Shown: positions 1 to 64,000 of the stretch, piece by piece
Layout: each line of letters begins with the position of its first letter
Position numbering within the stretch: the stretch's first letter is position 1
Assembly (NCBI GenBank): GCA_943356485.1
Contig: CALRFD010000003.1
Span: 7,702-71,701, forward strand
Origin: Patescibacteria group bacterium
Lineage (GTDB): Bacteria; Patescibacteriota; Microgenomatia; Daviesbacterales; UBA10151
Length of the DNA stretch: 64,000 nt
Reading direction: 5' to 3'
Notes under the pieces: model-generated
Told to the model about the DNA's origin: nothing
The model's database searches: none
Seen by the model: the letters and a program-made list of their open reading frames with translations, nothing else
Translations under genes and position numbers: made by a program

Positions 1-2
1 AA

Positions 3-2468
3 ATGGCAGAGCATTCAGGTAAGAAGGGGATTAGGGTAATGATTATAGCTCCTGTTATTAAGGATAGAAAAGGCGAATATAGTTCAACTTTTGAAGACTT
101 TAGGAAAAGGGGATTTTCTAAGGTGAGAATAGATGGACTAGTCAGGGATCTTTCAGAAGATTTGGTTTTGATAAAAACAAACAAACATACGGTTGATTTA
201 GTGGTAGATCGCTTAGTATTGGAGAAAAAAACTGTTCATGAACAACAAATGAGTTCAAGATTATCTCAAAGTATTGAAACAGCACTCAAAATGGGCGAAG
301 GGTCAGTTATTGTTTCAGAGGTTCTAGATTCCTCTCTGGAATTTCCACAAAATCCGAAAAAAATGGAGGACCATTTATACTCTGAAAGATTTGCTTGTCC
401 GGTTGATAATGTTGCTCTATCAGAAATTGAGCCTAGACTTTTATCTTTTAACTCTCCTCATGGAGCTTGTCCTACCTGCTCTGGATTAGGTACGCTTTTG
501 GAGATTGATGAAACAATGGTTTTAAATCCGATCCTTTCTATTGATGAAGGAGGAATTTTGCCCTGGAACAAACTTGCAACTTCTGAAACCTGGTTCACCA
601 GACTTATTGAATCTGTAGGTAAGGAGTATGGATTTGATATGGGCACCAGGCTGGGTGAGCTTACGGCTGATGCTAAAAATATCCTACTTCATGGAGCCGG
701 AGAAAAAGAGTTTAAAGTGGAAGGAAAAAACAGATTAGGAAAGTGGACACATTTTTATGCAAGTTTTCCAGGTCTAATTGCGAATTTAAAAGAAAGATAT
801 GAAACTTCTGAATCTGATTTTGTCAAATCCGAGATTGAAAAATATATGTTTAAAGAGATTTGTCCTAAATGTATGGGAGCAAGACTTAAGGATGAGGCTT
901 TATCAATAACTATAGATGGGCTAAATATTGCAGAGGTTACCAGCCAATCGATTGTCCAGTGTCTAAATTGGATTAAGGGTATAGGTTTTTCGCAAAGAGA
1001 GGCGCAAATTGCTTCGTCGATTAATAAAGAAATTAAGTCCAGGCTGCAATTTTTAATTGATGTGGGTTTGGATTATCTTACCTTAGATAGAGCTGCTATG
1101 ACTCTGGCAGGCGGAGAAAGCCAAAGGATTAGGTTAGCTTCTCAAATTGGTTCAGGTTTATCCGGTGTTCTATATGTTTTAGATGAGCCTTCAATAGGTT
1201 TGCATCAAAGAGATAATACCCGGCTGATTGAAACTTTGAAAAAGCTAAGAGACTTAGGAAATACTGTTGTGGTAAATGAGCATGACAGTGAAACTATGGA
1301 AGCATCAGATCTAATGATCGAAATAGGTCCTGGGGCTGGTGAACATGGAGGACATATTGTGGCAATGGGAACACCGGAGGAAATTAAAAAAAACCCTAAA
1401 TCTTTAACCGGTCAGTATCTTTCCGGAAAAAAACAAGTCAAGGTGAGTTCGGAATTAAAAAAAGAACTGGAGGATATGGGGAGTCTAAAACTAATTGGAG
1501 CTTCAGAGCATAATTTAAAAAATATTAATGTGAGCTTTCCTTTGGGTAAGTTTGTAGCAATTACAGGAGTATCAGGTTCAGGAAAATCAACCCTTATCCA
1601 TGATATTCTGTATCGGGCACTGGCTCAAAAAGTATATAAATCAAAAGAAAGGCCAGGAAATTTTAAAGCTTTAGAAGGATTGGAAAATATAGATAAGGTT
1701 GTTTTGGTTGACCAATCCCCAATTGGTAGAACTCCCCGCTCTAATCCTGCAACCTACACAGGAGCATTTAGCTTTATAAGAGAGTTGTTTGCCCAGTCTC
1801 CAGAGGCGAAAGTAAGGGGTTATGGGCCGGGCAGATTTTCTTTTAATGTAAAAGGGGGAAGGTGTGAGGTTTGTGAGGGTGAAGGGCAGCTTAAAATTGA
1901 GATGCAGTTTTTGCCTGATGTATATGTAACTTGCGAGGCATGTATGGGGGCTAGGTATAACAGGGAAGCTTTAGAGATTCATTTTAAAGATAAAAATATT
2001 TCCGAGGTTTTAGATATGACGGTAGAGGTTGGACTAAAGTTTTTTGAGAATGTGCCATATATAAAAAATAAACTGCAAGTTTTAAATGATGTAGGCTTGG
2101 GTTATATCCGTTTAGGTCAACCGGCGCCAACTCTATCCGGGGGCGAGGCTCAAAGGATTAAGTTATCTTCAGAGCTTTCAAAAAGACCTACCGGGCATAC
2201 AATCTATATTTTGGACGAACCAACAACCGGCTTGCACTTTGCTGATATCGAGAGACTACTTAATATTTTAAGAAAGCTGGTAAATTACGGAAATAGTGTG
2301 GTGATTATTGAGCATAATTTAGATGTGATAAAAAATGTAGATTGGATTATAGACTTAGGGCCTGAAGGCGGGGATAAGGGTGGTTCTATTTTGGGTGAGG
2401 GAACTCCGGAAGATATCGCCAAAATAAAGTCCTCCTATACCGGTCAATATCTGGCCAAAATTATTTAG
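3..2468 (+). CDS. uvrA: Excinuclease ABC subunit A (UvrA), 5'-truncated by the window edge
   Basis: Zinc finger CPTCSGLG, ABC signature motifs LAGGESQRIRLASQ and LSGGEAQRIKLS, Walker A GVSGSGKST, Walker B ILDEPTTGLH. The ORF is open to position 3. Confidence 0.95.
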   Translation: MAEHSGKKGIRVMIIAPVIKDRKGEYSSTFEDFRKRGFSKVRIDGLVRDLSEDLVLIKTNKHTVDLVVDRLVLEKKTVHEQQMSSRLSQSIETALKMGEGSVIVSEVLDSSLEFPQNPKKMEDHLYSERFACPVDNVALSEIEPRLLSFNSPHGACPTCSGLGTLLEIDETMVLNPILSIDEGGILPWNKLATSETWFTRLIESVGKEYGFDMGTRLGELTADAKNILLHGAGEKEFKVEGKNRLGKWTHFYASFPGLIANLKERYETSESDFVKSEIEKYMFKEICPKCMGARLKDEALSITIDGLNIAEVTSQSIVQCLNWIKGIGFSQREAQIASSINKEIKSRLQFLIDVGLDYLTLDRAAMTLAGGESQRIRLASQIGSGLSGVLYVLDEPSIGLHQRDNTRLIETLKKLRDLGNTVVVNEHDSETMEASDLMIEIGPGAGEHGGHIVAMGTPEEIKKNPKSLTGQYLSGKKQVKVSSELKKELEDMGSLKLIGASEHNLKNINVSFPLGKFVAITGVSGSGKSTLIHDILYRALAQKVYKSKERPGNFKALEGLENIDKVVLVDQSPIGRTPRSNPATYTGAFSFIRELFAQSPEAKVRGYGPGRFSFNVKGGRCEVCEGEGQLKIEMQFLPDVYVTCEACMGARYNREALEIHFKDKNISEVLDMTVEVGLKFFENVPYIKNKLQVLNDVGLGYIRLGQPAPTLSGGEAQRIKLSSELSKRPTGHTIYILDEPTTGLHFADIERLLNILRKLVNYGNSVVIIEHNLDVIKNVDWIIDLGPEGGDKGGSILGEGTPEDIAKIKSSYTGQYLAKII

Positions 2469-2538
2469 TTACCTCCCCAAGGTTACGGCTTGGATTTTTA
2501 GTTAGCTTAAGTAAACTGTTTTTGCTACAATATTTACA

Positions 2539-4461
2539 ATGTTTAAGAAGCTGTTTCATATTACCTTATCGATTTTATTTCTGCTGTTTAGTATAAATTG
2601 TACCCTGTCTAATAGCTTTGCTGCTGAAAACCTGTCAGCCGCCAAACAGGACTTTGGTACTTCTTATAACGTAACTTATGATGTGGGAGAAGATGGCGTA
2701 ACGACTGTTAGTGAAAAGATCACCTTAAAAAATTTAACCAGTCAGTATTACGCTTCTTCCTTTAAACTAATTATCGGCGCAACCCAAATTTCCGATATTA
2801 AAGCCTCAGATGATGGTGGTTTGATGGAGGTAAACTCAAAGCAGGAGAATAGTTCAACTGTCATTAACGTTAAGTTTAACCAGCAAGTTGTAGGTCTTGG
2901 AAAAAGCTTATCCTGGACTCTTCAATTTAAATCCAGGGATTTTGCTGAAAAGATCGGAAAGGTCTGGGAAGTAAGAGCACCAAAAGTTTCAACCTCTACA
3001 AATCTGGAAAGCTATAATTTAACAATTTCTGTTCCTTTGAGTTTTGGCGAACCTACTTTAATAAGCCCAATCCCCAGGAGTCAGGTAACTTCAAATGGAA
3101 AAGTGCTTTTAAGCTTTGAAAAACCGCAGCTGATCTCTTCAGGTGTCTCCGCGAATTTTGGAAATATACAACTTTTTAATTTTGATTTAGCCTACCATTT
3201 GGAAAATAATAATCTGGTATCAATTCTGACTAATATAGCTCTTCCTCCAGATACAGCTTTTCAGGATATTTTGTTCCAAAAAATCGACCCGAAGCCCCTT
3301 AATGTAACTTTGGATGATGATGGAAATTATTTAGCTTGGTATCGGCTTTCAAGAGGTCAAAGAGTTGATGTTAGGGTTCTTGGTTCCTCCAGGCTTTATA
3401 CAGATTCCAAGGTTAAAAACCCTGTCTTATCAGATAGCTTGAGAAAAAAATATACCCAGTCAGATAAATACTGGGAAAAAGATAATCCGGAGATCTCTGC
3501 AAAACTGGCTGAAATATTAGGAAATAACCCCAAGCTGGAACCTTTGAAAAAAGTGGAATTAATATACAGATATGTTGTAAATAATTTAAAGTATGATTCC
3601 ACCAGGCTTAATGATGATAATCTGGAAAGATTAGGGGCTGTAACGGTTTTAAACAATCCAACTCAGGCTGTATGTATGGAATTTAGCGACCTTTTTATAG
3701 CTCTTGCCAGGGCTGCTGGAATTCCTGCAAGGGAGCTTGACGGGTATGCTTATACTTCCAATTCCATACTTCGCCCGCTTTCTCTTTCAAAAGACATCCT
3801 GCATGCCTGGCCGCAGTATTGGGATGATAAAAAAGGGTGGATAATGGTTGATCCGACCTGGGAAAATACAACAGGTGGGGTGGACTATTTCTCAAAGTTT
3901 GACTTAAGCCATCTTGTTTTTGCAATTAAGGGATCTTCCTCTACTCAACCGATTGCCGCCGGTTCTTATAAGTATTTTGGAGTGGATTCAAAGGATGTAG
4001 CTGTGATGCTGTCAGATGTTGATTTTTTGGGTGGACCTAAGCTGGATGTTAACCTGGATATAGCCAACCCGCTTTTAGCCGGTTTTCCGGGTAAATTAAA
4101 GGTTACTGTTAGGAATACAGGTAATTCAGTACTTAGCTCAAGAGACCTTGTTCTAAAAAGCAGCAAGCTTTTAATTGTTGGGGGGGATAAACAAAGATTG
4201 GGTGATATTCCGGCTTTTGGTTCGGCCGCCTTCGATATAAATATAAGAACTAAATCACTTTTTGATTCATATAGCGATCAGATAATAGCTCAACTGGGAA
4301 CAGAAAAATTTATCAAGGATATAGCGATCAAGCCGTTTTTCGCTTTTGCAGTAGTTCCAATAATGATTGCTGCAATGATTTTTGCAATCAGCGCAATATA
4401 TCTGGCTGTATTAGGGTTTCATTTCTATCAGGCTAGGGGTAATAAAAAGAAGAATGGTTAA
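2539..4461 (+). CDS. Secreted/membrane-anchored transglutaminase-like (Cys-His-Asp) domain protein
   Basis: N-terminal signal peptide and C-terminal TM helix. Triad context QAVCMEFSDLF ... LHAWPQYW ... MVDPTWEN is typical of the transglutaminase-like superfamily. Confidence 0.6.
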   Translation: MFKKLFHITLSILFLLFSINCTLSNSFAAENLSAAKQDFGTSYNVTYDVGEDGVTTVSEKITLKNLTSQYYASSFKLIIGATQISDIKASDDGGLMEVNSKQENSSTVINVKFNQQVVGLGKSLSWTLQFKSRDFAEKIGKVWEVRAPKVSTSTNLESYNLTISVPLSFGEPTLISPIPRSQVTSNGKVLLSFEKPQLISSGVSANFGNIQLFNFDLAYHLENNNLVSILTNIALPPDTAFQDILFQKIDPKPLNVTLDDDGNYLAWYRLSRGQRVDVRVLGSSRLYTDSKVKNPVLSDSLRKKYTQSDKYWEKDNPEISAKLAEILGNNPKLEPLKKVELIYRYVVNNLKYDSTRLNDDNLERLGAVTVLNNPTQAVCMEFSDLFIALARAAGIPARELDGYAYTSNSILRPLSLSKDILHAWPQYWDDKKGWIMVDPTWENTTGGVDYFSKFDLSHLVFAIKGSSSTQPIAAGSYKYFGVDSKDVAVMLSDVDFLGGPKLDVNLDIANPLLAGFPGKLKVTVRNTGNSVLSSRDLVLKSSKLLIVGGDKQRLGDIPAFGSAAFDINIRTKSLFDSYSDQIIAQLGTEKFIKDIAIKPFFAFAVVPIMIAAMIFAISAIYLAVLGFHFYQARGNKKKNG

Positions 4462-5707
4462 TTATTGGCTTAATTTCAAAACAAAGATACCTCACAAATC
4501 TGGCGTTTATATTTATAAAGATAAGAATGGAGATATTCTTTATATCGGCAAAGCAATAGATCTATATCACCGGGTGGCCTCCTATTTTAACAGTAATGTT
4601 ACTCAAAAAACAGCTGCACTGGTTGAAAAAATTTCTGATATTCAAACCATAACCGTTGAATCTGAGCTTGAAGCCTTAATTTTAGAGGCAAATCTAATAA
4701 AAAAACATCTGCCGCCTTTTAATGTGCGGTTACTGGACGATAAAGACTATCTTTATATAGGAATAACAGATGAAGACTTTCCAAAGGTTAGTACTTTAAG
4801 AAGAATGGATCTAAAGAAGATGAAAAAATACTGGGGACCATTTCCTTCCAGCAGAACTGTAAAAAGTACTCTGAAGCAACTAAGAAAAGTCTTTCCTTGG
4901 TGTTCAGCCACACAAGGCGACGCCTTGCGTGCGTGTTTTTACTATCATCTGGGTCTATGTCCTGGTGCTTGTGTGGGCTTAATTTCAAAGCAGGATTATA
5001 ATAAAATTATCAGGAATTTTTCTAAATTTTTGGATGGTAGAAAAGAAGAGTTAGTGAAGGAGCTTACTGAACAGATGTTAAAGTCTTCTTCAAAACAGAA
5101 TTTTGAGCAGGCAGGGCGGATTAAAAAAATACTTGGGGGGATAAATTACATGACTCAAACAAACAGGGTAACATTATATCTTGAGAATCCTAACTTCTTG
5201 GAAGATGAAAATAATGAGGCTTTAAAACAGCTGAAAGAAGATTTGAATTTACCTAGTCTTCCGGAAAGAATTGAAGGGTATGATATTTCCAATATTTCCG
5301 GTAAAGAGGCTGTTGGATCAATGGTTGTTTTAACAAATGGCGAGATAGACAAATCCCAATATAGGAGATTTAAAATACATATTAGCGGTAAACCAAATGA
5401 CGTCGGTATGCATAAAGAAATGATAAGACGCCGTTTAAAGCACACTGAATGGAAATTCCCCGACTTGATAATAGTTGATGGGGGCTTAGGTCAAGTCCGC
5501 GGTGTTAACTATGAACTGCAAACTGCCAACTGTAAACTACCTGTATTTGGTCTGGCCAAAAGGATGGAGTGGTTATATCCCCCGGAAGGAGAAATCATAA
5601 AACTACCCAGGAAGAGTCTGTCTTTAAAACTTTTGCAGAAGTTAAGGGATGAATCCCACAGATTTGCAATTACCTATCACCGAAAGCTACGTGATAAGAT
5701 TAAGTAA
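4454..5707 (+). CDS. uvrC: UvrC-like excinuclease, short form (GIY-YIG plus UvrC endonuclease domain, no C-terminal HhH)
   Basis: GIY-YIG block GVYIYKDKNGDILYIGKAIDLYHRVASYF and C-terminal RNaseH-like EGYDISNISG region. It is 417 aa versus about 600 aa for canonical UvrC. The start overlaps the upstream gene's stop. Confidence 0.8.
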   Translation: MVNYWLNFKTKIPHKSGVYIYKDKNGDILYIGKAIDLYHRVASYFNSNVTQKTAALVEKISDIQTITVESELEALILEANLIKKHLPPFNVRLLDDKDYLYIGITDEDFPKVSTLRRMDLKKMKKYWGPFPSSRTVKSTLKQLRKVFPWCSATQGDALRACFYYHLGLCPGACVGLISKQDYNKIIRNFSKFLDGRKEELVKELTEQMLKSSSKQNFEQAGRIKKILGGINYMTQTNRVTLYLENPNFLEDENNEALKQLKEDLNLPSLPERIEGYDISNISGKEAVGSMVVLTNGEIDKSQYRRFKIHISGKPNDVGMHKEMIRRRLKHTEWKFPDLIIVDGGLGQVRGVNYELQTANCKLPVFGLAKRMEWLYPPEGEIIKLPRKSLSLKLLQKLRDESHRFAITYHRKLRDKIK

Positions 5708-5708
5708 T

Positions 5709-6113
5709 ATGAAAACTTTATTGCGTTACTTTTTAATAAATCTGGTTTCGCTCTATACAGCAACTAAATTAATTCCGGGTTTAGTTTATATAGGAGGAAT
5801 AAAAGCTCTGTTTATTGGGGCGCTTGTTTTTATGCTGATCAATTTTATATTAGTTCCTCTTCTTAAGATTTTATTTCTGCCGCTTAACCTGCTTACTCTG
5901 GGGTTATTTTCCTGGCTTATTAATGTCTTAGCTTTATATGCGCTAACTACTATTGTTTCTGACTTTCAATTAATTCCTTATACATTTGCAGGCTTTTACA
6001 GTAGTGGGGGTTTTAGTATTCCTCCAATGGAATTATCTCCTTTCTGGGTTGCTGTAGTGGCTTCTCTTATTATTGGTTTTATTACCCATTTTCTACAATG
6101 GTTAGCGCACTAA
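5709..6113 (+). CDS. Small 4-TM membrane protein, YvlD/DUF360 (phage-holin-4 superfamily)-like
   Basis: Hydrophobic profile and an LIPG...G..ALF.GALVF.LIN.ILVPLL pattern like YvlD-type proteins. I chose the ATG at 5709 immediately after the uvrC stop, because the ORF-track start at 5649 overlaps uvrC. Confidence 0.5.
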   Translation: MKTLLRYFLINLVSLYTATKLIPGLVYIGGIKALFIGALVFMLINFILVPLLKILFLPLNLLTLGLFSWLINVLALYALTTIVSDFQLIPYTFAGFYSSGGFSIPPMELSPFWVAVVASLIIGFITHFLQWLAH

Positions 6114-6136
6114 CTTAGTGATATAATAATATCCTC

Positions 6137-6352
6137 ATGAAGCCGGTAGTCTCGCTTGTACAAATTATATTAGGGATACTTCTTATTTTAGTAATTATTA
6201 TTCAACAAAAGGGATCAGGTCTGGGATCAGCTTTTGGAGCGGATTTAGGTTTCTATAGAACAAAAAGAGGAGCCGAGAAACTCCTTTTTTATACTACCAT
6301 TGGGTTGTCTGTGGCTTTTATTATTTCTTCTCTTGTTGGCCTAGCCATCTAA
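6137..6352 (+). CDS. secG: Preprotein translocase subunit SecG
   Basis: 71 aa with two TM segments. LILVIIIQQKGSGLGSAFG matches the SecG glycine-rich signature. Confidence 0.7.
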   Translation: MKPVVSLVQIILGILLILVIIIQQKGSGLGSAFGADLGFYRTKRGAEKLLFYTTIGLSVAFIISSLVGLAI

Positions 6353-6354
6353 AA

Positions 6355-7770
6355 ATGAAAAATTTCTTCAATATAAGATCTTTGAGGCTTTATCTCCTCA
6401 TCTTAGTAGAATATATAAAACGTCATAATAAATACTTTCTGGCTGTATTTGTAGCAGTATTTATTGTTTTAATAGCTCAGTTTAAGTTTAATTTTCTGTT
6501 CGATAATAATAGTATTAGAATTGGCTTAATTGGTACTTATCAGGAACACGATCTTCCATTTGAAGTTACAAAGCTCATATCTACTTCTTTGGTCACTACC
6601 GACGCAAATAACAGGATCAAACCAAATTTGGTTACGGGCTGGGAAAGTAATGCAGATGCAACGGTGTATAAGTTCAAATTAAAGGATAATTTAAAATGGT
6701 CTGATGGAAGTTTGATTAATTCATCGGATATAGGCTTCTCCATTCCTGACGTCGTGGTTTCTTATCCAGATAATAAAACTATACAGTTTAACCTGAAGGA
6801 TTCTTATCCGCCATTTCCCTCACTTCTGGCTAGCCCGATATTTAAAAAGGGTACACTCTTAGGTATAGGTCCATATAAAATTTCCAAAATAGAAAAGTCC
6901 CGGATATTTATTACAAAGATTACCCTAACTCCCTCTGATCCGGTTGCCCCAAAAATATATGTACGTTTTTATCCAAACGAGAGTGTTGGCGCAACTGGTT
7001 TCTCCTTGGGAGAAGTTGAAGCCTTATTTGGTATAAATAACCTTAAGGCCTTACCGGATAATCCGATTCTAGGACTGAAGCAAAAAACAGATTTTAGTAA
7101 AATAGTAACCGTATTTTTCTCGATGGCAGACTCTTTAGTAGGCGGTAAAAACAGATCTTTGCGTCAGGCGCTAAGCTATATTAGTCCACAAATAAAAAAT
7201 GAGGAAGTGGCTGATAATCCTTACCCACCAACTTCCTGGGCGTATGATAAAAATGCTAAAAAATATTTAAATAACGAAACAGAAGCAAAATCGGCTTTGG
7301 AGAGGGCTAAGTCTCAAATTCCTGTTGATAAAATTCACTCCGAAATAGTCTTAACAACAACCCCTAATTTAGAAAGCGTTGCGAATGAAATTATTAATTC
7401 ATGGAGGAGTTTAGGGCTTAACGTAAGAGTCAGGGTAGAATCAGGTGTTCCGCAAAACTTTCAAGCTCTTTTAATACTTCAGAGTATTCCTTCCGACCCT
7501 GACCAATATACACTCTGGCATGCTACCCAGACAAAGACGAATATCTCAAAAGTAGATGTTAAAAGGATAGATAAGGATTTAGAAGATGCCAGAGGGAAAG
7601 AAGCCGGGGCGGAGGATTTTAGACAGATGAAATATTTTGATTTCCAAAAGGCATTACTAGAAGAAGCTCCGGCTATTTTTCTTTACTTTCCAAAATATAA
7701 TATATTCTATCTGAAAAAATCAGAACAGCTATTGCAAAAAGTATTAGATCTACAGCTTCCAAAACCATAA
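6355..7770 (+). CDS. Membrane-anchored solute-binding protein, ABC family 5 (peptide/nickel)-like
   Basis: N-terminal TM anchor. LKDNLKWSDGSLINSSDIGFSI resembles the SBP_bac_5 signature region. Confidence 0.55.
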   Translation: MKNFFNIRSLRLYLLILVEYIKRHNKYFLAVFVAVFIVLIAQFKFNFLFDNNSIRIGLIGTYQEHDLPFEVTKLISTSLVTTDANNRIKPNLVTGWESNADATVYKFKLKDNLKWSDGSLINSSDIGFSIPDVVVSYPDNKTIQFNLKDSYPPFPSLLASPIFKKGTLLGIGPYKISKIEKSRIFITKITLTPSDPVAPKIYVRFYPNESVGATGFSLGEVEALFGINNLKALPDNPILGLKQKTDFSKIVTVFFSMADSLVGGKNRSLRQALSYISPQIKNEEVADNPYPPTSWAYDKNAKKYLNNETEAKSALERAKSQIPVDKIHSEIVLTTTPNLESVANEIINSWRSLGLNVRVRVESGVPQNFQALLILQSIPSDPDQYTLWHATQTKTNISKVDVKRIDKDLEDARGKEAGAEDFRQMKYFDFQKALLEEAPAIFLYFPKYNIFYLKKSEQLLQKVLDLQLPKP

Positions 7771-7785
7771 ATTTCAACCCAATTC

Positions 7786-7824
7786 CAACCCCAGGGGTTG
7801 ATTACCTTCAAACCCCGGGATTTT
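7786..7824. repeat. REP-like palindromes, family 1 (CAACCCCAGGGGTTG plus adjacent AAACCCCGGGATTT)
   Basis: Imperfect palindromes read directly. A third related copy sits at 17906-17924. Confidence 0.6.
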
Positions 7825-7862
7825 ATCTTGTAAAATTCTGGATTAAACTATAATATGAAAAT

Positions 7863-8534
7863 ATGCCCTACAGAAAAACTGCCATTGTTTCTGGCGAGGT
7901 ATATCATATTTTTAATAGAGGAATAGCCGGGGCACCAATATTTTCAACTACTAAAGATTTCTTGCGCTTCCTAGACTTAATAAATTATTACCGTTTTAGA
8001 GATACCCCGGTAAGTTTTTCCCAATTTAAAAAGATAAAGAAAGAGGATAGAGAAAAAATTTTAAGCAATTTAGTGAAAGAAAATAACCCGCAAATAGAAA
8101 TATTAGCATTTTGTTTAATGGATAATCACTTTCATTTTCTTTTAAAACAAATTCTAGATAAGGGGATAGCCAAATTTGTCAGCAATTTACAAAATGGCTA
8201 TGCTAAATATTTTAATGTAAAAACTGAAAGGTATGGACCATTATTTCAGCCCATGTTTAAATCTGTAAGAGTTGTAAAAAACGAGCAACTTCTTCATGTT
8301 TCAAGATACATACATTTAAATCCATCTACAGGTTATTTAGTAGAAATAAAAGATTTAGAAGAATACCCTTGGACATCGCTATCCAGTTATCTTAAAGAAA
8401 ACTTAGAATATCCTTTTGTAAGTACGGAATTTATCCTGGAATTTATGAGTAGAAAGAAGTATAAAGAATTTATATATGATCAGGCAGAGTATCAAAGGGA
8501 GTTGGCAAATATTAGACATCTGACCTTTGAATAA
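7863..8534 (+). CDS. RayT-like HUH tyrosine transposase (IS200/IS605 TnpA superfamily, REP-associated), paralog 1
   Basis: HUH motif MDNHFHFLL, conserved N-terminus YHIFNRG, C-terminal VSRYIHLNPSTGY catalytic-Tyr region. 223 aa. About 45% identical by eye to the 41193-41858 paralog. Confidence 0.8.
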   Translation: MPYRKTAIVSGEVYHIFNRGIAGAPIFSTTKDFLRFLDLINYYRFRDTPVSFSQFKKIKKEDREKILSNLVKENNPQIEILAFCLMDNHFHFLLKQILDKGIAKFVSNLQNGYAKYFNVKTERYGPLFQPMFKSVRVVKNEQLLHVSRYIHLNPSTGYLVEIKDLEEYPWTSLSSYLKENLEYPFVSTEFILEFMSRKKYKEFIYDQAEYQRELANIRHLTFE

Positions 8535-8550
8535 AAAAGATTCATTTCCT

Positions 8551-8584
8551 TGGGTTGGAAGCTATTTAACCCCTGGGGTTAATG
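8551..8584. repeat. REP family 1 copy, inverted relative to the 7787 copy (AAGCTATTTAACCCCTGGGGTTAATG)
   Basis: It is the reverse complement of the core of the upstream copy. It shares the 22-bp block AAGCTATTYAACCCCTGGGGTT with 17903-17924. Confidence 0.6.
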
Positions 8585-8616
8585 ATTGAAAAATCCATGC
8601 TATAATTTTTAGATAT

Positions 8617-9033
8617 ATGGGTGAAAAGTTGGGGCCTGCAGGAAGAAAAATAGAATGGGTGAGACTCCACCCGGATTATAGTCAAGGTGTCCATGGTACT
8701 GTATTAAAACCTAAAGAAGTTGATAGTACTCAAACAATAACTTTACTTCCTAAGGATGATATACAAAGGTCTTTAAGGTGGTTGACTGCCAACAGCACAA
8801 AAAAAGGGGCTCTTATTGGATTTGTCTGTGGACTGGGATTAGATATACTATCTGTTACCCATTTTGGTGGTTCTGTGTCTACCGAAACCGCATTTTATTA
8901 TGGCTTTTTTACTTTATTCCCAACACTTTTAGGAATATCAAGCGGCTTTGGCTTAGCTCAGGATAGAGACGGGTGGGCTAAAGGAAATTATCGGCTGGTT
9001 GATAAAAATCAGTCTCCAAATGTAAAAGCATAA
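8617..9033 (+). CDS. Hypothetical small membrane protein
   Basis: ORF with two hydrophobic segments. No recognisable motifs. Confidence 0.35.
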   Translation: MGEKLGPAGRKIEWVRLHPDYSQGVHGTVLKPKEVDSTQTITLLPKDDIQRSLRWLTANSTKKGALIGFVCGLGLDILSVTHFGGSVSTETAFYYGFFTLFPTLLGISSGFGLAQDRDGWAKGNYRLVDKNQSPNVKA

Positions 9034-10634
9034 GCCTTTGTGCCCGGAGTTTGAAAGTCTAGGTGTAATAGATGGGTACCTGACTCTGATAGGCTTACTA
9101 GCGGGTAAAGTTTAGCTTCAGAAGCTGTAATAGTTTGGGTAGGTTTTCCATCAATAGAGACTTTAATTAGATCCTGAGACGTTTTGGGAGTAATGACTAA
9201 GAAAACTTTAGCGGCATTAAATTTAAAATCCAGAGTTGAGTTTTGTTTTGAAGAGATGAATTCATTTTGGATATCCCAGTCTCCTCTTATTGTCCAGCTA
9301 TCCTGCCCCAAATCCTTAGAGCTGGAATATCTTTCTCTTCTACTTAAACCCAAGTATGTTTCCGGGGTAATTTTAGTTTTGGGTGTTTGGTCGGCAATGT
9401 TAGTGAGCGTTGCATCAATGTTTTTGCCGGCTTCAGCGAGTAAGGACTGAATAGCTTTTTCGCTTTGGTCATATTCGCCCTCCCCAAAATGTACATGCCT
9501 GATTACCCCTTTGGCATCTATTAAATACTCGGCCGGCCAATACTGATTGTTGTATGCTTTCCAGATAGCGTATTCATTATCTTGTACAATTGGGTAATGA
9601 ATATTATATTGTTTGATTGCACTTAAAACATTTTCTGTCTTTTTTTCAAACTCAAACTCCGGAGTATGGACTCCGATTACCACAAATCCCTTATCCTTAT
9701 ACTTCTCGTACCAGGAAGTAACAAAGGGGAGGGTTCTTATGCAATTAATGCAGGTATATGTCCAAAAATCAACCAAAACTACTTTTCCCTTAAGATCGGC
9801 TAATGTTTGTATCTGTCTATCGGCAGGCAGGTTTAGCCATTTAGTTCCCCCGCTAAAATCCGGTGTGTCTCCCGTATTCCTTCTTCCGCTTAAGCTATCC
9901 AGCTGTTTTGTCACTTCCGGCTGCAACTCTATTTGGGTTAGATAGTTAGAAAATGATGGAAAAGAGTTTAAAAGTTTAGCCTGCAGTAGTTTATCCCAGT
10001 TAAAAAATATGGAGACTGCTGTTGCAAGCAGGATCAGGCCAAATATTTGCTGAATTACTCCTGTATACCTTGAAATAACCTTAACTTTTTGAAATACCCT
10101 ATTGCCTAATGTGGCAAAGATAAAAAGTGGAATGCCAATTCCTAAAACATAAAAAAGCGTTACTAAAATAATTTTGAAGTTAACTGCTTTTGTGGCAGCA
10201 AGGGTGGCAATAGTTGCGAGGATCGGTCCGGCACAGGGTGACCAAATAATCCCTAAGAAGAAACCGGTAATAATTCCGGAAGTAAAACCAGAGGAATTAT
10301 TTACTTGCAAACCGGCTCTGGCACTTAAGCGGCTGACCCAACCCTCTAGGATTAAAGCCAATTGCGGAATTATTAAAGTTAAGCCCAAAACCATAGGCAT
10401 GATTACGGCAAAAAGCCTTAATGAATTTGGATCAAAAGGAATAATCTTTATGATATAGGATAAAGAAAGTGTAAAAAAAGCAAAGCTTAACATAATGCCA
10501 ATAGTTATTCCCAAAGGTTTTCGCTTACCTCCGGTAGCAGTTGAAGAGAGGATAATTGGTAAAAGCGGCCAAACACAAGGTGCGGCAATGGTGACTAGTC
10601 CGGAAATAAAAGCGAAAACAAGGAGTATTGACAT
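9009..10634 (-). CDS. CcdA/DsbD-type thiol-disulfide transporter fused to a C-terminal thioredoxin-like (TlpA/ResA-type) domain
   Basis: Multi-TM N-terminal half with Cys motifs (AAPCVWPLLP, SPCAGPIL). C-terminal WTYTCINC CxxC redoxin motif. Confidence 0.75.
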   Translation of the reverse strand: MSILLVFAFISGLVTIAAPCVWPLLPIILSSTATGGKRKPLGITIGIMLSFAFFTLSLSYIIKIIPFDPNSLRLFAVIMPMVLGLTLIIPQLALILEGWVSRLSARAGLQVNNSSGFTSGIITGFFLGIIWSPCAGPILATIATLAATKAVNFKIILVTLFYVLGIGIPLFIFATLGNRVFQKVKVISRYTGVIQQIFGLILLATAVSIFFNWDKLLQAKLLNSFPSFSNYLTQIELQPEVTKQLDSLSGRRNTGDTPDFSGGTKWLNLPADRQIQTLADLKGKVVLVDFWTYTCINCIRTLPFVTSWYEKYKDKGFVVIGVHTPEFEFEKKTENVLSAIKQYNIHYPIVQDNEYAIWKAYNNQYWPAEYLIDAKGVIRHVHFGEGEYDQSEKAIQSLLAEAGKNIDATLTNIADQTPKTKITPETYLGLSRRERYSSSKDLGQDSWTIRGDWDIQNEFISSKQNSTLDFKFNAAKVFLVITPKTSQDLIKVSIDGKPTQTITASEAKLYPLVSLSESGTHLLHLDFQTPGTKAYAFTFGD

Positions 10635-10779
10635 ACTTTAAGAATATCACATAATATGTAAGTGTTCTTTCAGGGTTTTGCGTAAGTCAAAATCGGTGGT
10701 AAACTCCACGACCAGCCTTTGGCTGGATGAGCCGGTGTAACTCCGGCAGCGACCGTATAGTCGGGATGAAAGGAAGAAT

Positions 10780-11700
10780 ATGAAAAAACTAATATCCTTT
10801 GGTCCGCTATTTGTTGCCTTAGCAGCTATAATTTGGAGTTTTGATGGTTTGCTAAGACGCAGTTTATACTCACTCCCACCTTCAGTAGTGGTTTTTTATG
10901 AGCATCTGATTGGTTTTGCCATTCTTTTATTATTTTTCCCAAAATGGTGGCCTGATTTAAAAAAACTGACTAAAAAAGAGTGGTTAGCCATCTCTTTAGT
11001 CGCGCTTTTTTCAGGAGCTTTGGGGACAATTTTTTATACTGCGGCTTTAGGAAGAGTAAATTATATTCAGTTTTCCGTTGTTGTTTTACTGCAACAGCTT
11101 CAGCCTATTTGGGCCATATCTGCCGCGGCCATCATACTTAAAGAACGAGTTAATAAGAGATTTATCCTTTGGGCAGGAATAGCTTTAGTTGCCGCATATT
11201 TTATAAACTTTAAAGACCTGAACGTAAATTTTCAAACAGGTACAGGGACAGCGGTAGCAGGAGGATTAGCTCTTCTGGCAGGAGTTTTATGGGGCTCCTC
11301 AACAGCGATTAGTAAGTATGTTTTAAACAAGGTTTCTTTTTTGACTGCCACAGCTTTGCGGTTTGCCCTGGCTCCTTTTTTTGCCCTGGGATTTATTTTC
11401 TCAATGGGGCAATCTGCCGCTATTTTTCAAATTACGCAAGCGCAAATATGGACACTTTTATTAATAGCTTTTTCAACCGGGATGGTAGCCTTAGCTATAT
11501 ATTATTATGGTTTAAAAAAGACTCCGGCCAGGATTACGACCCTTTGTGAGTTGGTTTGGCCAGCCTCCGCAGTCTTTATAGATTATGTCTATTTTCACCA
11601 AAGCTATTCAATAACCCAGATTTTAGGAATAGTAGTTTTGCTTTTTGTGCTTTATCAAGTAGCCTGGAAGAAAACAGAACTCATTGACAAAAGGGACTAA
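10780..11700 (+). CDS. EamA/DMT-family transporter (about 10 TM)
   Basis: Two repeated roughly 5-TM halves. Composition typical of EamA. Confidence 0.65.
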   Translation: MKKLISFGPLFVALAAIIWSFDGLLRRSLYSLPPSVVVFYEHLIGFAILLLFFPKWWPDLKKLTKKEWLAISLVALFSGALGTIFYTAALGRVNYIQFSVVVLLQQLQPIWAISAAAIILKERVNKRFILWAGIALVAAYFINFKDLNVNFQTGTGTAVAGGLALLAGVLWGSSTAISKYVLNKVSFLTATALRFALAPFFALGFIFSMGQSAAIFQITQAQIWTLLLIAFSTGMVALAIYYYGLKKTPARITTLCELVWPASAVFIDYVYFHQSYSITQILGIVVLLFVLYQVAWKKTELIDKRD

Positions 11701-11721
11701 TTTGTTATACTAGCGCCACTT

Positions 11722-12402
11722 ATGATGCAAAGAGGAATTGAGCAGGGATCATATCAATACAGTGTTGAAAGAGCACTAACACTACACAAGCAATTAAGCG
11801 GATTACTTAATACCAGAGTTCAAAGGGGTGAAGCCATCCTGGCAGGTAAGAATACAGAAGGGGTTTTACTAGTTGCTCCTCCAACTTCTATTTATAACTC
11901 CCGGGATTTAGATAAGTTTCAGACAGAATTATTTCCTGGAATAGAACCTGATTTGAAGATAGCTTCTGTAGATAGTTTTTTGGATAAAAAGGGTGGTTTA
12001 TCTTTTGGATTACTTATTTTTGATAATGTTCCGGGTTTTATTAATATGAGGGGAAGAATAGCTCCTGATTCTGCCTTCGGGTTAACAGATTATGATAAGT
12101 TGGAAGATTTAATAAGCAGGGCAGGAAAACCCGAATATGAACTGGTAAGAAGGACTGTTATTCAAACGCTACCTGATGCTAATCTGGCTAAAGCAATACT
12201 GGAGGCTGAGAGATTAGGCGTAAGGTTGAGGGATGGCTTGGAAGAAAAGGAGCTTAGGGCTTTAAAGACAGATCCGGAAGATTTTTTTAAGAGGTTTAAA
12301 ACAAAAGTAACAAGGCTTTCAGAACCTCTTTATTTAGGTGATCTTTCTTTTAGGCAAGCACAAAGGGATCCCCTAAGACCAGTAGTCGGTGTGCGACTGT
12401 AA
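11722..12402 (+). CDS. Hypothetical cytoplasmic protein
   Basis: 226-aa ORF with no recognised motifs. Confidence 0.35.
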   Translation: MMQRGIEQGSYQYSVERALTLHKQLSGLLNTRVQRGEAILAGKNTEGVLLVAPPTSIYNSRDLDKFQTELFPGIEPDLKIASVDSFLDKKGGLSFGLLIFDNVPGFINMRGRIAPDSAFGLTDYDKLEDLISRAGKPEYELVRRTVIQTLPDANLAKAILEAERLGVRLRDGLEEKELRALKTDPEDFFKRFKTKVTRLSEPLYLGDLSFRQAQRDPLRPVVGVRL

Positions 12403-12420
12403 ACGGTTTTTTATCCGTTT
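12401..12420. terminator. Candidate bidirectional hairpin between convergent genes (AAACGG-TTTTTTAT-CCGTTT)
   Basis: Inverted repeat with a T-rich loop and flank, read directly. The stem is weak and AT-rich. Confidence 0.25.
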
Positions 12421-14189
12421 AAATCAATTTTTCTAATCCTAATATTTTTTGGGGTTACTTCAACTAATTCACTATCATCAATATATTCAATTGCCTGCTC
12501 CAGACCCATCATCTTTGGAGTATTAAAATGTTCAGATGTCCCTTCGCCGGAAGAGCGGTGGTTTGTTTGTTGTTTTTCTCTGCAAACGTTTACCCAAATA
12601 TCATCACCGCGCGAGTTTTGTCCGATGACCTGACCCTTATAAACCTCAAGTCCGGGGCCAACAAAAATTGTTCCTCGATCCTGTGCTCCAGTTAATGCGT
12701 AGAGTTTTGTTGATCCGGATTCATGAACCACTAAAGATCCATTATTCCTCTCAAACTTTCCGCCAACATCCTCTCTGTATTCAAAAAATGAGGATGAGAT
12801 AATTCCCATGCCTTTGGTATCGGTAACAAATTGAGATCTGTAACCAAAAAACTCTTTTGTGGCAATAATAAATTCCAGGACGACAATGCCATTATCAGCG
12901 TTCATGTCTAAAAGTTCTGCGTGTCGCAGACCCATTTTCTGCATAACAGAACCAGAGTATTCTTCAGGTACTTCAATCGCGACTTTCTCAAAAGGAGTCA
13001 TGGTTTTACCATTTTCGTGTTTTTCAATAACCTGCGGTCTGCCTACCTGGAATTCATAACCCTCCCGTCTCATGGTTTCAATTAGAATGGCTAAGTGCAA
13101 CTCTCCTCTACCTGATACAACCCACTCAGCTCCAGCAGATTCTACCTTTAAAGCCACATCAGCTTCTTGAGCCTTAAGTAAGCGGTCTTGGATCTGTCTG
13201 GCAGTTTTGTATTCACCCTCCCTGCCTGCAAGAGGTGAGGTATTTACTCCAAACCGCATTCTGACTGTAGATTCTTCAATGTCTAAAACAGGTAGCGCTA
13301 TTGGATTTATCGGATCTGCCAAAGTTTCACCAATTGTGATATCTGGAATTCCGGAAACCGCAATGATATCTCCGGCATGAGCCTGCGTAATATCAACTCT
13401 TTCCAGTCCTTCAAATCCCAAAAGCGAAGTCAGTCTGAATTTTTTAATTAATCCATCTCTGTTGATATGCGCAACATCCTGTCCGGCTTTTACCACTCCG
13501 GCATAAACTCTCCCTGTAGCAATTCTGCCCTTAAAATTATCATATGAAGTATTGGTAATAAGAATCTGCAAAGGTTTATCATCTTCTGCAATTGGGGCTG
13601 GAATATATTTGATGATCGCATCAAAAACAGGGGAGATATCAGTCATTTTAGACAAGTCTGGTTCCAGGCCGGCTTTTCCTTGTTTGCCTGAAGCGTAAAT
13701 GGTAGGGAAGTAGGCTGTTTCCTCGTCCGCACCAAGTTCTAAAAATAAATCAAAGGTCTTATTTATCACATATTCAATTCTGGCATCTGGCTTGTCTATC
13801 TTGTTTATAACCACGATAACTTTATGTCCTAACTCTAAGGCTTTTTTTAAAACAAATCGGGTTTGCGGCATTGGACCCTCTTTTGCATCAATTAAAAGCA
13901 GTACTCCGTCTGCCATTTTTAAGACCCTTTCTACCTCTCCTCCAAAATCAGCGTGTCCAGGGGTGTCTATAATATTAATTTTGGTGTCTTTATAGTGTAC
14001 AGATGCATTTTTCGAAAAGATAGTAATTCCTCTTTCTCTTTCTAAATCATTGCTGTCCATAATTAAATCTCCTTTTTCAGTTGCCTCCTTGGAGATTTTA
14101 GTTAAAGATTGACGAAGCAGAGCATCCACTAAAGTGGTTTTACCATGATCAACGTGGGCTATAATTGCAACATTTCGAATACTATTCAT
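12411..14189 (-). CDS. typA: Translational GTPase TypA/BipA
   Basis: G1 AHVDHGKTT, G3 DTPGHADF, G4 NKID. EF-G-like domain order. 592 aa. Confidence 0.95.
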   Translation of the reverse strand: MNSIRNVAIIAHVDHGKTTLVDALLRQSLTKISKEATEKGDLIMDSNDLERERGITIFSKNASVHYKDTKINIIDTPGHADFGGEVERVLKMADGVLLLIDAKEGPMPQTRFVLKKALELGHKVIVVINKIDKPDARIEYVINKTFDLFLELGADEETAYFPTIYASGKQGKAGLEPDLSKMTDISPVFDAIIKYIPAPIAEDDKPLQILITNTSYDNFKGRIATGRVYAGVVKAGQDVAHINRDGLIKKFRLTSLLGFEGLERVDITQAHAGDIIAVSGIPDITIGETLADPINPIALPVLDIEESTVRMRFGVNTSPLAGREGEYKTARQIQDRLLKAQEADVALKVESAGAEWVVSGRGELHLAILIETMRREGYEFQVGRPQVIEKHENGKTMTPFEKVAIEVPEEYSGSVMQKMGLRHAELLDMNADNGIVVLEFIIATKEFFGYRSQFVTDTKGMGIISSSFFEYREDVGGKFERNNGSLVVHESGSTKLYALTGAQDRGTIFVGPGLEVYKGQVIGQNSRGDDIWVNVCREKQQTNHRSSGEGTSEHFNTPKMMGLEQAIEYIDDSELVEVTPKNIRIRKIDLNG

Positions 14190-14248
14190 AATTTTCCTGC
14201 TCCATTTAAAAAACCGCCCTTATGGCGGTTCCATTAGCAGGATAAGTA

Positions 14249-14587
14249 TTATAACATTTTGAGCTCAAGGAGGCAACCAAGGGAGGTTTTGGTTTTTTTC
14301 AGGGTCTCTTTTGGTAGTTCTATAACTAAACTATATTTCGGATTCCAGAAAAAAAGAGAGTTAGGCTTTAGGGATTCCTTTAATTTGACTATCTTAAAAT
14401 CTTTGTCCAGAATTGCTACATCGATATCTTCTTTTAGTCCAAAAGTATGTATGCCAAAACGGGTTTTAAGCAGTAAGGATCGGGGTTGGGATTTTTTTAA
14501 AAGTCCCAGAGTTTGATCTAAAACTGATGTTGGTATTTTTAGGTCAGTAGCCAACACTGTTTTTCTAGTCAGGTTTTTTAGTATCAT
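14249..14587 (-). CDS. Small hypothetical protein (possibly DUF192-like)
   Basis: Better composition than the overlapping plus-strand ORF. The assignment is weak. Confidence 0.3.
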   Translation of the reverse strand: MILKNLTRKTVLATDLKIPTSVLDQTLGLLKKSQPRSLLLKTRFGIHTFGLKEDIDVAILDKDFKIVKLKESLKPNSLFFWNPKYSLVIELPKETLKKTKTSLGCLLELKML

Positions 14588-14610
14588 GTATTTACAGTAT
14601 CTTTAAGGGT

Positions 14611-16350
14611 ATGAGAAAACAAGAGCATGTAAAATTTAACCAGTGGTTTGCAACAGCAATCTGCGGAAATGATATCTTAAGTTCCTGTCTTTATGTTTCC
14701 GGGATAGCCGTTGCTTTTGGAGGAATCTTTGCCCCGCTTATCTTAGGGGTTATTGCCTTAGTTCTTTTTATGTATAAATCAGTTTATACAGAAGTTGTAG
14801 AGGCATTGCCGATAAATGGAGGAGCATATAACTGTTTACTTAACAGCACAGACAAAACTATTGCGGCAATTGCAGGTGTAACTACAATACTGTCTTATAT
14901 TGCCACCTGCGTTTTGTCAGCCACAGTAAGTATTGCCTATCTGCATACGCTAATACCTGTTCCGATTATTCCTGTCACTATTTTCCTGCTTTTTCTTTTT
15001 GCAGTTTTAGTTATACTTGGCCTAAAAGATTCTTCAAAAATAGCTTTTGGTATATTTTGTCTACATATTTTTACATTGATAATTTTTGTCCTCCTTGGAT
15101 CTCTTTTTATCCTTAGCCATCATTCTTTTTTTATGGAAAATTTGATTAAGTCAAAGGAGATAATTCAATCAGGGGGTGGGGTCATTAAGGCTTTATTTTT
15201 TAGTTTTGCCGCTTCCCTTTTGGGAGTTTCCGGTTTTGAATCATCAGCAAACTTTGTTGAGGAGCAGGAAGAAGGAGTTTTTAGAAAAACTTTAAGGAAT
15301 ATGTTAATTGCTGTGGCGATCTTTAATCCTTTAATTGCCATAATTGTTTTAGGGCTCGCGCCTATTTCTACAATTATTGCGGCTAAAGATTTTCTATTGG
15401 CAGACCAGGCCTTACTAATGGGAGGCAAGTGGCTTCAGTACTTTATTGTTATTGATGCGGTTTTAGTTTTAGCAGGTGCAGTTTTAACTTCATTTATAGG
15501 CGTGAGCGGATTGGTTTATAGAATGGCGGCAGATGCCTGTTTGCCGGAATTTCTAACCAGGAAAAACAGCAGAGGTTCATATCCGATAATTATTATATTG
15601 TTTTTCCTGCTTTGTTCTTCTATTTTACTTTTAACACAAGGTAATCTTTTATCCCTGGCTGGAGTTTATACCATTGCTTTCCTTTCAGTTATGAGTTTAT
15701 TTGCTTTAGGGAATCTAATTTTAAGACAGACCAGAAGCGAGTTGAAAAGAACATACTCGGCACCGATTTTATTTGTAATTTTAGCCTTCTCAGCGACTTT
15801 TCTCGGGATTATCGGAAATATATTAATCGATAAAAACAATATAATTTATTTTTCTCTTTATTTTTTTCCGTCAGTACTTTTGGTTTTATTAATGGTATAT
15901 CGGGATCAGCTTCTTACATTGATTCTTAAGACAACGCCGGGTATAAAACCGTTGCATAAATTTATATTAAATCATTATGAGGATGTCACAAGCGGAAAAA
16001 TTATAGCTTTTGTAAACCATGCAAACCGTTTATATGAAATCTTAAACTATATACATCTAAACGAAACAGCTAAGAATGTAATTTTGGTACACTGCAGGAA
16101 TTGGGATAATAATGTAGACAAGGAGAGGTTTAAAGAGTTAAATGAGGCCTTGCCGTTTATAAATAAGGTAGGAATGTTTCCTAATCTGAGTGTAAGTTTG
16201 GTATATGAAAACGAACCATTTGGAACCGAGGCTATAAATAATATCTCAAAGAAATTTCGGGTTAGGAAAAATAGAATAATGATTGGTTCAATCCACCACT
16301 TTCACCCGTTTGAATATTCAGATCTGGGGGGAGTAAGGATAATATTTTAA
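14611..16350 (+). CDS. APC-superfamily amino acid permease with a roughly 150-aa C-terminal cytoplasmic extension
   Basis: About 12 TM segments followed by a soluble C-terminal region. Confidence 0.7.
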   Translation: MRKQEHVKFNQWFATAICGNDILSSCLYVSGIAVAFGGIFAPLILGVIALVLFMYKSVYTEVVEALPINGGAYNCLLNSTDKTIAAIAGVTTILSYIATCVLSATVSIAYLHTLIPVPIIPVTIFLLFLFAVLVILGLKDSSKIAFGIFCLHIFTLIIFVLLGSLFILSHHSFFMENLIKSKEIIQSGGGVIKALFFSFAASLLGVSGFESSANFVEEQEEGVFRKTLRNMLIAVAIFNPLIAIIVLGLAPISTIIAAKDFLLADQALLMGGKWLQYFIVIDAVLVLAGAVLTSFIGVSGLVYRMAADACLPEFLTRKNSRGSYPIIIILFFLLCSSILLLTQGNLLSLAGVYTIAFLSVMSLFALGNLILRQTRSELKRTYSAPILFVILAFSATFLGIIGNILIDKNNIIYFSLYFFPSVLLVLLMVYRDQLLTLILKTTPGIKPLHKFILNHYEDVTSGKIIAFVNHANRLYEILNYIHLNETAKNVILVHCRNWDNNVDKERFKELNEALPFINKVGMFPNLSVSLVYENEPFGTEAINNISKKFRVRKNRIMIGSIHHFHPFEYSDLGGVRIIF

Positions 16351-16378
16351 TCGCTTACGTGATAAGATTTAAAAGCCT

Positions 16379-17548
16379 ATGTTTTCCCGTATTCCTAAAA
16401 ATGTTTTTTTATTAGGGCTGGTCAGTTTTTTTAATGATCTATCCAGCGAGATGATCTATCCCATTGTGCCTATTTTTTTAACAACGATCCTGCACACTTC
16501 AGTGCCGATTGTAGGGTTTATAGAAGGATTTGTGGAGGCAACAGCTGCTATAACCAAGTATCTGTTTGGAACCTACTCTGATTACTTGAGAAGGAGAAAG
16601 TTGTTTGTAGTTGGCGGATATTCTTTAAGTGCAGTCTCAAAAGTTCTAATCGGTTTGGCCTACGCTTGGCCAATGGTTTTAGTAGCCCGTTTTATTGATA
16701 GATTTGGCAAAGGCATGAGGACTGCAGTCAGGGATAGCTTACTTTTAGAGAATGCTACTGTGGAAAACAAAGGATTTATTTTTGGCTTTCACCGGGCTTT
16801 TGATTCGCTGGGTGCTGTTTTTGGCCCGCTTTTAGCCCTGGGGATTTTATATCTAATGAAAGATAACTTAAGGCAAACTTTTTTTATAGCCTTTATTCCG
16901 GCTACCGTAGCAGTAGTTTTACTGGTTTTCTTTGTTAAGGAAAAAAGAAAAATAGTAATTGAGGAAAAAAAAGAATTCATTAAAATTAACTGGAAAACTC
17001 TGCAGCCGAAGTTAAAACTTTTTTTAGCAGTTAGTTTTTTATTTTCTCTGGGAAACTCATCTGATGTATTTTTGCTTCTGTATGCGAGGAGCTTAGGTTT
17101 AAGTACTACCTTGGTTGTTTTAGCATATGTTTTATATAACGTTTCCCAAACTATATTTGCTACTCCTGCCGGCTCACTTTCAGATAAAATCGGCGCTAAA
17201 AAAGTTTTTGCAGGAGGCTTGGTAGTCTTTGCCTTAGTCTATTTTTCACTTGGAATTATAAAGGATCCGTTTTGGATGTGGTTAATTTTTCCTGTCTATG
17301 GGATTTACATTGCAGCTACAGATGGGATTTCTAAAGCCTATATTTCTGAGTTTATAGAAAAGCGCGAATCCGGGACTTTTTTTGGAGCATATTATACTTT
17401 AACAGCGGTAGGCACGTTCATTGCCTCGTTACTCGGAGGATTGCTTTGGAATGCTATTAATCCTCAGGCTACTTTCTTCTTTGGAGGAATAATGTCTCTT
17501 CTAGCTTTGTTAATTTTTGTCCTTTTCAACCGCAAAGCAATAATCTGA
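16379..17548 (+). CDS. MFS transporter
   Basis: 12-TM profile. GxxxDRxGKG-like motif in loop 2-3 (IDRFGKGMRTA). Confidence 0.75.
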   Translation: MFSRIPKNVFLLGLVSFFNDLSSEMIYPIVPIFLTTILHTSVPIVGFIEGFVEATAAITKYLFGTYSDYLRRRKLFVVGGYSLSAVSKVLIGLAYAWPMVLVARFIDRFGKGMRTAVRDSLLLENATVENKGFIFGFHRAFDSLGAVFGPLLALGILYLMKDNLRQTFFIAFIPATVAVVLLVFFVKEKRKIVIEEKKEFIKINWKTLQPKLKLFLAVSFLFSLGNSSDVFLLLYARSLGLSTTLVVLAYVLYNVSQTIFATPAGSLSDKIGAKKVFAGGLVVFALVYFSLGIIKDPFWMWLIFPVYGIYIAATDGISKAYISEFIEKRESGTFFGAYYTLTAVGTFIASLLGGLLWNAINPQATFFFGGIMSLLALLIFVLFNRKAII

Positions 17549-17616
17549 CTGGAGATTTCAAGTGTAAATTGTTAGAATATACAAGCTCGTCAGCTTATTT
17601 CGAACGTAAGTGAGAA

Positions 17617-17634
17617 GGGCCGGTAGCTCAGTGG
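17617..17634 (+). pseudogene. Duplicated 5' segment of tRNA-Lys (GGGCCGGTAGCTCAGTGG) with a similar leader; no 3' half follows
   Basis: 18 nt identical to 17793-17810. The preceding roughly 16 nt (GAACGTAAGTGAGAA) resemble the leader of the intact gene (GAACGAAGTGACGAAAT). Confidence 0.5.
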
Positions 17635-17658
17635 GTCATGAACCATATGGTTCATGAC
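17635..17658. repeat. Perfect 24-bp palindrome GTCATGAACCATATGGTTCATGAC
   Basis: Read directly. It immediately follows the tRNA fragment. Confidence 0.9.
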
Positions 17659-17792
17659 GGGATAACTACAAATTAATCCGCGTTCAGCGGATATCTTGAA
17701 ATAATAGTTATCACAGGAAGAGCAGTGCCGAAGGCTTTTTGTAGTGAGTACATTGAAAACTTTGTTTACATTGAGGAACGAAGTGACGAAAT

Positions 17793-17864
17793 GGGCCGGT
17801 AGCTCAGTGGTAGAGCAATGGACTCTTAATCCATTTGTCGTGGGTTCGACCCCCACCCGGCTCA
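17793..17864 (+). tRNA. tRNA-Lys (anticodon CTT)
   Basis: Cloverleaf: acceptor GGGCCGG/CCGGCTC, D-arm GCTC-AGTGGTA-GAGC, anticodon stem ATGGA/TCCAT with loop CTCTTAA, T-arm GTGGG-TTCGACC-CCCAC. CCA is not encoded. Confidence 0.85.
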
Positions 17865-17886
17865 CAAGACCTATAGTTTAGCCTCA

Positions 17887-17928
17887 CTCCTGGGGTTCAA
17901 AGCTATTCAACCCCTGGGGTTGGGAGTT
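17887..17928. repeat. REP family 1 copy with an upstream half-copy (CTCCTGGGGTTCAAAGCTATTCAACCCCTGGGGTTGGGAG)
   Basis: Shares AAGCTATTYAACCCCTGGGGTT with 8560-8583. Confidence 0.6.
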
Positions 17929-17942
17929 TTTACTTAAAAGAC

Positions 17943-19220
17943 TTACTTTGCAGCAGCCATAACACGCTTCATAAAGTCATCTCTAAATTGAGGCATATCT
18001 TCTCTAGAAAACTTTCTTAAATCAGACCAGTCGATTTCTTCTAAAACCTCACGTTGGGGATCATTACTTAAATATGCATCACTAAATGCATCTGCTAATA
18101 TAGGCCTTAAAGGCATTCTAATACCCTTAGGTCTCAAAGCTTTAAGTATTTTCTGAGCCGTTTTACTAATTTTTTGGTCGTTTGTTTCACCGGAATCTCT
18201 TAAGTATTTACTAACTAAGCTCAAGGCTGTTGAATCTGGGTCATATTTTTCCGCAATATGAGTATTTGCAACATAAGGTTCTACAAGCATCCTTCTAAAT
18301 GTGTCATAATCATACTCCTGTAATTCTCGGTGGTGAAAATCACGGATTTCTGCTGCTGTTCTTATATCTTCCGGATGATCTTGCATATATGCCCGAATAA
18401 AAAATTCCATAAAATATTCGGAATCTCTTTGAGTAGCACAGTCTAAATCCACTATCGACAAGCCAGTCTTACCTCCATTATCACTTATCATCATATTTCC
18501 AGGATGTGAATTTGTGCCTAATCCTCTCATATCCTCAGACCATGAGTACCCTAAATCATGAAATATTCTTAAAACTCGTCCGCTCATCTTAGCAAGTTTG
18601 ATAAATACATCCAACATCCTATCAGCCTGAGATCTATCAAGATACCTAAAGGGTAGTGTAGTTTCAGCAGCATTTAGCATTCCCCCAAGCCTATCATCGC
18701 CGTCTACTTCATAAATTGCCGCACCGCATGGACTTCCATCAATCGGACAATTATAGTCTATTAAAGCTGCTGGTTTAACTCCATAATACAATTCCTTCTC
18801 TCTTAATGCTTTACCTAAATCTCCAATAATTCCCAGTTCGTATTCTGCAGCGTCCAAAAACATTCCACCTTTTACGTCTTGGCTGCCGACTGCAGTAGTA
18901 ATCAACTCACCATTTACTAAAGAAACGCCTTTAGCTCGGTACAACTTTCCATTAAACATGACTAGTGTTGAGCGAACTCCACTTGGGATTGTTCGTAAAT
19001 CAGACAAAGGTTCTGTCTGTACCTGTGGTAGTTCTCCCGGGAAATCTCGACGAAATATAGGTATGCCTAATTCTCCTCCAAATACATATTCTGCATTTGG
19101 ATCAGGCCTGACAACACAAGGTTCACCTCGAGGTATGAGTAGATGTGAATCTACCTCTTGATTATTCATTTCCTTTTTTCCGTTTGAATAAGGTTCAATA
19201 AAGGGTTCGCCTATTTCCAT
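17943..19220 (-). CDS. Hypothetical protein with protein-kinase-like/APH-like motifs (GTNSHPGNMMI catalytic-loop-like, SIVDLDCA DFG-like)
   Basis: Motif resemblance only. The position corresponding to the catalytic Asp (HGDxHPGN) is N/S here. Confidence 0.35.
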   Translation of the reverse strand: MEIGEPFIEPYSNGKKEMNNQEVDSHLLIPRGEPCVVRPDPNAEYVFGGELGIPIFRRDFPGELPQVQTEPLSDLRTIPSGVRSTLVMFNGKLYRAKGVSLVNGELITTAVGSQDVKGGMFLDAAEYELGIIGDLGKALREKELYYGVKPAALIDYNCPIDGSPCGAAIYEVDGDDRLGGMLNAAETTLPFRYLDRSQADRMLDVFIKLAKMSGRVLRIFHDLGYSWSEDMRGLGTNSHPGNMMISDNGGKTGLSIVDLDCATQRDSEYFMEFFIRAYMQDHPEDIRTAAEIRDFHHRELQEYDYDTFRRMLVEPYVANTHIAEKYDPDSTALSLVSKYLRDSGETNDQKISKTAQKILKALRPKGIRMPLRPILADAFSDAYLSNDPQREVLEEIDWSDLRKFSREDMPQFRDDFMKRVMAAAK

Positions 19221-19352
19221 GTCTTGAATTGTAACACAATAGTAATTTTAATACGAAATATAAATATCACCTTCCATTTGACCTAGGCAGGCACATTTAC
19301 TTTGAAGGTAAGCCCTATAGTTGATAGTTTCGTTCTTCTATGATAAACTGCT

Positions 19353-20003
19353 TTGATGAATCCAGAGAATAAAACCTTCAGTCAACTCGATAAAGCATCA
19401 GTTGTTAAACCTGCTGAATTGATTGAGACTCTGATACAATATTCTACTGGATCCTGGGGGATATCGGCAAGAGTAGTTGCTGGACTGATTTACAGTACGC
19501 CGTTACGTGAAGATGATTTAGTTATAATTGAATCCGCTGCAATAATTTGCGCAGAAAATCAATTAGTTAAGGTGTTACCGTACTTGGATAAGGTTGGTAG
19601 GGAGAGGTTTAATTCTGTAACGAACAATATAGTGCAATACTGCGCAGTGGGTCGGTTAGCGGAAAAGTTACTTCAAGAAGGGCAGTTTATAACAGAACCT
19701 GAAGATTTATCTAACGATATGCGAGGATTTCATATTGGAGATATACTTACTGTAGTAACCGGGCGATCATTATCACCCCGATCTACTGTTGGTGTCTATG
19801 ATATTCTTAATTTTTTAACAGGGAACGATATGGCTACTCATGATTTAGATAGTGTGCTAAAAGAGTGTCAGCCTCATTTGATTTTGCAACACCCTCAACT
19901 AAAAGAAGTGGATACCCAAGAGCTGGGTTCTGGTAATTGGCGCCAATGGTTGTCGGATCAGGCCAGGAGATATGGTTTAATATTACCTGTTAAGCCTATT
20001 TAG
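19353..20003 (+). CDS. Hypothetical protein
   Basis: 216-aa ORF with no recognised motifs. Confidence 0.35.
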   Translation: MMNPENKTFSQLDKASVVKPAELIETLIQYSTGSWGISARVVAGLIYSTPLREDDLVIIESAAIICAENQLVKVLPYLDKVGRERFNSVTNNIVQYCAVGRLAEKLLQEGQFITEPEDLSNDMRGFHIGDILTVVTGRSLSPRSTVGVYDILNFLTGNDMATHDLDSVLKECQPHLILQHPQLKEVDTQELGSGNWRQWLSDQARRYGLILPVKPI

Positions 20004-20029
20004 TTTAAAAAAGTTATACTTTAGTCCAA

Positions 20030-20866
20030 ATGAGTAAGCCAATATCAGTTATATTAATGCAAACCCGATCGTCTCGGGCGCTAAATGTCGGCTATCTTAA
20101 GAAGAATAAATTTATCCCCTGCCGGCTTAACTTAGGGGTAGAGAGACAAAACCATACTCTTTTAGCCACGATTGATTCCTTAAAACTACCGACAGCGCAG
20201 AAAATATTAAAAAAATTTAAGGCCAGGGAAATCTCTACAGTCAGTATTTTGCGGGAGGCCTTAGCTTGTCAATTGGGTTTTGCTTTATCTAAAGCCGGAG
20301 TTATTAATCACTTTGGAGATTGTTTTATCGGAGCAACTCATGTTAAGGAACAGGGAACTATAGTTACTAAGTATCAATATGAGAACGCAGAGGGTTTATG
20401 TAAAGGAGGGCTTTGGGTGATTGCCGACAGTATCTGTGTGGGTCGCAATTTAGGAAAAACTATGCAGTCGCTGCTCTCAAAATACCAACCGCAGGAAGTT
20501 TTGTTTATCTGTCCGATGGCCAGTCAATTGGGTATAAAAAACATCAGCCGGATTGTAGAAAAATATCATATTCCGCTAACCTTTATCGTTTGGGGGGCAG
20601 TCTTTGGGGTGGATAAGGATAATTTATATGATATGCCCTGGGGACATCAGGATACCAAGCCCTTGGATTTAAGGGATCAAAAAACTTTTATAAAGATGTA
20701 CGGATCAAATCTTTGTGTGGGGGGTGATTTTGGCAATGACTATTACTGTCCATCTGCGGCTGAAAAGCTTTATAGAGAGCAACTAAGAGAGCACAACATA
20801 ACCCCAAATATCCCCTCTGTTAAAGAAGTACTGGCTATCTATAAGGATGAGGAGTTATTAGCTTGA
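20030..20866 (+). CDS. Hypothetical protein (weak PRTase-like WVIADSICVGRN segment)
   Basis: 278-aa ORF. The motif resemblance is weak. Confidence 0.3.
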   Translation: MSKPISVILMQTRSSRALNVGYLKKNKFIPCRLNLGVERQNHTLLATIDSLKLPTAQKILKKFKAREISTVSILREALACQLGFALSKAGVINHFGDCFIGATHVKEQGTIVTKYQYENAEGLCKGGLWVIADSICVGRNLGKTMQSLLSKYQPQEVLFICPMASQLGIKNISRIVEKYHIPLTFIVWGAVFGVDKDNLYDMPWGHQDTKPLDLRDQKTFIKMYGSNLCVGGDFGNDYYCPSAAEKLYREQLREHNITPNIPSVKEVLAIYKDEELLA

Positions 20867-21528
20867 ATAATAGGGCTTTGTAATTTAGCTGCTTCATCAT
20901 CTTTTGTTTGCTCAGGTTTATGCTTCTCCGCTACTGTCGCAGAAAGCAGTAAGGCTACAGGAAAAATTTCTTCGAAACTGGCATCCTGATGGTTGGTATG
21001 TATCAGCAGAGATCTTATGGCTACTAGACTTTTTTCACCTGCCACGATATGAAAACAGGAATAGTATTCCAAAACATAACCCGGCCTTTCAGGAAGTAAA
21101 ATACCGTTAAATCTTGAGCCTGGCAAAGTTGTCTTGATAAGTCTTATTACTTCAGGTCCTCCATCTAAATCTACTGCTGTTGCCTGGTCAGGCTTTTCTA
21201 TCAGGGTTCTTGTTAAAAGAGCGGCTTTAAATATTGTATCCTCTTCAACTTCCAGCTTTTCCGCCAGATTGCTGACCCCCTCTTTTGCTAAATCTGAAAG
21301 CCTGTCTTTGAAACCTTCAATCTCAGGAGCTTTTTTAAACATCCACTCTTCAACAACCGGCCGGCCGCTTCTGATCAGGATGATCTGGTTTTTATAAACA
21401 GGACTTAAGTTTACCTCAGTTAGTACTAAACCTGCAGGAATATCTGACTCTGCTGAAAATTTGGCTTCGATTTTTTCCTTAAAGCCGGTTATTAAAGCCG
21501 ATTCCTCCTCTGCCAGTCGTTCAATCAT
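20839..21528 (-). CDS. Hypothetical protein
   Basis: 229-aa ORF. Confidence 0.35.
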   Translation of the reverse strand: MIERLAEEESALITGFKEKIEAKFSAESDIPAGLVLTEVNLSPVYKNQIILIRSGRPVVEEWMFKKAPEIEGFKDRLSDLAKEGVSNLAEKLEVEEDTIFKAALLTRTLIEKPDQATAVDLDGGPEVIRLIKTTLPGSRFNGILLPERPGYVLEYYSCFHIVAGEKSLVAIRSLLIHTNHQDASFEEIFPVALLLSATVAEKHKPEQTKDDEAAKLQSPIIQANNSSSL

Positions 21529-21607
21529 TTGTATCCTTGTTTATTTTATACAATAAATTGCAAAAAACAAGACTATCCTACTTGCTTCAACAACTCACCA
21601 GCTAGAC

Positions 21608-22810
21608 TTGTGTCTATACTCTATTTATGTTAAAGTTGCCTGCATGATTGAGCATATAAACTGGGCAGCAAAAGTTAATTCTGTAGCCGTATCCGCAGGG
21701 CGTGCACCGAAACTTATAGACCTTGAGGGAGACTATGAATATTATGCGGCTATTGGCTCTGTTGTTGAATTTGCTACAAGAGCTCAAAGCAGCTATTTAG
21801 AAAAAATGCGTGGACGGCTTTTGATGAAACTGCCGGGAGCCCAAAAAGCTTTGGTAAATGTCTTCACTGAAGCAGCTTTCTTGGATAAAAATGGGACATT
21901 AGATGGAATAACAGCAAAATTCCAGAAAGTAGCAGAGGTAAGTTTACCTGCAGTAATCGATAAATTAGCAGAGCAACCAGGAGAATCTAATCAGGAAGAT
22001 ATGCAGGAGGTGTCTAAAGCATTAAGAGAGGGTGATCAAATGCTCAGATTAAAATTCCTGCTGGATAGCCACAGGTACTTTACTACTAAGTTAGGGCTGA
22101 ATTCCTTTATAGGAGCTACATTTTTATCAAAGCTGGCTGCAAAATCCTTGCCTGGATATGCAAACCCTCAACCGGAGAATCTTACCAGGGAATTTATTGA
22201 AAAAATAGATAATTATGGTTTAGGGGAATATGTATATCTTGATTACTTCCTGACTGGAATAAGCGAAGTAGACAGGGTGGGGAAAGCATTTTCAACTGAA
22301 GCATTGTTTAGGCCAAGTATAAATGAAGTAACTTCAGTTTCTTACGAGCAACGCGAGGAAAATTGGAGAGAAGGTCAAGCAAATTATCGAACAAAAAGAG
22401 CTGAGATTGCTCAAAGACTTGGTGAATATATGGATGCAGGAGTCCTTGATTTGGATGCACTATTTAATAAAATTAATAGGGAATGGTTACGGCAAAATAC
22501 CAATGAAGCAGTTACTTTTATAACAGAAACCCTTAGCCATCCGATGACCAGGGCAATCATAGATTTTTCGAAAGACTCAAGATTTAGGTCTTCATTGGGC
22601 AAACCCTTACCAAACTTTTCAGCTATAGCCACTGCCATGATTAATGTGGCTGGATATAGAGAGAATAACACATCAGAATTAAGGGATACTATGCTTGGGC
22701 AGGTAACTGATAGGTTTATTACTTTTGTAATTGGGTTGTATGGCTTGGAAGTTGGAAGAAATAGATACAATCCTTCTTCGTCTGATTCAAATAAGAGCTT
22801 GTTAAACTAA
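21608..22810 (+). CDS. Hypothetical protein
   Basis: 400-aa ORF. Confidence 0.35.
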   Translation: MCLYSIYVKVACMIEHINWAAKVNSVAVSAGRAPKLIDLEGDYEYYAAIGSVVEFATRAQSSYLEKMRGRLLMKLPGAQKALVNVFTEAAFLDKNGTLDGITAKFQKVAEVSLPAVIDKLAEQPGESNQEDMQEVSKALREGDQMLRLKFLLDSHRYFTTKLGLNSFIGATFLSKLAAKSLPGYANPQPENLTREFIEKIDNYGLGEYVYLDYFLTGISEVDRVGKAFSTEALFRPSINEVTSVSYEQREENWREGQANYRTKRAEIAQRLGEYMDAGVLDLDALFNKINREWLRQNTNEAVTFITETLSHPMTRAIIDFSKDSRFRSSLGKPLPNFSAIATAMINVAGYRENNTSELRDTMLGQVTDRFITFVIGLYGLEVGRNRYNPSSSDSNKSLLN

Positions 22811-22889
22811 TTTTACTTCAAGATACTCTGGTTCAAGAATAGAAATCATTTAGGAATTATCATATAATACAAACTTAAGGCTTAAGTAT

Positions 22890-24206
22890 ATGCCAAAAAC
22901 AATAGCAATCATCGGCGGAGGGGGAAGGGAGTCAGCACTGGTTGATGCATATGCAAGGAGTAAATCCGTTGCGAGGATTTTGGTTTTCCCGGGAAATGAT
23001 CTGATGCAGGCAAATACAAAGAAGCCGGTCAAAACCTACCCTTATATTAAAACCACAGATATCTCTAAAATTGTTGCCGAGTGCAAAAAAGAAAAAGTCT
23101 TTTTGGTTGATGTCGCGCAGGATAATGCGGTTGCCTCCGGGGCAGTGGATGAACTTAGCAAAGCTGGAATAATTGCAGTCGGACCAACAAAGCTAGCCGG
23201 TCAGATTGAATGGGATAAGGCTTGGGCTAGGGAGTTTGGTAAAAGAATTGGTTTGTCTCAGCCGGCATTAAAAATCTGCCGCTCAAAAAAAGAAGCCGAA
23301 GATTTTTTAAAGATCCAGAAGGATCAGGCCTGGTTTATTAAAGCTGCCGGTTTGGCTGAAGGTAAAGGAGTATTGCCTGCAAGAAATAATAAGGAAGCTT
23401 TGGAGAAGGTAGCGCAGATGCAAAACTTTGGGGTTGCCGGAGAAGTTTTTTTAATTGAGTCGTGGTTGGAAGGAGAGGAGTTTTCTACCTATGTTTTTTG
23501 TGACGGGAAAAATTATCAGATGGTTGGCAGTGCTCAGGATCATAAACGGATAAATGATTATGACGAAGGGGCAAACACCGGAGGTATGGGTTGCAGTAGC
23601 CCCCCGTTGGTATTAAGCAGGGAGCTTTTAAAGCTAGTCCAAACAGAGATTTTAGATAAGGTCATAAAAGGTTTGAGTGAGGAGAAAAGACCGTATAAAG
23701 GAGTTTTGTATCTAGGGGGGATGGTAGTGAAGCAAGGTGACCAGTTAAAGCCATATGTTATAGAATTTAACGCCCGCTGGGGTGATCCGGAAGCGCAAGT
23801 GATAGTACCGGGTATAAAAAATGACTTATTTGATATCAGCATGGCTATATACAAAGGTGATATTAGTAAATTGAAGATTAAAACAGATGGAAAAGCCCGG
23901 GTGGTGGTAGCCGGAGTTTCAAAAGGCTATCCGCTTGATTATTCAAAGGTTAAGGATAAGCAGGTTTTTGGTTTAGATGAAGCCGGGAAAATTTCCGGAG
24001 TAAAGATTTATGGAGCCGGAATAAAGGTTATAGATAATAAGCATTATGCCTCTGGCGGCAGATTATTTTATATTGTCGGGGAAGGGAAGACAGTTATTGA
24101 GGCCAGACAAAAGGCATATGAGGCGATGTCTTTGATTTTCGTTGAAGGCAATAACCTGCATTACCGGACAGATATCGGCTGGAGAGACGTGGAGAGATTA
24201 AGATAA
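22890..24206 (+). CDS. purD: Phosphoribosylamine--glycine ligase (GAR synthetase)
   Basis: N-terminal IAIIGGGGRESAL. ATP-grasp organisation. 438 aa. Confidence 0.9.
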   Translation: MPKTIAIIGGGGRESALVDAYARSKSVARILVFPGNDLMQANTKKPVKTYPYIKTTDISKIVAECKKEKVFLVDVAQDNAVASGAVDELSKAGIIAVGPTKLAGQIEWDKAWAREFGKRIGLSQPALKICRSKKEAEDFLKIQKDQAWFIKAAGLAEGKGVLPARNNKEALEKVAQMQNFGVAGEVFLIESWLEGEEFSTYVFCDGKNYQMVGSAQDHKRINDYDEGANTGGMGCSSPPLVLSRELLKLVQTEILDKVIKGLSEEKRPYKGVLYLGGMVVKQGDQLKPYVIEFNARWGDPEAQVIVPGIKNDLFDISMAIYKGDISKLKIKTDGKARVVVAGVSKGYPLDYSKVKDKQVFGLDEAGKISGVKIYGAGIKVIDNKHYASGGRLFYIVGEGKTVIEARQKAYEAMSLIFVEGNNLHYRTDIGWRDVERLR

Positions 24207-24309
24207 GAGGTTTGGTACTTGTTTGATTATTTATACTTTTGGGAAGAGCTATCAGTTGTTGCGGGTGAAACCAGTAGATGTAAGTGAATTTTTTAAAAAT
24301 CCGTCTCCA

Positions 24310-24330
24310 TTTTTTGCTCTGTTAAATAAG
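24310..24330 (+). repeat. 21-bp direct repeat TTTTTTGCTCTGTTAAATAAG, copy 1
   Basis: Perfect match to 30181-30201. Confidence 0.9.
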
Positions 24331-24348
24331 ATTGTAGTATTTCAAAAG

Positions 24349-24400
24349 GTCTAATCTCCCCAGGTGACCTATATTCTACACCCCCCAGGTGAGCTTATTT
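24349..24400 (+). repeat. REP-like family 2 copy (TCTAATCTCCCCAGGTGACCTATATTCTACACCCCCCAGGTGAGCTTA)
   Basis: Matches 31362-31412 over 48 bp with 3 mismatches. The core is shared with 41864-41898 and, inverted, with 41138-41170. Confidence 0.7.
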
Positions 24401-24432
24401 GCGGATTTAAGTTATATGCCATATACTTTTAA

Positions 24433-24732
24433 ATGAGCATGAATCCAGAAGCAACCTCACATTCTAATCCTGAACACCCAAAAGAATTAGCGTTAAGTCC
24501 TCAGGAAAAAAACAGGTTAATCGCTCATTTGGGAAGAGTGTATTCCAGAAGATATGATATTCAGGTTCTACCATCCCATGAACGTGGGGTTTGGGCTACT
24601 GGACTTGATCCAGAAACAAATATTGAGTTAGAGAAATATATGACTGGTCAAAGAGATAGCCTGGATGATTTGCCACCCGATGCTTTATCCCAAAAAAAAT
24701 TCTTTATGATGCAGAGTCAGCCCAGGGGATGA
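24433..24732 (+). CDS. N-terminal segment of the metallopeptidase/VWA protein, separated from the next ORF by a -1 frame change at an A8 tract
   Basis: The ORF ends 4 nt into the start of the 666-aa ORF. The downstream ORF's frame is open back to 24669, so one extra A in the 24692-24699 run fuses them: ...SQKK|ILYDAESAQGMSMDQ... Confidence 0.5.
   Translation: MSMNPEATSHSNPEHPKELALSPQEKNRLIAHLGRVYSRRYDIQVLPSHERGVWATGLDPETNIELEKYMTGQRDSLDDLPPDALSQKKFFMMQSQPRG
24693..24699 (+). other. A_AAA_AAA heptamer within an A8 run: candidate -1 programmed frameshift site or homopolymer indel
   Basis: In the ORF1 frame the codons are caA AAA AAA ttc. A -1 slip reads AAA AAA ATT CTT TAT and enters the HExxH-VWA ORF frame. 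Confidence 0.45.
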
Positions 24733-26729
24733 GTATGGATCAAATCTCTACTATTCTTCATCACGAAGCTGGTCATGCTAAATATACTGATTTCCGTTTA
24801 ATGATGGAGGGGCAAAAACAAGCTAAAGATGAAGGCTACCTGCCAACAAGTTTTTGGTTGATGTTTGAAGGAATAGAAGATCCAAGAGTCAATAGTTTAG
24901 AAGGCGAAGAGTCTCCGGCAATAGACCGCCAGATTAGAACTAACCAGGGGAAGGATCTGGAAGAAAGAATAACTGAAACACCCCTATCAAGCAGGCCGTT
25001 ATTATTACAATTTGCTTATAATTCTTCCCACTATTGGCTACACGGAAAAGGTATACCGGAGCTAGAGGATACTGATGTTGGCAGATTAGGTGAAGTTGCA
25101 AAGCCGTTACTGGAACAGTACTTTTTAAATACTGATGTAGACATAAGAAGGTTATTACAAAAACAAATTTGGGATATTGCAAAGGAGCTTGAAAAGAAAG
25201 ATATAGAAGATGAAGAAAAGCGTCAGATGGCTGAACGAAAACAAAGATCAAAACAGCAACAGGAAGAAGGACAATCAGGTGAGGGTCAATCCGGAACTCC
25301 CAATATCCCAGGAGGAGGAGAGCCGCGTCAGAATGCAGCTTCTGCGCAAGGAAGTAAACGTTTTATAGATCGTTTAAAGCAAGCAATCCTTGGTCGGCCA
25401 AATCAAAGTACATCTAACAACTCGGACAGTGGCTTTGAAAGTGACTCCTCGGAGGTGGGCGGCGAAGCAGGTCATCAAATTAGTAAGCCCTCCTTTGAAA
25501 AAAAACCAGAGAGGTTTGATCTGTCAAAACTCTCAGATGAAGAGCTCCAAGATATTAAAGATGCAATAGACCAGCTACCCCCTGAAGAACGCGCAGAACT
25601 TACTAAAGTAGCCAGAATAACTGTAGACGAAATACAAAAAGCAGCCCTGGAGGAAGAGCTGGGAAAAACAATGAAACTGGAGAGAAATAAAAAAACAGGT
25701 GAATATGAGATCAGACCGCAAACTGTAGATGAAAAAGCGCAAAAGCAGGCGGAGCATGATTATAAGGAGGCTTTATCGGAGGTTGAAGCAGAGGAGCAGG
25801 CTGAGTATGAAAGAGAAGAAGCAGAAAGAAGACATCAGGAAGGGTTACTTAAGCAATTGGAACAAGCCAGAAAAGAAAAAATAGAAATGGAAAAAGCAGG
25901 TTTTAATGAGGACGAGCAGGATAAATACTTACTTTACCAGTCCTTAGAAGATGCAATGTATTCCTATGTCAGAAATTTTAAACAAGCCATCGGAAGAATC
26001 ATTCCAAGAAGAAAAGAGCCAATATATGAAGGCGGTTATTTTAACGGGTCTAAGCTTGACAGAAGGGAGTTAATCCGCAAAGCTCCTTTGGGTGATGAGC
26101 AGTTTCATATGAGACAGGTAGAAAAACCAACCGGTGAACCCAGATTATTTATTGGGTTACTCATTGATAATAGCGGCTCAATGCAGGGAAGAAAAATGGA
26201 GGAGGCAAGAAAAGCTACAATCTTTTTTGCCAGGGTTTGTAAGGACATGGGTATTCCATTTATGGCAACTGCATTTGGAGATAAGGCAGAGGTTATAAAG
26301 GAATTCAGACAGGATTTTGATGACAGGTCTCAAAGAATAAAGCCTAAATTGATTGAAGCAACCGAAGCTCTTGGCGGAAGTACTAATCTTCATGCAGGAA
26401 TTAAGATGACTATTGAAGCTATGAATGAGCAAAGAAGAAGGCTTAGGGATTCTCATGGTTTAATCCTGGTTATTACAGACGGTGAAGCAAATAAGGGGCT
26501 TAGCGGAGATGCTCTAGGCGATTATATAAAAGAAAATCAAGGCAGACTCACCTTTAAAGGATTTGGACTATCAGCTGGGGAGCAGGAGAGAGCTAAGATT
26601 CAAACTTATTTAAACCTTTATTTTGGTGAAAGTAACTGCGCATATCCTGAAAACTTTGAGGATTTACCAGACGAAGCATTTAGACTGCTTCGGATTAACC
26701 TGATTCAGCTCCAAAGGTTCTTGTCATAA
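24729..26729 (+). CDS. HExxH metallopeptidase-like N-domain, acidic/coiled-coil linker and C-terminal von Willebrand factor A (MIDAS) domain protein (DUF2201/CoxE-like class)
   Basis: ILHHEAGHAKY (HExxH). EK/Q-rich low-complexity middle. VWA with MIDAS residues DNSGS...GGST...ITDGEAN. Confidence 0.7.
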   Translation: MSMDQISTILHHEAGHAKYTDFRLMMEGQKQAKDEGYLPTSFWLMFEGIEDPRVNSLEGEESPAIDRQIRTNQGKDLEERITETPLSSRPLLLQFAYNSSHYWLHGKGIPELEDTDVGRLGEVAKPLLEQYFLNTDVDIRRLLQKQIWDIAKELEKKDIEDEEKRQMAERKQRSKQQQEEGQSGEGQSGTPNIPGGGEPRQNAASAQGSKRFIDRLKQAILGRPNQSTSNNSDSGFESDSSEVGGEAGHQISKPSFEKKPERFDLSKLSDEELQDIKDAIDQLPPEERAELTKVARITVDEIQKAALEEELGKTMKLERNKKTGEYEIRPQTVDEKAQKQAEHDYKEALSEVEAEEQAEYEREEAERRHQEGLLKQLEQARKEKIEMEKAGFNEDEQDKYLLYQSLEDAMYSYVRNFKQAIGRIIPRRKEPIYEGGYFNGSKLDRRELIRKAPLGDEQFHMRQVEKPTGEPRLFIGLLIDNSGSMQGRKMEEARKATIFFARVCKDMGIPFMATAFGDKAEVIKEFRQDFDDRSQRIKPKLIEATEALGGSTNLHAGIKMTIEAMNEQRRRLRDSHGLILVITDGEANKGLSGDALGDYIKENQGRLTFKGFGLSAGEQERAKIQTYLNLYFGESNCAYPENFEDLPDEAFRLLRINLIQLQRFLS

Positions 26730-26804
26730 TTTTAACCTTAATGAAAGCCGCTAAAGCGTATTGAGAGATTGATTTATATTCAATAAATCTGGTACGTTAA
26801 ATAT

Positions 26805-29800
26805 ATGGCTGATAATAGCGGGGTAGAAAGAAATACCTATGAAGCAAGAAATTTATTGGCTCCCGGCAATCCAATTTCTCAACTTGTAGAAATACGGGAT
26901 TTAGGTACAGATAGATTTAGAGAGCAGTTTAAAGGTGAAGTTGTAGATGTTAAAAAAATAGGAGAAGTAGTTGCAATTTTAGAAAAGCAAAGTGATAAAT
27001 ATGAATTAGCTGTTTTCAATAAACAAGCTACACCGATAAGAGTTCCTCTTGATCCTACTGTAGTAGAAATTCTTGCTTCTTCCAGAGGAGATTATATAGA
27101 TGTTAGTTCTAAGCCTGATGTTTCTACAGAAAAATTGCAGAATATTTTAGGAAGGATGGGGTTTCACCTAAGAGATTTTAACCCGGTTGTAGAAACTTGG
27201 AGTGAATTATTCTTCAATTGTCGTTCGATTGGCTTCCCCGACCTTTATGTCAGGAGTCGTGTTTTAAATAGGGGAGCTAATATTAGTATACCAATGGGTG
27301 ATTGGAATCTGGAAGTAATGGAGGATCAAAATAAGCAGGCAACATTTGTTTTAGGAGTAGGTGGTAGCTATTTTGAAATGTACCCAAATGGACCGTTCAA
27401 AAAGCTTCCTCTTTCAGGGGAGGAGTTTGCGAAGCTAGAAGAGTTGGATAAAGATTTACCAGGAGATCTACAAATTGTGAAGGGTTATAATTTATTTCAT
27501 ATTACAAATAATACAGGACTCCAACAAGGATACTCTGGTTTGAGTCCTACTCAGGATCCCTCTAATCCTGGTATTTTATATTTTATAAATTCAGGTCAAG
27601 TTTACAGTTTGGATACTAAGGGTGTCCTGGATAGAACAACTTACCCTGTTTCTGAATCTCAGATTAAGATACAAGATCCTCAGGAGTTAGCGATTGATCC
27701 AAATGGGAATTTTTTAATTATTCGATCTTCTGATAATAAGCTGTCTATTGTCGATAAGGAAACAGGAGATATTGCCGAAGTTGTTGAAGATGTTAAAGGA
27801 TTTTTAACCGTTGATAAATTGGGGGGTATTGTTTACCTTGATACTCAAGATAAACTACGCGAAGTTCAGGCTAATTTTCAAACTATTCCTCCTGGAGGCA
27901 GTAAATTGCTACTAGAGAAAAAAGAGGCGCAGTTAAGAGAACAACAGGAAAGGTTTGCTAATTTAGAACTGGGAAAAGTAACGGGAAAAAGTCGGGCCGC
28001 AATATCAGAAGTAGATGTGGCTAATACTCTAAGAGAAACTATTTCAAGACAGGTTCTTGAACCTATCAATTCTGCAACAAATCCAGTAGTTTTAGAAGAT
28101 ATTTTAGATAGGCTGCAGGGATTAAAAGTAGATCCTGCCAATCAGGCATATCAGGAAGTTATTGATGAGTTTATTACTCAAGCAAGAGGTAAACTGAGTG
28201 GAATTAGAACTGCAGAATTTAGTACCCAACTTGACTCTTATAAACTGGCTTTAGATGAAGTTAAAAGCGTAGGTGATACTATTGGTTTGGATGAACAATT
28301 TGCCAGGATTTTAGAATTAAGGCAAAAACTTGATGTAGTTGATCCTCAACAAAGAAGAGAGGTTGAACAAAGATTGCGTACTCTTCAAACCCGGAAAGAC
28401 ACTTTGAATAATCAGTATCAGGGTGAGTTAATAGCAGCTGTAAACGAAGCTATACCTCAGATTGAACAACTGATAGAAGAAACCGGTTCGCCTCAGGAGC
28501 TTGCTTATTTTTCAACTTCAGTGCAAGCGCAACAGTTTGAAATGATGCTTGCCAATATTAGAGATCCACAAGTAAGAAAGGAGTTGCGTGATAAATATAG
28601 CGCAATGAGAACAAAGCAAAGAGGAAAATTAGAAGAGGGAAACAGACAGCTGGAAGAGCAGGACAGACAAAGATGGGCGCAAGTGGTAGATGAAGCCCGT
28701 GAGGATTTAGCTTCCTTGAGAGAACAGATTGAGCAATTATCAGACTCTGGTGAAGTAGACCGCTTTGGTAGAAATCCACTAGTAACAGCTTGGAGAGCTA
28801 AGCTTTTTGCCCTCCCTCCGGAATTAAGGGAAATAGAAGAAAAGAGATTAGAGATTATCCTAGGCGCCCGTAAAAAGGACATGGAGCATCGAAAAGAGTT
28901 AGGAGCGGTTGGTGAAACAGGGGAACTTAAGTTTGGAAATGCTACTTTTCCAATATTTAAAGAACCTCCAAGAATTTGGCAACCCAAGCTTTTACCAAGG
29001 CCAGGCGGTTTTGCGCAGTGGGCAGATTTAATATTTGAGGATTCTCAGGGAAAAATTTGGAGGCCGGCTAAGGATCACGATCTTATTGTCAGCACTGATT
29101 TAAATGATGAAAGGACCAGGATATTAATTGAGCAATATCATAAACAGGCGGATGAATATTTTAGAGGTATTAAAAGAAGAGTTCCTGAATTTGATGAGCA
29201 CTGGAGAATTACAGACTATAATATGGAAAAATTAGAAGAGGTGGTTGAAGCCTTAAATTTACAACTTGCCAACCATAGGGGAATTTTGATTATGCAGGGT
29301 GAGGCTGGTACAGGAAAAAATGTATTAGTGGATATGTTGGCTAATCTGTCTGATCGGGAAGTTATAACTGTTGCCTGTAATGAAAACAGTACGAAGGAAG
29401 ATCTAACATACGATTTTGATTATGATCCAAAAACGGGCACTGTCAGATGGCCTTCACGGCTTTTAGAAGGTTTACAAACTCCTGGCACAATTATCCTTTT
29501 TGATGAAATTAATGCTCTTAAACCAGGCATTTCGAAAATGTTAAATTCACTTTTCGATTATAGGAGAAGATTACTCTTTACCTCAGGAGGAACAGCAAAA
29601 GAAATTATTACTGATCCTACGGTTCTTTTCCTGGGTACTATGAATCCACAGAATTATGGTGGAGTAAACAGGTTATCCCCTGAAGTAAAATCCAGAGCCA
29701 GAGTAGTTGATATTGACTATCCGCCATTTGAGGTGGCAAGAAATGGGAGAACATATTACAGGAGTGATGAAGCAGAAATGTTAGCGGCTTATATGGATGG

Positions 29801-30167
29801 CCTCTCTGATTTTAAGCAGCCAGAAGTTAGGCAAATCTGGCATTACTTAATAAATAGAGATACGACAAATGGAGCAGACAGGATGCTATCGGGTAATCCT
29901 CAGATAGAAACAGATGTAAGGCGAGTATATGATGTCATAAGAGTGGCTAATAGACTTAGGGAGATGTATACCGCTTACCAAGTTGGTGATTCAAATGAAC
30001 CAATGGATTTTCCAACATCCTTGCGGGAAGTAACTGATATTGTTATGGAAATGAACCACCGCCAGGGTGTCAAACCAATGATTAAAAGGGTTATTGTTCC
30101 AAAGATAGATGATAGAAGGCAGAAAAAATTAGTTGAGCAAACCATAGATGCAGTTCTACCGGCTTAG
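26805..30167 (+). CDS. Giant MoxR-like AAA+ ATPase (AAA_5-type) with a roughly 800-aa N-terminal beta-rich plus coiled-coil extension
   Basis: Walker A GEAGTGKN, Walker B IILFDEIN, sensor-1 LGTMNPQN, MoxR-like LSPEVKSRARVV. Residues about 100-330 are beta-strand-like repeats and about 360-800 are heptad-rich. Confidence 0.7.
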   Translation: MADNSGVERNTYEARNLLAPGNPISQLVEIRDLGTDRFREQFKGEVVDVKKIGEVVAILEKQSDKYELAVFNKQATPIRVPLDPTVVEILASSRGDYIDVSSKPDVSTEKLQNILGRMGFHLRDFNPVVETWSELFFNCRSIGFPDLYVRSRVLNRGANISIPMGDWNLEVMEDQNKQATFVLGVGGSYFEMYPNGPFKKLPLSGEEFAKLEELDKDLPGDLQIVKGYNLFHITNNTGLQQGYSGLSPTQDPSNPGILYFINSGQVYSLDTKGVLDRTTYPVSESQIKIQDPQELAIDPNGNFLIIRSSDNKLSIVDKETGDIAEVVEDVKGFLTVDKLGGIVYLDTQDKLREVQANFQTIPPGGSKLLLEKKEAQLREQQERFANLELGKVTGKSRAAISEVDVANTLRETISRQVLEPINSATNPVVLEDILDRLQGLKVDPANQAYQEVIDEFITQARGKLSGIRTAEFSTQLDSYKLALDEVKSVGDTIGLDEQFARILELRQKLDVVDPQQRREVEQRLRTLQTRKDTLNNQYQGELIAAVNEAIPQIEQLIEETGSPQELAYFSTSVQAQQFEMMLANIRDPQVRKELRDKYSAMRTKQRGKLEEGNRQLEEQDRQRWAQVVDEAREDLASLREQIEQLSDSGEVDRFGRNPLVTAWRAKLFALPPELREIEEKRLEIILGARKKDMEHRKELGAVGETGELKFGNATFPIFKEPPRIWQPKLLPRPGGFAQWADLIFEDSQGKIWRPAKDHDLIVSTDLNDERTRILIEQYHKQADEYFRGIKRRVPEFDEHWRITDYNMEKLEEVVEALNLQLANHRGILIMQGEAGTGKNVLVDMLANLSDREVITVACNENSTKEDLTYDFDYDPKTGTVRWPSRLLEGLQTPGTIILFDEINALKPGISKMLNSLFDYRRRLLFTSGGTAKEIITDPTVLFLGTMNPQNYGGVNRLSPEVKSRARVVDIDYPPFEVARNGRTYYRSDEAEMLAAYMDGLSDFKQPEVRQIWHYLINRDTTNGADRMLSGNPQIETDVRRVYDVIRVANRLREMYTAYQVGDSNEPMDFPTSLREVTDIVMEMNHRQGVKPMIKRVIVPKIDDRRQKKLVEQTIDAVLPA

Positions 30168-30478
30168 TCAAGCAAATCTGTTTTTTGCTCTGTTAAATAA
30201 GGCCTTAGTTCCTCGAGGGGTAATCTGGAAAGGGTGGCACAAATCTGGTCGATAGAAACAATTTTGTCCAGAATGAAAACCTTATCATCTAATCTGGTAG
30301 GATCATCGTCTGTTAATACTCTGTTATGATCAACAACGCTCTGAAGGAATTCAACTGTGCCAACAGTTATTACATATGGCTTATCGCCGCGCACTAAGTG
30401 GATATCCTGGGCTATCACCGCTAGGTTTTGATCCTTGATTTCACCTATTAAATAACAAGACTGATCTGCTTCTTTCAT
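30164..30478 (-). CDS. Hypothetical protein (104 aa), translationally coupled to the upstream 286-aa ORF
   Basis: ATGA start/stop overlap with 30475-31335. Confidence 0.4.
   Translation of the reverse strand: MKEADQSCYLIGEIKDQNLAVIAQDIHLVRGDKPYVITVGTVEFLQSVVDHNRVLTDDDPTRLDDKVFILDKIVSIDQICATLSRLPLEELRPYLTEQKTDLLD
30181..30201 (+). repeat. 21-bp direct repeat TTTTTTGCTCTGTTAAATAAG, copy 2 (encodes the C-terminus YLTEQK of the minus-strand 104-aa ORF)
   Basis: Perfect match to 24310-24330. Confidence 0.9.
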
Positions 30479-31335
30479 AATCTGCTTTTTCCTTTGATAA
30501 TAGACCTGGGTTGGGTTGTCAAAACTGCTAACACCTCATCCTGTTTCGCTTTATCACAAACTGCGATCCGTATTATAACAGGAGTGTCGTTAACTCTGCC
30601 AAATTCTATAAAATAGACTCGTTGTCCGGCAACATTACCCAGATAGCAGATCGGTCTGTTTGTAATTTGATTTTTTATTGTTTTAATAAAGCTTGATTTT
30701 CTTTTAATAAAATCAGGTAGATAGGTATAAAGTAAAGTATCTGCATGTTTGTTTTGCTCCCTGGTTAATTGGGCTGCGACTTGCGCTAGCTTGCCCCTTA
30801 CAATGCTGCCATAATAAAATTTCTGTCCTTCTGTATCAGATAATGTAACCATTGCCAAAGGGATCTCCTCTGTTTTTTTTAACCATGGCAAATCCATATT
30901 ACTTATCAAAAGCCTTTGATCAGACATTCTGGTTTCCTTAAAACCTGAAGGCAGGCCTTTTTTAAACTCAGCCCGGCTTCTCTTTTTGGATAAATCATCA
31001 GGTTCAGCAACTTTTTGAACGGATTCCTCAACTGTAGGTTGAATTGATGGTTTCGGGGCTACCGGCTTTTCAATTACTGTGACTGGCACGCTTTCGTTTT
31101 TTTGCTGACTACTCTCCCGGGTATCTTCAACCAGTCTACCGGCTAATGATCTCTCAAGTGCCCCTATTGCGAGTCTTCTTTCAGCTAACTCGCGTACCCT
31201 TTTTTGTTCGGAGGTTTCCTTTATAACCTGCTTTGGTTGCCTTGGCTCATCCGGCATCTTGTCTAAAATGGCTCTTATAGTAAAAGATCCTGCGCTAGGT
31301 TTTCCTGGATTCCCGCCTTCTCTCTGCTCACTCAT
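30475..31335 (-). CDS. Hypothetical protein (286 aa) with a Pro/Glu/Lys-rich N-terminal half and a globular C-terminal half
   Basis: ORF with clear low-complexity and globular partitions. No motifs recognised. Confidence 0.4.
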   Translation of the reverse strand: MSEQREGGNPGKPSAGSFTIRAILDKMPDEPRQPKQVIKETSEQKRVRELAERRLAIGALERSLAGRLVEDTRESSQQKNESVPVTVIEKPVAPKPSIQPTVEESVQKVAEPDDLSKKRSRAEFKKGLPSGFKETRMSDQRLLISNMDLPWLKKTEEIPLAMVTLSDTEGQKFYYGSIVRGKLAQVAAQLTREQNKHADTLLYTYLPDFIKRKSSFIKTIKNQITNRPICYLGNVAGQRVYFIEFGRVNDTPVIIRIAVCDKAKQDEVLAVLTTQPRSIIKGKSRL

Positions 31336-31361
31336 AAAAATATTATAGCATCTTTTATACA

Positions 31362-31412
31362 GGGATCTAATCTCCCTAGGTGTCCTAAATTCTACACCCC
31401 CCAGGTGAGCTT
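31362..31412 (+). repeat. REP-like family 2 copy
   Basis: GGGATCTAATCTCCCTAGGTGTCCTAAATTCTACACCCCCCAGGTGAGCTTA. Confidence 0.7.
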
Positions 31413-31587
31413 ACAGGTGAGATTAGTCTTGCAAATGCCTTGCGGCCTCACAGGGCGATTTAGAACTTTTATACTGCCACAAAAGTTTTAGTCCAATACT
31501 CTGTATAGGCAGGCCACATAGGTAACACTTATGCCTAAACGTATATATGGCCTGGCTACATATAAAACAGTAAATTTTTGGAACGTC

Positions 31588-31596
31588 TGGTATAAT
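31588..31596 (+). promoter_or_regulatory. Extended -10 element TGGTATAAT upstream of the 31614 ORF
   Basis: TGnTATAAT match 18 nt before the start codon. Confidence 0.3.
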
Positions 31597-31613
31597 TAGC
31601 CAAATAATATATT

Positions 31614-32570
31614 ATGGTTGAGCACAAAGATCCGCAATTTACAGAACCAAATTTAGAAAAACTTCTAGGTTCAAATTCAACCTTGAAGCTGGCATGTTTT
31701 ATAGAAGATTATGTAAGTAATACAGGGCGAGACCTGTTAACGAGTGGTAAATATACATATCCTTCTAAGGATGTTCACCCAATATATCGGCTTCAAAAAT
31801 GGGCGGAATCAGTTGATAGAAAAATAGTTGCCTATTCCGCTACTTTTAAACCTAAAGACGAGGTTTCAGTTATAGCAATGGTTAATGAGATGGTAAAAGC
31901 AGGAAAGCTTAGTCAAAATTTACCTTTTCTGAGTGATCGGTATCCTCCTGGTTTATTTCCCGCTGATCATTATCGTTGGGAGCTAATTAGTAGTCTATTT
32001 GGTATTGATACAACAATTCTTGCAAAAAGGCGGCCAACATATCCAGGGACGAATAATACATTAGTAGAGTTAAATCTCCCAAGCTATTATAAAATGGAGA
32101 ATACGGAAACGACTGCGGATGTAATGCTTAAACTCATAAGAGATGCGTTATCTGGCAAAGGTTCTGTTGTAGAGCTAAGAGATGAATATCCTAGTATACA
32201 AAGGACTCATATAGCTGCACCTACAGCTTTAGAAAATGTTTTTGCAATTATCCGCACTACTCATTCTAATATAGATATAGATAGATCTGGGTTGCGAACA
32301 GGATATCCTTCAATAGAGAGTCTGGACCTACATTTAGGAGTAGCCTTTCTTGCAGCGGTAAGACCTTTAACCGCTGAGCAATATGAAAAATATGTTCCGA
32401 GCGGAATAAAAAGAGACGAATCAGCGACAACATTTGACTTTCGTGATCATCAGTTAATGCGAGATAAAGAAAGAAGACAATCAGCAAGAGCTAGGCAAGA
32501 AAAATTTGATTATTTAATTAAAAAGTGGTTGGATGAATTTCCCAATGGAAGCCTTCCTCCTGTGATTTGA
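31614..32570 (+). CDS. Hypothetical protein (318 aa)
   Basis: ORF lying between a REP copy and tRNA-Arg. Confidence 0.4.
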   Translation: MVEHKDPQFTEPNLEKLLGSNSTLKLACFIEDYVSNTGRDLLTSGKYTYPSKDVHPIYRLQKWAESVDRKIVAYSATFKPKDEVSVIAMVNEMVKAGKLSQNLPFLSDRYPPGLFPADHYRWELISSLFGIDTTILAKRRPTYPGTNNTLVELNLPSYYKMENTETTADVMLKLIRDALSGKGSVVELRDEYPSIQRTHIAAPTALENVFAIIRTTHSNIDIDRSGLRTGYPSIESLDLHLGVAFLAAVRPLTAEQYEKYVPSGIKRDESATTFDFRDHQLMRDKERRQSARARQEKFDYLIKKWLDEFPNGSLPPVI

Positions 32571-32641
32571 TGGAGCATCTTTAGTGAAACTAAAAGGATG
32601 GGCTATTTTTTAAGTAAGCATCAGAGGAAACTGAAATTTGC

Positions 32642-32715
32642 GCCCCTGGAGGGACTTGAACCCCCAAAACCTCTTCGTCCGAAGCGAAGCGCTCTATCCA
32701 TTGAGCTACAGGGGC
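32642..32715 (-). tRNA. tRNA-Arg (anticodon TCG)
   Basis: Reverse complement reads GCCCCTGTAGCTCAATGGATAGAGCGCTTCGCTTCGGACGAAGAGG...GGTTCAAGTCCCTCCAGGGGCG. Acceptor GCCCCTG/CAGGGGC. Anticodon stem CTTCG/CGAAG with loop CTTCGGA. Confidence 0.8.
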
Positions 32716-33140
32716 ATAATTTTCTTATGCCAACCAAATTGTATCGATGTTTTACGGCGATGACAATTTGCGCATCTTACCTGGCATTTTTCTATTTCCT
32801 TTTTAACATCTAACAATTTTTTATCCCTTCCGACTGAAGAGATTGTAAAAGTCTTGTCCCTTATATGATCAAATTCTAATACAATTGGATCTTTTTCTCC
32901 ACAATCAACACAAGAATGACTAGATAAATAACTCCAAATATATATTTTAATCTCCCTTCTAATCATTTGATTTCTTCTTTGAGCCTTTTGCAAATAATAT
33001 TCTCTATTTTTTTCGTAGTGTGAGCGTATATATAGTCGGCTGCAATCCTTGCAGTGATATTGTCTTAATCCTTTTGATTGGTTTTTAAAATTGAACTCAG
33101 TTATAGATTTTTGTTTTCTACAGCGACTGCATCTTCTCAT
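32706..33140 (-). CDS. HNH endonuclease-family protein with Zn-ribbon
   Basis: CSRC...CKDC Zn-ribbon, then VLEFDHIRDK ... CANCHRRKT (H-N-H). The 3' end abuts or overlaps the tRNA-Arg 5' end by about 10 nt. Confidence 0.55.
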   Translation of the reverse strand: MRRCSRCRKQKSITEFNFKNQSKGLRQYHCKDCSRLYIRSHYEKNREYYLQKAQRRNQMIRREIKIYIWSYLSSHSCVDCGEKDPIVLEFDHIRDKTFTISSVGRDKKLLDVKKEIEKCQVRCANCHRRKTSIQFGWHKKIMPL

Positions 33141-33193
33141 CCTCTAACTTTAACTAAGCTGTACCTTGAAATCAAGAAAGCCTCCGAAGCTTA

Positions 33194-34021
33194 CTACGCC
33201 TTGTTTTGTTTAATTAATTCCAGACCCCCATACAACCCGCTCTCGCCTAAACTGGATGTTAGAATCTTTGGAGCGGTTGGGAATATCTTAAGCAGGTCGG
33301 AAACGTATCCGATAACTTTATCCATCGGAATACTTTTTGTAACACTCCCGCCTAAAATTATAACCTCAGGTGACCAATGCACAATTGTATTATGTAAACC
33401 TAAGCTTAAGTTATATGCAACATGATTCCAAATTTCAGGGTCAGCTATCTTACTTGCCGCTTTATGATACTTTCTTTCTAAATAATAACCACCAATTAAG
33501 GTTTCTAAATGCCCTTTTCCTCCGCAATTGCAATCCTCGCCATCAGGTAGGATTATTTGATGTCCGGCTTCAAAGCCTTGCGTATTTCTATCAATCCTCC
33601 CATCCACAATTCTAACACTGCCTACTCCTGTGCCTATTGCCAGGTATGCAACAATCCTAAAGCCTTTGCCTGCTCCTAAAACCGCCTCACCCAACCCCCC
33701 TAGCGCAACATCATTTTCTAAAAAAACCGGTGCCTTAAAAAGATTTTCTAACTCTTTTTTTAAAGGCTTATTAATCCAGCCGTCAATATGTGGACTTTTA
33801 ACCAGCATGGTTTTTTCTTTATCAATTGGCCCGGCAACTCCTCCGGCAACTGCTATAATTTTTTCTCCGCCTGAGAGCTCATCTGCCAGTTGCTTAATAT
33901 TTTGAATACCTGTCTCAAAGTCCTGGGGAGTGGGGACAATTTTTATTTGATCAATAGTTTCGCCGTCCTTGGAGACAGCCAGCCTCATATTTGTCCCGCC
34001 AATATCAAAACTTAAGTACAT
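33194..34021 (-). CDS. ROK-family sugar kinase (glucokinase-like)
   Basis: N-terminal FDIGGTNMRLAV. ROK Zn motif CNCGGKGHLE. Confidence 0.8.
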   Translation of the reverse strand: MYLSFDIGGTNMRLAVSKDGETIDQIKIVPTPQDFETGIQNIKQLADELSGGEKIIAVAGGVAGPIDKEKTMLVKSPHIDGWINKPLKKELENLFKAPVFLENDVALGGLGEAVLGAGKGFRIVAYLAIGTGVGSVRIVDGRIDRNTQGFEAGHQIILPDGEDCNCGGKGHLETLIGGYYLERKYHKAASKIADPEIWNHVAYNLSLGLHNTIVHWSPEVIILGGSVTKSIPMDKVIGYVSDLLKIFPTAPKILTSSLGESGLYGGLELIKQNKA

Positions 34022-34064
34022 ATGAATTTACAATGTACAATTTACAATGTAGAATTACAATAGA

Positions 34065-34997
34065 ATGAAAATAGGATATATTGGCCTAGGCCGCATGGGG
34101 AAAAATATGGTTCTACGTCTTTTAGAACAAGGGATTGAGGTGGTAGCCTTTAACAGATCGCCTGATCCGGTTAAGGAAGTAGTTGCAAAAGGGGTAATCG
34201 GGGCAGAAAATATTGAGAATCTGGTTTCAAAACTAGACGAGCCAAGAATTATCTGGTTAATGCTTCCTGCGGGTGAGGTAACAGATGAGTATATTGAAAA
34301 ATTACTGCCTTTGCTCAGTCCGGGCGATTTGATCATAGACGGGGCTAATTCTTTTTATAAAGACACTTTAAGAAGAAACAGTTTAATTACCTCCAAAGGT
34401 ATCCACTTTATGGATATCGGTGTTTCAGGAGGCCCCAGAGGTGCTAGAGAAGGTGCTTGTTTGATGATTGGCGGCGGCGAAGAAGACTTTCAAAAGATAG
34501 AGGAGTTGGCAAGGGCTGCATCAGCGCCTCATTCGTACCAACATTTAGGAGCAATCGGGGCAGGACATTTTGCCAAAATGGTACATAACGGTATTGAGTA
34601 TGGGATGATGGAGGCAATAGGAGAAGGGTTGGCTATCTTAAAAGGTTCAGATTATAGATATGATTTTGTAAAACTATTGGATTTGTATAACCATGGATCG
34701 GTTGTTGAGTCGAGATTAATTGGTTGGGCGATGGAAGCATTTAAAGAAGATGCGGATTTATCAGATACCTCACCCATAATTGGTTCAGGCGGAGCTGGAA
34801 AGGAAAAAGTCAAAGCAGAAGGGGATTGGACCCTGCAGCTAGCTTTGGAGATGGGAATAAGCGCGCCGGCTTTGCAGGGAGCAGTTGACGTGCGTCATAA
34901 CTCATCCAAAGACAGTGAGGAATCAGCTAATGGTTTTAGAAATAAGGTGATCTCTGCTATGCGCGGTCAATTCGGCCAGCATGCAGTTAAAAAATAA
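34065..34997 (+). CDS. gnd: 6-phosphogluconate dehydrogenase (decarboxylating)-like, short form
   Basis: N-terminal Rossmann MKIGYIGLGRMGKNM. 310 aa, typical of YqeC/Gnd-like short 6PGDH. Confidence 0.75.
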   Translation: MKIGYIGLGRMGKNMVLRLLEQGIEVVAFNRSPDPVKEVVAKGVIGAENIENLVSKLDEPRIIWLMLPAGEVTDEYIEKLLPLLSPGDLIIDGANSFYKDTLRRNSLITSKGIHFMDIGVSGGPRGAREGACLMIGGGEEDFQKIEELARAASAPHSYQHLGAIGAGHFAKMVHNGIEYGMMEAIGEGLAILKGSDYRYDFVKLLDLYNHGSVVESRLIGWAMEAFKEDADLSDTSPIIGSGGAGKEKVKAEGDWTLQLALEMGISAPALQGAVDVRHNSSKDSEESANGFRNKVISAMRGQFGQHAVKK

Positions 34998-35012
34998 ATC
35001 CCTTCATTCCCG

Positions 35013-35732
35013 CTATTTATCCGGAGTTTCATTTTTGTGTTTTTTCCAATAATCCATCGATTTGAGTAAAAAAATATCCGGGTCTAGTTCTTCACCGTAC
35101 ATTCGATGGAAAAGGGTTGATTTCTTCCCTCGAATTGCTGCCGCTCTTCTTAGGCTAATCGGCGGGGCTGGCGTTTCTTCTATTTCCGCAGGTTCGATTC
35201 TTTCTTTTTTAACCGGGAATACCCACTGACGTACATCAAGTCCAAACTCTTTTCTGTCTGTTTCACTAAATGAGTTAAATCTTAATACTGCCAGATCAGT
35301 TAAAAAAGCATGGATCCTATTCCAGGGTTTACCTCTAAAATTCCAACTCCTTAGGTCTTCCTGAAAAAGTGTTATGGCTAAAACATCCTCGGAAGCCCTG
35401 GCTGTCCTGGTTCTGGGGATTTCCAAATTTAAAGCTCTTATTTCCCCAAGGACAGTACCCTTTCCGCCAATTCTGGCTTGTATCTCTTCAGCTGCAAACC
35501 TTCCGGCTTTTATGATATCTACAGATCCTTTAATAAAAACAAAAAGTTTATTGTCATCAGATCCTTGCGCACCCTGTTTAACTAAATCAACCCCTTCCCT
35601 AAACAATACTCTTCTGATGCCTCTTCCATACTCTTCATAAATTGCCTCATAGAACTCCTCAGGAAGCCTGGCAGAAGTATTTAACTCTACTCCATATTTA
35701 TTATCGCTATTTTTTGATTCCGGGTTAGCCAT
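35013..35732 (-). CDS. Hypothetical protein (239 aa) between gnd-like and zwf
   Basis: ORF with no recognised motifs. Confidence 0.3.
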   Translation of the reverse strand: MANPESKNSDNKYGVELNTSARLPEEFYEAIYEEYGRGIRRVLFREGVDLVKQGAQGSDDNKLFVFIKGSVDIIKAGRFAAEEIQARIGGKGTVLGEIRALNLEIPRTRTARASEDVLAITLFQEDLRSWNFRGKPWNRIHAFLTDLAVLRFNSFSETDRKEFGLDVRQWVFPVKKERIEPAEIEETPAPPISLRRAAAIRGKKSTLFHRMYGEELDPDIFLLKSMDYWKKHKNETPDK

Positions 35733-35752
35733 ATTACTATTTTATCATAAAA

Positions 35753-37258
35753 TCAAATTCTGCAAAAATCCATTGACGGCTCAAGCCATTTTCTGCCGTC
35801 AGCTTCGATAAGTTCATCAGCTTCTTTTGGTCCCCAGGATCCCTGTTTGTAGCTATGTGCTTTTGGTTTATCTTTTATTAACGGATCAATAAAAGACCAC
35901 TGTGCCTCAACCTCTTCAGCTGTGTTAAAAAAGGTTTTATCTCCGCGGATAGTATCTGTCAGCAATCTTTCATAAGGATCAGGAATATAGTGGGAGTGTG
36001 GGTCAAGTTTATAGCAAAACTGCATATACTCATCTTCCAACTCAAGCTTATGACCGGGTTTTTTGGTGACAATTTTTAAAACTATTCCTTCATTAGGCTG
36101 GATTCTATAAATTAGTACATTTGGCTCATCACCTGAAGTAAGTCCGTGAAAAAGCCTGCTGGGGGGGTTTTTGAAAACTATAGAGATCTCTGTTACAGTT
36201 TGTTTTAGTTTTTTCCCGGCTCTAATATATATTGGGACGTTTTTAAACCGCTCACTTTTAATGTAGGTTTTTATAGCGTAGAAAGTTTCTATTTCAGATT
36301 TAGGATCAACGTTTTTCTCGAGTCTGTAATCCTCATACTGTCCAAAAACTGTTTTTTGAGCTAAAGGCTGAAGTGATTGTAGAATCTTTAACCTTTGGGT
36401 TGTAACTGCTTTACTTGAGAATTCAACAGGACAATCCATGGTGGCAAAGGCCAGCATTTGCAGCTGGTGGTTTTGGCCGACATCTTTTAGGGCCCCTACA
36501 GCATCATAATATCCACCCCTGGAGCCTATCCCAAAATCCTCGGATGCGGTAATCTGTATATGGTCAATATAATCTTTATTAATCATCGGTTCAAAAATAT
36601 CATTTGAAAATCTAAATGTTAGAATGTTTTGAATAGTTTCTTTGCCTAAATAATGGTCTAATCGATAGATTTGATCTTCGCTAAAGTATTTAAGCAATAA
36701 ATTATTTAAAGCCCGGGCAGATTGTAGATTTGTTCCTATTGGTTTTTCTATCATTAATCTGACAAAGCCATTAGTTTGTTTATTCATTTTTTGAGAATTA
36801 AGATTTTCAAAAACATGGGAGTATAGGTCAGGGTAAGTTGCCAGGTAATAAATTCTATTGTCACAATTATTTCCTGATTTTGTAAGTTTGTTTAAAAAGT
36901 CATTAAGCCTTTTGTAAAATTCAGGGTTATCAAGATGTCCGTCAATATAATGCAGTCTCTTGGCAAGATCCTCAAAGACCTCTTCCTTGATCGGGTGCGT
37001 ATGATGCAGGTTGCGTCTGTGTAAAACCTCATGGACGTATTTTTTGAAATCATCATTATTCATTACCTTTCGGGCAACTCCGATGATAGACATTTTCTCA
37101 GGCAGAAGTCCTTTTTCCGCCATATCATAGAGTACTTGAAGCAGATATTTTTGGGCAAGATTACCCGTAGCTCCGAATATAACCAGTGCAAATGAATCCA
37201 TGGGTAAAACATTACCATTTTTTAAGCCTTGTGTCATTATGTTAATATTAACTGACAA
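35753..37258 (-). CDS. zwf: Glucose-6-phosphate 1-dehydrogenase
   Basis: N-terminal Rossmann VIFGATGNLA. Active-site motif IYRLDHYLGKE. Confidence 0.9.
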   Translation of the reverse strand: MSVNINIMTQGLKNGNVLPMDSFALVIFGATGNLAQKYLLQVLYDMAEKGLLPEKMSIIGVARKVMNNDDFKKYVHEVLHRRNLHHTHPIKEEVFEDLAKRLHYIDGHLDNPEFYKRLNDFLNKLTKSGNNCDNRIYYLATYPDLYSHVFENLNSQKMNKQTNGFVRLMIEKPIGTNLQSARALNNLLLKYFSEDQIYRLDHYLGKETIQNILTFRFSNDIFEPMINKDYIDHIQITASEDFGIGSRGGYYDAVGALKDVGQNHQLQMLAFATMDCPVEFSSKAVTTQRLKILQSLQPLAQKTVFGQYEDYRLEKNVDPKSEIETFYAIKTYIKSERFKNVPIYIRAGKKLKQTVTEISIVFKNPPSRLFHGLTSGDEPNVLIYRIQPNEGIVLKIVTKKPGHKLELEDEYMQFCYKLDPHSHYIPDPYERLLTDTIRGDKTFFNTAEEVEAQWSFIDPLIKDKPKAHSYKQGSWGPKEADELIEADGRKWLEPSMDFCRI

Positions 37259-37260
37259 CT

Positions 37261-38184
37261 ATGGATAAGATAATAAGCTTGGATGAAGACGTATTAACAA
37301 CACTGGATTTCTTTACAAAAAATCCACCTCCGGATTTTGATATTAACGAATTTAACCTGCCCTTTGTCATTGGCTCCGGGAATGCTTACAACACCGGTTT
37401 GATAATTTTCTCCGGATGCTCGGCCATATTTGCCGATGAGAGCAACTTCAAACAACTAATTTCAGCTTTTAAAAAAGCAATAGAAGGCAAATTAATAACT
37501 CAGGCAGTGATTATCTCTGCCTCAGGTGAAAAAGACTCTGTTTGGGAAGTTGAACTGGCCAAAAAATTTGGCCTTGTTACCACCCTTCTAACTACAAAAG
37601 GGCAATCCTCCAGCGCTAAGTTAGCTGATAAGGTTTATGTTTTTGAGTCAATTGATGAGCCCTACACTTATAACACCTCAACTTATATGGGAATGATCTT
37701 ATCCTCTACTAAGGAAAAACCGGAAGAAATAAAAAAATATCTTGAGGCGCTTCAGTTTCCGGATAAATTTAGCAGCTACAGAGCTTATTCGTTTGTGATA
37801 CCGGATAAATATATGCACATCTGTCCGATGCTGGATATAAAAAAAAGCGAGCTGTTTGGTTCTAACCTTTCGATGAGAGCTTTTAGTCAGGGTCAGGCCA
37901 GACATGCAAAATTTGTTATCAGATCCAGTGATGAGTTAGTAATTACTTTGGGTGAAAAAAATGAATACTTTGGAGAACCGGACAGCAGGTGGGATATAGC
38001 GCTTTCGAAAGATACGGGTTTTGCCGCTATTATGGCTATTACTTACTATATTGTAGGTAAGATACAAATTGCCAAGCCCCAATATTTTAAAGAAAATATA
38101 GCAAGCTATGTTAATGACTACGGTCCAAAAGCATATGGATCAAATAAACCTTTTGATTTAATCGTTCCCGGCTCCAAGGAATAG
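37261..38184 (+). CDS. Hypothetical protein (307 aa)
   Basis: ORF with no recognised motifs. Confidence 0.3.
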   Translation: MDKIISLDEDVLTTLDFFTKNPPPDFDINEFNLPFVIGSGNAYNTGLIIFSGCSAIFADESNFKQLISAFKKAIEGKLITQAVIISASGEKDSVWEVELAKKFGLVTTLLTTKGQSSSAKLADKVYVFESIDEPYTYNTSTYMGMILSSTKEKPEEIKKYLEALQFPDKFSSYRAYSFVIPDKYMHICPMLDIKKSELFGSNLSMRAFSQGQARHAKFVIRSSDELVITLGEKNEYFGEPDSRWDIALSKDTGFAAIMAITYYIVGKIQIAKPQYFKENIASYVNDYGPKAYGSNKPFDLIVPGSKE

Positions 38185-38186
38185 AC

Positions 38187-39371
38187 TTACTCATATCTTA
38201 ATGCGGTAATCGGGTCTAACTTGGCAGCTCTAATTGCCGGTGCAACTCCAAAGACAATTCCAACGATCATTGAAAACCCAAAAGATAATAAAACTGACCA
38301 AAGGGGGACAGTGGTGGTAAAAAAGATGCCGATTATAAAAGATATTCCAACCCCAATAATAATTCCTAAAACCCCGCCTAATCCGGATAAGGTTAGCGCC
38401 TCAATTAAAAATTGGTTTCGGATATTATCCGGAGTTGCGCCGATCGCCTTGCGCAGTCCAATCTCCCTTGTCCTCTCGGTTACAGAAACAAGCATAATAT
38501 TCATGACCCCAATCCCTCCAACCAGGAGTGAAATTGCGGCAATTCCTCCTAAGGCTGCAGTTAATACACCTGTAATTTGAGAGATGGTAGATAAAGCCTG
38601 CTCCTGGGATTGGATTGTAAAATCATCTTCAGTAAGCCTTTTTTTTAAAATATTTATGGCTTTTTGTTGAATTGACTTGACGTTTTTGGAATCATTTGCA
38701 GAGATGTAAATTGTGTTTAGATTATTTAAACCAAACTGCCTCTGGGCTGCGAGGAATGGTATATATATTGAATTGTCCTGGTCAATGCCGAAAAGCGAAC
38801 CTCTTTTGTCTACAACCCCGATGATGGTGTATTTTATTCCACCTACATCCATAACCTTTCCGAGCACTTCAGAGTTATTAAAAAGGTTCTTTTTTACTGT
38901 TTGACCGATTACTGCTACTTTTCTGGCAGAATCAGCATCTGATTGTTTAAAAAACCTGCCTTCAGTCAGCTTTAGCGCGCTTATGACTTTAGGGTATGTT
39001 GCTTCTACCCCGAAAACTGCTGCGCCTTTATCATTTTTATTGGTGTACTTAAGGGTAGTGCTTCGCTGAACTGCAGCAGAAATAACTGCCTGTCCGCTTA
39101 ATTTAGCCGCTAAATTTGTAGCATCCGTATAAACTAACTTATTTGCCTGTACTCCTCCCGGTGACCGCGCTCCACCGACTCTTCCGGGGATGACAAACAT
39201 TAAGTTAGATCCTAAGCCTTGAATCTGGCTGGTAATAAAGGTCTGAAGGCCGGTTACAAGAGATATCAGCAAAATTACAGACATTACGCCAATTACAATT
39301 CCCAGTACAGTTAAAAATGAACGCAGTTTATTTGCTAATATTGCAGTTAAAGACAATTTTAAAGTTTCCAT
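38187..39371 (-). CDS. ABC transporter permease, FtsX/MacB-type
   Basis: N-terminal TM, large periplasmic domain and three C-terminal TMs. Confidence 0.8.
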
Positions 39372-40045
39372 TATTTTATAATCTCTCCATCTTTTAGCCT
39401 AATAATTCTCCTGGCATTCCTGGCAATATCGTCTTCATGGGTAATCATTATTATGGTCTTTCCCTCCGCGTTTAGCTTATGGAATATCTTCATAATTTCC
39501 ACTCCTGATTTTGAATCCAGGTTTCCGGTTGGTTCATCTGCCAAAATTATTTCCGGATTAGTTACAAGAGCCCTGGCTATTGCTACTCTTTGCTGTTGGC
39601 CTCCTGATAACTGATTAGGATGAGAATTTAGCTTTTCACTTAAGCCTACTTGCAAAAGAGCCTGCTTTGCCCTTTCCATTCGCTCCGACGAGGCTACTTT
39701 AGCATAAATTAATGGTAGAGCTACATTATCAATAGCTGATGTTCGAGAAAGCAGGTTGAAGGATTGAAAAACAAAACCAATTTTTTTATTTCTTATTCCT
39801 GCCAACTTTCCTTCCTTAAGGTGAGAGGAATCTTCTCCGTCAAGAGTATAAGATCCGCTGGTAGGATGGTCAAGTAAACCGATTAAGTTCATTAGAGTTG
39901 ACTTGCCGGAACCTGAAGCGCCGATAATAGCTACAAACTCACCTTTTTTAACTTCCAGGTTTATGTCCTTTAAAGCCTGGAATGATACCTCTCCGGTTTG
40001 ATAAATTTTATTTATCTTTGAAAGTTTAACCACAACTTTACTCAT
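39371..40045 (-). CDS. ABC transporter ATP-binding protein (MacB/LolD-type)
   Basis: Walker [10 protein letters not shown], signature [15 protein letters not shown], Walker [12 protein letters not shown]. Confidence 0.9.
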
Positions 40046-41082
40046 TTGTTTAACTTAGTTCCTGGTGCCGGGGGACTCAGAAGAACCTTATCTCCCTCAC
40101 TTAAGCCTGATTTTACCTCTACATCAGTATCTGAGGAGATTCCAACTTCTATTTTTTTCTCGACCAGTTTGTTATCCTGCGAAACTACAACGCTTTGATC
40201 TTCCCTCAATGCCTCCTGTGGGATCGTTAAAGCATTGTTGGATCTGGCATAAATAATTGCCGACTCACCGGATAAGCCGTTTACAAAAGTGAGCTTAGGG
40301 TTATCTAGAATAATTCTGACTGTTACAACTGTAGCGCCGGATGAGGTAGTTTTTGTTTGAGGCAGGATTTGATCAACCATACCTTTAAATATTTCTTTTG
40401 GATATGCATCTAAGCTAACTTCAGCTGGGGCACCTACTGTTATGTGATTAATATCAGCCTCATCCACATCAGTATCAAAGTAAATTGAAGAAGTGTCGAC
40501 TACTTGTGCTATTAGGTCTGTCGTGGTGATATTTTGCCCTGTAACCTGAATGGCTTGAGTAACTATGCCGGATAAAGGAGAAGTAATAACAGCTTCCTCA
40601 AGCGCTCTTTGAGCATTTTTTACGCTGTCAAAAGCAGAGTCCCTTGTTGCCTGGGCTGTTGTCCTGGTTACTTTTTGGGCAAAGGATTCATCTGATGAGT
40701 GATCCTTTACATCATCGACTGCTTTCTCCGCAATTGCCTGTTTATCCCGGTAAGTATTTTGTGCCTGCTGCAATGCTATTGTTAGCTCTTTAGTATCTAA
40801 TCCGGCGATTGTCCGGTACTGCTTAATCGGATCTCCAATTTTTACATTTATAAAGGATAGCTTTCCAGAAGATTTAAACTTCAAGTTAGCTATATTTTTG
40901 CCTGTTAGATTGCCTGAGGATGAGACTGAAGAACGGATATCCTGTTTTTTTACATTAGTAAATTGCAAAGGCGTCTGTTTCTTTCTCCCAAAAAACCAAA
41001 ACCCTAAACCAGCCAGAAGAACTAAAGCAACCAGAATAATTAACTTTTTTCTGCTTGGTTTTAAAAGGTTTGGGATTTTCAT
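40042..41082 (-). CDS. HlyD-family periplasmic adaptor (MacA-like)
   Basis: N-terminal TM anchor, coiled-coil segment and beta-rich C-terminal region. Forms an operon with the ABC ATPase and permease. Confidence 0.65.
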   Translation of the reverse strand: MKIPNLLKPSRKKLIILVALVLLAGLGFWFFGRKKQTPLQFTNVKKQDIRSSVSSSGNLTGKNIANLKFKSSGKLSFINVKIGDPIKQYRTIAGLDTKELTIALQQAQNTYRDKQAIAEKAVDDVKDHSSDESFAQKVTRTTAQATRDSAFDSVKNAQRALEEAVITSPLSGIVTQAIQVTGQNITTTDLIAQVVDTSSIYFDTDVDEADINHITVGAPAEVSLDAYPKEIFKGMVDQILPQTKTTSSGATVVTVRIILDNPKLTFVNGLSGESAIIYARSNNALTIPQEALREDQSVVVSQDNKLVEKKIEVGISSDTDVEVKSGLSEGDKVLLSPPAPGTKLNK

Positions 41083-41137
41083 TAAGTAGTTATTTTAACT
41101 CTTTTCAGCCTTAAATAAAATCCACCAAACTCTTACT

Positions 41138-41170
41138 CACCTGGGGGGTGTATTAGCTTGACACCTAGGG
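41138..41170. repeat. REP-like family 2 copy, inverted orientation
   Basis: Reverse complement CCCTAGGTGTCAAGCTAATACACCCCCCAGGTG. Confidence 0.65.
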
Positions 41171-41192
41171 AATTTTGTTATATTTTTAATAT

Positions 41193-41858
41193 ATGCCAGG
41201 GAGATTACTACCCTTAGTTACGAATGAAATATACCATATCTACAATAGGGGGATTAACCGGCAACCGACTTTTACAAATAAAAGAGAATGTGATAGGGCT
41301 ATTGAGACTATAAAATTTTATAGATTTGCTGATTTACCCTTAAGATTATCCAAATTTCTTTTACTTGAACAGAAGAAACAAAAGGAAACCGCTGAAAGTT
41401 TAGCTAAATCACTAGTAGAGATTCTTGCTTTTTGTTTGATGCCAAATCATTTTCATTTTTTGCTTCGGCAACAAGAAGACGGCGGTATTGCCACATTTAT
41501 AGGTAAGTTTCTAAATAGCTACACTCGATATTTTAATACTGTAAATAAGAGGGATGGTTCTCTATTCCTTGACCAGTTTAAAGCTGTTAGGGTGGAAACT
41601 GATGAACAACTGGTTCATGTTTCAAGGTATATCCATTTAAATCCATACACAGGTTATGTTATTAAGACTCTTGATGAGCTTCAATTATATCGATATTCTT
41701 CATTTAAGGATTACATTGATAATGATGAAACATTTGTTACAACAGACTTGATTCTAGGACTTTTTAAGGATAAAAATTTGTATAAGCAATTTGTTCTCGA
41801 TCAGGCAGATTATCAAAGAAGATTAAAGGACATTGAGCATCTTGCACTAGAGGCATGA
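41193..41858 (+). CDS. RayT-like HUH tyrosine transposase, paralog 2
   Basis: YHIYNRG, HUH motif MPNHFHFLL, VSRYIHLNPYTGY. 221 aa. Confidence 0.8.
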   Translation: MPGRLLPLVTNEIYHIYNRGINRQPTFTNKRECDRAIETIKFYRFADLPLRLSKFLLLEQKKQKETAESLAKSLVEILAFCLMPNHFHFLLRQQEDGGIATFIGKFLNSYTRYFNTVNKRDGSLFLDQFKAVRVETDEQLVHVSRYIHLNPYTGYVIKTLDELQLYRYSSFKDYIDNDETFVTTDLILGLFKDKNLYKQFVLDQADYQRRLKDIEHLALEA

Positions 41859-41863
41859 TTTTC

Positions 41864-41898
41864 CCCTAGGTGACCTATATTCTACACCCCCCAGGTGT
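41864..41898 (+). repeat. REP-like family 2 copy
   Basis: CCCTAGGTGACCTATATTCTACACCCCCCAGGTG. Confidence 0.65.
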
Positions 41899-41905
41899 AT
41901 TTTGC

Positions 41906-43096
41906 TCAGCGCTTTATGAACAGAACTGCATTTGGGATATTTCTGCCAGGTCCGGCTTTATAGCCACCAGACCAAAGAGCTGTTGATCCGCCTTCATCTA
42001 AATTTAGCGCTTGATCGATGCCTAAAGTATGCAGAACCTTCGCGCTCTCACCCATGGTGGCGTTATAAATTACTCCGATATAAACATTCTTACCTTTTGT
42101 GGCAATAAATGACCTGGCACCCTTTGCCCCAAATTTCGGCTCATTAGCTGCCTCAGTAAAGTTTATGTTGCCTCCGGCTATCAAAAGTGGGTAGTTGGCG
42201 ATGACTGAGTCTACTCCGGTGTCACGTCCCCATTCCAGGGACTGGCTAACAAACCTGCCGGAACCAGGAGAAAAGATAGCTGCAGGTATAGTTGAGTAAA
42301 CATTATTGTCAGAATTAAAATAGTGTTTATTTTTATTCATTAATAGCGTATCAAAAGAATTAGTTTTACCGGCGCAGCTGGGATATTCAGGTGGGCAGAA
42401 AAAGGATCCATTTATGCCGGCAAAAGCTCCATTTCGGGAAACATAATCAGCTAAGGGCATTACCGGACAATTATTAGCACAATCTGATTCAGATGCCGTA
42501 TCAACAATAACTTTGGTTGAATTTAAGTCTGCAGCAATTATAGCCACAGGATAATTTTGTCCATCAGTACTGACTGTTTGATATGAAAAACCACCTCCCG
42601 GAGGGTTGTTGCTAGCCTGCGCATTACTAGTTGTTGTAGTAGAGGATGTATTAATCGCTAGTTTAGCCTGGATTTGTTGGATTTGAGTGTTTAAATCCGC
42701 TAAAGTGGCTGAACCTGAAGCATAATTTTTATCTGCCAGATATTTAACAATTTGGGCATACAAGGGGTCTAGCTTTGAAGTATCCTGTTTTTGAGCCTTT
42801 AAATCAGTCAACTTCTCGTATGTAGAAGCCGTATCGCTATATGTTTTATTTACTTTTTTAATTTCATCTTCCAGAGCGTCATTTCTTTTCACCTGGTCTA
42901 CGTTTTTAAGCTGATCCAGCTCCTTGTTTGACTCTGCCAGATTATGCTCCAGATTTTTCTTGTCCTGCTGGAATTGATGAAGGTTTTGATAATAAAAGGC
43001 ACCAGCAGACAGAGCAGCAACTATACTTACACAGGCTAAAACAAGAGATATTTTTTTGGTTATTAATAAAGGATAGAGCTTATTAAGTATTTTCAT
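41906..43096 (-). CDS. Phosphodiester glycosidase-family (DUF2233/NAGPA-like) protein with N-terminal TM and coiled coil
   Basis: C-terminal domain with the NLDEGGS motif typical of the family. N-terminal signal-anchor. Confidence 0.7.
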   Translation of the reverse strand: MKILNKLYPLLITKKISLVLACVSIVAALSAGAFYYQNLHQFQQDKKNLEHNLAESNKELDQLKNVDQVKRNDALEDEIKKVNKTYSDTASTYEKLTDLKAQKQDTSKLDPLYAQIVKYLADKNYASGSATLADLNTQIQQIQAKLAINTSSTTTTSNAQASNNPPGGGFSYQTVSTDGQNYPVAIIAADLNSTKVIVDTASESDCANNCPVMPLADYVSRNGAFAGINGSFFCPPEYPSCAGKTNSFDTLLMNKNKHYFNSDNNVYSTIPAAIFSPGSGRFVSQSLEWGRDTGVDSVIANYPLLIAGGNINFTEAANEPKFGAKGARSFIATKGKNVYIGVIYNATMGESAKVLHTLGIDQALNLDEGGSTALWSGGYKAGPGRNIPNAVLFIKR

Positions 43097-43150
43097 TTTG
43101 ATTTAGCCTCACAAGTCTTCGACCCTGAGGGCTTTGACGGTGAACTCAGT

Positions 43151-43726
43151 CTAATCGCTCAGACCCGAAGGGGCGAGGCCTTGCGTGTCTAATATTGTGA
43201 TTATTTTATCCATTGTTTTATCTAGCTTTCCCGGCGTATTCTCTAATACGTAATCATAATTATTTCTATATTGCTCCCATATACTCTTATCATCCTGCAT
43301 ACGTTTTTCTATTTCGACACTACTTAAACCACGCATCCTTAGTCTTTGGAGAATAGTTTCATCATCTGTGTTGATATATATAACCAATAATTTAGCATCT
43401 CCCAATAATTCTCTTACTGATCCGGCGCGGGAGGGATCTATTTTCCAGATTAGGTTCTGAGTATTACTTAGAAATTGTGATTTCTCTGTACCATACAAAT
43501 TGCCGCCATATTCGACATATTCTAAAAATTCTTTGTTTTGAACCTTTTTTCTAAATTCATCTTCCGAAAGGAAGAGATAATCTACTCCGTTTTTTTCTCC
43601 CTGCCTTGGTGTTCTGGAGGTTGTAGTAAGCACTTTTTTAAAAGCAGGATATTTTTGTAGAATATTTGAGATAATTGTATCTTTTCCGGAAGCTGTTTTA
43701 CCTGTGAGGATTAGTATTAAGCTCAT
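43151..43726 (-). CDS. P-loop nucleoside/nucleotide kinase (guanylate-kinase-like)
   Basis: N-terminal ILTGKTASGKDT P-loop. About 190 aa. Confidence 0.4.
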   Translation of the reverse strand: MSLILILTGKTASGKDTIISNILQKYPAFKKVLTTTSRTPRQGEKNGVDYLFLSEDEFRKKVQNKEFLEYVEYGGNLYGTEKSQFLSNTQNLIWKIDPSRAGSVRELLGDAKLLVIYINTDDETILQRLRMRGLSSVEIEKRMQDDKSIWEQYRNNYDYVLENTPGKLDKTMDKIITILDTQGLAPSGLSD

Positions 43727-44091
43727 TTTCTATCTGATAAGGATGTTAGACTCTCAAGAGAAAAGTCTTTATAGATAATCTTTTTATGACCTTTTGGCAT
43801 GTTCGTTAATCCCTGGATAATTCCGCCTACGAGTATTCCTCTGGTAAACATAAAATCCAATATTCCGGTGGTGGCGTAAAATGAAGCAAATAAAAGTATG
43901 GACAGACTCACCCAATGGTGTAGGTGGAAAACCCTTCCGAACATATAAACTCTTATTGCAGGAAAGATATGCACTCTTTTTTTAATTATAATATTAGGCA
44001 TCTTTTTTCTAAATTTAGACCCCGGGTGAGACGTGACCTTGAATGTAAGGTAACCTAATGCTGTTGCAGGTATGATTGATAAATATTCCAT
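43723..44091 (-). CDS. Small membrane hypothetical protein
   Basis: ORF with two TM segments. Confidence 0.3.
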   Translation of the reverse strand: MEYLSIIPATALGYLTFKVTSHPGSKFRKKMPNIIIKKRVHIFPAIRVYMFGRVFHLHHWVSLSILLFASFYATTGILDFMFTRGILVGGIIQGLTNMPKGHKKIIYKDFSLESLTSLSDRK

Positions 44092-44285
44092 AAATAAGTT
44101 CTGTATTTATTCTATGACAACCAACTACTAAAAATCAAATTGAGCTTAAATAGTTATTGTTTTAAAATACAATAACTTATTATAGCAGAAAATAATAACA
44201 ATAGCAACCTATAGTAGATAAGTAATGATTCAGACTTTTTGATAAGTACCTGAAAAAAATTAGCCTCTTCTGATATAATCAACAT

Positions 44286-44837
44286 ATGAAGCTAAAAATT
44301 AAGAGTGCCCTGAGGATTTGGTTTCCAGTTGCATTTGTTGCAACAATACTTTCAGTTCTAATCTATCTGTCAATTCAACAAAGCTTTAGGCTCTCCGCAA
44401 ATGATCCGCAGATTCAAATAGCTGAGGATAATGCCCAGCTTTTATTAAATGGTAAAAGTGTTCAGGAAGTTATCGGTCAACTTCAGGTAGATATCTCAAA
44501 GAGCCTTAGTCCCTTTATTATTATCTTTGATGACTCTACAAAGCCGGTCGCCTCACAGGCAGTATTAGAGGGGAGAATACCGACTCCTCCAACCGGAGTT
44601 TTTACTTACACAAAGCAGCACAAACAGGATCGAATTACCTGGGAGCCAAAACCTGGTGTAAGGATAGCTGCAATTTTAGTGCATTTTGAAGGGGCAAATC
44701 CGGGTTTTATTTTAGTAGGCAGATCCCTTCGGGAAACTGAAAATAGGGAATCTCGCCTGGGTTTACAGGTACTTTTGATCTCTTCTTTAGCATTAGTAGG
44801 CTCACTGGCAGTAGGGGTAATTAGTACAATTAAGTAA
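44286..44837 (+). CDS. Hypothetical membrane-anchored protein
   Basis: N-terminal TM and C-terminal TM. Confidence 0.3.
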   Translation: MKLKIKSALRIWFPVAFVATILSVLIYLSIQQSFRLSANDPQIQIAEDNAQLLLNGKSVQEVIGQLQVDISKSLSPFIIIFDDSTKPVASQAVLEGRIPTPPTGVFTYTKQHKQDRITWEPKPGVRIAAILVHFEGANPGFILVGRSLRETENRESRLGLQVLLISSLALVGSLAVGVISTIK

Positions 44838-44853
44838 GTGGTATAATGTTTTA

Positions 44854-45093
44854 ATGAGTACACAGGATTTTTTAAACATCTTTCTGGCTATAGGTTTTAT
44901 TGTAATAACTATTTGTGTTGTGTATGCATCCTACTATTTTGTACAGGCGCTAAAATCAATAACTGATTTAACAGAGAATATCGATGAAACAACCCAAAGT
45001 ATAAAAGATAGACTTCAAATGAAGGCTTTGGCAGCAATACCTGCACTTTTAGTAAGTTTAGTCGCAAGGATTATAAAGAAGAAAAGGGGGTGA
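44854..45093 (+). CDS. Small TM plus coiled-coil protein (DUF948-like)
   Basis: Architecture only. Confidence 0.3.
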   Translation: MSTQDFLNIFLAIGFIVITICVVYASYYFVQALKSITDLTENIDETTQSIKDRLQMKALAAIPALLVSLVARIIKKKRG

Positions 45094-45102
45094 AATTAAT
45101 AT

Positions 45103-45372
45103 ATGGCAAAAGATAACAAAGGAGTAAATCCTCTGGCAACAGGAATTGCCGGGGCAATTATTGGCGCAGCTGCCGGAGTAGCAGCTATGGCATTGTCTGA
45201 TGAAAAAAATAGGAAGAAAGCAGAAAAAGTTTTAGGAGATTTGGAAAAAGAAGGCGCAAAGGTTTTTCAGGAGATTAAAAGGGTAGCATTGGAGCTAAAG
45301 GAAAAAGGAGTTAAGCAGTCACCGGAGGCTAAAAAAAAGTTAAAGAAACCGCTTAAGAAAAAGGTGGGGTAG
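45103..45372 (+). CDS. YtxH-like small protein (Gly/Ala-rich TM plus Lys/Glu-rich helix)
   Basis: GIAGAIIGAAAGVAAMAL, then KKAEKVLGDLEKEG. Confidence 0.35.
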   Translation: MAKDNKGVNPLATGIAGAIIGAAAGVAAMALSDEKNRKKAEKVLGDLEKEGAKVFQEIKRVALELKEKGVKQSPEAKKKLKKPLKKKVG

Positions 45373-45907
45373 TTTCTTTGGATTGGGTTTTTAGACTGCG
45401 TACTTTATCATTATCGTCATCATCCCGAAACGATTTATCTACGATTTGATTGATTAAGCTAATGGTTAATTTATCAGAAAATCCTCCGATAAATGCAAAT
45501 ACGTCCAGCAGTTCAGTGTTTTTAATACTGGAAGTGCCATTTAAAAATATTGATCCACTTACAGCCAGGAAATAAATTAAACCTCCCATGACAACACCAA
45601 TTACAGGCTTTGCTACAATCCAGGAGGTAAAATTTGTTTTATCCAGTGTGTGCGGATGATATGCCAGCTGATAAAGTACACCCATCATGCCTCCGATAAA
45701 TGCCCATTCCAAAACATCAATTGGGACATAAGCTATAGAAAAACTATGCTGATTCCATAAAAGATAAGTTCCAACAGAGATTATAGTTAAAAAAGACACG
45801 GTGTAAATAAAAGTAATCCAAAAAAGTTTAAGGCTTTGCACTCTTATTTTTTTTCTGGATTTTTTTAAAGGTTTTTTTTGTGGCATAGTCTCCGGCAACT
45901 TCCGCAA
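45353..45907 (-). CDS. Hypothetical multi-TM membrane protein
   Basis: ORF with 4-5 TM segments. Confidence 0.35.
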   Translation of the reverse strand: MRKLPETMPQKKPLKKSRKKIRVQSLKLFWITFIYTVSFLTIISVGTYLLWNQHSFSIAYVPIDVLEWAFIGGMMGVLYQLAYHPHTLDKTNFTSWIVAKPVIGVVMGGLIYFLAVSGSIFLNGTSSIKNTELLDVFAFIGGFSDKLTISLINQIVDKSFRDDDDNDKVRSLKTQSKETTPPFS

Positions 45908-45949
45908 TATATTATTATCGGCTAGTTCCTGTCAACAGCTGCCCTTCCT

Positions 45950-46936
45950 TTAGCTTACAACCTTAAAAATTGCAGTGTAGCGCTTGGTTATTTCGATTAA
46001 TTCATTCAATGTTTTTGTTTGCATCATCTTCTCCCTGATCTCAAGTGCGTTTGGAAAATTATTTATGTAGCACTTAACAAACTTTTTCATTAAAGCAAAA
46101 TGTCTTTTATCACCAAAAGTTTTTTTAAATAGAGTCAGGTGCTTTAGAAGCAGTTTAATTTTATCTTTCGGTGTAATAGTTTCCGGATTAACGCTTTCAT
46201 TAAATAACCAGACATTTTGAAAAATTCCTCTACCTATCATAACTCCATCAATTCCATACTTCTGAGCCTTGACTCTTGACTCTTCGATTGACTTTACATC
46301 CCCGTTTCCTATTATTAAACAATCAGGGTTTAGTCTGTTTCTTACCTCAACGACTTTTGCTATTTCTTCCCAGTGGGCCGGAGGCTTTGACATCTCGGCA
46401 ACAGTCCGAAGGTGCAAAGTTAGCGCGGCAATAGGGGTTTGTAAAAGTGTAGTTACCCAGCCTTCGGTATCTATTGATCCAAAACCAATCCTGGTTTTGA
46501 CACTGACTGGTAGACCACAAGCTCCTTTAATTGTAGCTAGAATAATCTTTTGAGCTAATTTAGGGTTTTTAATTAAAGCAGAACAGCCGCCTTGCCTGAG
46601 CGTTGTTTTGACCGGACAGCCCATATTGATATCGATCCCATCAAAGCCTAAATCAGCCACCACTTTGGCGGCTTTTTTAAAGTGCTCAGGGTTACTGCCC
46701 CAAATTTGGGCTACAATTGGTCTTTCTCTTTGGCTAAATCTTAAGCCTTTATCGATAATTTTTTGACTTGATTTTGAGAGTATGGCATCGATTGGTACAA
46801 ATTCAGTAAAAAATACATCCGGCTTACCTACAGATGTGACGATCTGTCGAAACACCATATCTGTCACCCCATCCATCGGGGCTAAAATCATTATTGGTTT
46901 ACCAGTCTTTGGTTGAAATTTTTTCCAGAAATTCAT
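45950..46936 (-). CDS. dus: tRNA-dihydrouridine synthase
   Basis: ILAPMDGVTDMVFRQ. TIM-barrel FMN-binding pattern. Confidence 0.85.
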   Translation of the reverse strand: MNFWKKFQPKTGKPIMILAPMDGVTDMVFRQIVTSVGKPDVFFTEFVPIDAILSKSSQKIIDKGLRFSQRERPIVAQIWGSNPEHFKKAAKVVADLGFDGIDINMGCPVKTTLRQGGCSALIKNPKLAQKIILATIKGACGLPVSVKTRIGFGSIDTEGWVTTLLQTPIAALTLHLRTVAEMSKPPAHWEEIAKVVEVRNRLNPDCLIIGNGDVKSIEESRVKAQKYGIDGVMIGRGIFQNVWLFNESVNPETITPKDKIKLLLKHLTLFKKTFGDKRHFALMKKFVKCYINNFPNALEIREKMMQTKTLNELIEITKRYTAIFKVVS

Positions 46937-46967
46937 AAAGCTTAAGTATACTTCTTCAGCAGGTTTA

Positions 46968-48200
46968 CTAAAAGTTATCGATTACTTTGTTTCTTGGATT
47001 ATATCTGGCTAGTCTTGCTGATTTAATATTTTGAATCATCTGATCCACATATTTTTCCTTGTAGTCATGTAAAAGTAAAGCCGGCTCTAGCGAATAAGCA
47101 ACCTGAGCATTTTTTTGTCCAGTAAGAAGCATCATCATGTCTGAGCGGAATTTAGCAATTCCTCTTTCAGGAACCCTACAAAATTCAGCAACATTAGTTG
47201 GGATTTTCTCTAAAAAATTGCTCGGAAGTACATTTGATAACTTGTCTGCCAGAAGGTTTGTTAAGTATGAATAACTCATTATTTCCTGATCTATCCCATC
47301 TGCAAATTCCCACCTTGAACGTAAATCTTCTAAACTACGTTCGTTAAGACCATCCCGAGTAAGTAATTCGTTCACCAATTTTGTTTTTTCCGGGCGTTCC
47401 TTTTTACTAAACTCTGGATCTTGTGCCAATGCAGCATGTGTTACCAGATTCAGCCAGGATAGGTAACCTAGGTACTGTAGATATTGATGCTTACTTTCTA
47501 TCTGAGATGCAATACCAACAAACTGGGCTAATCTTTCCTGTGGGATACCTTTAGAATGGGCAAACTCGTGGGCGATTGCTTCCGGATATTTATCTGTTGT
47601 AAACACTACTTCCTGAAAAAATGGATTAAAAAAACCGATTGCATGAGTTCTCCATAACATTAGCCTGGGAATAAAGGAACGTTGAACCCGGTTCGTAGAA
47701 TCAATTTTTACTCCTTCATGTTTAAGAGTAAAATCGTCTACGGCCTGCTTTGCTAAAGGTGTCGTATCCTGAAAACTTAAGGCTTTTATCATCCTTCTTT
47801 TATTTAACTGATCCACCAGAAAATCTATTTCCGCTCCAGCGTTAAATCTAGCTGGTTGAACCCCCATCTTTTTATCAATACCTGTCCTAAAAAAGTTTCC
47901 CAGGACGCTTGTAAATAAAAAAGCTGCGCTTAAACCCATCTTGGCTGAGACAGACAGAATATCTTCTGGACTTGCTAATTGAGTACCGCCATTCATAAAT
48001 TGTTCCCCAATTGTATATAAGGAATTGATAGTATTTATGGCAATAATTTCTTCAAAATAAACCATTATTGGAGATAATAAATTAGAGGCTCCTGGTACAG
48101 TGTCTGTTATTGCTGATACAGTCCTGGCAAAGTGCGGGTAAACGTATTCGTAATTAAGATCTGCGAGCTTTGTGACTCCTTTTCTAATCTCTTCTTTCAT
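46968..48200 (-). CDS. Putative Zn-metallopeptidase (HExxH: AIAHEFAHSKG), DUF3810-like
   Basis: HExxH motif only. Confidence 0.45.
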   Translation of the reverse strand: MKEEIRKGVTKLADLNYEYVYPHFARTVSAITDTVPGASNLLSPIMVYFEEIIAINTINSLYTIGEQFMNGGTQLASPEDILSVSAKMGLSAAFLFTSVLGNFFRTGIDKKMGVQPARFNAGAEIDFLVDQLNKRRMIKALSFQDTTPLAKQAVDDFTLKHEGVKIDSTNRVQRSFIPRLMLWRTHAIGFFNPFFQEVVFTTDKYPEAIAHEFAHSKGIPQERLAQFVGIASQIESKHQYLQYLGYLSWLNLVTHAALAQDPEFSKKERPEKTKLVNELLTRDGLNERSLEDLRSRWEFADGIDQEIMSYSYLTNLLADKLSNVLPSNFLEKIPTNVAEFCRVPERGIAKFRSDMMMLLTGQKNAQVAYSLEPALLLHDYKEKYVDQMIQNIKSARLARYNPRNKVIDNF

Positions 48201-48296
48201 AGCAGTAGATTATAACAGAGAAAGGAAAATTATCAACCCATAGTATCAAACTAGATACCTAGCCTAACTTAACCCGGTGCTAGTATAATATTACAT

Positions 48297-48593
48297 ATGG
48301 CTGCTAAATATCTGCAACTCTTTCACCAAATGCTTAAAGAAAACGAGAAAGAATTATCAGAGTTTAAACTTCTTCACGATAAATATGAGTCTGACCCAAA
48401 GGCCTTTCAGGATGAATATAATAGAGAGGGAGAGAAATTCCTGGAAATAATACAGAAATACGAGAACATGCTTACCTCACATACAGAAAACGCCGGTTTT
48501 GGTAAATATGCCGCTAATCTATCTGATAAATTCCGCTTGGCTGTAAAACAGCTTTTTCCAAAGCTGGATTTTATTGGAATACAAAGAATGTAG
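48297..48593 (+). CDS. Hypothetical protein
   Basis: 98-aa ORF. Confidence 0.3.
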   Translation: MAAKYLQLFHQMLKENEKELSEFKLLHDKYESDPKAFQDEYNREGEKFLEIIQKYENMLTSHTENAGFGKYAANLSDKFRLAVKQLFPKLDFIGIQRM

Positions 48594-48595
48594 AA

Positions 48596-49144
48596 CTAAA
48601 GGGATCTTAAATATTTGTTGACCTGTGTTAGGGTATCCGGATCAGTTGCAGGGTGGGTTAGCACAACCACGCTTTGCAAGGAGCGTAGCCATCTTATTTT
48701 CCCTGCTCTTTTTGAAAAAGGCTTTTTGTAAACCATAAGTATTCCTGCTTCATCCTCTGAGGCTGGAATTGCGGATATTAACTTATGCGACTGCGGTAAT
48801 TCTCCTGTATTCCTAACTTCGGGTGAATAGACGCCAAACTTTACAATATTCTCCATGGCTTCTACAAAGGTTACAACAGGTGTAGATGACCAGTGATGGG
48901 TAAGAGCTAAGAAAAAAGGTCTCCTGGTACCAATCAATAAGATTTCTGAATCAGGCTCAGATGCCTGTTTTATTAGACCTGAGACGGCCTCATTTGCCGG
49001 AATCTTAAACCTCAAACTTGCAGACATATAATCCCTAAGCCGGGTTTCAACCTCTGATTGAGTATTGTCATCCTCCAAAAAATTTATTATCTGAGGGTGG
49101 ATCCCAACAGATGTTAATTCGAATTCTGTTTTTAAGCCATTCAT
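48596..49144 (-). CDS. Hypothetical protein
   Basis: 182-aa ORF. Confidence 0.3.
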   Translation of the reverse strand: MNGLKTEFELTSVGIHPQIINFLEDDNTQSEVETRLRDYMSASLRFKIPANEAVSGLIKQASEPDSEILLIGTRRPFFLALTHHWSSTPVVTFVEAMENIVKFGVYSPEVRNTGELPQSHKLISAIPASEDEAGILMVYKKPFSKRAGKIRWLRSLQSVVVLTHPATDPDTLTQVNKYLRSL

Positions 49145-49241
49145 ATAGTAAGCTATTATAGGCCTAATTCCTTAAAAAAACAAGCATACTTATCAGACTC
49201 TTGTTTTAGGACTTTGTTTATGAAATAGTGATATAAAGCCT

Positions 49242-50219
49242 ATGGAAATTCTGGGGAAAATATTTAAAAAAGATGCAAAGACCTTTATTTCCGATTTTAC
49301 CCAGCATCTTATATATTCCCTTTTTATAGTGGCTCTGGCATCTTTTTTTACATTCTTTCTATTAAAAAAAGTGTTTAATCAAACTATCAATGATATTAGG
49401 CTAGATAATACGATCAGTGTGGTGAATAGTAAGAAAATAACCGGGATGCCTGTTTCTGATGGGGATTTATATACAGAAAGAGGCAGCCCATATGATAATC
49501 GAACAGTAGATGGGGCGACTGAAAGCGCCAAAGTTATTTTTCATGGCTCCAGGGATAAAAAGAAAATCGCGATCACTTTTGATGCCGAAATGACAGATGG
49601 TATGAAAGCCGCACTTTTATCGGGTAAAACCAAAAGCTCATATGATAAAAGGGTGACTGATATTTTAATTAAAACAAAAACTAAGGCAACCTTGTTTTTA
49701 ACCGGAATGTGGATTGAGCTGTATCCAAAAGACACGAAAGAGTTAGGAGCCAATCCGCTTTTTGAGCTAGGAAGCCATTCTTTTACAGACAGCTCTTATC
49801 ATGGTTTTTGCTACGGCTTAAAGCAGATTCCGCACACCCTGGCAATTGAAGAAATCGGCGCAACAGAAAAGCTTCTTCGGGAGCATGGTGGGATTGATAA
49901 CCGCTTATTCAGGTTTCCGGGGGGTTGCTACACTCCGGAGGATGTAAGGCTAGTTAATGAGGCGAACGATACGGTAGTACATTGGGATGTGGTTGGGGCT
50001 GATGGCTTTAATGAAAATGTATCGCAAATTGTCAGAAATGTTGTTGACAATACACAAAACGGCTCAATCATTGTTTTGCACATGAACGGAGCACCAACCG
50101 CTCCAAAAACAGCTGATGCTTTGCCCGAGATAATTTCTAAACTTAAGGCTAAGGGGTTTGAATTTGTTAAAGTATCAGAATTGCTAAATTTACCTCCAGA
50201 GCCGGCAGGGGGAAATTAA
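49242..50219 (+). CDS. Polysaccharide deacetylase (CE4/NodB homology) with N-terminal TM
   Basis: TFDAEMTDG ... ATLFLTGMW ... LGSHSFTDSS motifs. Confidence 0.7.
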   Translation: MEILGKIFKKDAKTFISDFTQHLIYSLFIVALASFFTFFLLKKVFNQTINDIRLDNTISVVNSKKITGMPVSDGDLYTERGSPYDNRTVDGATESAKVIFHGSRDKKKIAITFDAEMTDGMKAALLSGKTKSSYDKRVTDILIKTKTKATLFLTGMWIELYPKDTKELGANPLFELGSHSFTDSSYHGFCYGLKQIPHTLAIEEIGATEKLLREHGGIDNRLFRFPGGCYTPEDVRLVNEANDTVVHWDVVGADGFNENVSQIVRNVVDNTQNGSIIVLHMNGAPTAPKTADALPEIISKLKAKGFEFVKVSELLNLPPEPAGGN

Positions 50220-50430
50220 TAGTTCATTTTTTCTTCTCAAATGCTTCCATTTTCTTAAGAATTTGTAATATAAGCTGCTGTTGATTTTCCAGATGAAGCA
50301 AAATTGTCTCGATTTCTTTTTCTGCTTTGGTGTCAGTTTCAAAGTCATGCTGGGCTCTTAGTTCTGCATGTTTTGCCTGGATATTTTGACCTACCATAAT
50401 TAAAGGCATGAGATGAATTTGGATCAGGTT

Positions 50431-50688
50431 TCAAATAAATAGCCAGAGTACAAACGCAGGGAAAGGGTCAAAACGTAAATTAACAGGAGCAAACATATTC
50501 CAAAGCAACCAGGAAAAAGTCCATCCGGCAATAATAAAGAAAAATCCCATAGTACCTATCTTATTGGTTACCTGCAGAGCTAATTTATCCATCCCGGAAA
50601 GCTTTGACCGATGAATTTTATTAGTATCCTGCGGAGGGGTAAAGTTTTTCTTAAGGCTTTCCAGAGACTGCATGTTTAAATCCGGCAT
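50431..50688 (-). CDS. Small membrane hypothetical protein
   Basis: 85-aa ORF with a TM segment. Confidence 0.25.
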   Translation of the reverse strand: MPDLNMQSLESLKKNFTPPQDTNKIHRSKLSGMDKLALQVTNKIGTMGFFFIIAGWTFSWLLWNMFAPVNLRFDPFPAFVLWLFI

Positions 50689-50808
50689 TTTTTAAGTATA
50701 TCAAAAATGTTTGAGGTTTAATACGCCATATTATAACCAGATATGGTATAATTACCCACAAAATTACGGAAATGACCTTCCGTTTTTTAGAAAGTGTAAA
50801 AAAATATA

Positions 50809-51459
50809 ATGAAAGAAAAAGATCTAGTTTGTATTGAGTTTTCCTTAGGTATAAATATTCGTGGAAAAATTCCTTATCCATTTTTTAATTTCGAAATGAG
50901 AGGTGATACAAAATGTGAGGCAGTGGAGCGGTTTTCTCTTATTGATAACCGACTAAGAATGACTGAGGTTTTGGGATTAACCCCTGCCAGAACAGACCTG
51001 CTTAATCTTTATTTTATGTCAGGAGTCGCAAGGAGGGGTCCTTCAAAATTCGTTGCTTACTTGCAAAATCCTTTATTAATGTCAATGGCAGACAAGCCTA
51101 TTATTGGCCGGCTAATTTCTGGGATGCAAAATGTTCTGGATGATTATCATGATCTGTCGGTTGATTTAGAAGAAACAGCAGACCGCTGGGGATTACTAAT
51201 GCAGGAGAGTAGCGATATGAATTATAGAACCTTCATAGAAAAAGCCATGGAGGAAGAGGAGGATGAGGACTTTAAGGATTTGCTGGACGAAAAATTACTA
51301 GACGGTGAGCAACCAGAAATATTATCTACACCAGTCGGAGACCCAAGAGGCATTAAGAATATTGCACACTTGCTCTCGTCTATTTATTTAGATCCATATG
51401 CTACAGAGCAGGATATAGCCAATGTTTTAAGAAGTACAGCAATTAGATTTTTAAAGTAA
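50809..51459 (+). CDS. Hypothetical protein
   Basis: 216-aa ORF. Confidence 0.3.
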   Translation: MKEKDLVCIEFSLGINIRGKIPYPFFNFEMRGDTKCEAVERFSLIDNRLRMTEVLGLTPARTDLLNLYFMSGVARRGPSKFVAYLQNPLLMSMADKPIIGRLISGMQNVLDDYHDLSVDLEETADRWGLLMQESSDMNYRTFIEKAMEEEEDEDFKDLLDEKLLDGEQPEILSTPVGDPRGIKNIAHLLSSIYLDPYATEQDIANVLRSTAIRFLK

Positions 51460-51525
51460 GCCTCATTATTAGTGGTCGCAAATCCAAAGGGTATAAAAGA
51501 CATCATTGATTAGTGTGAGAATTTT

Positions 51526-52431
51526 TTATCCGGAAATAGAAGAAACATATTCCATTGGATCAAATAATTGTCTTAGATGGGTTGGTGGATTCTTTATCAA
51601 CAATGGTAATGCTAGAGAGACATAGAGTCCTGAACCGATCAGGTAATCCATAACTATATCTACAAAATTAGGACCCCAATTAATAGGTGTACGGGAGTAA
51701 GATAATACTCCAGAGTTTTTATGTCCTTCCTCCAATAGTCTTTGCTTTTTACTCATATTATTTTCATTTAAGACTTGCTGATAAAGTCTAAGTGAATTAA
51801 TAGCAAATTGCTCAAGTCCTATTAGATAGCTTTTGTAGCTATTTAACAGATAGGGGGCATTAGGTATTCCCTGAGCAAATTTTACCCTTCTTTGTATATC
51901 AGGGTCTTGGCCTCTTGACCTGTAAGATCTATCTATCACTTCAGATTTTCCCCACTCTGCAATTCCTTCATCAAATATACGCACAGTCATGTACTCTTCA
52001 ATTAACGTTAAGGCGCAGTGGCTATCAGCTGCTTGCTCAGCATAAAAAAGCTCACTAAAAGCCTGAGCTGCTTTTACTAGCCCGGGATTAGTTTGATACG
52101 TAAAAGCATGAATGTTTTCGTGTATTTCAGCCGCTTCTGAATGGAAATCATGAAGGTTGACAAGGTAGATATTATCCTCGGGAAAATACCGTCCACCTAC
52201 TTCTAATTGTCCCCTAAGTAAATCACTGTTCGACCTAGCAAGTTGCGTGTCAGGGAAGAAAAGAGTCATAAGCAATCGGTTAGGCAAGTTTAGCTCAATT
52301 TTAACAGGAGGTTGTGAAAATTTAATTCCTAATGTGTCTTCCACCATTTTTGCAACAGTATTGGGAGAAGTCGTGATTAATTTTAATGCAGCTTTTTGCC
52401 CAAATGTTTTTCCATCAAAAAACTTTTCCAT
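51526..52431 (-). CDS. Hypothetical protein with an HExxH-like HENIH segment
   Basis: Motif only. Confidence 0.3.
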   Translation of the reverse strand: MEKFFDGKTFGQKAALKLITTSPNTVAKMVEDTLGIKFSQPPVKIELNLPNRLLMTLFFPDTQLARSNSDLLRGQLEVGGRYFPEDNIYLVNLHDFHSEAAEIHENIHAFTYQTNPGLVKAAQAFSELFYAEQAADSHCALTLIEEYMTVRIFDEGIAEWGKSEVIDRSYRSRGQDPDIQRRVKFAQGIPNAPYLLNSYKSYLIGLEQFAINSLRLYQQVLNENNMSKKQRLLEEGHKNSGVLSYSRTPINWGPNFVDIVMDYLIGSGLYVSLALPLLIKNPPTHLRQLFDPMEYVSSISG

Positions 52432-52529
52432 AGTGATATTATACTAAAAAGATATCCTATAGTCAAATCAACTTCGCCTTAAGCCTTCTATTTACTTTAA
52501 GTGAGTAAAGTGATTTAATGTAGAAAGTT

Positions 52530-52943
52530 ATGTCAGTAGACAATCCTCAATTTGAAGGCCATACCGAAGAATATGCTCATACTCCGGAAGGTCAAGTACA
52601 GGCTAGCATTAGTCCTCCAACTTATTTCCAGGAATTAAAAAATTCTCTTACTGAAATCACGGCGGCTTTTGTAACCCCTCCTCCTTCCAGTTTAAGAGGA
52701 TTTGCTGCTTATATGGTACGTGATATCCCTTCAATAGCCTTAACTGCCGGTATGATAATCGGAGAAATTCCGGTTTTTGATTTAATTAACAGAACTCTTG
52801 ATTTAACTAATCCTGCAATAGTTAATTTTGAATATCTATCAATTCCTCTTTCTGTTTTTCCAATAGGTGTGCTAGCTGATAGATTAACCAGGAGATTAAG
52901 ACAGAGAATTGATTACTTGATCAATCCAAATCAACAAAAATAG
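52530..52943 (+). CDS. Hypothetical protein
   Basis: 137-aa ORF. Confidence 0.3.
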   Translation: MSVDNPQFEGHTEEYAHTPEGQVQASISPPTYFQELKNSLTEITAAFVTPPPSSLRGFAAYMVRDIPSIALTAGMIIGEIPVFDLINRTLDLTNPAIVNFEYLSIPLSVFPIGVLADRLTRRLRQRIDYLINPNQQK

Positions 52944-52960
52944 TATTTTCTTGAATACAT

Positions 52961-53572
52961 ATGCTATTATTAAGTAGGTATATGGCTAATAGTGAGTTAG
53001 GACAGCTATCTGGTATAAGAGAACTTACTTTAAACGACGTCACCGATTTACAAGTGGTTGCAGAAATATTAAATGACCCTGTAAATGCCATTCATTTTAC
53101 TGAAAGCGCTAAAGGGATTGAGGATTTACAACAATTAGTACAAAACCCTAATTACCATTTATTGGGAGCATATAATCTAGACCGAGAGATAGTTGGAACA
53201 CTCTCTGTGGTTGATGAATCTAGAGACGTCAATACTTATCTAATAGAAAAGACAGCTATACGCTCTGATATCCAAAATAGAGGTTTAGGTCGGGAGATGA
53301 TTGAAAAGGGAATTAAGTGGGCATTTGAGACTCCAACTAACCAAGAAAGAATGCGAAAAATATTAGTTCTATGGGTGCAAGAGGATTTGCCGGGATGGGA
53401 GAGAATGCAGGCTATAGTCTATCAAACTGGATTTTTGCAAGTGGTTAGAGAGCCTGATTTAGTAGTCAAGACAATTGATGGAATAGAAGTGGAAAAGCCC
53501 TCCGCGCGTTACCACCTTAGGCGTGAGCGATACGAAGAATTATCTATAAAAGGAAAATATAGAACTATTTAG
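52961..53572 (+). CDS. GNAT-family N-acetyltransferase
   Basis: Motif A QNRGLGREMI. Confidence 0.55.
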   Translation: MLLLSRYMANSELGQLSGIRELTLNDVTDLQVVAEILNDPVNAIHFTESAKGIEDLQQLVQNPNYHLLGAYNLDREIVGTLSVVDESRDVNTYLIEKTAIRSDIQNRGLGREMIEKGIKWAFETPTNQERMRKILVLWVQEDLPGWERMQAIVYQTGFLQVVREPDLVVKTIDGIEVEKPSARYHLRRERYEELSIKGKYRTI

Positions 53573-53625
53573 CCAGAGCTGGTTAAAATTACTAATTCTC
53601 TTTCCATTAAAAGCAATTCTGGCGA

Positions 53626-54837
53626 TCAACTTTTAGATATAGGTAAAGCGATAATCTGTCTTGCTCCAACTGTATCTGTCCTGTTTTGTAAGAAAACTGC
53701 TCCGCCGTAGCCTTCTTCGATATATCTTTGATGGGCACTCATACCTCTCCCTGTTCCAGAAACTATCTGATTGCTACTATCTTTAAAACCAGAATGTCCC
53801 CTTTGGTACCCATTTTTTAGATGATCATCATCAAATCCAATTGCATTATCTTCAACAATAATTAATAAATATTTTCGACCTGGATTGAGCACTTGCTTTT
53901 GATCCTCAGGAATAATTTGATCATCATCTTCTAATTTAGTAAACCTGACTGTAACCTGATTAGATTCACCGGTTTGGAGACTATACCCCTTTTTTAAAGC
54001 GAAAGCCTTTAGCGCGTTTGAGGCTAGGTTTTTAATAAGGGGCTTTAAGATAAATCTGGCATAATCTATGTCTAGATTGTTTAAATAATCATCCAATTCT
54101 TCTACCTCAAGCACTATACCTTGTTTTTCCAAATCACGCCTTAAATTTGCTTTAAATGCAGCGGCCAGGTACTCTGTCGAAACCTCTTCTTTAAAGAACT
54201 TCTCCCTTAAAATAAGGGGTGTTGTTTCATTAAGGTAAATATTTAGGGAATCCATAGATTCCCTAAGAAGATGAATGTTTTCTGCATCTGTTTCAGGAGT
54301 TGTAGTGCCGTTTTGACTGTCAGATTTCATAAAATCTATATTTGCCAATCCAACTAATGGATTTCCCAAATCATGGTGCACCATATTAGTTAACTTATCT
54401 ATGGCTAGATATAAATCATCAGGATCTTTTATTGTTAACTCAAGAGGAATAAGTCCTAAGGCTTTAAACTTCTTATTAATCGATCTCGCCTGAGCAGTTT
54501 GATGGATAGAGGCAATAGCTTCTCTCCTTTTTAAGTCTGCAACTGACCCTGTGGGTGGAATCTTTGTTTCAAATAACCCCATCTGATCGTAAATTAGTCT
54601 GAATTCATCCATCTCTGGTTCAAGTTGAAGATAGTCGTTCGTAGAACCGGAAATTGCCAGTGTACTAAAGCCTTTTTCAGCTATTGTTGTTCGATAGATA
54701 TTAAGAGCTTCCAGCATCGAATTAATATTCTCTGCAATGGGTTTTTGTTCCTTTGACAAGGCAATCTCTATGTTAAGATAAAGATATGGCCTGTCAATTA
54801 TTATTTCTGATTCAGGAACCAAGTCTGAACTAACCAT
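53626..54837 (-). CDS. Cytoplasmic sensor histidine kinase
   Basis: H-box VHHDLGNPL. HATPase G1/G2 regions VEDNAIGFDD and GTGRGMS. No TM segments. Confidence 0.7.
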   Translation of the reverse strand: MVSSDLVPESEIIIDRPYLYLNIEIALSKEQKPIAENINSMLEALNIYRTTIAEKGFSTLAISGSTNDYLQLEPEMDEFRLIYDQMGLFETKIPPTGSVADLKRREAIASIHQTAQARSINKKFKALGLIPLELTIKDPDDLYLAIDKLTNMVHHDLGNPLVGLANIDFMKSDSQNGTTTPETDAENIHLLRESMDSLNIYLNETTPLILREKFFKEEVSTEYLAAAFKANLRRDLEKQGIVLEVEELDDYLNNLDIDYARFILKPLIKNLASNALKAFALKKGYSLQTGESNQVTVRFTKLEDDDQIIPEDQKQVLNPGRKYLLIIVEDNAIGFDDDHLKNGYQRGHSGFKDSSNQIVSGTGRGMSAHQRYIEEGYGGAVFLQNRTDTVGARQIIALPISKS

Positions 54838-55246
54838 TTTGTTTAAGTATAGCCTTTATTTTAGCTTCGAGCCCTTTCATATCAGGTTTCATTACATAAC
54901 TATTTGCACCCTGATCAATATAGTGTATGCTACCTGAAGAATTACGGTTAGCCGTAAAAACTATGACAGGAGTTTTCTTAAAAGGAGAATCCTCACGCCT
55001 CATCCGTTCTAATAAGGACTCTACAAACCCATCCGGAAATTCAGTATCCAGAATAACTACTTTTGGTGGCAGTATTGGTTGCGAAAAAAGCATTTCCTTT
55101 GCTTCATTTAGCTTTTTGGCAACTCCTATTTGACCGGGTGTTATTCCTCCAAGTCCTAGGATAACGGCTCTTATCGCCATTGAGCTAAGCCTATTATTAT
55201 CAACTATCAACACTTTTAAGTCTTCCCTACGTTCCGGCATTGTCAT
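54830..55246 (-). CDS. Single-domain response regulator (REC only)
   Basis: LIVDNNR ... DTEFPDG (phospho-acceptor Asp context) ... K near the C-terminus. Overlaps the kinase gene. Confidence 0.75.
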   Translation of the reverse strand: MTMPERREDLKVLIVDNNRLSSMAIRAVILGLGGITPGQIGVAKKLNEAKEMLFSQPILPPKVVILDTEFPDGFVESLLERMRREDSPFKKTPVIVFTANRNSSGSIHYIDQGANSYVMKPDMKGLEAKIKAILKQNG

Positions 55247-55428
55247 AGAAATTTGTTTATTTAATCTTACAGGGAAAACCTAGTCAATTGCTAGTCTCTG
55301 ATCAATATCTCTATATGGTTCCAGATTATTCATCCAGATATATAATATGCTGAATTAAAAAGATGTCAAACTATATGGTCTAATGGGTGGGCAGATGAGT
55401 TTTCCAGGTGTTGTGCTAGAATATAAAA

Positions 55429-55767
55429 GTGATAATTACAAAATCTGAGCCTTTTACCCCAGATGAAATTGAAAAACTCAAAGAGGTGTTTGATGTTTAT
55501 ATTAAAACTGTAATTGATGTTCAAAAAAGGATCTGTACTGCGGGAATGGATAGACATTTTGAGGGGGAGAAAATCTTGCTAGAACAGGGTTCGAAGCAGT
55601 CAAGCATTTGGGGTGGGGGAGTAGATTTAGAAACAAAATCTGTAGATTTTAACTCTTTTATCAATATCCGGCCAAATGACAATAATACCAGCAACGAAAT
55701 TCAGGATGCTGAGATAAGAAAAGTCTACGAGGAGATAACCAGATTTTTCTTTAAGGAGGTCCTGTGA
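55429..55767 (+). CDS. Hypothetical protein (112 aa), first gene of a coupled pair
   Basis: GTG start. The stop overlaps the next ORF's start (ATGA). Confidence 0.35.
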   Translation: MIITKSEPFTPDEIEKLKEVFDVYIKTVIDVQKRICTAGMDRHFEGEKILLEQGSKQSSIWGGGVDLETKSVDFNSFINIRPNDNNTSNEIQDAEIRKVYEEITRFFFKEVL

Positions 55768-56033
55768 GCCAAAAAATCATCATTGAGTCATTGGCAATGG
55801 ATCTAAAAAGGGTGGCGTTGGGTTTACACAGAGGATCATTGGCAGTGGCAGAGAGGTTTAAGGAGGAGGCGGTCAAAAGGTCACAGGAGCTTGAAAAAAA
55901 TGATAGTCAGTATCTAACTAACCTGGTGGATAAAATGAGGGAGTGTTTAGCTCTGAATAGTGATAGATCTGCAGAAGATGCGTTAATGTATAGTATTTTA
56001 TTCCAAAACTACAGTTTGAAAAAGTATAAATAA
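55764..56033 (+). CDS. Hypothetical protein (89 aa), second gene of a coupled pair
   Basis: ORF only. Confidence 0.35.
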   Translation: MSQKIIIESLAMDLKRVALGLHRGSLAVAERFKEEAVKRSQELEKNDSQYLTNLVDKMRECLALNSDRSAEDALMYSILFQNYSLKKYK

Positions 56034-56091
56034 GGGGTGGGTGGGCAGATTATAATCCTGAGCAGGGCCTAAGGACTTAGTTTGTACTCAG
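56034..56091 (+). repeat. Dispersed repeat, copy R2 (GGGGTGGGTGGGCAGATTATAATCCTGAGCAGGGCCTAAGGACTTAGTTTGTACTCAG)
   Basis: Near-identical to 57663-57720 and 58477-58535. Confidence 0.8.
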
Positions 56092-56145
56092 TTGCAGGAA
56101 TTTAAACCCTTATTTATTATTCCTAACTATGCTACATTCTAGACT

Positions 56146-56781
56146 ATGAAAACATATGCCTTTATTGACGCTTCTAATCTCTTTTATGGTGGTGAGAAGA
56201 GTTTAGGGTGGAAAATAGACTATTCCAAACTAATTAAATATCTTAAAGAAAAATATGAAGTATCAGAGGTATATTATTTTGGTGGTGTTGAAACTCATGG
56301 ATATAAATATGATTATTTAAAAAATGAAACAGTTCCACTTAAGGAACTAAAAACTAGGTTAGATAAGTATATTGAAGAGCAGGGTAAAAGCTTAGATGAG
56401 GCAAAATTAATTCTATTTTCTAGGCACCTACAAAGAATAAAATTCTATCTTAAGCTACAGGAATTTGGATATAAACTCTACCTCAAACCTGTAAAGCTAT
56501 ATTATCAGCCAGATGGGAGTACTGAAAGAAAAGCAAATTGTGATGTTGAAATGGCTTTTTATTTGATGAAAGAAAAGGATAGTTTTGAGAGGGTTGTTGT
56601 TATGTCTGGGGATGGAGATTTTTTGCCCTTGCTAAAGTACCTCAGGGAAACTGGTAAAGATGTAATCGTCTTAGCGAGGAGTCCTCGCACTGCTAGAGAA
56701 ATAAGGCAGTTTGCTGGAAGCGACTTTAAAGACTTTGAATATTTAAGGGAAATACTAAAAATGAAAGAGGAAAAGACATAA
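56146..56781 (+). CDS. NYN/LabA-like (PIN-fold) ribonuclease-domain protein
   Basis: AFIDASNLFYG ... VVVMSGDGDFLPLLKYL acidic-residue pattern of NYN domains. Confidence 0.6.
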   Translation: MKTYAFIDASNLFYGGEKSLGWKIDYSKLIKYLKEKYEVSEVYYFGGVETHGYKYDYLKNETVPLKELKTRLDKYIEEQGKSLDEAKLILFSRHLQRIKFYLKLQEFGYKLYLKPVKLYYQPDGSTERKANCDVEMAFYLMKEKDSFERVVVMSGDGDFLPLLKYLRETGKDVIVLARSPRTAREIRQFAGSDFKDFEYLREILKMKEEKT

Positions 56782-56805
56782 AAAACGGGAAGACTCATAT
56801 AGAAT

Positions 56806-56920
56806 CTCCCCGATGTTTAGTAAAAGTATTATACCACACTTGTATCAAAAACTCATCTCTAAATCAGAATACGTAATTTTGCGTGGGTGGGTGGCAGACC
56901 TCCTTTGTACCCAAATGAGA
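56806..56920 (+). repeat. Dispersed repeat, copy R3 (extended 5' arm; internal deletion of the TATAATCCTGAGCAGGGCCGAAGG segment)
   Basis: CCCCGATG...GTATTATACCACACTTGTATCAAAAACTCATCTCTAAATCAGAATACGTAATTTTGCGTGGGTGGGTGG matches 58398-58487. Confidence 0.8.
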
Positions 56921-56946
56921 GAAATAATAGTAAAGTTTCTTTAATA

Positions 56947-57615
56947 TTAGTAGAGTCTTTTTAATAAAGCTAATGGGTCAATAGAATTGTTTATATCAGT
57001 ACCTAATCTGTGAAAATCGGGTTGATAATGTATTTCAAAATGAACATGGTTATAACTTCTTTCATAAGTTTCTTCAACTTTTGGTGGAATTTCTACACTT
57101 GGATGTAGTCCTCCAGCTTCACCCTTAAAGAATAATCCAACTTGTCCAATTCTTTCCCCTCTTTGGAACCTCTCTTCTGAGTATCTGTCGAACCAATGCC
57201 TTTGGGCTATTGTAGGATGTAAACTATCTAAGTCTAGATGTACTAGCCAATATGCTAACCCAGATTCTTGAGAATAAAGTAAAACATCAGCTAAGCCTCG
57301 GTGTCTGTTGATATAGGTTTGTGCATCTTTATAAACAAAGGTAGCAGTTTCTGGTGTTGCAACGCAGGTCCCTTCAGGAACTTGAATATCTAGGGCAAAA
57401 TGTGGGTCTTTATCCTTTGAAGCAGAATAATTTGGTTGTCCAAAAAAGCAAGAAATATGAGCCCGAAGACTTGTCATATCAACTGGCCAATCGAGAGTAT
57501 GTCTTAGTGGAGTTAAAGCTTCTGGTAAGGTTCGCTTACTTACGTGCTCTAAATAGAAGGCTTCGTCGGTAGGAAAACCCTCACCGCTTTTACGAATTGG
57601 TTGTAATTCAGACAT
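56947..57615 (-). CDS. M23-family (LytM-like) metallopeptidase-domain protein without signal peptide
   Basis: HFALDIQVPEGTCVATPETATFVY (HxxxD block), AYWLVHLD, GERIGQVG, HVHFEIH (HxH). The N-terminus is not hydrophobic. Confidence 0.6.
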   Translation of the reverse strand: MSELQPIRKSGEGFPTDEAFYLEHVSKRTLPEALTPLRHTLDWPVDMTSLRAHISCFFGQPNYSASKDKDPHFALDIQVPEGTCVATPETATFVYKDAQTYINRHRGLADVLLYSQESGLAYWLVHLDLDSLHPTIAQRHWFDRYSEERFQRGERIGQVGLFFKGEAGGLHPSVEIPPKVEETYERSYNHVHFEIHYQPDFHRLGTDINNSIDPLALLKRLY

Positions 57616-57662
57616 TTAAATATCTTAACACTTTTATGCCTGAATATCAAACTATAGGACTG

Positions 57663-57720
57663 GGGGTGGGTGGGCTGATTATAATCCTGAGCAGGGCCGA
57701 AGGACTTAGTTTGTACTCAG
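57663..57720 (+). repeat. Dispersed repeat, copy R4
   Basis: GGGGGTGGGTGGGCTGATTATAATCCTGAGCAGGGCCGAAGGACTTAGTTTGTACTCAG. Confidence 0.8.
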
Positions 57721-57766
57721 ATAAGCTCAAATTCTATAAATATTTCTTCTATGCTATAGTCTAGTT

Positions 57767-58339
57767 ATGATAATCTTCATTGATGAATCCGGTACGCATA
57801 AACAAATGGATCATGCAACTATAGCCCTAGTTTATATAGAAATAGCTAATTTAGAGGAATTTGAGGAGGCAGTAGAGCAAATTGAAGAGAAACTTAATAT
57901 TAAATACTTTCATTGGACAGATGAAAAATGGGATAAAAGGGAAAAATTTATTGAACAAATTTTGAAGCTGGATTTTTTTGTTAAAGTGGCCATACTAAAT
58001 AATCCAGTTAAACTTGCTGAAAGCCTAGAAGACGCATTAAGACATCTTGTAGTTGAAGAGAATATAAAGAAAATTATGCTTGATGGTAGAAAACCAAGAT
58101 GGTATAACCAAAGGCTGAAAAAAGTATTAAGAGATAAGGGTGTATCCGTTAAAAAGATTGTAACTGTCAGAAAAGATGAATCTAGTCCTGGGATAAGAGT
58201 ATCTGATTGTTTAGCGGGGTTAATTAGAAATAATTATGATAACCCTGATTCACTAGCCTCTAAGTGGTATGACAAGATGAAAAAAGCAGAGAAGATTAGA
58301 CTTGAGATTACTACTTACCCACAAAAAAGCCCCGCTTAA
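57767..58339 (+). CDS. DUF3800-like protein (IFIDESG N-terminal motif)
   Basis: N-terminal MIIFIDESGTH resembles the DUF3800 signature. The assignment is tentative. Confidence 0.35.
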   Translation: MIIFIDESGTHKQMDHATIALVYIEIANLEEFEEAVEQIEEKLNIKYFHWTDEKWDKREKFIEQILKLDFFVKVAILNNPVKLAESLEDALRHLVVEENIKKIMLDGRKPRWYNQRLKKVLRDKGVSVKKIVTVRKDESSPGIRVSDCLAGLIRNNYDNPDSLASKWYDKMKKAEKIRLEITTYPQKSPA

Positions 58340-58397
58340 AGCGAGGCCAGTTATTCAAGTAGTTTATTGCTAAACTCGGCGGCTCACCGTCCTTTGT

Positions 58398-58535
58398 CCC
58401 CGATAACTTGTTGTAAATGTATTATACCACAACTTGTATCAAAAACTCATCTCTAAATCAGAATACGTAATTTTGCGTGGGTGGGTGGGCAGATTATAAT
58501 CCTGAGCAGGGCCGAAGGACTTAGTTTGTACCCAG
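58398..58535 (+). repeat. Dispersed repeat, copy R5 (full length, about 138 bp)
   Basis: Combines the 5' arm shared with R3 and the core shared with R2 and R4. Confidence 0.8.
58473..58500 (+). promoter_or_regulatory. Sigma70-like promoter inside repeat R5: TTGCGT, 16-nt spacer, TATAAT
   Basis: Read directly. It faces rightward into the 3' end of the minus-strand gene 58545-59075, so it could make an antisense or small RNA. Confidence 0.3.
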
Positions 58536-58544
58536 ATAAAATTA

Positions 58545-59075
58545 TCAAAACACTTTGTATACTAACAAATCTTCATGAGATCTTCTCACAACTAATAATT
58601 CATTACTCTGAGGCCTAAAACTAACATGGAAATGCATATTTCCAACTTTTGGCCTTATAGTATCCACTGTAATAGTGTCAACTTGCTTCATACCTAATTT
58701 TCTTTGAAAATCTCTAACAATCCATATTTTAGAAGTGCTAGATGAACCTTCTACAACAATGAATTGTCCACCTGCTAATTCTTTCAAGTGTTCAAAATCA
58801 TATTCGTATAAATCTTGGGTTGGAAGAGCATGAAGAAAACCAAAATTAGCCTGAGACTCATCTCTTAATATAAATCCTGAACAAGCAGCAAAATTGGGAC
58901 TTACAAATCTGTTAGCTCGAAGGCCCATTTTATAGGTACCTTGTCTAATATGGATTACATCTAAAGCACCAGGTAAGTACTCAGATATGTCAGGGTACGC
59001 AGAACGATTGTCATCGTCGTATGGCATAAATCTAATTAATTCGCTCATTAAAAGATTATATCTATTTTGAAGCAA
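58545..59075 (-). CDS. Hypothetical protein (176 aa)
   Basis: ORF with no recognised motifs. Confidence 0.35.
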   Translation of the reverse strand: MLQNRYNLLMSELIRFMPYDDDNRSAYPDISEYLPGALDVIHIRQGTYKMGLRANRFVSPNFAACSGFILRDESQANFGFLHALPTQDLYEYDFEHLKELAGGQFIVVEGSSSTSKIWIVRDFQRKLGMKQVDTITVDTIRPKVGNMHFHVSFRPQSNELLVVRRSHEDLLVYKVF

Positions 59076-59130
59076 AATTACAAACTACAGGTATAAGAAA
59101 TGAGATATTTTAGAGTAAATATGTATACTA

Positions 59131-59207
59131 TGGGGTGGCTGACGGGGATCGAACCCGCGACGTCCAGTTCCACAAACTGGCGCTCTACCGCTGAGCTACA
59201 GCCACCA
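59131..59207 (-). tRNA. tRNA-His (anticodon GTG) with encoded G-1 and CCA
   Basis: Reverse complement reads G-GTGGCTG TA GCTC AGCGGTA GAGC G CCAGT TTGTGGA ACTGG ... GGTTCGATCCC ... CAGCCAC C CCA. Anticodon loop TTGTGGA. Confidence 0.85.
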
Positions 59208-59290
59208 TGTAATCCCAAACCTGATTTTATCACAGACAAATTTTAAAAACCATCTGAAGCCAGCACAAAAAAATACTCTACACTTTTTTG

Positions 59291-60112
59291 TTATGAAATT
59301 GGCTTGACTATTGGTCCGCTCAAATACGAATAAGCTCTTAGTACTAAGCTTCTGTCAATTTGCGGTCCGGGAAGCAGAGAAAATCTTTCTCGATGTTGAT
59401 GCGGATTACTTGCTAAATTGAGGATTTCAGATAGCAGAGTAGGAAGTTTTAACCCAACATAGAAACCACCTAGCATGTTTGTAAGGTATCCCTCCACATT
59501 CATCAGAAAAGCAGAAGAACAGATAAATGATACTGCTAAACCATAGACTGTCAGGTTTGCCATCCAATCTCCCCGATCCAAGCCCTTAACCAAAAAATTA
59601 GATCCTAAGTTATTTATTCCATCTTTAATAGTTTGGTTAAGATAATATGACCAGGCCTTGCTGGATCTAATATCTCCCTGAAAACGGTTATCATCTCTGA
59701 TTCTTTGAGTAATCTCTGCGTTATTGATGGTTATAAGGCCAGCTGACCATCTTCTGTCATGGGTAAGGAAGTCATCGCCTTCAGATAATCTGTAATTGTG
59801 CGTTGGGACAAGCGTCTTTGCCGCCTTAAAGGATGCAGAAGCACTGCCCTGACTATCTACCCCGGTAATTTCTGGAACTAAACTGGTGGTTTCTAAACTA
59901 TTGCTTCCTGTCACAATCAGGGGATATATGCCGGCCAAATGTGTCAGACGGTGAATTAGAGCCATATTAACTCCAATCTGATCGGTGTTTACCCATCCTG
60001 GTAGATTGGGATATATTTTTATCTCCTCAGTTTTAGCCTCAGATATCGGTACAAAATTTTCTTTAGATCCAAACATGCAAGCAATTATACTCTTAAAGAA
60101 AAAAGGAGTCAA
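59291..60112 (-). CDS. Hypothetical protein (273 aa)
   Basis: ORF with no recognised motifs. Confidence 0.3.
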   Translation of the reverse strand: MTPFFFKSIIACMFGSKENFVPISEAKTEEIKIYPNLPGWVNTDQIGVNMALIHRLTHLAGIYPLIVTGSNSLETTSLVPEITGVDSQGSASASFKAAKTLVPTHNYRLSEGDDFLTHDRRWSAGLITINNAEITQRIRDDNRFQGDIRSSKAWSYYLNQTIKDGINNLGSNFLVKGLDRGDWMANLTVYGLAVSFICSSAFLMNVEGYLTNMLGGFYVGLKLPTLLSEILNLASNPHQHRERFSLLPGPQIDRSLVLRAYSYLSGPIVKPIS

Positions 60113-60138
60113 CTATAGGACAGGATTTGATCCTGCAA

Positions 60139-61965
60139 TTACTTAGACCAGGGAAGAAGCTTCCAAAACTCTCTCGGATTAAGGATTGCTTGTAGCAATG
60201 TTGGTTGGAGCGTTCCGAAATCCAAAACATTTAGACCTTGTGTTAAAGATTTGTGAATCGTCACAGGATGGTAATATGGTTTTTCTAAAGTAAAATCAAA
60301 GGAATAATCAGGCAACAGATATTTTGCCTCAATCTCTTTTGATTTACCAGATTGATCTAACTCTATACTCTGAGAAGATTCACCGACTACTCCATTCACC
60401 CTTAAAATATAATCGCCCATCGAGCTGTTTTTCCATCTAAGCTTACTTAATATTTGTAAAATTACCGGTTCTTTTACCTCTGTTGTAAATTCCACTGGCT
60501 CTGAGGAAAACTGTACATTATCCGAAAACAAATTCAGCCTAACTTTATATACCCCTCTTTGTGGAGCTTTTAAGCTGATACTGAATGTGTACTCACTACC
60601 CGGTTCTACTTTTATATTGTCAGGTAATTTAGCTTCATCTATTCCTAACTCTGGCCCGCTTTGCAAAGGGACTAGCTTAACTTTGTTACCATCGTTCCAA
60701 ATAGATTGTCCGGTATTTTTAAAGGTAAGCGAAATTGAATAACTTTGGCCTGCCACGATAGATGAGTAAACTTCTCCTTTGATGAGTTTAGATTGGATAT
60801 CCTGGGCAGGTTTACCAAAAGTCTTAGTTAATTTTTGCAGGCTTTCATAAAAAGGGTAATAATCAGTTCCCTGAGTCTGAACTAAGGCGGAAATTATTTT
60901 TTCCTGTGCACCATTGGCTATTTTTTTAAAGGAAAAATGGTCAAATGGAACTTCCTGATAATTCAATAAGAATGGGGTGATCGCAATAACTTCCGGATTA
61001 TTCCATGCCTCCTCAAACGCCTTTTTATAGTAAGTAGACAATGTATTTGAGTCTGGAAACCCGGGATTATAGTTTAATCCTTCTGCATGTTTCCAACCTG
61101 TTTCTGTGATAAATACCGGTAGCATTTTAGAAACACCAAGATTTCTTAACTGCTGGAGTTCCCAGCTCCATGTTCTTATGCTCCCGCGGCCAACACCCTC
61201 AGGAGACCCGCTAAACTCAGGATTAGGATAAGAGTGGGAAGCCCAACCATCAAGCTCATTTAATATACCGGGAACCTCAGCTTCCATCTTTCTTAGAAAG
61301 CTAACTTCATCCTCGTAGTTTGGTAGGCTCTGCGGAGCTGAAGCATCAAGTCCGGCATTTAATACAAAAAAATCTTCACTTCTGCTTTTTAAAGCAGCTC
61401 TCATCTTGTCCAAAATCCTGGCATAGGATCCTGCATCAACCATACCGCCCCATTCATGAGACTGGTTTGGTTCGTTGTAGACCACAACGTATCTGTTTTT
61501 GGTAGGCCAAATTAAGGAATTTAAAAAATCTGCCCATGAATTCGCATCATCAGGATCCGGTCTTTTCCAATTTTTTCCCTCTGGTTCTGTGGCAATTCTA
61601 ATAATTGGGATCAGGTGTCTTCTCCTTAAATCATTAAAAAACTCCTGCCACTTGTTTTGTACTTTATCCTTTTGAGTCATTAAAACCGTAATATAGCCCC
61701 AATCTCCGTTAGTATTTACCAAACTAGCTGCGGGTGAGGATTCATCCGGGGAGGGGGTTATTAGATGAATACCGAATTTGTTGTTAGGAGCGGAAAGGGG
61801 ATCTGTAATGGCATAGGTTGTGGACAGGGTACAGGGGAGAGCGAACAGGAAGAAAAGCAAAAGAGAAATTGAAACTGTAACCTGTAGCCTGAACCCTGTA
61901 AACTTTTCTTTCATAGAACTAACTATTTTACCACTAATAGCGAACATATAGACCGAGGATTGCAT
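60139..61965 (-). CDS. Secreted candidate glycoside hydrolase (clan GH-A / GH5-like) with a C-terminal beta-rich domain
   Basis: Signal peptide. VVVYNEPN (NEP acid/base motif) and a later ITETGW-like nucleophile context. Confidence 0.45.
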   Translation of the reverse strand: MQSSVYMFAISGKIVSSMKEKFTGFRLQVTVSISLLLFFLFALPCTLSTTYAITDPLSAPNNKFGIHLITPSPDESSPAASLVNTNGDWGYITVLMTQKDKVQNKWQEFFNDLRRRHLIPIIRIATEPEGKNWKRPDPDDANSWADFLNSLIWPTKNRYVVVYNEPNQSHEWGGMVDAGSYARILDKMRAALKSRSEDFFVLNAGLDASAPQSLPNYEDEVSFLRKMEAEVPGILNELDGWASHSYPNPEFSGSPEGVGRGSIRTWSWELQQLRNLGVSKMLPVFITETGWKHAEGLNYNPGFPDSNTLSTYYKKAFEEAWNNPEVIAITPFLLNYQEVPFDHFSFKKIANGAQEKIISALVQTQGTDYYPFYESLQKLTKTFGKPAQDIQSKLIKGEVYSSIVAGQSYSISLTFKNTGQSIWNDGNKVKLVPLQSGPELGIDEAKLPDNIKVEPGSEYTFSISLKAPQRGVYKVRLNLFSDNVQFSSEPVEFTTEVKEPVILQILSKLRWKNSSMGDYILRVNGVVGESSQSIELDQSGKSKEIEAKYLLPDYSFDFTLEKPYYHPVTIHKSLTQGLNVLDFGTLQPTLLQAILNPREFWKLLPWSK

Positions 61966-62562
61966 ACAATCAATTTTTATTGTATATTTCCAATCATGAG
62001 TTTAGAGTCAAAAAATGAGCCTGCAATACTTAGTTATTTTAAGAGGAGCAAGGAAGGACGCTCTTTCGGATCGGATTTAGATGTAGTGCAGGAATTTGTT
62101 GACCGTTACCAAATTACCAGAAGAGACGGTAGGACTGAAGGATTAAAAAAATTGCTGGCAGAACTTGGAGAATGTGCTAGCAATTTTGAAGCTGATCGAG
62201 TATTAGGTGGATGGTCGCAAGCTGTCTACATAGGTGATGAATTGATTGTAAATGCGACAATAGCAGCGGCGGCAGGTGTTTTTAGAAAGAGACGTTTATC
62301 TCCGGAAGATGATGAAGTTAAGGGCTATATTGCAGCTAAAGCAACTGCAATGCTGCTTAGTGCGGATGGTCCCAGACCAGGTGGAGCTGTTACGTATGGA
62401 AGAGAAGCTTATAACAAATTAATCCGCCCGGTAGTTAGAGAAGGCAGAACCCTAGGAGTACATGGAATGACTGTTTTTGCTATTGCCGAAAGTACAGATT
62501 ACGTAAGTACACATCCGCTTAACGCATGTAGAGGAATAGTGGGATTTAGAAACCTTCTTTAA
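61960..62562 (+). CDS. Hypothetical protein (200 aa)
   Basis: ORF only. Confidence 0.3.
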   Translation: MHTINFYCIFPIMSLESKNEPAILSYFKRSKEGRSFGSDLDVVQEFVDRYQITRRDGRTEGLKKLLAELGECASNFEADRVLGGWSQAVYIGDELIVNATIAAAAGVFRKRRLSPEDDEVKGYIAAKATAMLLSADGPRPGGAVTYGREAYNKLIRPVVREGRTLGVHGMTVFAIAESTDYVSTHPLNACRGIVGFRNLL

Positions 62563-62604
62563 CTCTTGCTTTTTGGGTTTCCTTCGGATAATAATATACA
62601 TACC

Positions 62605-62644
62605 TTTGTCATCTAGAGATTGCCACGCTTCGCTCGCAATGACA
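62605..62644. repeat. Truncated copy of the MITE-like palindromic element found inside dinB
   Basis: TTTGTCAT-CTAGAGATTGCCACGCTTCGCTCGCAATGACA aligns to both ends of 63226-63306, with about 40 bp of internal sequence missing. Confidence 0.6.
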
Positions 62645-62651
62645 ACTCACT

Positions 62652-62894
62652 ATGTTAGAAATTTCCGAACCGATTGATGTCTGGGTGTTTTTTAAAAAAA
62701 GCTCAGTGCAACCCTATATTTTTTTCTGGCGGGAGAGGAAAATTAAAATAGAAAAAATTAACCTGGTTCATACTTCAAAAGAAGGATCAAGCGTTTTTTA
62801 TCATTTTTCTATATCCAGTGGAGGGAATTTTTACAGATTAGGATTTGATACTTTTAAAATGAAATGGTTTTTGGAAGCGGTGGAAGAAGAGTGA
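62652..62894 (+). CDS. Hypothetical protein (80 aa), stop overlapping the dinB GTG start
   Basis: GTGA overlap at 62892-62895. Confidence 0.35.
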   Translation: MLEISEPIDVWVFFKKSSVQPYIFFWRERKIKIEKINLVHTSKEGSSVFYHFSISSGGNFYRLGFDTFKMKWFLEAVEEE

Positions 62895-64000
62895 GAGCAA
62901 TATTACATATAGACTTTAATTCATACTTTGCCAGTGTTGAACAGCAGGCTAATCCTCGTTTACGGGGTAAACCGATTGGAGTAACAGGCGGTGACAGAAT
63001 AAAAAGAACTGTTATCGGTGCAGCTTCAATTGAGGCTAAAAGGTTTGGAGTTAAAACAGGGATGGCGATTTGGCAGGCAAAAAAACTTTGTCCGCAAATA
63101 ATACTTGTGAAAGGTGATAGCGATAAATATTTAGAGACCACCAAAAAGTTTTTATCAATTGTAAAAAGCTTTAGCCCGATTGTTGAGGTATTTTCGATTG
63201 ATGAAGTTTTTTTACAACTTCCTTTTGTCATTCCGAGGGAGCGAAGCGACCGTAGGAATCCTGATTCTAATCTAGATTGCCACGCTCCTTCGGAGCTCGC
63301 AATGACGTTAAAAATTGCTCAGGAGATCAAATCCCGTGTCCGTTCTGAACTTGGTGAATATATTAAATGTTCTATTGGTATTTCCTACAATAAATTAATG
63401 GCAAAGCTGGCCGGATCTTTGCAAAAGCCGGACGGGTTAGTGGTTATTGCAGATCAGGAGGAAGCTATAAAAGTACTGGATAAAATAGAGCTGGATGAGA
63501 TCTGTGGGATAGGTCGTGCGATCAAGAAAAGGTTAAATAATATGGGGGTGTTTAATTTTAAAGATTTGCGGAAAACTCCTCTGGAGGCACTGCTGGCTTC
63601 TTTTAAATCTTACGGCAAAACTCTTTATGATATGGCAAGAGGAATAGACGAACGACCGATTTTACCTTTTTTTGAAAAACCAGAGGTAAAATCAATTGGC
63701 CACAGACATACGATTGACTACGATACTTCTGATCCAACTGAAATAAAACAAATTTTACTTAAATTAACAGAGTTAATTGCCAGAAAGTTAAGAGCTAAAA
63801 AATTAGTTGGCAAAACAATTTCTTGCTGGTTTCGTCGAGTTCGAGGTGCGACCTCAACGAAGGTCGCACCTGAACAGATGGGAATGCAGGTTACGATTTT
63901 CCCGACCCAAGATGGGTTGGAAATTTTTAAATCTGCATGGAAAGTTTTCAATTATTTATGGGATGGAGAAAGAATAAGGATGGTTGGCGTTTCTATTTCT
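62893..64000 (+). CDS. dinB: DNA polymerase IV (Y-family), 3'-truncated by the window edge; absent from the ORF track because no stop lies in the window
   Basis: My translation from the GTG at 62893 gives VRAILHIDFNSYFASVEQQANPRLRGKPIGVTGG ... SIDEVFLQL ... IAQEIKSRVRSELG ... KLMAKLAGSLQKPDGLVVI, which are canonical DinB palm and finger motifs. The frame is open to position 64000. Confidence 0.85.
63227..63306. mobile_element. About 80-bp MITE-like palindromic element inserted in-frame within dinB
   Basis: Terminal inverted repeats GTCATTCCGAGGGAGCG ... CGCTCCTTCGGAGCTCGCAATGAC. The encoded segment PFVIPRERSDRRNPDSNLDCHAPSELAMT sits where DinB normally has a short loop between the DEVFLQL and IAQEI motifs. 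Confidence 0.5.

Follow-up and report, generated by a model that had tools for sequence, protein, structure and literature searches.

A T3 run upstream of a bystander A8 tract splits a conserved HExxH-VWA gene in the record of a Microgenomates genome

The window analysed here is a stretch of 64,000 nucleotides from a Patescibacteria group bacterium (NCBI GenBank assembly GCA_943356485.1, contig CALRFD010000003.1, positions 7,702 to 71,701 of the forward strand). On its plus strand lie two open reading frames, here called ORF-A and ORF-B, which overlap by the sequence ATGA and are followed by a gene for a large ATPase. The features of the locus are as follows.

24433..26729, plus strand: full gene for a protein of ~765 aa with an HExxH domain and a VWA/MIDAS domain (from ~75 homologues and an intact 763-aa allele)
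24433..24732, plus strand: ORF-A, 99 aa, N-terminal fragment of the gene (from the ORF list and frame analysis)
24669..24732, plus strand: 64 nt in which both frames are open (from frame analysis)
24684..24686, plus strand: T3 run, the actual frame-break site (from comparison with an identical-strain contig)
24692..24699, plus strand: A8 run, a bystander (same length in both alleles, missing in orthologues)
24729..26729, plus strand: ORF-B, 666 aa, remainder of the gene (from the ORF list, Pfam and a structure model)
26805..30167, plus strand: partner gene, 1120 aa, AAA_5 (MoxR/dynein-class) ATPase domain at the C terminus (PF07728, E = 1.5e-21; tblastn synteny)

ORF-B is in the -1 frame relative to ORF-A and its frame is open back to 24669; any single -1/+2 event within 24669..24732 gives the full-length product again. 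The A8 run, as read from the window sequence, stands in the context GATGCTTTATCCCAAAAAAAATTCTTTATGATG. The codons of ORF-A run TCC CAA AAA AAA TTC, which puts the heptamer A_AAA_AAA (24693-24699) in phase, and a -1 slip on it, or one added A, yields a continuous 765-aa product that reads DALSQKKILYDAESAQGMSMDQISTILHHEAGH at the junction. A preliminary description of this locus had reported the A8 run, the 99-aa ORF, the -1 frame open to 24669 and the heptamer in phase, together with a continuous protein of ~765 aa after a slip or an A insertion; the sequence facts were all correct, and translation confirmed the length of 765 aa. ORF-A is in the true frame only as far as the T run, and its last 15 codons (LSQKKFFMMQSQPRG, then the stop) are out-of-frame read-through. 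In the intact frame, A8 is read as CCA AAA AAA ATT (Pro-Lys-Lys-Ile). In the ENA gene call, the start is the ATG at 24439 and the protein has 763 aa; in the intact protein, the ATG of ORF-B is an internal Met codon within the conserved segment AQGMSMDQ.

A search with the fused sequence returned 78 proteins, most of them from CPR bacteria of the Microgenomates type (Curtissbacteria, Daviesbacteria and the 'Microgenomates group'). About 70 of these are single proteins of 690-900 aa, nearly all of which cover 97-100% of the fused query, and ~75 homologues span the junction unsplit. According to the BLASTP start and end positions, only the 666-aa protein of the window itself begins at query residue 98. 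The 99-aa ORF, used alone as query, matched only itself and a 107-aa contig-end fragment, and the latter also reads through the junction (EAFIPKQIIYDEPSAQ). The N-terminal alignment is gapless over the junction, with the consensus TLDDLPPESF.PKQILYDE..AQEMSM.EI.TILHHEAGH; at the break the family consensus is [SA]F.P[KR]QILYD, where F83 and P85 each reach a conservation of at least 90%. The gene was also read as DNA in five loci from GTDB species representatives, where it forms one tblastn HSP in a single frame. At the site corresponding to A8, two Curtissbacteria have CCT AAA CAG ATT, a Daviesbacteria locus has CCA GAA CAA ATA, and the remaining loci have CCG AAG CGA ATC and GCA AAA CAA ATT; a homopolymer or an X_XXY_YYZ motif occurred at this site in none of the five. 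The alignment of orthologues, which the preliminary description had proposed as a way to see whether the two ORFs are fused elsewhere, gives a clear answer: they are fused in ~75 homologues and in the five loci. By this comparison of sequences, ORF-A and ORF-B are a single conserved gene.

ORF-B contains the HExxH helix (HEAGH) and a helical domain, as well as a linker (low-complexity/coiled-coil) and, at the C-terminal end, a VWA/MIDAS domain. The VWA domain, at residues 575-711, was found with PF13519 (E = 3.6e-10) and PF00092 (E = 2.1e-9), and its structure is closest to the VWA domain of NorD in the NorQD complex and to the MIDAS domain of Rea1/MDN1 (Foldseek E ~1e-7). In the HExxH domain, H109, E110 and H113 are invariant in the family alignment. 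The best Pfam match of this domain is M48 at E = 0.16, below the cut-off, and its best meaningful Foldseek match is the minigluzincin selecase, at a probability of at most 0.75 and a non-significant E of ~1; it is plausible that the domain is a zincin. AlphaFold modelled the intact protein with pLDDT 81 and residues 1-278 alone with pLDDT 86 and pTM 0.78. Both models have a helix at 21-36, strands at 42-45, 53-55 and 87-90, the HExxH helix at 100-116 and a helical bundle to ~276. In the models the strands and the HExxH helix form a single compact domain, and the break, at residue 83, is predicted to cut through it between the small sheet and the HExxH helix. ORF-B as an independently evolved gene was rejected, since it begins at what is an internal Met codon of the intact protein and the break falls inside one predicted domain. 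Among the hits seen, the HExxH-VWA family appears confined to Microgenomates-type CPR bacteria.

The AAA_5 gene lies directly downstream of the HExxH-VWA gene in all five orthologous loci, its copy in one of them being truncated by the end of the locus (L007). A VWA/MIDAS protein is hence found beside an AAA_5/MoxR-class ATPase, as in pairs of MoxR-class AAA+ and VWA proteins, and the two genes look like a MoxR-class ATPase with its VWA/MIDAS partner. In PADLOC, neither of the two proteins had a meaningful match to a defence system, NCBIfam gave sub-threshold matches only, and a profile search of PDB sequences gave one marginal VWA match only.

The 90%-identity cluster of ORF-B has a second member, P0079, a 763-aa protein encoded on contig k141_195454 (80.8 kb) of the ENA assembly ERZ27280317. 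A locus of 22,292 bp from this contig (L001) aligned to positions 14439-36729 of the window with 0 mismatches and exactly one gap. The gap is one T, with GATGCTTTTATCCCAAAAAAAATT in L001 and GATGCTTTATCCCAAAAAAAATT in the window: at 24684-24686 the window reads T3 (GATGCTTTATCCC), and the contig of the identical strain reads T4 (GATGCTTTTATCCC). The site lies 5 nt upstream of A8, and A8 has the same length in both alleles. The T4 allele is one ORF of 763/765 aa with the junction DDLPPDAFIPKKILYD (DAFIPKKILYD). It reproduces Phe83 and Pro85 of the family, both of which are replaced in the A8 slip product, DALSQKKILYD. Thus, the frame-breaking lesion is one T lost from T4, not a change in A8. 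Because A8 is identical in the intact allele, a deletion from A9 to A8 was rejected as the lesion. The proposal that the two ORFs are joined at A8 is upheld insofar as they are one gene and a frame change within 24669-24732 restores ~765 aa; A8, being the same in the intact allele, is neither the place nor the mechanism of the joining.

The comparison was extended with three further pieces of k141_195454, so that it comprised L012 (window 1-20634), L001, L003 (window 36968-58200) and L014 (window 50139-64000). Over 1-36729 and 36968-64000 (~63.8 kb), the contig equals the window save at two positions. The second difference is C in the window versus G in ENA at 50432; on the minus strand it changes TCA (Ser81) to TGA in the window version of a 149-aa DUF1003 gene. 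The nonsense share of random coding substitutions, computed for the window, is 5.0%. Both differences disrupt genes in the window record, and none damages the ENA contig. About 90 homopolymers (A/T runs of 7 or more, G/C runs of 6 or more) showed zero length differences from the ENA contig wherever compared.

Other records were sought in several ways. An exact-pattern scan of JGI metagenome contigs found neither the T3 nor the T4 allele. None of the other assemblies found extended across the junction; a Logan contig (L006) stops at window position 24444, ~240 nt short of it. A look-up with the AAA_5 protein led to the same ENA contig only. Among the assemblies found, no third one covered 50432, contig L016 of ERZ27280321 being expected, by coordinate arithmetic, to stop ~44 nt short. 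A literature search on the run accession ERR5863124, concerning the sequencing platform, found no papers. Among the records searched, one NCBI-derived record alone had the T3 allele and the two products of 99 aa and 666 aa.

The A8 run was also examined as a slippery site. A heptamer of the dnaX/IS3 type, A_AAA_AAA, is present and is in phase with ORF-A. The window has 38% GC and contains 44 A7 and 41 T7 heptamer positions; 18 in-phase A_AAA_AAA heptamers lie inside its intact ORFs of at least 200 aa, and any A8 run is in phase in two of the three frames. The position of A8 inside the 64-nt doubly open stretch is a mild coincidence, as ~0.5% of the 64-nt stretches of the window hold one. The motif is therefore statistically unremarkable here. 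Downstream of the run, the 101 nt at 24700-24800 folded at -18.3 kcal/mol; shuffled sequences averaged -20.2 kcal/mol (z = +0.62), and 144 of the 200 folded as well as the native sequence. SD-like elements (GGAG, GAGG, AGGA, AGGG or GGGG) were absent from the 32 nt ending with the first A of the run. Scanned for promoters and terminators, positions 24150-26900 gave fewer sites than shuffles and no separate expression signals for ORF-B. The split is absent from the homologues, the five loci and the identical strain, the five loci have no A run at the site, and the trans-frame product does not match the conserved protein sequence (DALSQKKILYD versus DAFIPKKILYD). All defining features of a dnaX/IS3-type site fail except the presence of the heptamer. 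A8 only codes for two lysines; it is no signal for programmed frameshifting.

The question is then how the window came to carry T3. In the explanation that we prefer, the loss of one T from T4 would have left T3 at 24684-24686 and shifted the frame five bases before A8. Translation from the native start would stop at the TGA at 24730-24732 and yield the 99-aa fragment, and the other 666 codons would be left in the -1 frame. T3 would be a very recent loss-of-function allele of the strain, an incipient pseudogene rather than a recoding device, and we give this explanation about an even chance. ORF-A alone is a 99-aa stub with 15 residues out of frame and ORF-B alone is without ~85 strongly conserved residues, so that the truncated products would be non-functional unless the frame is restored. 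The competing explanation of comparable weight is that an assembly, consensus or polishing error recorded T4 as T3 and that the gene is intact in the organism. This is a serious contender, although we hold it to be somewhat less probable. It agrees with the independent assembly of the same strain, which has T4 and an intact ORF with 100% identity elsewhere over 22 kb, with the run-rich context T4-A-T-C3-A8-T2, with the restriction of T3 products to one record, and with the fact that both differences damage genes in the window record and none in the ENA contig. However, T4 is a short homopolymer, the ~90 long homopolymers are as long in the ENA contig at every place compared, and the other difference is a transversion, atypical of consensus errors. 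The equality of the long homopolymers indicates that the assembly is not generally indel-prone, and the C/G transversion, which is not a homopolymer-type miscall, suggests that the two assemblies are slightly different genotypes. On the other side, two gene-disrupting differences are unlikely under any simple model, given the 5.0% nonsense share, and could equally mean a consensus of lower quality, and a consensus or polishing error is conceivable in the low-complexity context TTTTATCCCAAAAAAAATT. Taken together, we lean slightly towards a real recent allele over an artefact, and we infer that the one-T deletion is a real genotype rather than a consensus error. The preliminary description had listed a pseudogenising indel and a sequencing error among its options. 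Both survive and were right in kind; the place was wrong, being the T run and not A8.

If T3 is real, the gene might be partly rescued by an occasional -1 slip on A_AAA_AAA or by insertion of an A by RNA polymerase in A8. In bacteria, low-level slippage is known at A-rich heptamers and at runs of 8-9 or more A, and here the heptamer is in phase within a doubly open stretch and the slip product is a continuous protein of 765 aa. However, there is no downstream stimulatory structure (z = +0.62) and no upstream SD-like element, the efficiency is expected to be low, and the product carries F83L, I84S and P85Q, losing two nearly invariant residues (F83 and P85). RNA polymerase slippage, which leaves heterogeneous transcripts, usually takes an A or T run of at least 9; the run here is A8. 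We regard such rescue as improbable; if real, it would be accidental phenotypic suppression and not an evolved signal. Homopolymer length as a switch that turns the gene on and off, in a phase-variable contingency locus, is less probable still. The two alleles do differ by one homopolymer base in near-identical genomes, and the preliminary description had counted a phase-variable homopolymer among its possibilities. However, A8 is invariant, the only length difference is T3 versus T4, and the orthologues have no repeat at the site. Phase-variable tracts with high slippage rates are usually at least 7-8 long, and the variable tract here is far shorter. Least probable is programmed -1 ribosomal frameshifting of the dnaX or IS3 OrfAB type, in which two evolved ORFs would give a short and a long product. 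The in-phase A_AAA_AAA, the ATGA overlap and the downstream ORF in the -1 frame had made it attractive, but the same strain has an unbroken ORF that contains an identical A8, the gene is unsplit in ~75 homologues and in five orthologous loci, the heptamer occurs in 0 of the 5 loci, and 18 such heptamers lie within intact genes of the window. Downstream structure and an upstream SD are both lacking, and the slip product mismatches the conserved sequence, which insertion of a T reproduces. The preliminary description had named, as evidence against this explanation, orthologues that keep two separate ORFs and no conserved slippery site; the finding is stronger, since the orthologues are single unbroken ORFs with no slippery site at the position. 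Programmed -1 frameshifting is effectively refuted.

In AT-rich genomes, an in-phase A_AAA_AAA beside a split gene is easily misread as programmed frameshifting, which calls for caution. In the present case, the near-identical contig and the orthologues reveal the true lesion, a T deletion a few bases upstream of A8. In the record, the gene should be marked as frameshifted or as a pseudogene, or the sequence corrected, and the right representative of the HExxH-VWA family is the intact 763-aa sequence. This family, conserved in Microgenomates beside a giant AAA_5 ATPase, is the more interesting object, independently of the split. Rescue at A8, if true, would give a natural case, in a CPR bacterium, of a slippery run that softens the effect of a frameshift mutation close by.

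Compared with dnaX and IS3 OrfAB, the locus shares the in-phase A_AAA_AAA heptamer and the downstream ORF in the -1 frame. In those systems, however, A_AAA_AAG or A_AAA_AAA is accompanied by an SD-like element upstream, a hairpin downstream, or both, whereas no stimulators are found here. Unlike in dnaX and IS3 OrfAB, neither the heptamer nor the split is conserved, the relatives need no frameshift, and the slip product conflicts with the conserved protein sequence. The locus is an ordinary frameshifted gene. It matches a recent pseudogene or a consensus indel in a metagenome-assembled CPR/Microgenomates genome, with a 1-nt deletion in a short homopolymer, two overlapping ORFs, an intact allele on an otherwise identical contig and intact orthologues, and nothing essential differs; the sole oddity is that an A8 run resembling a slippery site lies 5 nt downstream. 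The gene pair, for its part, has the VWA match and the conserved adjoining ATPase in common with NorQ/NorD, CbbQ/CbbO, RavA/ViaA and the AAA ring and MIDAS domain of Rea1/MDN1. Unlike in those pairs, the VWA protein here has a family-specific N-terminal HExxH domain without a Pfam model, and the ATPase, at 1120 aa, has a long N-terminal region without a Pfam or NCBIfam match.

The gene encoding the HExxH-VWA protein and the AAA_5 ATPase gene that follows it form a conserved unit:

24433-30167, plus strand, with five orthologous loci (L007-L011): two-gene unit conserved in Microgenomates-type CPR bacteria

The product of the first gene is composed of the HExxH domain, a long charged linker and a VWA/MIDAS domain. 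The HExxH domain is without a Pfam model and gave no significant fold match in the PDB. The second gene product (1120 aa) carries the AAA_5 ATPase domain at its C-terminal end, and its long N-terminal region matched no family in Pfam or NCBIfam. One orthologue of the gene pair (53% identical) is located on CAYHKI010000003.1 (locus L010), the record title of which is 'uncultured Gammaproteobacteria bacterium'. Since the remaining named matches are all CPR/Microgenomates, this bin may be mislabelled or contaminated.

In the near-identical ENA contig, a run of four T residues (T4; T3 in the window) leaves the HExxH-VWA gene intact. In the intact frame, too, A_AAA_AAA is in phase at 24692-24698, read as CC[A AAA AAA], and a -1 slip on the A8 run would lead to a stop after ..PKKNSL*, yielding a 92-aa product. 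The in-phase heptamer of the T4 allele is not conserved in the orthologues, and so both it and the slip product are presumably meaningless.

Besides T3/T4, a single mismatch remained in the comparison with the ENA contig:

50224-50673, minus strand: DUF1003 (PF06210) gene, 149 aa, with a substitution at 50432

Position 50432 is C in the window whereas it is G in the ENA contig, and C converts Ser81 (TCA) to a TGA stop. Therefore, both differences between the assemblies are gene-disrupting in the window's record.

Secondary BLAST hits between L003, a piece of the ENA contig, and the window revealed repeated short segments (60-80 bp, about 96% identity) at about 58413-58539. The window also contains two transposase genes:

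7863-8534, plus strand: first Y1_Tnp gene (IS200/IS605-type TnpA, PF01797)
41193-41858, plus strand: second Y1_Tnp gene (IS200/IS605-type TnpA, PF01797)

Because their products are only 45% identical, the two are, judged by protein sequence, distinct elements rather than copies of one element.

Follow-up and report, generated by a model that had tools for sequence, protein, structure and literature searches.

A cassette array with degenerate, co-oriented repeats beside the tRNA-His gene of an uncultivated Candidatus Daviesbacteria bacterium

The pdif modules of Acinetobacter plasmids are small units whose short recombination sites (28 bp, XerC/D type) alternate in orientation and which depend for their movement on a host recombinase encoded outside the module. 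In Dehalococcoides, tandem islands have direct repeats of the 3' end of ssrA at their borders and some of them lack integration genes (PMC3146451), and CIME/IME accretion provides a second precedent (PMC5704250). The locus described here, the 55.4–59.1 kb block of a 64-kb window (the whole stretch of 64,000 nucleotides analysed), is read here as the tRNA-His-proximal end of a hypervariable cassette array in the genome of an uncultivated Daviesbacteria (CPR) bacterium. As in the ssrA islands and CIMEs, the array follows the 3' end of a small-RNA gene and has co-oriented, putative copies of that end between its units; extra conserved sequence beside the repeat, a strong variation of content and some units without integration genes are further likenesses. 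In contrast, the units here are single genes of 0.6–0.9 kb where those islands span several kb, their repeats are degenerate composites, no integrase was found in the 64 kb, the element has one half inverted in locus L019 of a relative and the host belongs to the CPR. With integron arrays the locus shares small, mostly single-gene units, sites of 58–138 nt, defence or accessory cargo and cassettes without a recombinase. However, it has neither IntI, attI nor Pc, each gene has its own promoter and the sites are near-identical, unlike attC sites. The absence of intI and of an attC-like hairpin fold, together with the mixed orientations, ruled out an integron, and a CRISPR array was also discarded, since the copies are spaced by about 650–870 nt with protein-coding genes between them and not by spacers of 25–50 nt; the initial annotation of this DNA had reached the same opinion on both. 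Small modules with short boundary sites and a recombinase not encoded in the module recall the pdif modules, but no Xer-type site was identified at the Daviesbacteria array.

The tRNA-His gene (Table 1) anchors the array and stands beside a gene encoding a 608-aa protein, a position kept in all Daviesbacteria relatives examined. The distance from the tRNA 3' end to the TTG start of the last ORF was 55 nt, practically the 56 bp of the initial annotation; with the ATG at 59048 as the true start it would be 82 nt. The mixed orientation of the genes, also claimed there, agreed with the ORF calls. As it had equally reported, no integrase was seen: the window encodes no tyrosine or serine recombinase among ORFs of at least 140 aa (PF00589, PF00239, DDE). 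The same three families gave no match among the called genes of loci L001, L003, L007 and L020 of the relatives, and no tyrosine or serine recombinase was present within 8–10 kb in L003, L007 or L020.

Table 1. Features of the block beside tRNA-His (positions in the window).
Feature	Position	Strand	Remarks
Repeat fragment, acceptor-like module X only (TGGGTGGGCAGAT)	55384-55396	+	Upstream of DUF5674 gene
Overlapping pair, DUF5674 (112 aa) and 89-aa partner	55429-56033	+	Leftmost unit
Core copy A, long form	56034-56091	+	Directly after stop codon of 89-aa ORF
NYN-domain nuclease gene	56146-56781	+	PF01936, 5e-21; PADLOC NYN, 5.9e-11
Terminator-like hairpin, then T-run	56786-56812	minus	11 pairs, 6 GC
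Arm B	56807-56882	minus	Copy of DUF3800-II RNA promoter region; extended -10 TGGTATAAT at 56836-56828
Core copy B, short form (GGGTGGGTGGCAGACCTCCTTTGTACCCAAAT)	56883-56916	+	Internally deleted
222-aa gene, weak M23-like hint	56947-57615	minus	Pfam E 0.017 (below cut-off); PDB 0.82
Core copy C, long form	57662-57721	+	Upstream of DUF3800; position kept in L007 and L003
DUF3800 gene	57767-58339	+	PF12686, 1e-10; nuclease with RNase H2-like fold
Intrinsic terminator of DUF3800-II RNA	58328-58348	minus	Overlaps DUF3800 stop codon
DUF3800-II RNA (Rfam RF02961)	58345-58414	minus	54.4 bits against gathering score 43.2; full length 1-69
Arm D	58398-58476	minus	First bases of DUF3800-II RNA, promoter region and about 45 nt more
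Core copy D, long form	58477-58537	+	Between arm D and 3' end of last cassette gene
Last cassette gene, no family match	58545-59075	minus	176-aa ORF from TTG
tRNA-His (GUG)	59131-59205	minus	3' end faces the array

Repeat finding, pattern searches and BLAST identified three full 58-nt cores in the window (A, C and D), which were 96–98% identical; between A and C the value was 96.6% over 58 nt. About 27 internal nt, TTATAATCCTGAGCAGGGCCGAAGG among them, are missing from copy B, and the isolated fragment agrees with copies A and D in 13 of 13 bases. A 13-mer of the repeat matched four times in the window (0.03 expected) and a 35-mer three times (0.00 expected). All copies are on the plus strand, co-oriented, intergenic and within 3.2 kb beside tRNA-His, and the same searches revealed none elsewhere in the 64 kb, so that the dispersal considered in the initial annotation was not observed at this scale. 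Its description of a co-oriented repeat lying between genes, with four larger copies and a fragment near 55378, was confirmed, as was the restriction of the extended 5' arm to two copies, B and D (56820–56894 against 58413–58488, 97.4% identical and including 57 nt without a mismatch). The repeat is a composite of module X (the G-rich start of the core, GGGTGGGTGG(G)CAGA), module Y (..GAAGGACTTAGTTTGTACCCAGATAAA), which travels with module X, an optional 27-nt insert and an arm carrying an sRNA promoter. No inverted repeat was found within the core and no terminal inverted repeats at its ends, and the folding suggested by the initial annotation gave no stable structure for the core, its MFE z-scores not being significant on either strand (−1.0 to +1.4 in one set).

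Near-identical, intergenic copies flanking unrelated genes, in a window that encodes two Y1_Tnp proteins (PF01797), could have arisen from a MITE/REP-like small mobile element that is not autonomous and settled in one intergenic space after another with a transposase provided in trans, such as one of the IS200-like Y1 homologues. However, the core lacks terminal inverted repeats and a stable hairpin, the similarity reaches beyond it into promoters and arms, and all copies are confined to 3.2 kb, co-oriented, by tRNA-His and none is near the Y1 genes, making this explanation extremely improbable. The palindromic unit in many dispersed copies that defines a REP/MITE was not found; there was no hairpin and the copies formed one 3.2-kb block of the 64 kb.

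The resemblance of the core to the tRNA-His 3' end, described as weak by the initial annotation for the start of the core, was supported in part. Copy B agreed with the 3' end of Daviesbacteria-type tRNA-His in 18 of 24 positions without gaps, a value reached by 3 of 2000 shuffles; for the copies of L003 the corresponding figure was 11–22 of 2000, and for that of L007, with the insert removed, 2 of 2000. Module X and the tRNA end are exactly identical over only 7–11 nt, and the tests of single copies were weak for the long forms. The array adjoins the tRNA-His 3' end in three genomes (the window, L003 and L007), and the same junction in relatives is occupied by a similar element (L003, L007) or by a clear direct repeat of the tRNA-His 3' end (L019, L020). 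In L019, the closest locus used for comparison at the equivalent junction, one gene lies between tRNA-His and this direct repeat (TCAGCCACCCCA, 12/12, plus the T-loop; 0/2000 shuffles), after which comes the same arm promoter as in the window. In L020, a pseudo 3' half lies 14 nt after the tRNA. The window shows the position and orientation expected of tRNA-linked att repeats, and a clear tRNA repeat is present only in L019 and L020. In addition, positions 4579–4640 of L019 are homologous to the right half of copy D and the next 35 nt or so, inverted relative to the tRNA; as module Y is inverted there, the core is not simply one colinear piece of a pseudo-tRNA.

From the sequences compared, the repeats may be boundary modules of att type in a cassette array that was assembled at tRNA-His, a reading that we consider about evenly balanced between right and wrong. 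Because the window holds no integrase, a recombinase acting in trans, or homologous recombination in its place, would be required. Module X would be a degenerate, always co-oriented copy of the tRNA-His 3' end, like the direct repeats that result when recombination at a tRNA gene inserts DNA at its 3' end, and each cassette would comprise a single leaderless gene under an extended -10 promoter of its own. Cassettes would be inserted, duplicated and swapped through recombination at the boundary modules, which would explain why the modules are near-identical and the ORFs between them unrelated. The enzymes could be a site-specific recombinase supplied in trans or those of homologous recombination, the modules of 58–138 nt serving as portable homology after uptake of DNA from relatives. 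By analogy, the block may be regarded, on the same even terms, as a variant of tRNA-island accretion.

Comparison with the relatives revealed that cargo is entirely different among the window, L003 and L007 within syntenic flanks (the DUF5674 pair, DUF3800 with its RNA, tRNA-His, the 608-aa gene, pol IV and an epimerase). Among the window, L003, L007, L019 and L020 the cargo differs, tRNA-His and the 608-aa gene being common to all. In these relatives the content between repeats was thus not invariant but changed completely. L003 has its own family of at least four co-oriented homologous elements between different genes, and in L007 a long-form copy lies upstream of DUF3800, a short-form copy occupies 5881–5920 and a tRNA-end-like site directly follows the 90-aa ORF. 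As part of the same evenly balanced reading, the presence in relatives of other genes between repeats of this kind may mark a gene-swapping hotspot at tRNA-His. In L003, amino acid identity was 86% for the DUF3800 protein and 48% for the flanking 598/608-aa protein, and the window and L007 shared 89.8% nucleotide identity over 58051–58431 against 66% for the 608-aa gene; this much greater conservation of the DUF3800/RNA module than of the flanking core genes points to horizontal exchange. Homology between the window and L007 starts exactly at the start of module X (57664 and 7886, respectively). The elements of the window and L003 have derived features in common (a 4-nt insertion and TACAAAG for TTCAAAT), indicating one lineage and not independent tRNA scars. 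Finally, the element was absent from six DUF3800 loci with the RNA located away from tRNA-His (L004, L005, L011, L014, L016 and L017) and consequently follows the tRNA-His island and not DUF3800.

Two units of about 1.6 kb (56034–57661 and 57662–59130) were colinear in five segments, with unrelated ORFs: cores A and C (96.6%), the promoters at 56127–56142 and 57749–57764, the arms (97.4%), 56897–56916 with 58518–58537, and 57604–57658 with 59037–59091. Copy A and the sequence downstream to the NYN ATG (56035–56142) matched the L007 region upstream of DUF3800 (78%); the NYN gene has the same frame as DUF3800 in L007, and the NYN cassette retains a stump of the RNA gene. A truncated RNA gene and DUF3800-type frames in the NYN cassette argue for frame duplication and payload replacement and not for independent insertions. 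All this also fits a local segmental duplication, in which a unit of core, promoter, plus-strand gene, terminator/RNA, arm, core, minus-strand gene and promoter was doubled in tandem and the ORFs replaced later, the repeats being by-products and at most promoter or regulatory DNA. The perfect TATAAT of the long form and an extended -10 located 7–8 nt before the ATG of all genes speak in the same sense, but that TATAAT has no conserved -35 and no TG motif, and promoter-like sites were not enriched (12 found, 13.5 expected). Moreover, frames that are 97% identical should have left ORFs of about 97% identity, yet these are unrelated and two precise payload replacements are needed, and the elements of L003 and L007 elsewhere, the fragment at 55384 and the tRNA-end repeats of L019 and L020 are left unexplained. 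We therefore regard duplication as the sole origin as unlikely. Regarding the att copies left by serial integration that had been proposed in the initial annotation, the att-remnant part is favoured by the adjacency to tRNA-His in three genomes, the repeats of L019 and L020, the variable cargo and the 18/24 match of copy B; the serial arrival of separate elements is not supported, given the lack of an integrase, the single element lineage, the parallel 1.6-kb frames and the inversion in L019.

The initial annotation had offered a family of small RNAs or regulatory elements as an alternative and had pointed to an Infernal search, which revealed a DUF3800-II RNA scoring above the gathering threshold that had escaped it. 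DUF3800-II RNA is an orphan family (Rfam RF02961; Weinberg et al., 2017; PMC5737381). This true member has its terminator, overlaps the start of arm D and lies beside the DUF3800 gene on the opposite strand; the minus-strand fold of 58320–58430 had a z-score of −2.2, and the RNA occurs in the same position in L003, L004, L005 and L007. The extended -10 of arm D (TGGTATAAT, 58429–58421) is 7 nt ahead of RNA position 1 and the proximal part of this arm is conserved in L003, L005, L007 and L019, whereas in arm B the RNA gene is cut short after about 17 nt (TCCCCGAT at 56807–56814). Judged by these matches, the arm of 76–80 nt is the DUF3800-II sRNA promoter with the first bases of the RNA, a part of the DUF3800 cassette that was partly duplicated. 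As to the arm, the regulatory alternative was thus correct. The core gave no Rfam hit even at E 10, RF02961 having no further match in 55200–59300, and falls outside the family: neither the P3 hairpin nor the 3' strand of P1 is present, although the short forms resemble the 5' 25 nt of the RNA.

This resemblance consists of a 24-nt match, 19/24 in copy B (GGGTACAAAGGA-GGTCTGCCACC against GGGGACAAAGGACGGTGAGCCGCC; 0–1 of 2000 shuffles), and the copies of L003 and L007 align to the RNA in the same register (p 0.01–0.08). The likeness of the core to the RNA is no smaller than that to the tRNA-His end, a point against the att-type reading. The core could act as a minus-strand RNA in the 3' UTRs of minus-strand genes, a partial paralogue of the 5' domain of DUF3800-II RNA (P1, the ACAAAG junction and the P2 hairpin), being a decoy, a processing site or an additional site at which the RNase H2-like DUF3800 protein binds; equivalently, the plus strand would be a pairing target of the RNA. 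The true tRNA fragments of L019 and L020 do not resemble the RNA; P1 and P2 placed on five short forms paired 78% of the cells, a share that did not exceed 55% once the structure was slid, and two pairs were compensatory; on the minus strand, the M23-like and 167-aa genes each run through a core and an arm before the first terminator. However, the structure was derived from the same sequences and its covariation was within the shuffle range (49/500), copies A and C carry GAGTAC in place of GGGTAC, and the absence of significant folding and of the element at the six DUF3800 loci off tRNA-His also weighs against a role as RNA, which we judge quite unlikely. A bolder possibility is that the RNase H2/PIWI-like DUF3800 protein loaded with DUF3800-II RNA recognises or nicks the boundary sites, giving an integrase-free capture, duplication and exchange of single-gene cassettes at tRNA-His in CPR bacteria; the boundary element would here imitate the tRNA-His 3' end as well as the RNA's 5' domain. 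Taken as a whole it is very improbable, and if true it would provide a function for the eleven classes of orphan DUF3800 RNA. The genomes of CPR bacteria are tiny and their mobile DNA is little known. If the att-type reading is right, a compact repeat-punctuated array that exchanges single accessory or defence-type genes without a local recombinase would show how these bacteria diversify; if the repeats are only scars and duplicated promoters, the locus is an ordinary tRNA-linked variable region. The locus ties DUF3800-II RNA and its RNase H-like partner, an orphan pair since 2017, to a mobile, horizontally exchanged module whose boundary repeats resemble the RNA itself.

Concerning the cargo, the HMM searches suggested in the initial annotation upheld its NYN and DUF3800-like assignments (Table 1) and assigned the 112-aa protein to DUF5674 (PF18924, 1.2e-21), while the M23 peptidase label is reduced to a hint below threshold. 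The DUF5674 pair is conserved at the same place in L007 (3413–4019), with 80% and 59% amino acid identity. The NYN gene, which sits in a DUF3800-type frame, is probably leaderless, with an extended -10 (TGCTACATT, 56130–56138) 8 nt ahead of the ATG; that of the DUF3800 gene (TGCTATAGT) is 7 nt ahead. A promoter scan located TTGATA-17-TAAGAT 7 nt ahead of the ATG of the 222-aa gene. The last cassette gene likely starts at the ATG at 59048 (167 aa), preceded by TTGTAA-17-TATAAT. The hairpin at 56786–56812 is predicted to end a short transcript from the arm B promoter and any read-through from the M23-like gene. At least 14 kb from the repeat block, the window also encodes two Y1_Tnp proteins, at 7863–8534 and 41193–41858 (PF01797, about 6e-9), homologues of IS200-like Y1 transposases.

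Repeat search of the window recovered a family of 57–77 nt at 56035, 57664 and 58479, and a 100% identical 57-nt pair at 56838 and 58432. By pattern search of the same 64 kb, the core 35-mer occurred three times (0.00 expected) and the 13-mer TGGGTGGGCAGAT four times at up to one mismatch (0.03 expected), and no repeat copies were found outside the cassette block. Every copy lies on the plus strand and is intergenic. The initial annotation had reported a repeat co-oriented between genes and a tRNA-His whose 3' end faces the block, and both observations were reproduced. Inside GTDB representative genomes the exact-pattern scan of contigs gave 0 matches to the core, and phage and plasmid BLAST gave none; viral contigs were matched neither by core patterns nor by the DUF3800 protein. 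The sole match of the long-form core in the metagenome scan was a Daviesbacteria contig already among those compared.

Features of the cassette block, the wider window and related loci (window coordinates unless a locus is named)
Feature	Location	Strand	Remarks
Repeat fragment	55384	+	fourth match of 13-mer TGGGTGGGCAGAT
Arm B	56807-56882		promoter and first ~17 nt of RNA gene repeated
Core copy B	56883-56916	+	~27 internal bases missing
Terminator of DUF3800-II RNA	58348-58328	-	intrinsic
DUF3800-II RNA, RF02961	58345-58414	-	full length, 54.4 bits, gathering score 43.2 (Rfam)
Extended -10 TGGTATAAT	58429-58421	-	7 nt upstream of RNA position 1, within arm of repeat D
tRNA-His	59131-59205	-	3' end towards cassette block
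DUF5674 and 89-aa partner	cassette block		DUF5674 assigned by profile match
NYN protein	cassette block		profile match 5e-21
222-aa protein	cassette block		M23 hint below threshold only, E 0.017; PDB 0.82
DUF3800 protein	cassette block		profile match 1e-10
167/176-aa protein	cassette block		no family found
Cassette-gene promoters	56130-56148; 57752-57769	
Cassette-gene promoters	57650-57613; 59083-59046	-	
Y1 protein, ~220 aa	7863-8534	+	IS200-like transposase domain, PF01797, about 6e-9
Second ~220-aa Y1 paralogue	41193-41858	+	PF01797, about 6e-9
Long-form copy	L007 7884-7945		just upstream of DUF3800; about 80-87% identical to window cores
Short-form copy	L007 5881-5920		
Pseudo 3' half of tRNA-His	L020 13228-13258		Daviesbacteria-type (GGTTGTGGGTTCAACTCCCCTCAGACACCCCA), 14 nt after atypical tRNA-His gene
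5'-half remnant of tRNA-His	L003 4907-4916 and 4993-5009		degenerate; ATTGAGCTACGACCACC, 17/17

An 80.8-kb ENA metagenome contig matches the window at 99.99% identity, and homologues of the 608-aa protein carry the name Candidatus Daviesbacteria. A GTDB contig search with the neighbouring histidine kinase as query yielded no relative, and the loci compared (L-numbers) were drawn from the genomic contexts of DUF3800 homologues and 608-aa homologues. In all relatives tRNA-His stands beside the 608-aa gene. In L007 (Daviesbacteria RIFCSPLOWO2_02_FULL_41_8) the flanks are syntenic with the window, with the DUF5674 pair, DUF3800, the DUF3800-II RNA and tRNA-His followed by the 608-aa gene, pol IV and epimerase, and the genes between them differ (GDSL lipase, HicAB, PemK and others). 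L003 retains DUF3800, the RNA and tRNA-His, and its neighbours differ again. These comparisons demonstrate cargo turnover among relatives. In L020 (13208-13382) no more than 180 nt separate tRNA-His from the Dus gene behind it, as opposed to about 12 kb in the window (46936-59131), so the variable zone exceeds the repeat-punctuated block. That 12-kb interval holds a response regulator/histidine kinase pair, an acetyltransferase and DUF3810. The block is not a compositional island, its GC content (0.34-0.38) being similar to that of its surroundings.

The initial cargo labels NYN and DUF3800 were upheld by profile matches, and that of M23 peptidase was not, the hint being sub-threshold. Each of the four cassette genes is preceded by an extended -10 or a -35/-10 promoter whose end lies 7-8 nt ahead of the ATG, and none has a Shine-Dalgarno sequence; their mRNAs are probably leaderless. 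The true start of the "176-aa" ORF is probably the ATG at 59048, giving 167 aa. Paralogy of the M23-like and 167-aa proteins was discarded, as beyond MSEL and the promoter they share no significant similarity.

The DUF3800 protein shares 86% amino acid identity with that of L003, against 48% for the flanking core gene, and 72% against 61% with L007. At nucleotide level, window and L007 are 89.8% identical across 58051-58431, compared with 66% in the 608-aa gene, and the first base of the core is exactly where their homology begins (57664 and 7886, respectively). Conservation of DUF3800 and its RNA is thus much higher than that of the core genes at the flanks, which indicates horizontal exchange of this module. 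The RNA gene, which the initial annotation had missed, is antisense to DUF3800, 6 nt past its stop codon, and this arrangement recurs in every relative examined. DUF3800 is likewise adjoined by the RNA, its promoter and the proximal arm in L003, L004, L005 and L007. Because the sRNA promoter lies in the arm and is kept beside DUF3800 in relatives, the arm is assigned to the DUF3800/sRNA module, and arm B, which leads directly into a terminator hairpin at 56812-56786, is a truncated duplicate of it. The literature assigns no function to DUF3800 RNAs (PMC5737381). DUF3800 has been described as RNase H-like (PMC7736814, PMC10910872); that it is a classical recombinase was rejected in view of its RNase H2-like fold.

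The element forms a family linked to the tRNA-His locus and was also found at that of L003, where at least four co-oriented homologous short-form copies (..TGGGGTGAATGGCTGAACTCTCTTTGTACCCAAAT) lie between unrelated genes, and of L007, which in addition carries a tRNA-end-like TAGTGGGTGAT directly after a 90-aa ORF. Six DUF3800+RNA loci situated away from tRNA-His do not have it. A general tRNA linkage of DUF3800+RNA was rejected, since in L011 a tRNA-Arg lies 230 nt away without a direct repeat and at five further loci no tRNA is close by.

The possible origin of the repeats as degenerate att copies left at tRNA-His by serial integration was supported only in part. In favor of it, L019, whose 608-aa protein is 76% identical to that of the window, has one gene between tRNA-His and an unambiguous 3'-end direct repeat (TGCGGTTCAAAATAACTTGCATCAGCCACCCCA; 0/2000 shuffles), after which comes the arm promoter seen in the window, and copy B in tRNA orientation matches GGGTTCAAATCCCGTCAGCCACCC at 18/24 ungapped positions (3/2000). 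Shuffles gave 11-22/2000 for the L003 copies and 2/2000 for the L007 copy with its insert removed. The long forms align weakly, copy by copy, with the tRNA-His end of their own genome; the match always pairs the element's first bases with the tRNA's last bases, and the matching start differs by genome (GGGGTGA in L003, GGGGTGG in the window, TGGGTGG in L007). However, a 4-nt insertion and TACAAAG instead of TTCAAAT are common to the elements of the window and of L003, so these elements represent one lineage and not independent scars. The 5'-half remnant in L003, located 135 nt from the intact tRNA-His on its 5' side, is a sign of past recombination in that gene.

Copy B also resembles the 5' part of the DUF3800-II RNA on the same strand (19/24, 0-1/2000 shuffles), and the remaining copies align to this RNA in the same register whereas true tRNA fragments do not. 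An RNA-level role of the core linked to DUF3800 could account for this likeness. A P1+P2 structure is possible, not significant; MFE z-scores were not significant on either strand and no Rfam match was obtained at E 10, on which grounds the core was rejected as a stable structured RNA. We consider such a role quite unlikely. The suggestion of a small RNA or regulatory element holds for the arm, as sRNA promoter. The core TATAAT was rejected as a promoter, having no conserved -35 or TG, with promoter-like sites not enriched, and a G-quadruplex was rejected because the G-runs are not conserved in L007. A micro-ORF, MGGWADYNPE(Q/R).. (58477-58524; L007 7884-7946), has a GTG start in copy D and an ATG start in L007; as neither copy A nor copy C possesses a start codon, the micro-ORF is probably not coding.

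The T-loop-like right half of the core together with the next ~35 nt (58513-58573) is clearly homologous to L019 4579-4640 (score 41, 0/1000), but there its orientation with respect to tRNA-His and the arm promoter is reversed; consequently, the core consists of two modules, X and Y. Downstream of the arm promoter in L019 (4650-4682) comes sequence other than the DUF3800-II RNA, and then the contig end. Five frame segments are colinear between units 56034-57661 and 57662-59130, whose ORFs are unrelated, the NYN gene being placed in a DUF3800-type frame. Frame duplication with payload replacement might produce this pattern, and we regard it as unlikely.

No integrase was found among the ORFs of 140 aa or longer in the 64-kb window, and the initial annotation had seen none in the block. 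The two Y1 genes are far from the block and have no repeat copies near them; that the core is a MITE seems very improbable. In the best-supported reading, to which we give about an even chance, the block is a cassette array anchored at tRNA-His and bounded by composite modules of att type. Recombination would be carried out by a trans-acting site-specific enzyme or, alternatively, could proceed by homologous recombination on the boundary modules. The closest known analogues, Dehalococcoides ssrA islands (PMC3146451) and CIME accretion (PMC5704250), differ from this array in unit size and in its composite degenerate sites and missing integrase. Overall, the initial observation was confirmed and its att interpretation was partly supported; what merits following up is the mutual resemblance among the core, the tRNA-His end and the DUF3800-II RNA.

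Finally, a GC-rich region of very stable fold upstream of DUF3800 in L005 (370-518, plus strand; MFE -62 kcal/mol, z -5.95), a locus without the repeat, and a similar region in L004, likewise GC-rich, with inverted repeats and CCTGAGCCTGGCC, may be other structured RNAs. Elsewhere in the window, an FMN riboswitch (10662-10781, plus strand) lies directly 5' of an EamA-family transporter gene (10780-11700), and 24729-30167 (plus strand) encodes a 666-aa VWA-domain protein and then a 1120-aa protein with an AAA_5 (dynein-related/MoxR-type) ATPase domain, a pairing frequent in accessory or defence-type systems.

Follow-up and report, generated by a model that had tools for sequence, protein, structure and literature searches.

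Within dinB, the gene for Y-family DNA polymerase IV (Pol IV), lies an 80-nt inverted doublet of two GTCAT-hairpin units. We consider it probable that this doublet is an ORF-less repeat of REPIN/MITE-like type, linked to GIY-YIG nuclease genes and sitting in frame at a dinB hotspot of several hairpin families. One conserved repair gene of a CPR lineage would then be a sink for several families of hairpin repeats, true REPs included, with its frame kept. REPs are textbook 'extragenic' elements, and to our knowledge in-frame palindromic repeats within genes are known mainly from Rickettsia. Coordinates refer to the window, the whole 64,000-nt stretch of DNA that was analysed, in which the following features were placed.

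62608 to 62643, minus strand: solo GTCAT-hairpin unit, reading GTCATTGCGAGCGAAGCGTGGCAATC + TCTAG + ATGAC on the minus strand, in the leader of the small-ORF/dinB operon
62652 to 62894, plus strand: 80-aa ORF, a distant DUF6504 relative, whose stop overlaps the dinB start
62891 to 64000, plus strand: dinB (Y-family DNA polymerase IV), the 5' 1110 nt; the gene continues past the window end
63227 to 63306, no strand assigned: inverted doublet of two GTCAT-hairpin units (REPIN/MITE-like), in frame in dinB, encoding ...VIPRERSDRRNPDSNLDCHAPSELAMT
63227 to 63260, plus strand: left unit of the doublet, GTCATTCCGAGGGAGCGAAGCGACCGTAGGAATC
63261 to 63273, no strand assigned: spacer separating the two units, CTGATTCTAATCT
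63274 to 63306, minus strand: right unit of the doublet, reading GTCATTGCGAGCTCCGAAGGAGCGTGGCAATCT on the minus strand
63844 to 63871, no strand assigned: second in-frame dinB palindrome, AGGTGCGACCT n6 AGGTCGCACCT, in the little-finger hairpin turn ('site 2')

The doublet and its place in DNA polymerase IV

The first-pass annotation had described an element of about 80 bp with inverted termini lying in frame in DinB, and this description is borne out: the doublet runs from GTCATTCCGAGGGAGCG to CGCTCCTTCGGAGCTCGCAATGAC, and the ORF continues unbroken across it. Its termini read GTCAT...ATGAC (TTGTCAT/ATGACAA, a longer terminal repeat, in other copies of the family), with an inner pairing of 12 nt that contains one mismatch. 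Neither the 80-nt doublet nor the 36-nt solo unit has an ORF of its own, and in being small, non-coding and bounded by terminal inverted repeats they are like bacterial MITEs (Correia/NEMIS, ERIC, BOX). Because 80 nt is not divisible by three, the true boundaries or flanking adjustments must lie slightly off the GTCAT...ATGAC core; several bases left of GTCAT, CCTTT(T), are seen again in other copies. Unlike MITEs, no copy inspected has a direct repeat beside it that would mark a target-site duplication, and the flanks tend to be inverted; no empty-site allele near enough to fix the doublet boundaries was found among the loci examined. The 17-mer terminus occurs once in the window (0.03 expected). 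Against shuffled sequences, the 80-mer scores z = -3.1 when folded as RNA and about -2.5 when folded as DNA, and the right unit alone scores z = -2.3, while the solo 36-mer by itself folds no better than its shuffles (z = -0.8). Between 62400 and 64000, no Rfam family reached its gathering score, and an E-value scan gave chance-level matches.

The host protein is a clear Y-family polymerase. Complete DinB (P0001, 443 aa, from ATG 62864) matches the Pfam families IMS (1.3e-39), IMS_HHH_1 and IMS_C as well as Pol IV entries in the PDB (down to 4e-38), its modelled fold is that of a Y-family polymerase, and the catalytic residues D17, D113 and E114 are invariant across 118 DinB orthologues. The extra segment shows up in each comparison: the IMS match covers 168 residues for 146 profile positions, alignment with E. 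coli Pol IV (4ir1) places 19 extra residues precisely at the doublet, and the distance from the IDE motif to the following helix is 120 nt in the window against 36 nt in the shortest orthologues (28 codons fewer). The peptide predicted from the doublet includes ...FLQLPFVIPRER..., and the closest orthologue, P0002, carries a similar insert.

In the AlphaFold model, the insert forms a coil (residues 120-143) between a strand (114-119) and a helix (144-163), with a pLDDT of 57-60 at residues 121-140 (means of 10-residue blocks). A flexible surface coil of the palm loop is predicted directly after the catalytic D-E strand, and the surface loop that the first-pass annotation had suggested checking for by modelling appears there at low confidence. 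DinB with the insert is expected to stay functional. Similar behaviour is known of Rickettsia palindromic elements (RPEs), which lie in frame in protein-coding genes and are read as extra surface peptides compatible with protein function (PMC10969869). The doublet is likewise a short, in-frame palindromic repeat with a predicted surface peptide, a likeness of behaviour: RPEs are probably unrelated in sequence, measure about 100-150 bp, are confined to Rickettsia and are scattered over many unrelated genes, whereas here, in a Candidatus Daviesbacteria (CPR) genome, several families hit one operon repeatedly and nuclease genes that may be their partners can be identified.

A compact hairpin in a coding sequence also recalls bypass elements, short GC-rich hairpin-forming mobile inserts such as those of T4 gene 60 and the Magnusiomyces mitochondrial 'byp', and the insert might likewise be removed from the message or skipped by the ribosome, leaving the protein unaltered. 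We find this scarcely credible. Skipped inserts need not hold the frame, whereas frame and absence of stops are strictly kept here: at both dinB sites, in 44 of 45 loci, insert lengths are divisible by three and stop-free, as expected only if they are read. The region also matches no Rfam ribozyme or intron. From this conservation of frame in the sequences, we infer that the insert is translated as an extra DinB segment.

Recurrent palindromes in the Daviesbacteria dinB operon

To place the doublet in its lineage, we compared 45 dinB loci of Daviesbacteria type, that of the window among them. Palindromes recur at four sites, namely the leader, the spacer between small ORF and dinB, the palm loop (site 1) and the little-finger beta-turn (site 2), and belong to at least five unrelated families, including GTCAT units and RAYT-associated REPs. 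Across orthologues, the palm loop measures anything between 36 and 192 nt and its sequences are unrelated, which speaks against a conserved loop of equal length in all of them, the outcome named at first as contrary to an insertion. An insertion is accordingly upheld by the orthologue alignment, but not as a strain-specific oddity: the palm site is a hotspot, with a hairpin-forming insert in about 60% to two thirds of Daviesbacteria-type loci.

Inserts at sites 1 and 2 are nearly all strong hairpins. Perfect stems of at least 8 bp occur in 18 of 45 site-1 and 16 of 33 site-2 regions, compared with 5-6% of matched windows from other ORFs (p about 1e-12), and stems of at least 11 bp in 12 of 33 site-2 regions against 0.03%. 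Among inserts themselves, 17 of 34 in dinB have a stem of at least 8 bp, compared with 2 of 96 in 17 neighbouring gene families. By hand count, the density of GTCAT units in the operon is about 20-30 times that of its flanks. The ORF stays intact through all inserts in 44 of the 45 loci. Insert family and the DinB tree are nearly uncorrelated (57 Fitch changes, 61 when shuffled, on an NJ tree that is poorly resolved at 65-70% identity), and inserts appear to come and go, and to replace one another, at a pace that exceeds species divergence.

Two other readings were rejected: that the loops evolved hairpins in situ, since the same sequences stand beside RAYT and GIY-YIG genes elsewhere, and that palindromes are a general property of DinB, since the dinB genes of non-Daviesbacteria lineages show no palindrome enrichment.

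The second palindrome of the window's dinB, which the first-pass annotation does not mention, has a perfect 11-bp stem and folds more strongly than the doublet (z = -6.2). Site 2 is occupied in orthologues by RAYT-type REPs: the insert of locus L028 closely resembles the REP flanking a RAYT-like gene of the window, and the RAYT REP of L004, CCACACCCGGTGTGG, exactly matches one arm of the L027 hairpin. The two RAYT-like genes of the window are flanked not by GTCAT units but by the palindromes CACC-N5-GGTG and AACCCC-N-GGGGTT. We considered CACC-N5-GGTG as an SOS-type operator and rejected it; it stands beside a RAYT-like gene, and the genes around it have nothing to do with repair.

Upstream of dinB, tblastn recovers the small ORF at the great majority of Daviesbacteria-type loci. 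Of 36 loci from other lineages, 21 have it too, Uhrbacteria, Kerfeldbacteria and relatives of Geobacter among them. DUF6504 matches 6 of 13 members (best E = 5.6e-5). Judged by its sequence distribution, the 80-aa ORF is a conserved upstream partner of this DinB clade. Its proposed coupling to dinB agrees with the overlap seen, either of its TGA stop with the GTG at 62891 or, if dinB begins at ATG 62864 as in the database protein P0001, over 31 nt.

The copy reported further upstream does exist, at 62608-62643 (36 nt) and not at 62605-62644. Two exact blocks, AGATTGCCACGCT and GCTCGCAATGAC, are common to this copy and the doublet, and the copy is a close relative of the right unit. It had been taken for a deletion derivative, but 'solo unit' is the better term: on the minus strand it reads GTCATTGCGAGCGAAGCGTGGCAAT, and a GIY-YIG gene at L085 is preceded by an identical 25-nt unit. 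A scan of the leader for promoters and terminators gave nothing exceeding shuffles and supports no regulatory role for the solo unit.

The concentration of hairpins in one operon could reflect selection for the structure itself, with any palindrome recruited because a strong hairpin is useful there; possible uses are mRNA structure that throttles a mutagenic polymerase, an RNase III site, or pausing of replication or transcription. The restriction of the enrichment to this operon fits such a view, as does our tally of about 90% of operons with at least one strong hairpin at the four sites. We nevertheless judge it very unlikely, as position and sequence of the hairpins are unconserved, turnover is rapid, several species have no hairpin at all (L022, L032 and L039) and dinB of other lineages does without. 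The inspected stems are, moreover, perfectly Watson-Crick paired, as for repeats acting at the DNA level and unlike selected RNA helices.

Alternatively, insertion might be random, with copies inside genes surviving only in the two unusually tolerant loops of a dispensable dinB. Surviving inserts are indeed in frame and located in coil or beta-turn, and the Daviesbacteria palm loop lacks the FLDVT...FGSA segment conserved in other DinBs, which suggests relaxed constraint. Such a passive filter is nonetheless quite unlikely to account for the whole pattern: neighbouring proteins tolerate 96 indels of at least 7 aa, merely 2 of them palindromic; the non-coding parts of the operon are enriched too; and palm-site occupancy of about 60% compares with an estimated intergenic average of about 14%, terminators and tRNAs counted. 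Our preferred explanation of the bias towards dinB is insertion that is targeted, or promoted locally, together with loops of unusual tolerance.

The GTCAT family and its GIY-YIG nuclease genes

The doublet belongs to a dispersed family. Each unit consists of GTCAT, a short hairpin and ATC, occurs solo or as a doublet, and has one of several stems (ATTGC/GCAAT, ATTCC/GGAAT, ATTCT/AGAAT, ATCCT/AGGAT, ATCCC/GGGAT, ATGCT/AGCAT or ATTAC/GTAAT). Its members are spread over several phyla (CPR bacteria, Cyanobacteria and Bacillota). At L048/L081, an intergenic copy belongs to the very subfamily of the window's doublet and shares the spacer junction CCTGATTC (L048); a closely related doublet sits between groEL and groES in Vescimonas fastidiosa, and its left unit is identical to ours at 33 of 36 positions. 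Further family copies lie at L009, L046, L074 and L077. The absence of other copies, which would have counted against an element, is thus contradicted by copies at non-homologous places and in other phyla.

In this genome, the search for further termini suggested at first did yield copies, but few: the 73 kb read contain one relic and three intact units, the latter all within the dinB operon. A relic next to tRNA-Lys comes with an 18-nt duplication of the tRNA. Metagenomes scanned for GGAATCCTGATTC-N-AGATTGCCACG, the junction of the subfamily, yielded the L048 species only. For other host proteins, a 54-aa composite query covering both strands gave no candidate, and the sole phmmer match of the 31-aa insert among 1.84 billion representatives was discarded as a spurious ORF spanning a unit array.

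GTCAT units are closely associated with small stand-alone GIY-YIG genes of about 95 aa (Pfam GIY-YIG, PF01541, 2e-17 and 9.6e-18). Thousands of such small nucleases are annotated simply as 'GIY-YIG nuclease family protein'. Units lie on both sides, within about 100 nt, of all seven L024-type genes with readable DNA (L024, L082, L085, L086, L094, L095 and the Planktothrix plasmid L092). They take the form of terminal inverted repeats or of doublets that alternate with the genes. At L024, the gene stands between small ORF and dinB and is bounded by inverted GTCAT units that have a 14-nt perfect inverted repeat in common. Other GIY-YIG subfamilies, at L017, L022, L029 and L048, are without intact GTCAT units, and the 73 kb read of the present genome contain no GIY-YIG gene. 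A literature search on GIY-YIG with MITEs, REPs or inverted repeats, or on the terminal sequences, found nothing relevant. This comparison allows a sharper description than 'MITE-like': the doublet in dinB is REPIN-like and inverted, and units of its family stand on either side of small GIY-YIG nuclease genes. The link between nuclease and repeat is an association, from which mobilisation of the units by GIY-YIG enzymes may be inferred.

By analogy, GTCAT units with their GIY-YIG genes resemble a REP/RAYT system that employs another nuclease. As in REP/REPIN-RAYT systems, a conserved 5' motif is joined to an imperfect palindrome, found solo or as inverted doublets (REPINs, BIMEs), and the units flank a candidate partner nuclease gene. 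They differ in that this gene encodes a GIY-YIG nuclease of about 95 aa instead of an HUH/Y1 transposase, in the motif (GTCAT versus the canonical GTAG), and in that REPs are by definition extragenic and high-copy, whereas the dinB copy is intragenic and the readable part of the genome holds few. MITEs, for their part, may form in-frame fusions with ORFs of the host and come from larger elements whose ends match theirs, as might be the case here; unlike the parents of MITEs, the putative autonomous parent has no recognised IS transposase.

Most likely, the insert would have arisen as an ORF-less derivative of the GIY-YIG-bracketing element, moved in trans by the GIY-YIG nuclease. It may have entered through a single-stranded hairpin or break repair. 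Having landed in the palm-domain loop after the D-E strand, it would be read through in frame, adding about 19-28 residues according to the reference used. More tentatively, with the balance of our judgement somewhat against it, GTCAT units and the GIY-YIG genes of about 95 aa may constitute an undescribed, phylum-spanning class of mobile elements for which, as for other hairpin elements, the DUF6504-like/dinB operon of Daviesbacteria is a preferred landing or homing site. If so, mobile palindromes that are translated keep reshaping a translesion polymerase, and the REP/RAYT system has a GIY-YIG counterpart.

Homing with immunity would complement this identification of the element without replacing it: element nucleases would cut conserved dinB-operon sequence, and in-frame inserts that split the site would confer immunity, which would favour inserts of whatever family there. 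GIY-YIG homing endonucleases classically target DNA-metabolism genes, which counts in favour. The GIY-YIG genes here share the catalytic domain of free-standing homing endonuclease genes (T4 Seg family; I-TevI) and, like them, are inserted between or beside conserved DNA-metabolism genes, including three dinB operons with a gene in the spacer. In these three loci, two different genes (L020/L030; L024) occupy exactly one spacer position; the palm site directly adjoins the most conserved nucleotides of dinB, ATnGAnGAnnnnTTnnTnGAA; and the tRNA duplication at the tRNA-Lys relic suggests site-specific insertion. Even so, we regard homing with immunity as unlikely. Unlike homing endonucleases, the protein of about 95 aa consists of the catalytic domain only, with no obvious DNA-binding module, its gene is bracketed by hairpin repeats, and its cleavage specificity is putative. 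No obvious sequence is common to the four sites, and RAYT-type REPs, which depend on a different enzyme, use identical landing sites.

The dinB operon opens three questions: how such elements choose their targets, how far a polymerase tolerates insertions in its palm loop and little-finger turn, and whether small stand-alone GIY-YIG nucleases mobilise hairpin repeats. Five of the six reading frames of the GTCAT family are open. Several of 13 longer GIY-YIG ORF calls carry unit-derived peptides at their ends (such as SLRAKRS..PRND, LAMT and EEIASA), and where peptides such as VIARSEATKQS, LAMT and RND appear in predicted proteins, they come from repeats.

A hairpin insert in the window's dinB

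The window belongs to a genome of Candidatus Daviesbacteria. Its polymerase matches P0001, the full DinB protein, at 100% identity, and the nearest named relatives of this protein are DNA polymerase IV proteins of Candidatus Daviesbacteria, a CPR lineage of Microgenomates. A first-pass annotation had described a MITE-like element in frame within this gene, and an 80-mer indeed sits in its unbroken coding sequence:

63227-63306, 80-mer in dinB, GTCATTCCGAGGGAGCGAAGCGACCGTAGGAATC-CTGATTCTAATCT-AGATTGCCACGCTCCTTCGGAGCTCGCAATGAC, inside an uninterrupted Y-family polymerase ORF

The 80-mer consists of two units in inverted orientation with a 13-nt spacer between them. In each unit GTCAT precedes a hairpin, whose 5-bp stem encloses a loop, often with GAGCGAAGCG in it, and ATC follows the hairpin. 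The 80-mer folds more stably than its shuffles (z = -3.1 as RNA, z ~ -2.5 as DNA), and its terminus occurs once in the window. The copy proposed upstream of the operon is also present and has two exact blocks in common with the right-hand unit of the 80-mer, although it spans 62608-62643, not 62605-62644; this 36-mer comprises one unit plus the opposite GTCAT terminus. Because the fetched loci hold at least seven Watson-Crick stem variants within one layout (ATTGC/GCAAT, ATTCC/GGAAT, ATTCT/AGAAT, ATCCT/AGGAT, ATCCC/GGGAT, ATGCT/AGCAT and ATTAC/GTAAT), the GTCAT family keeps the hairpin and not a particular sequence. By our own translation, the solo upstream unit has no stop codon in 5 of its 6 reading frames, and all three frames of the family are translated among aligned orthologues (VIA.../VIP..., CHSG... 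and SLRG.../SFWG...).

Against solved Pol IV structures, the insert cleanly fills an alignment gap, with 19 residues more than E. coli Pol IV and 28 residues unaligned against 7yll. No empty-site allele turned up that could fix the boundaries of the insert. The overall fold of the AlphaFold model matches Y-family polymerases, and the insert (site 1) is coil over residues 120-143, with mean pLDDT of 57-60 in 10-residue blocks over 121-140. This predicted loop joins the strand with catalytic D113/E114 to helix 144-163. In the same model, site 2 is a turn (326-337) with little-finger strands on either side; judging from the known architecture of Dpo4 and Pol IV, both insert loops would point away from DNA. 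A second in-frame dinB palindrome (63844-63871; perfect 11-bp stem, z = -6.2), overlooked in the first-pass annotation, is the strongest GC-rich hairpin of the whole window.

Recurrent inserts in Daviesbacteria-type dinB operons

We aligned 120 DinB orthologues and examined 45 Daviesbacteria-type loci, one of them the window, at the DNA level. The site-1 stretch, from FSIDExFLE to the IAxEIK helix, ranged from 36 to 192 nt; in keeping with an insertion, the orthologues had no equal-length loop in common, and most longer versions were strong hairpins from unrelated families.

Insert families at site 1
GTCAT doublets
GAGTCTAG family
AT-rich 'KYET' family
GC-rich GGGGTCCTGCC family
CCTGTAAC family
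CACC..GGTG palindromes

Site 2, the turn joining two little-finger strands (CWYR and DFxGxGMQ), behaved in the same way, as did the operon leader and the spacer between dinB and the small ORF preceding it. In 44 of 45 loci the ORF was continuous across every insert, and all loop lengths were multiples of three, a pattern that only translation of the inserts together with purifying selection on DinB would be expected to produce. In the sole broken copy (1 of 45), that of L041, the frame is disrupted within the finger region (~10150-10260), upstream of the palindromic inserts and independently of them, which would make this gene a pseudogene unless the assembly is in error.

Perfect stems of at least 8 bp occurred in 18 of 45 site-1 and 16 of 33 site-2 regions, against 5-6% of length-matched control windows drawn from the remaining ORFs of these loci (binomial p ~ 1e-12), and stems of at least 11 bp in 12 of 33 site-2 regions against 0.03% of control windows. 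Among inserts of at least 7 aa, a stem of at least 8 bp was present in 2 of 96 in 17 other syntenic gene families versus 17 of 34 in dinB. By our hand count, the density of GTCAT units in the operon exceeded that of its flanks ~20-30-fold, and 73 kb of the window's genome held three intact units, every one in the dinB operon, plus one relic. Passive tolerance alone would explain the dinB inserts poorly, since the neighbouring-gene control goes against it and the operon's non-coding parts are enriched too. In lineages outside this group, both other CPR and Geobacter relatives, dinB showed no hairpin excess (0.21/kb inside versus 0.33/kb outside) and encodes a canonical fixed-length loop; one Uhrbacteria dinB carries an in-frame solo unit.

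Insert family showed almost no correlation with the DinB tree (57 Fitch changes versus 61 shuffled, on a weakly resolved tree), and an insert was common only to very close relatives. These comparisons point to fast turnover, as an indication and not a rate given the weak resolution of the tree. A hairpin function under selection fits poorly with this rapid turnover, with the lack of conservation in position and sequence, with the perfect Watson-Crick pairing of inspected stems and with species devoid of any hairpin.

GIY-YIG genes and RAYT-type repeats

Further copies of the element lie at non-homologous places. Same-subfamily copies occur in the closest species representative (L048/L081), where the copy is intergenic ahead of a flavoprotein gene, and in a Vescimonas fastidiosa replicon (Bacillota), between groEL and groES, with a left unit 33/36 identical to the window's; other CPR loci hold additional GTCAT doublets. 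In L024, inverted GTCAT units (14-nt perfect inverted repeat) edge a 91-aa GIY-YIG gene (Pfam 9.6e-18) between the small ORF and dinB. Its homologues (n = 701 at E < 1e-8) come from Omnitrophota, Patescibacteria, Ignavibacteria, Nitrospinae and Deltaproteobacteria, the majority on ~1-kb contigs. In 7 of 7 contexts with readable DNA (L024, L082, L085, L086, L094, L095 and Planktothrix plasmid L092), GTCAT units lay within ~100 nt on both sides of the GIY-YIG gene, either forming terminal inverted repeats or, as doublets, alternating with at least one such gene. The window's solo unit recurs without any difference ahead of the L085 gene, and several of 13 longer GIY-YIG ORF calls examined carry unit-derived end peptides. 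GTCAT units are associated with L024-type GIY-YIG genes, whose nuclease may move the repeats. Our literature search found no paper connecting GIY-YIG nucleases with such repeats, and 73 kb of the window's genome held no GIY-YIG gene.

Two of these contexts have further features. L095 has two tandem GIY-YIG genes (601-888 and 1051-1338) with GTCAT doublets between them, forming an alternating array. On L092 (118-867), repeated doublets lie on either side of a GIY-YIG gene, whose neighbours are an MmeI-type restriction-modification gene on one side and DISARM drmA on the other.

The window itself encodes two RAYT-like genes, each with its own inverted palindromes on either side:

41193-41858, + strand, RAYT-like Y1 transposase gene (Pfam Y1_Tnp, 5e-9; NCBIfam REP-associated tyrosine transposase, 3.2e-12, under the curated cut-off)
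41138-41150 and 41865-41897, REP-like inverted repeats around this gene, CCYAGGTGWCCTAWATTCTACACCCCCCAGGTG
7863-8534, + strand, second RAYT-like gene, 45% identical to the first
~7789-7801 (AACCCCAGGGGTT, upstream) and ~8568-8580 (AACCCCTGGGGTT, downstream), palindrome around the second gene, different from that of the first

The repeat beside the 41193-41858 gene, CCTAGGTGACCTATATTCTACACCCCCCAGGTG, has two more intergenic copies in the window (24359-24391 and 31375-31407), and L028 dinB carries a close version in frame at site 2. The REP beside the L004 RAYT, CCACACCCGGTGTGG, exactly matches one arm of the L027 site-2 hairpin. Because both site-2 inserts match RAYT-flanking repeats, the translated dinB inserts include bona fide REP-type sequences; REP sequences are usually extragenic. 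Across the Daviesbacteria loci and the window, the 13-mer CACC-N5-GGTG occurs 46 times versus ~1 expected by our estimate (in the window, for example, at 24379, 31395, 41138 and 41885), with much of this excess due to REP copies and paired arms in dinB.

Insertion points and neighbouring features

Two kinds of location bear on targeting:

L020 5696-5959, L030 253-516 and L024 5570-5842, GIY-YIG genes exactly between small ORF and dinB in Daviesbacteria-type loci
17793-17865, tRNA-Lys(CTT), with upstream region 17618-17792 holding a duplicate, a palindrome and a degenerate unit

Targeted insertion at dinB sites is plausible, with GIY-YIG genes, of two different kinds, at the same spacer three times. 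The upstream region of tRNA-Lys also favours it: the tRNA 5' end is duplicated there exactly over 18 nt (GGGCCGGTAGCTCAGTGG), next come a perfect palindrome, GTCATGAACCATATGGTTCATGAC, and ~130 nt of hairpin-rich DNA, and directly against the tRNA lies a degenerate GTCAT-type unit (CATTGAGGAACGAAGTGACGAAATG). The region looks like the relic of an element inserted in a tRNA gene. A difficulty is that GIY-YIG and RAYT, two different enzyme families, would then have to share their insertion points by convergence. Our working view combines locally favoured insertion with unusually permissive loops; homing and immunity may play a part as well. Other GIY-YIG genes of the loci adjoin tRNA genes (L017, L022, L029 and L048), those of L022 and L029 in similar contexts with duplicated tRNA fragments.

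The 80-aa small ORF (62652-62894; loci L001-L080) is conserved upstream of dinB in this DinB clade, far outside Daviesbacteria too, the pairing recurring in Uhrbacteria, Kerfeldbacteria, Saccharibacteria, Latescibacterota and Geobacter/Desulfuromonadales. Its protein shows a distant relationship to DUF6504 (matched by 6 of 13 members, best E = 5.6e-5) and had no match among solved structures.

Two RNA elements were also seen in the window:

58345-58414, - strand, Rfam DUF3800-II RNA (54 bits, above the gathering score), adjoining gene 57767-58339 (+), which is DUF3800 according to the L090 gene table
10662-10781, + strand, FMN riboswitch (89.5 bits), upstream of ORF 10780-11700
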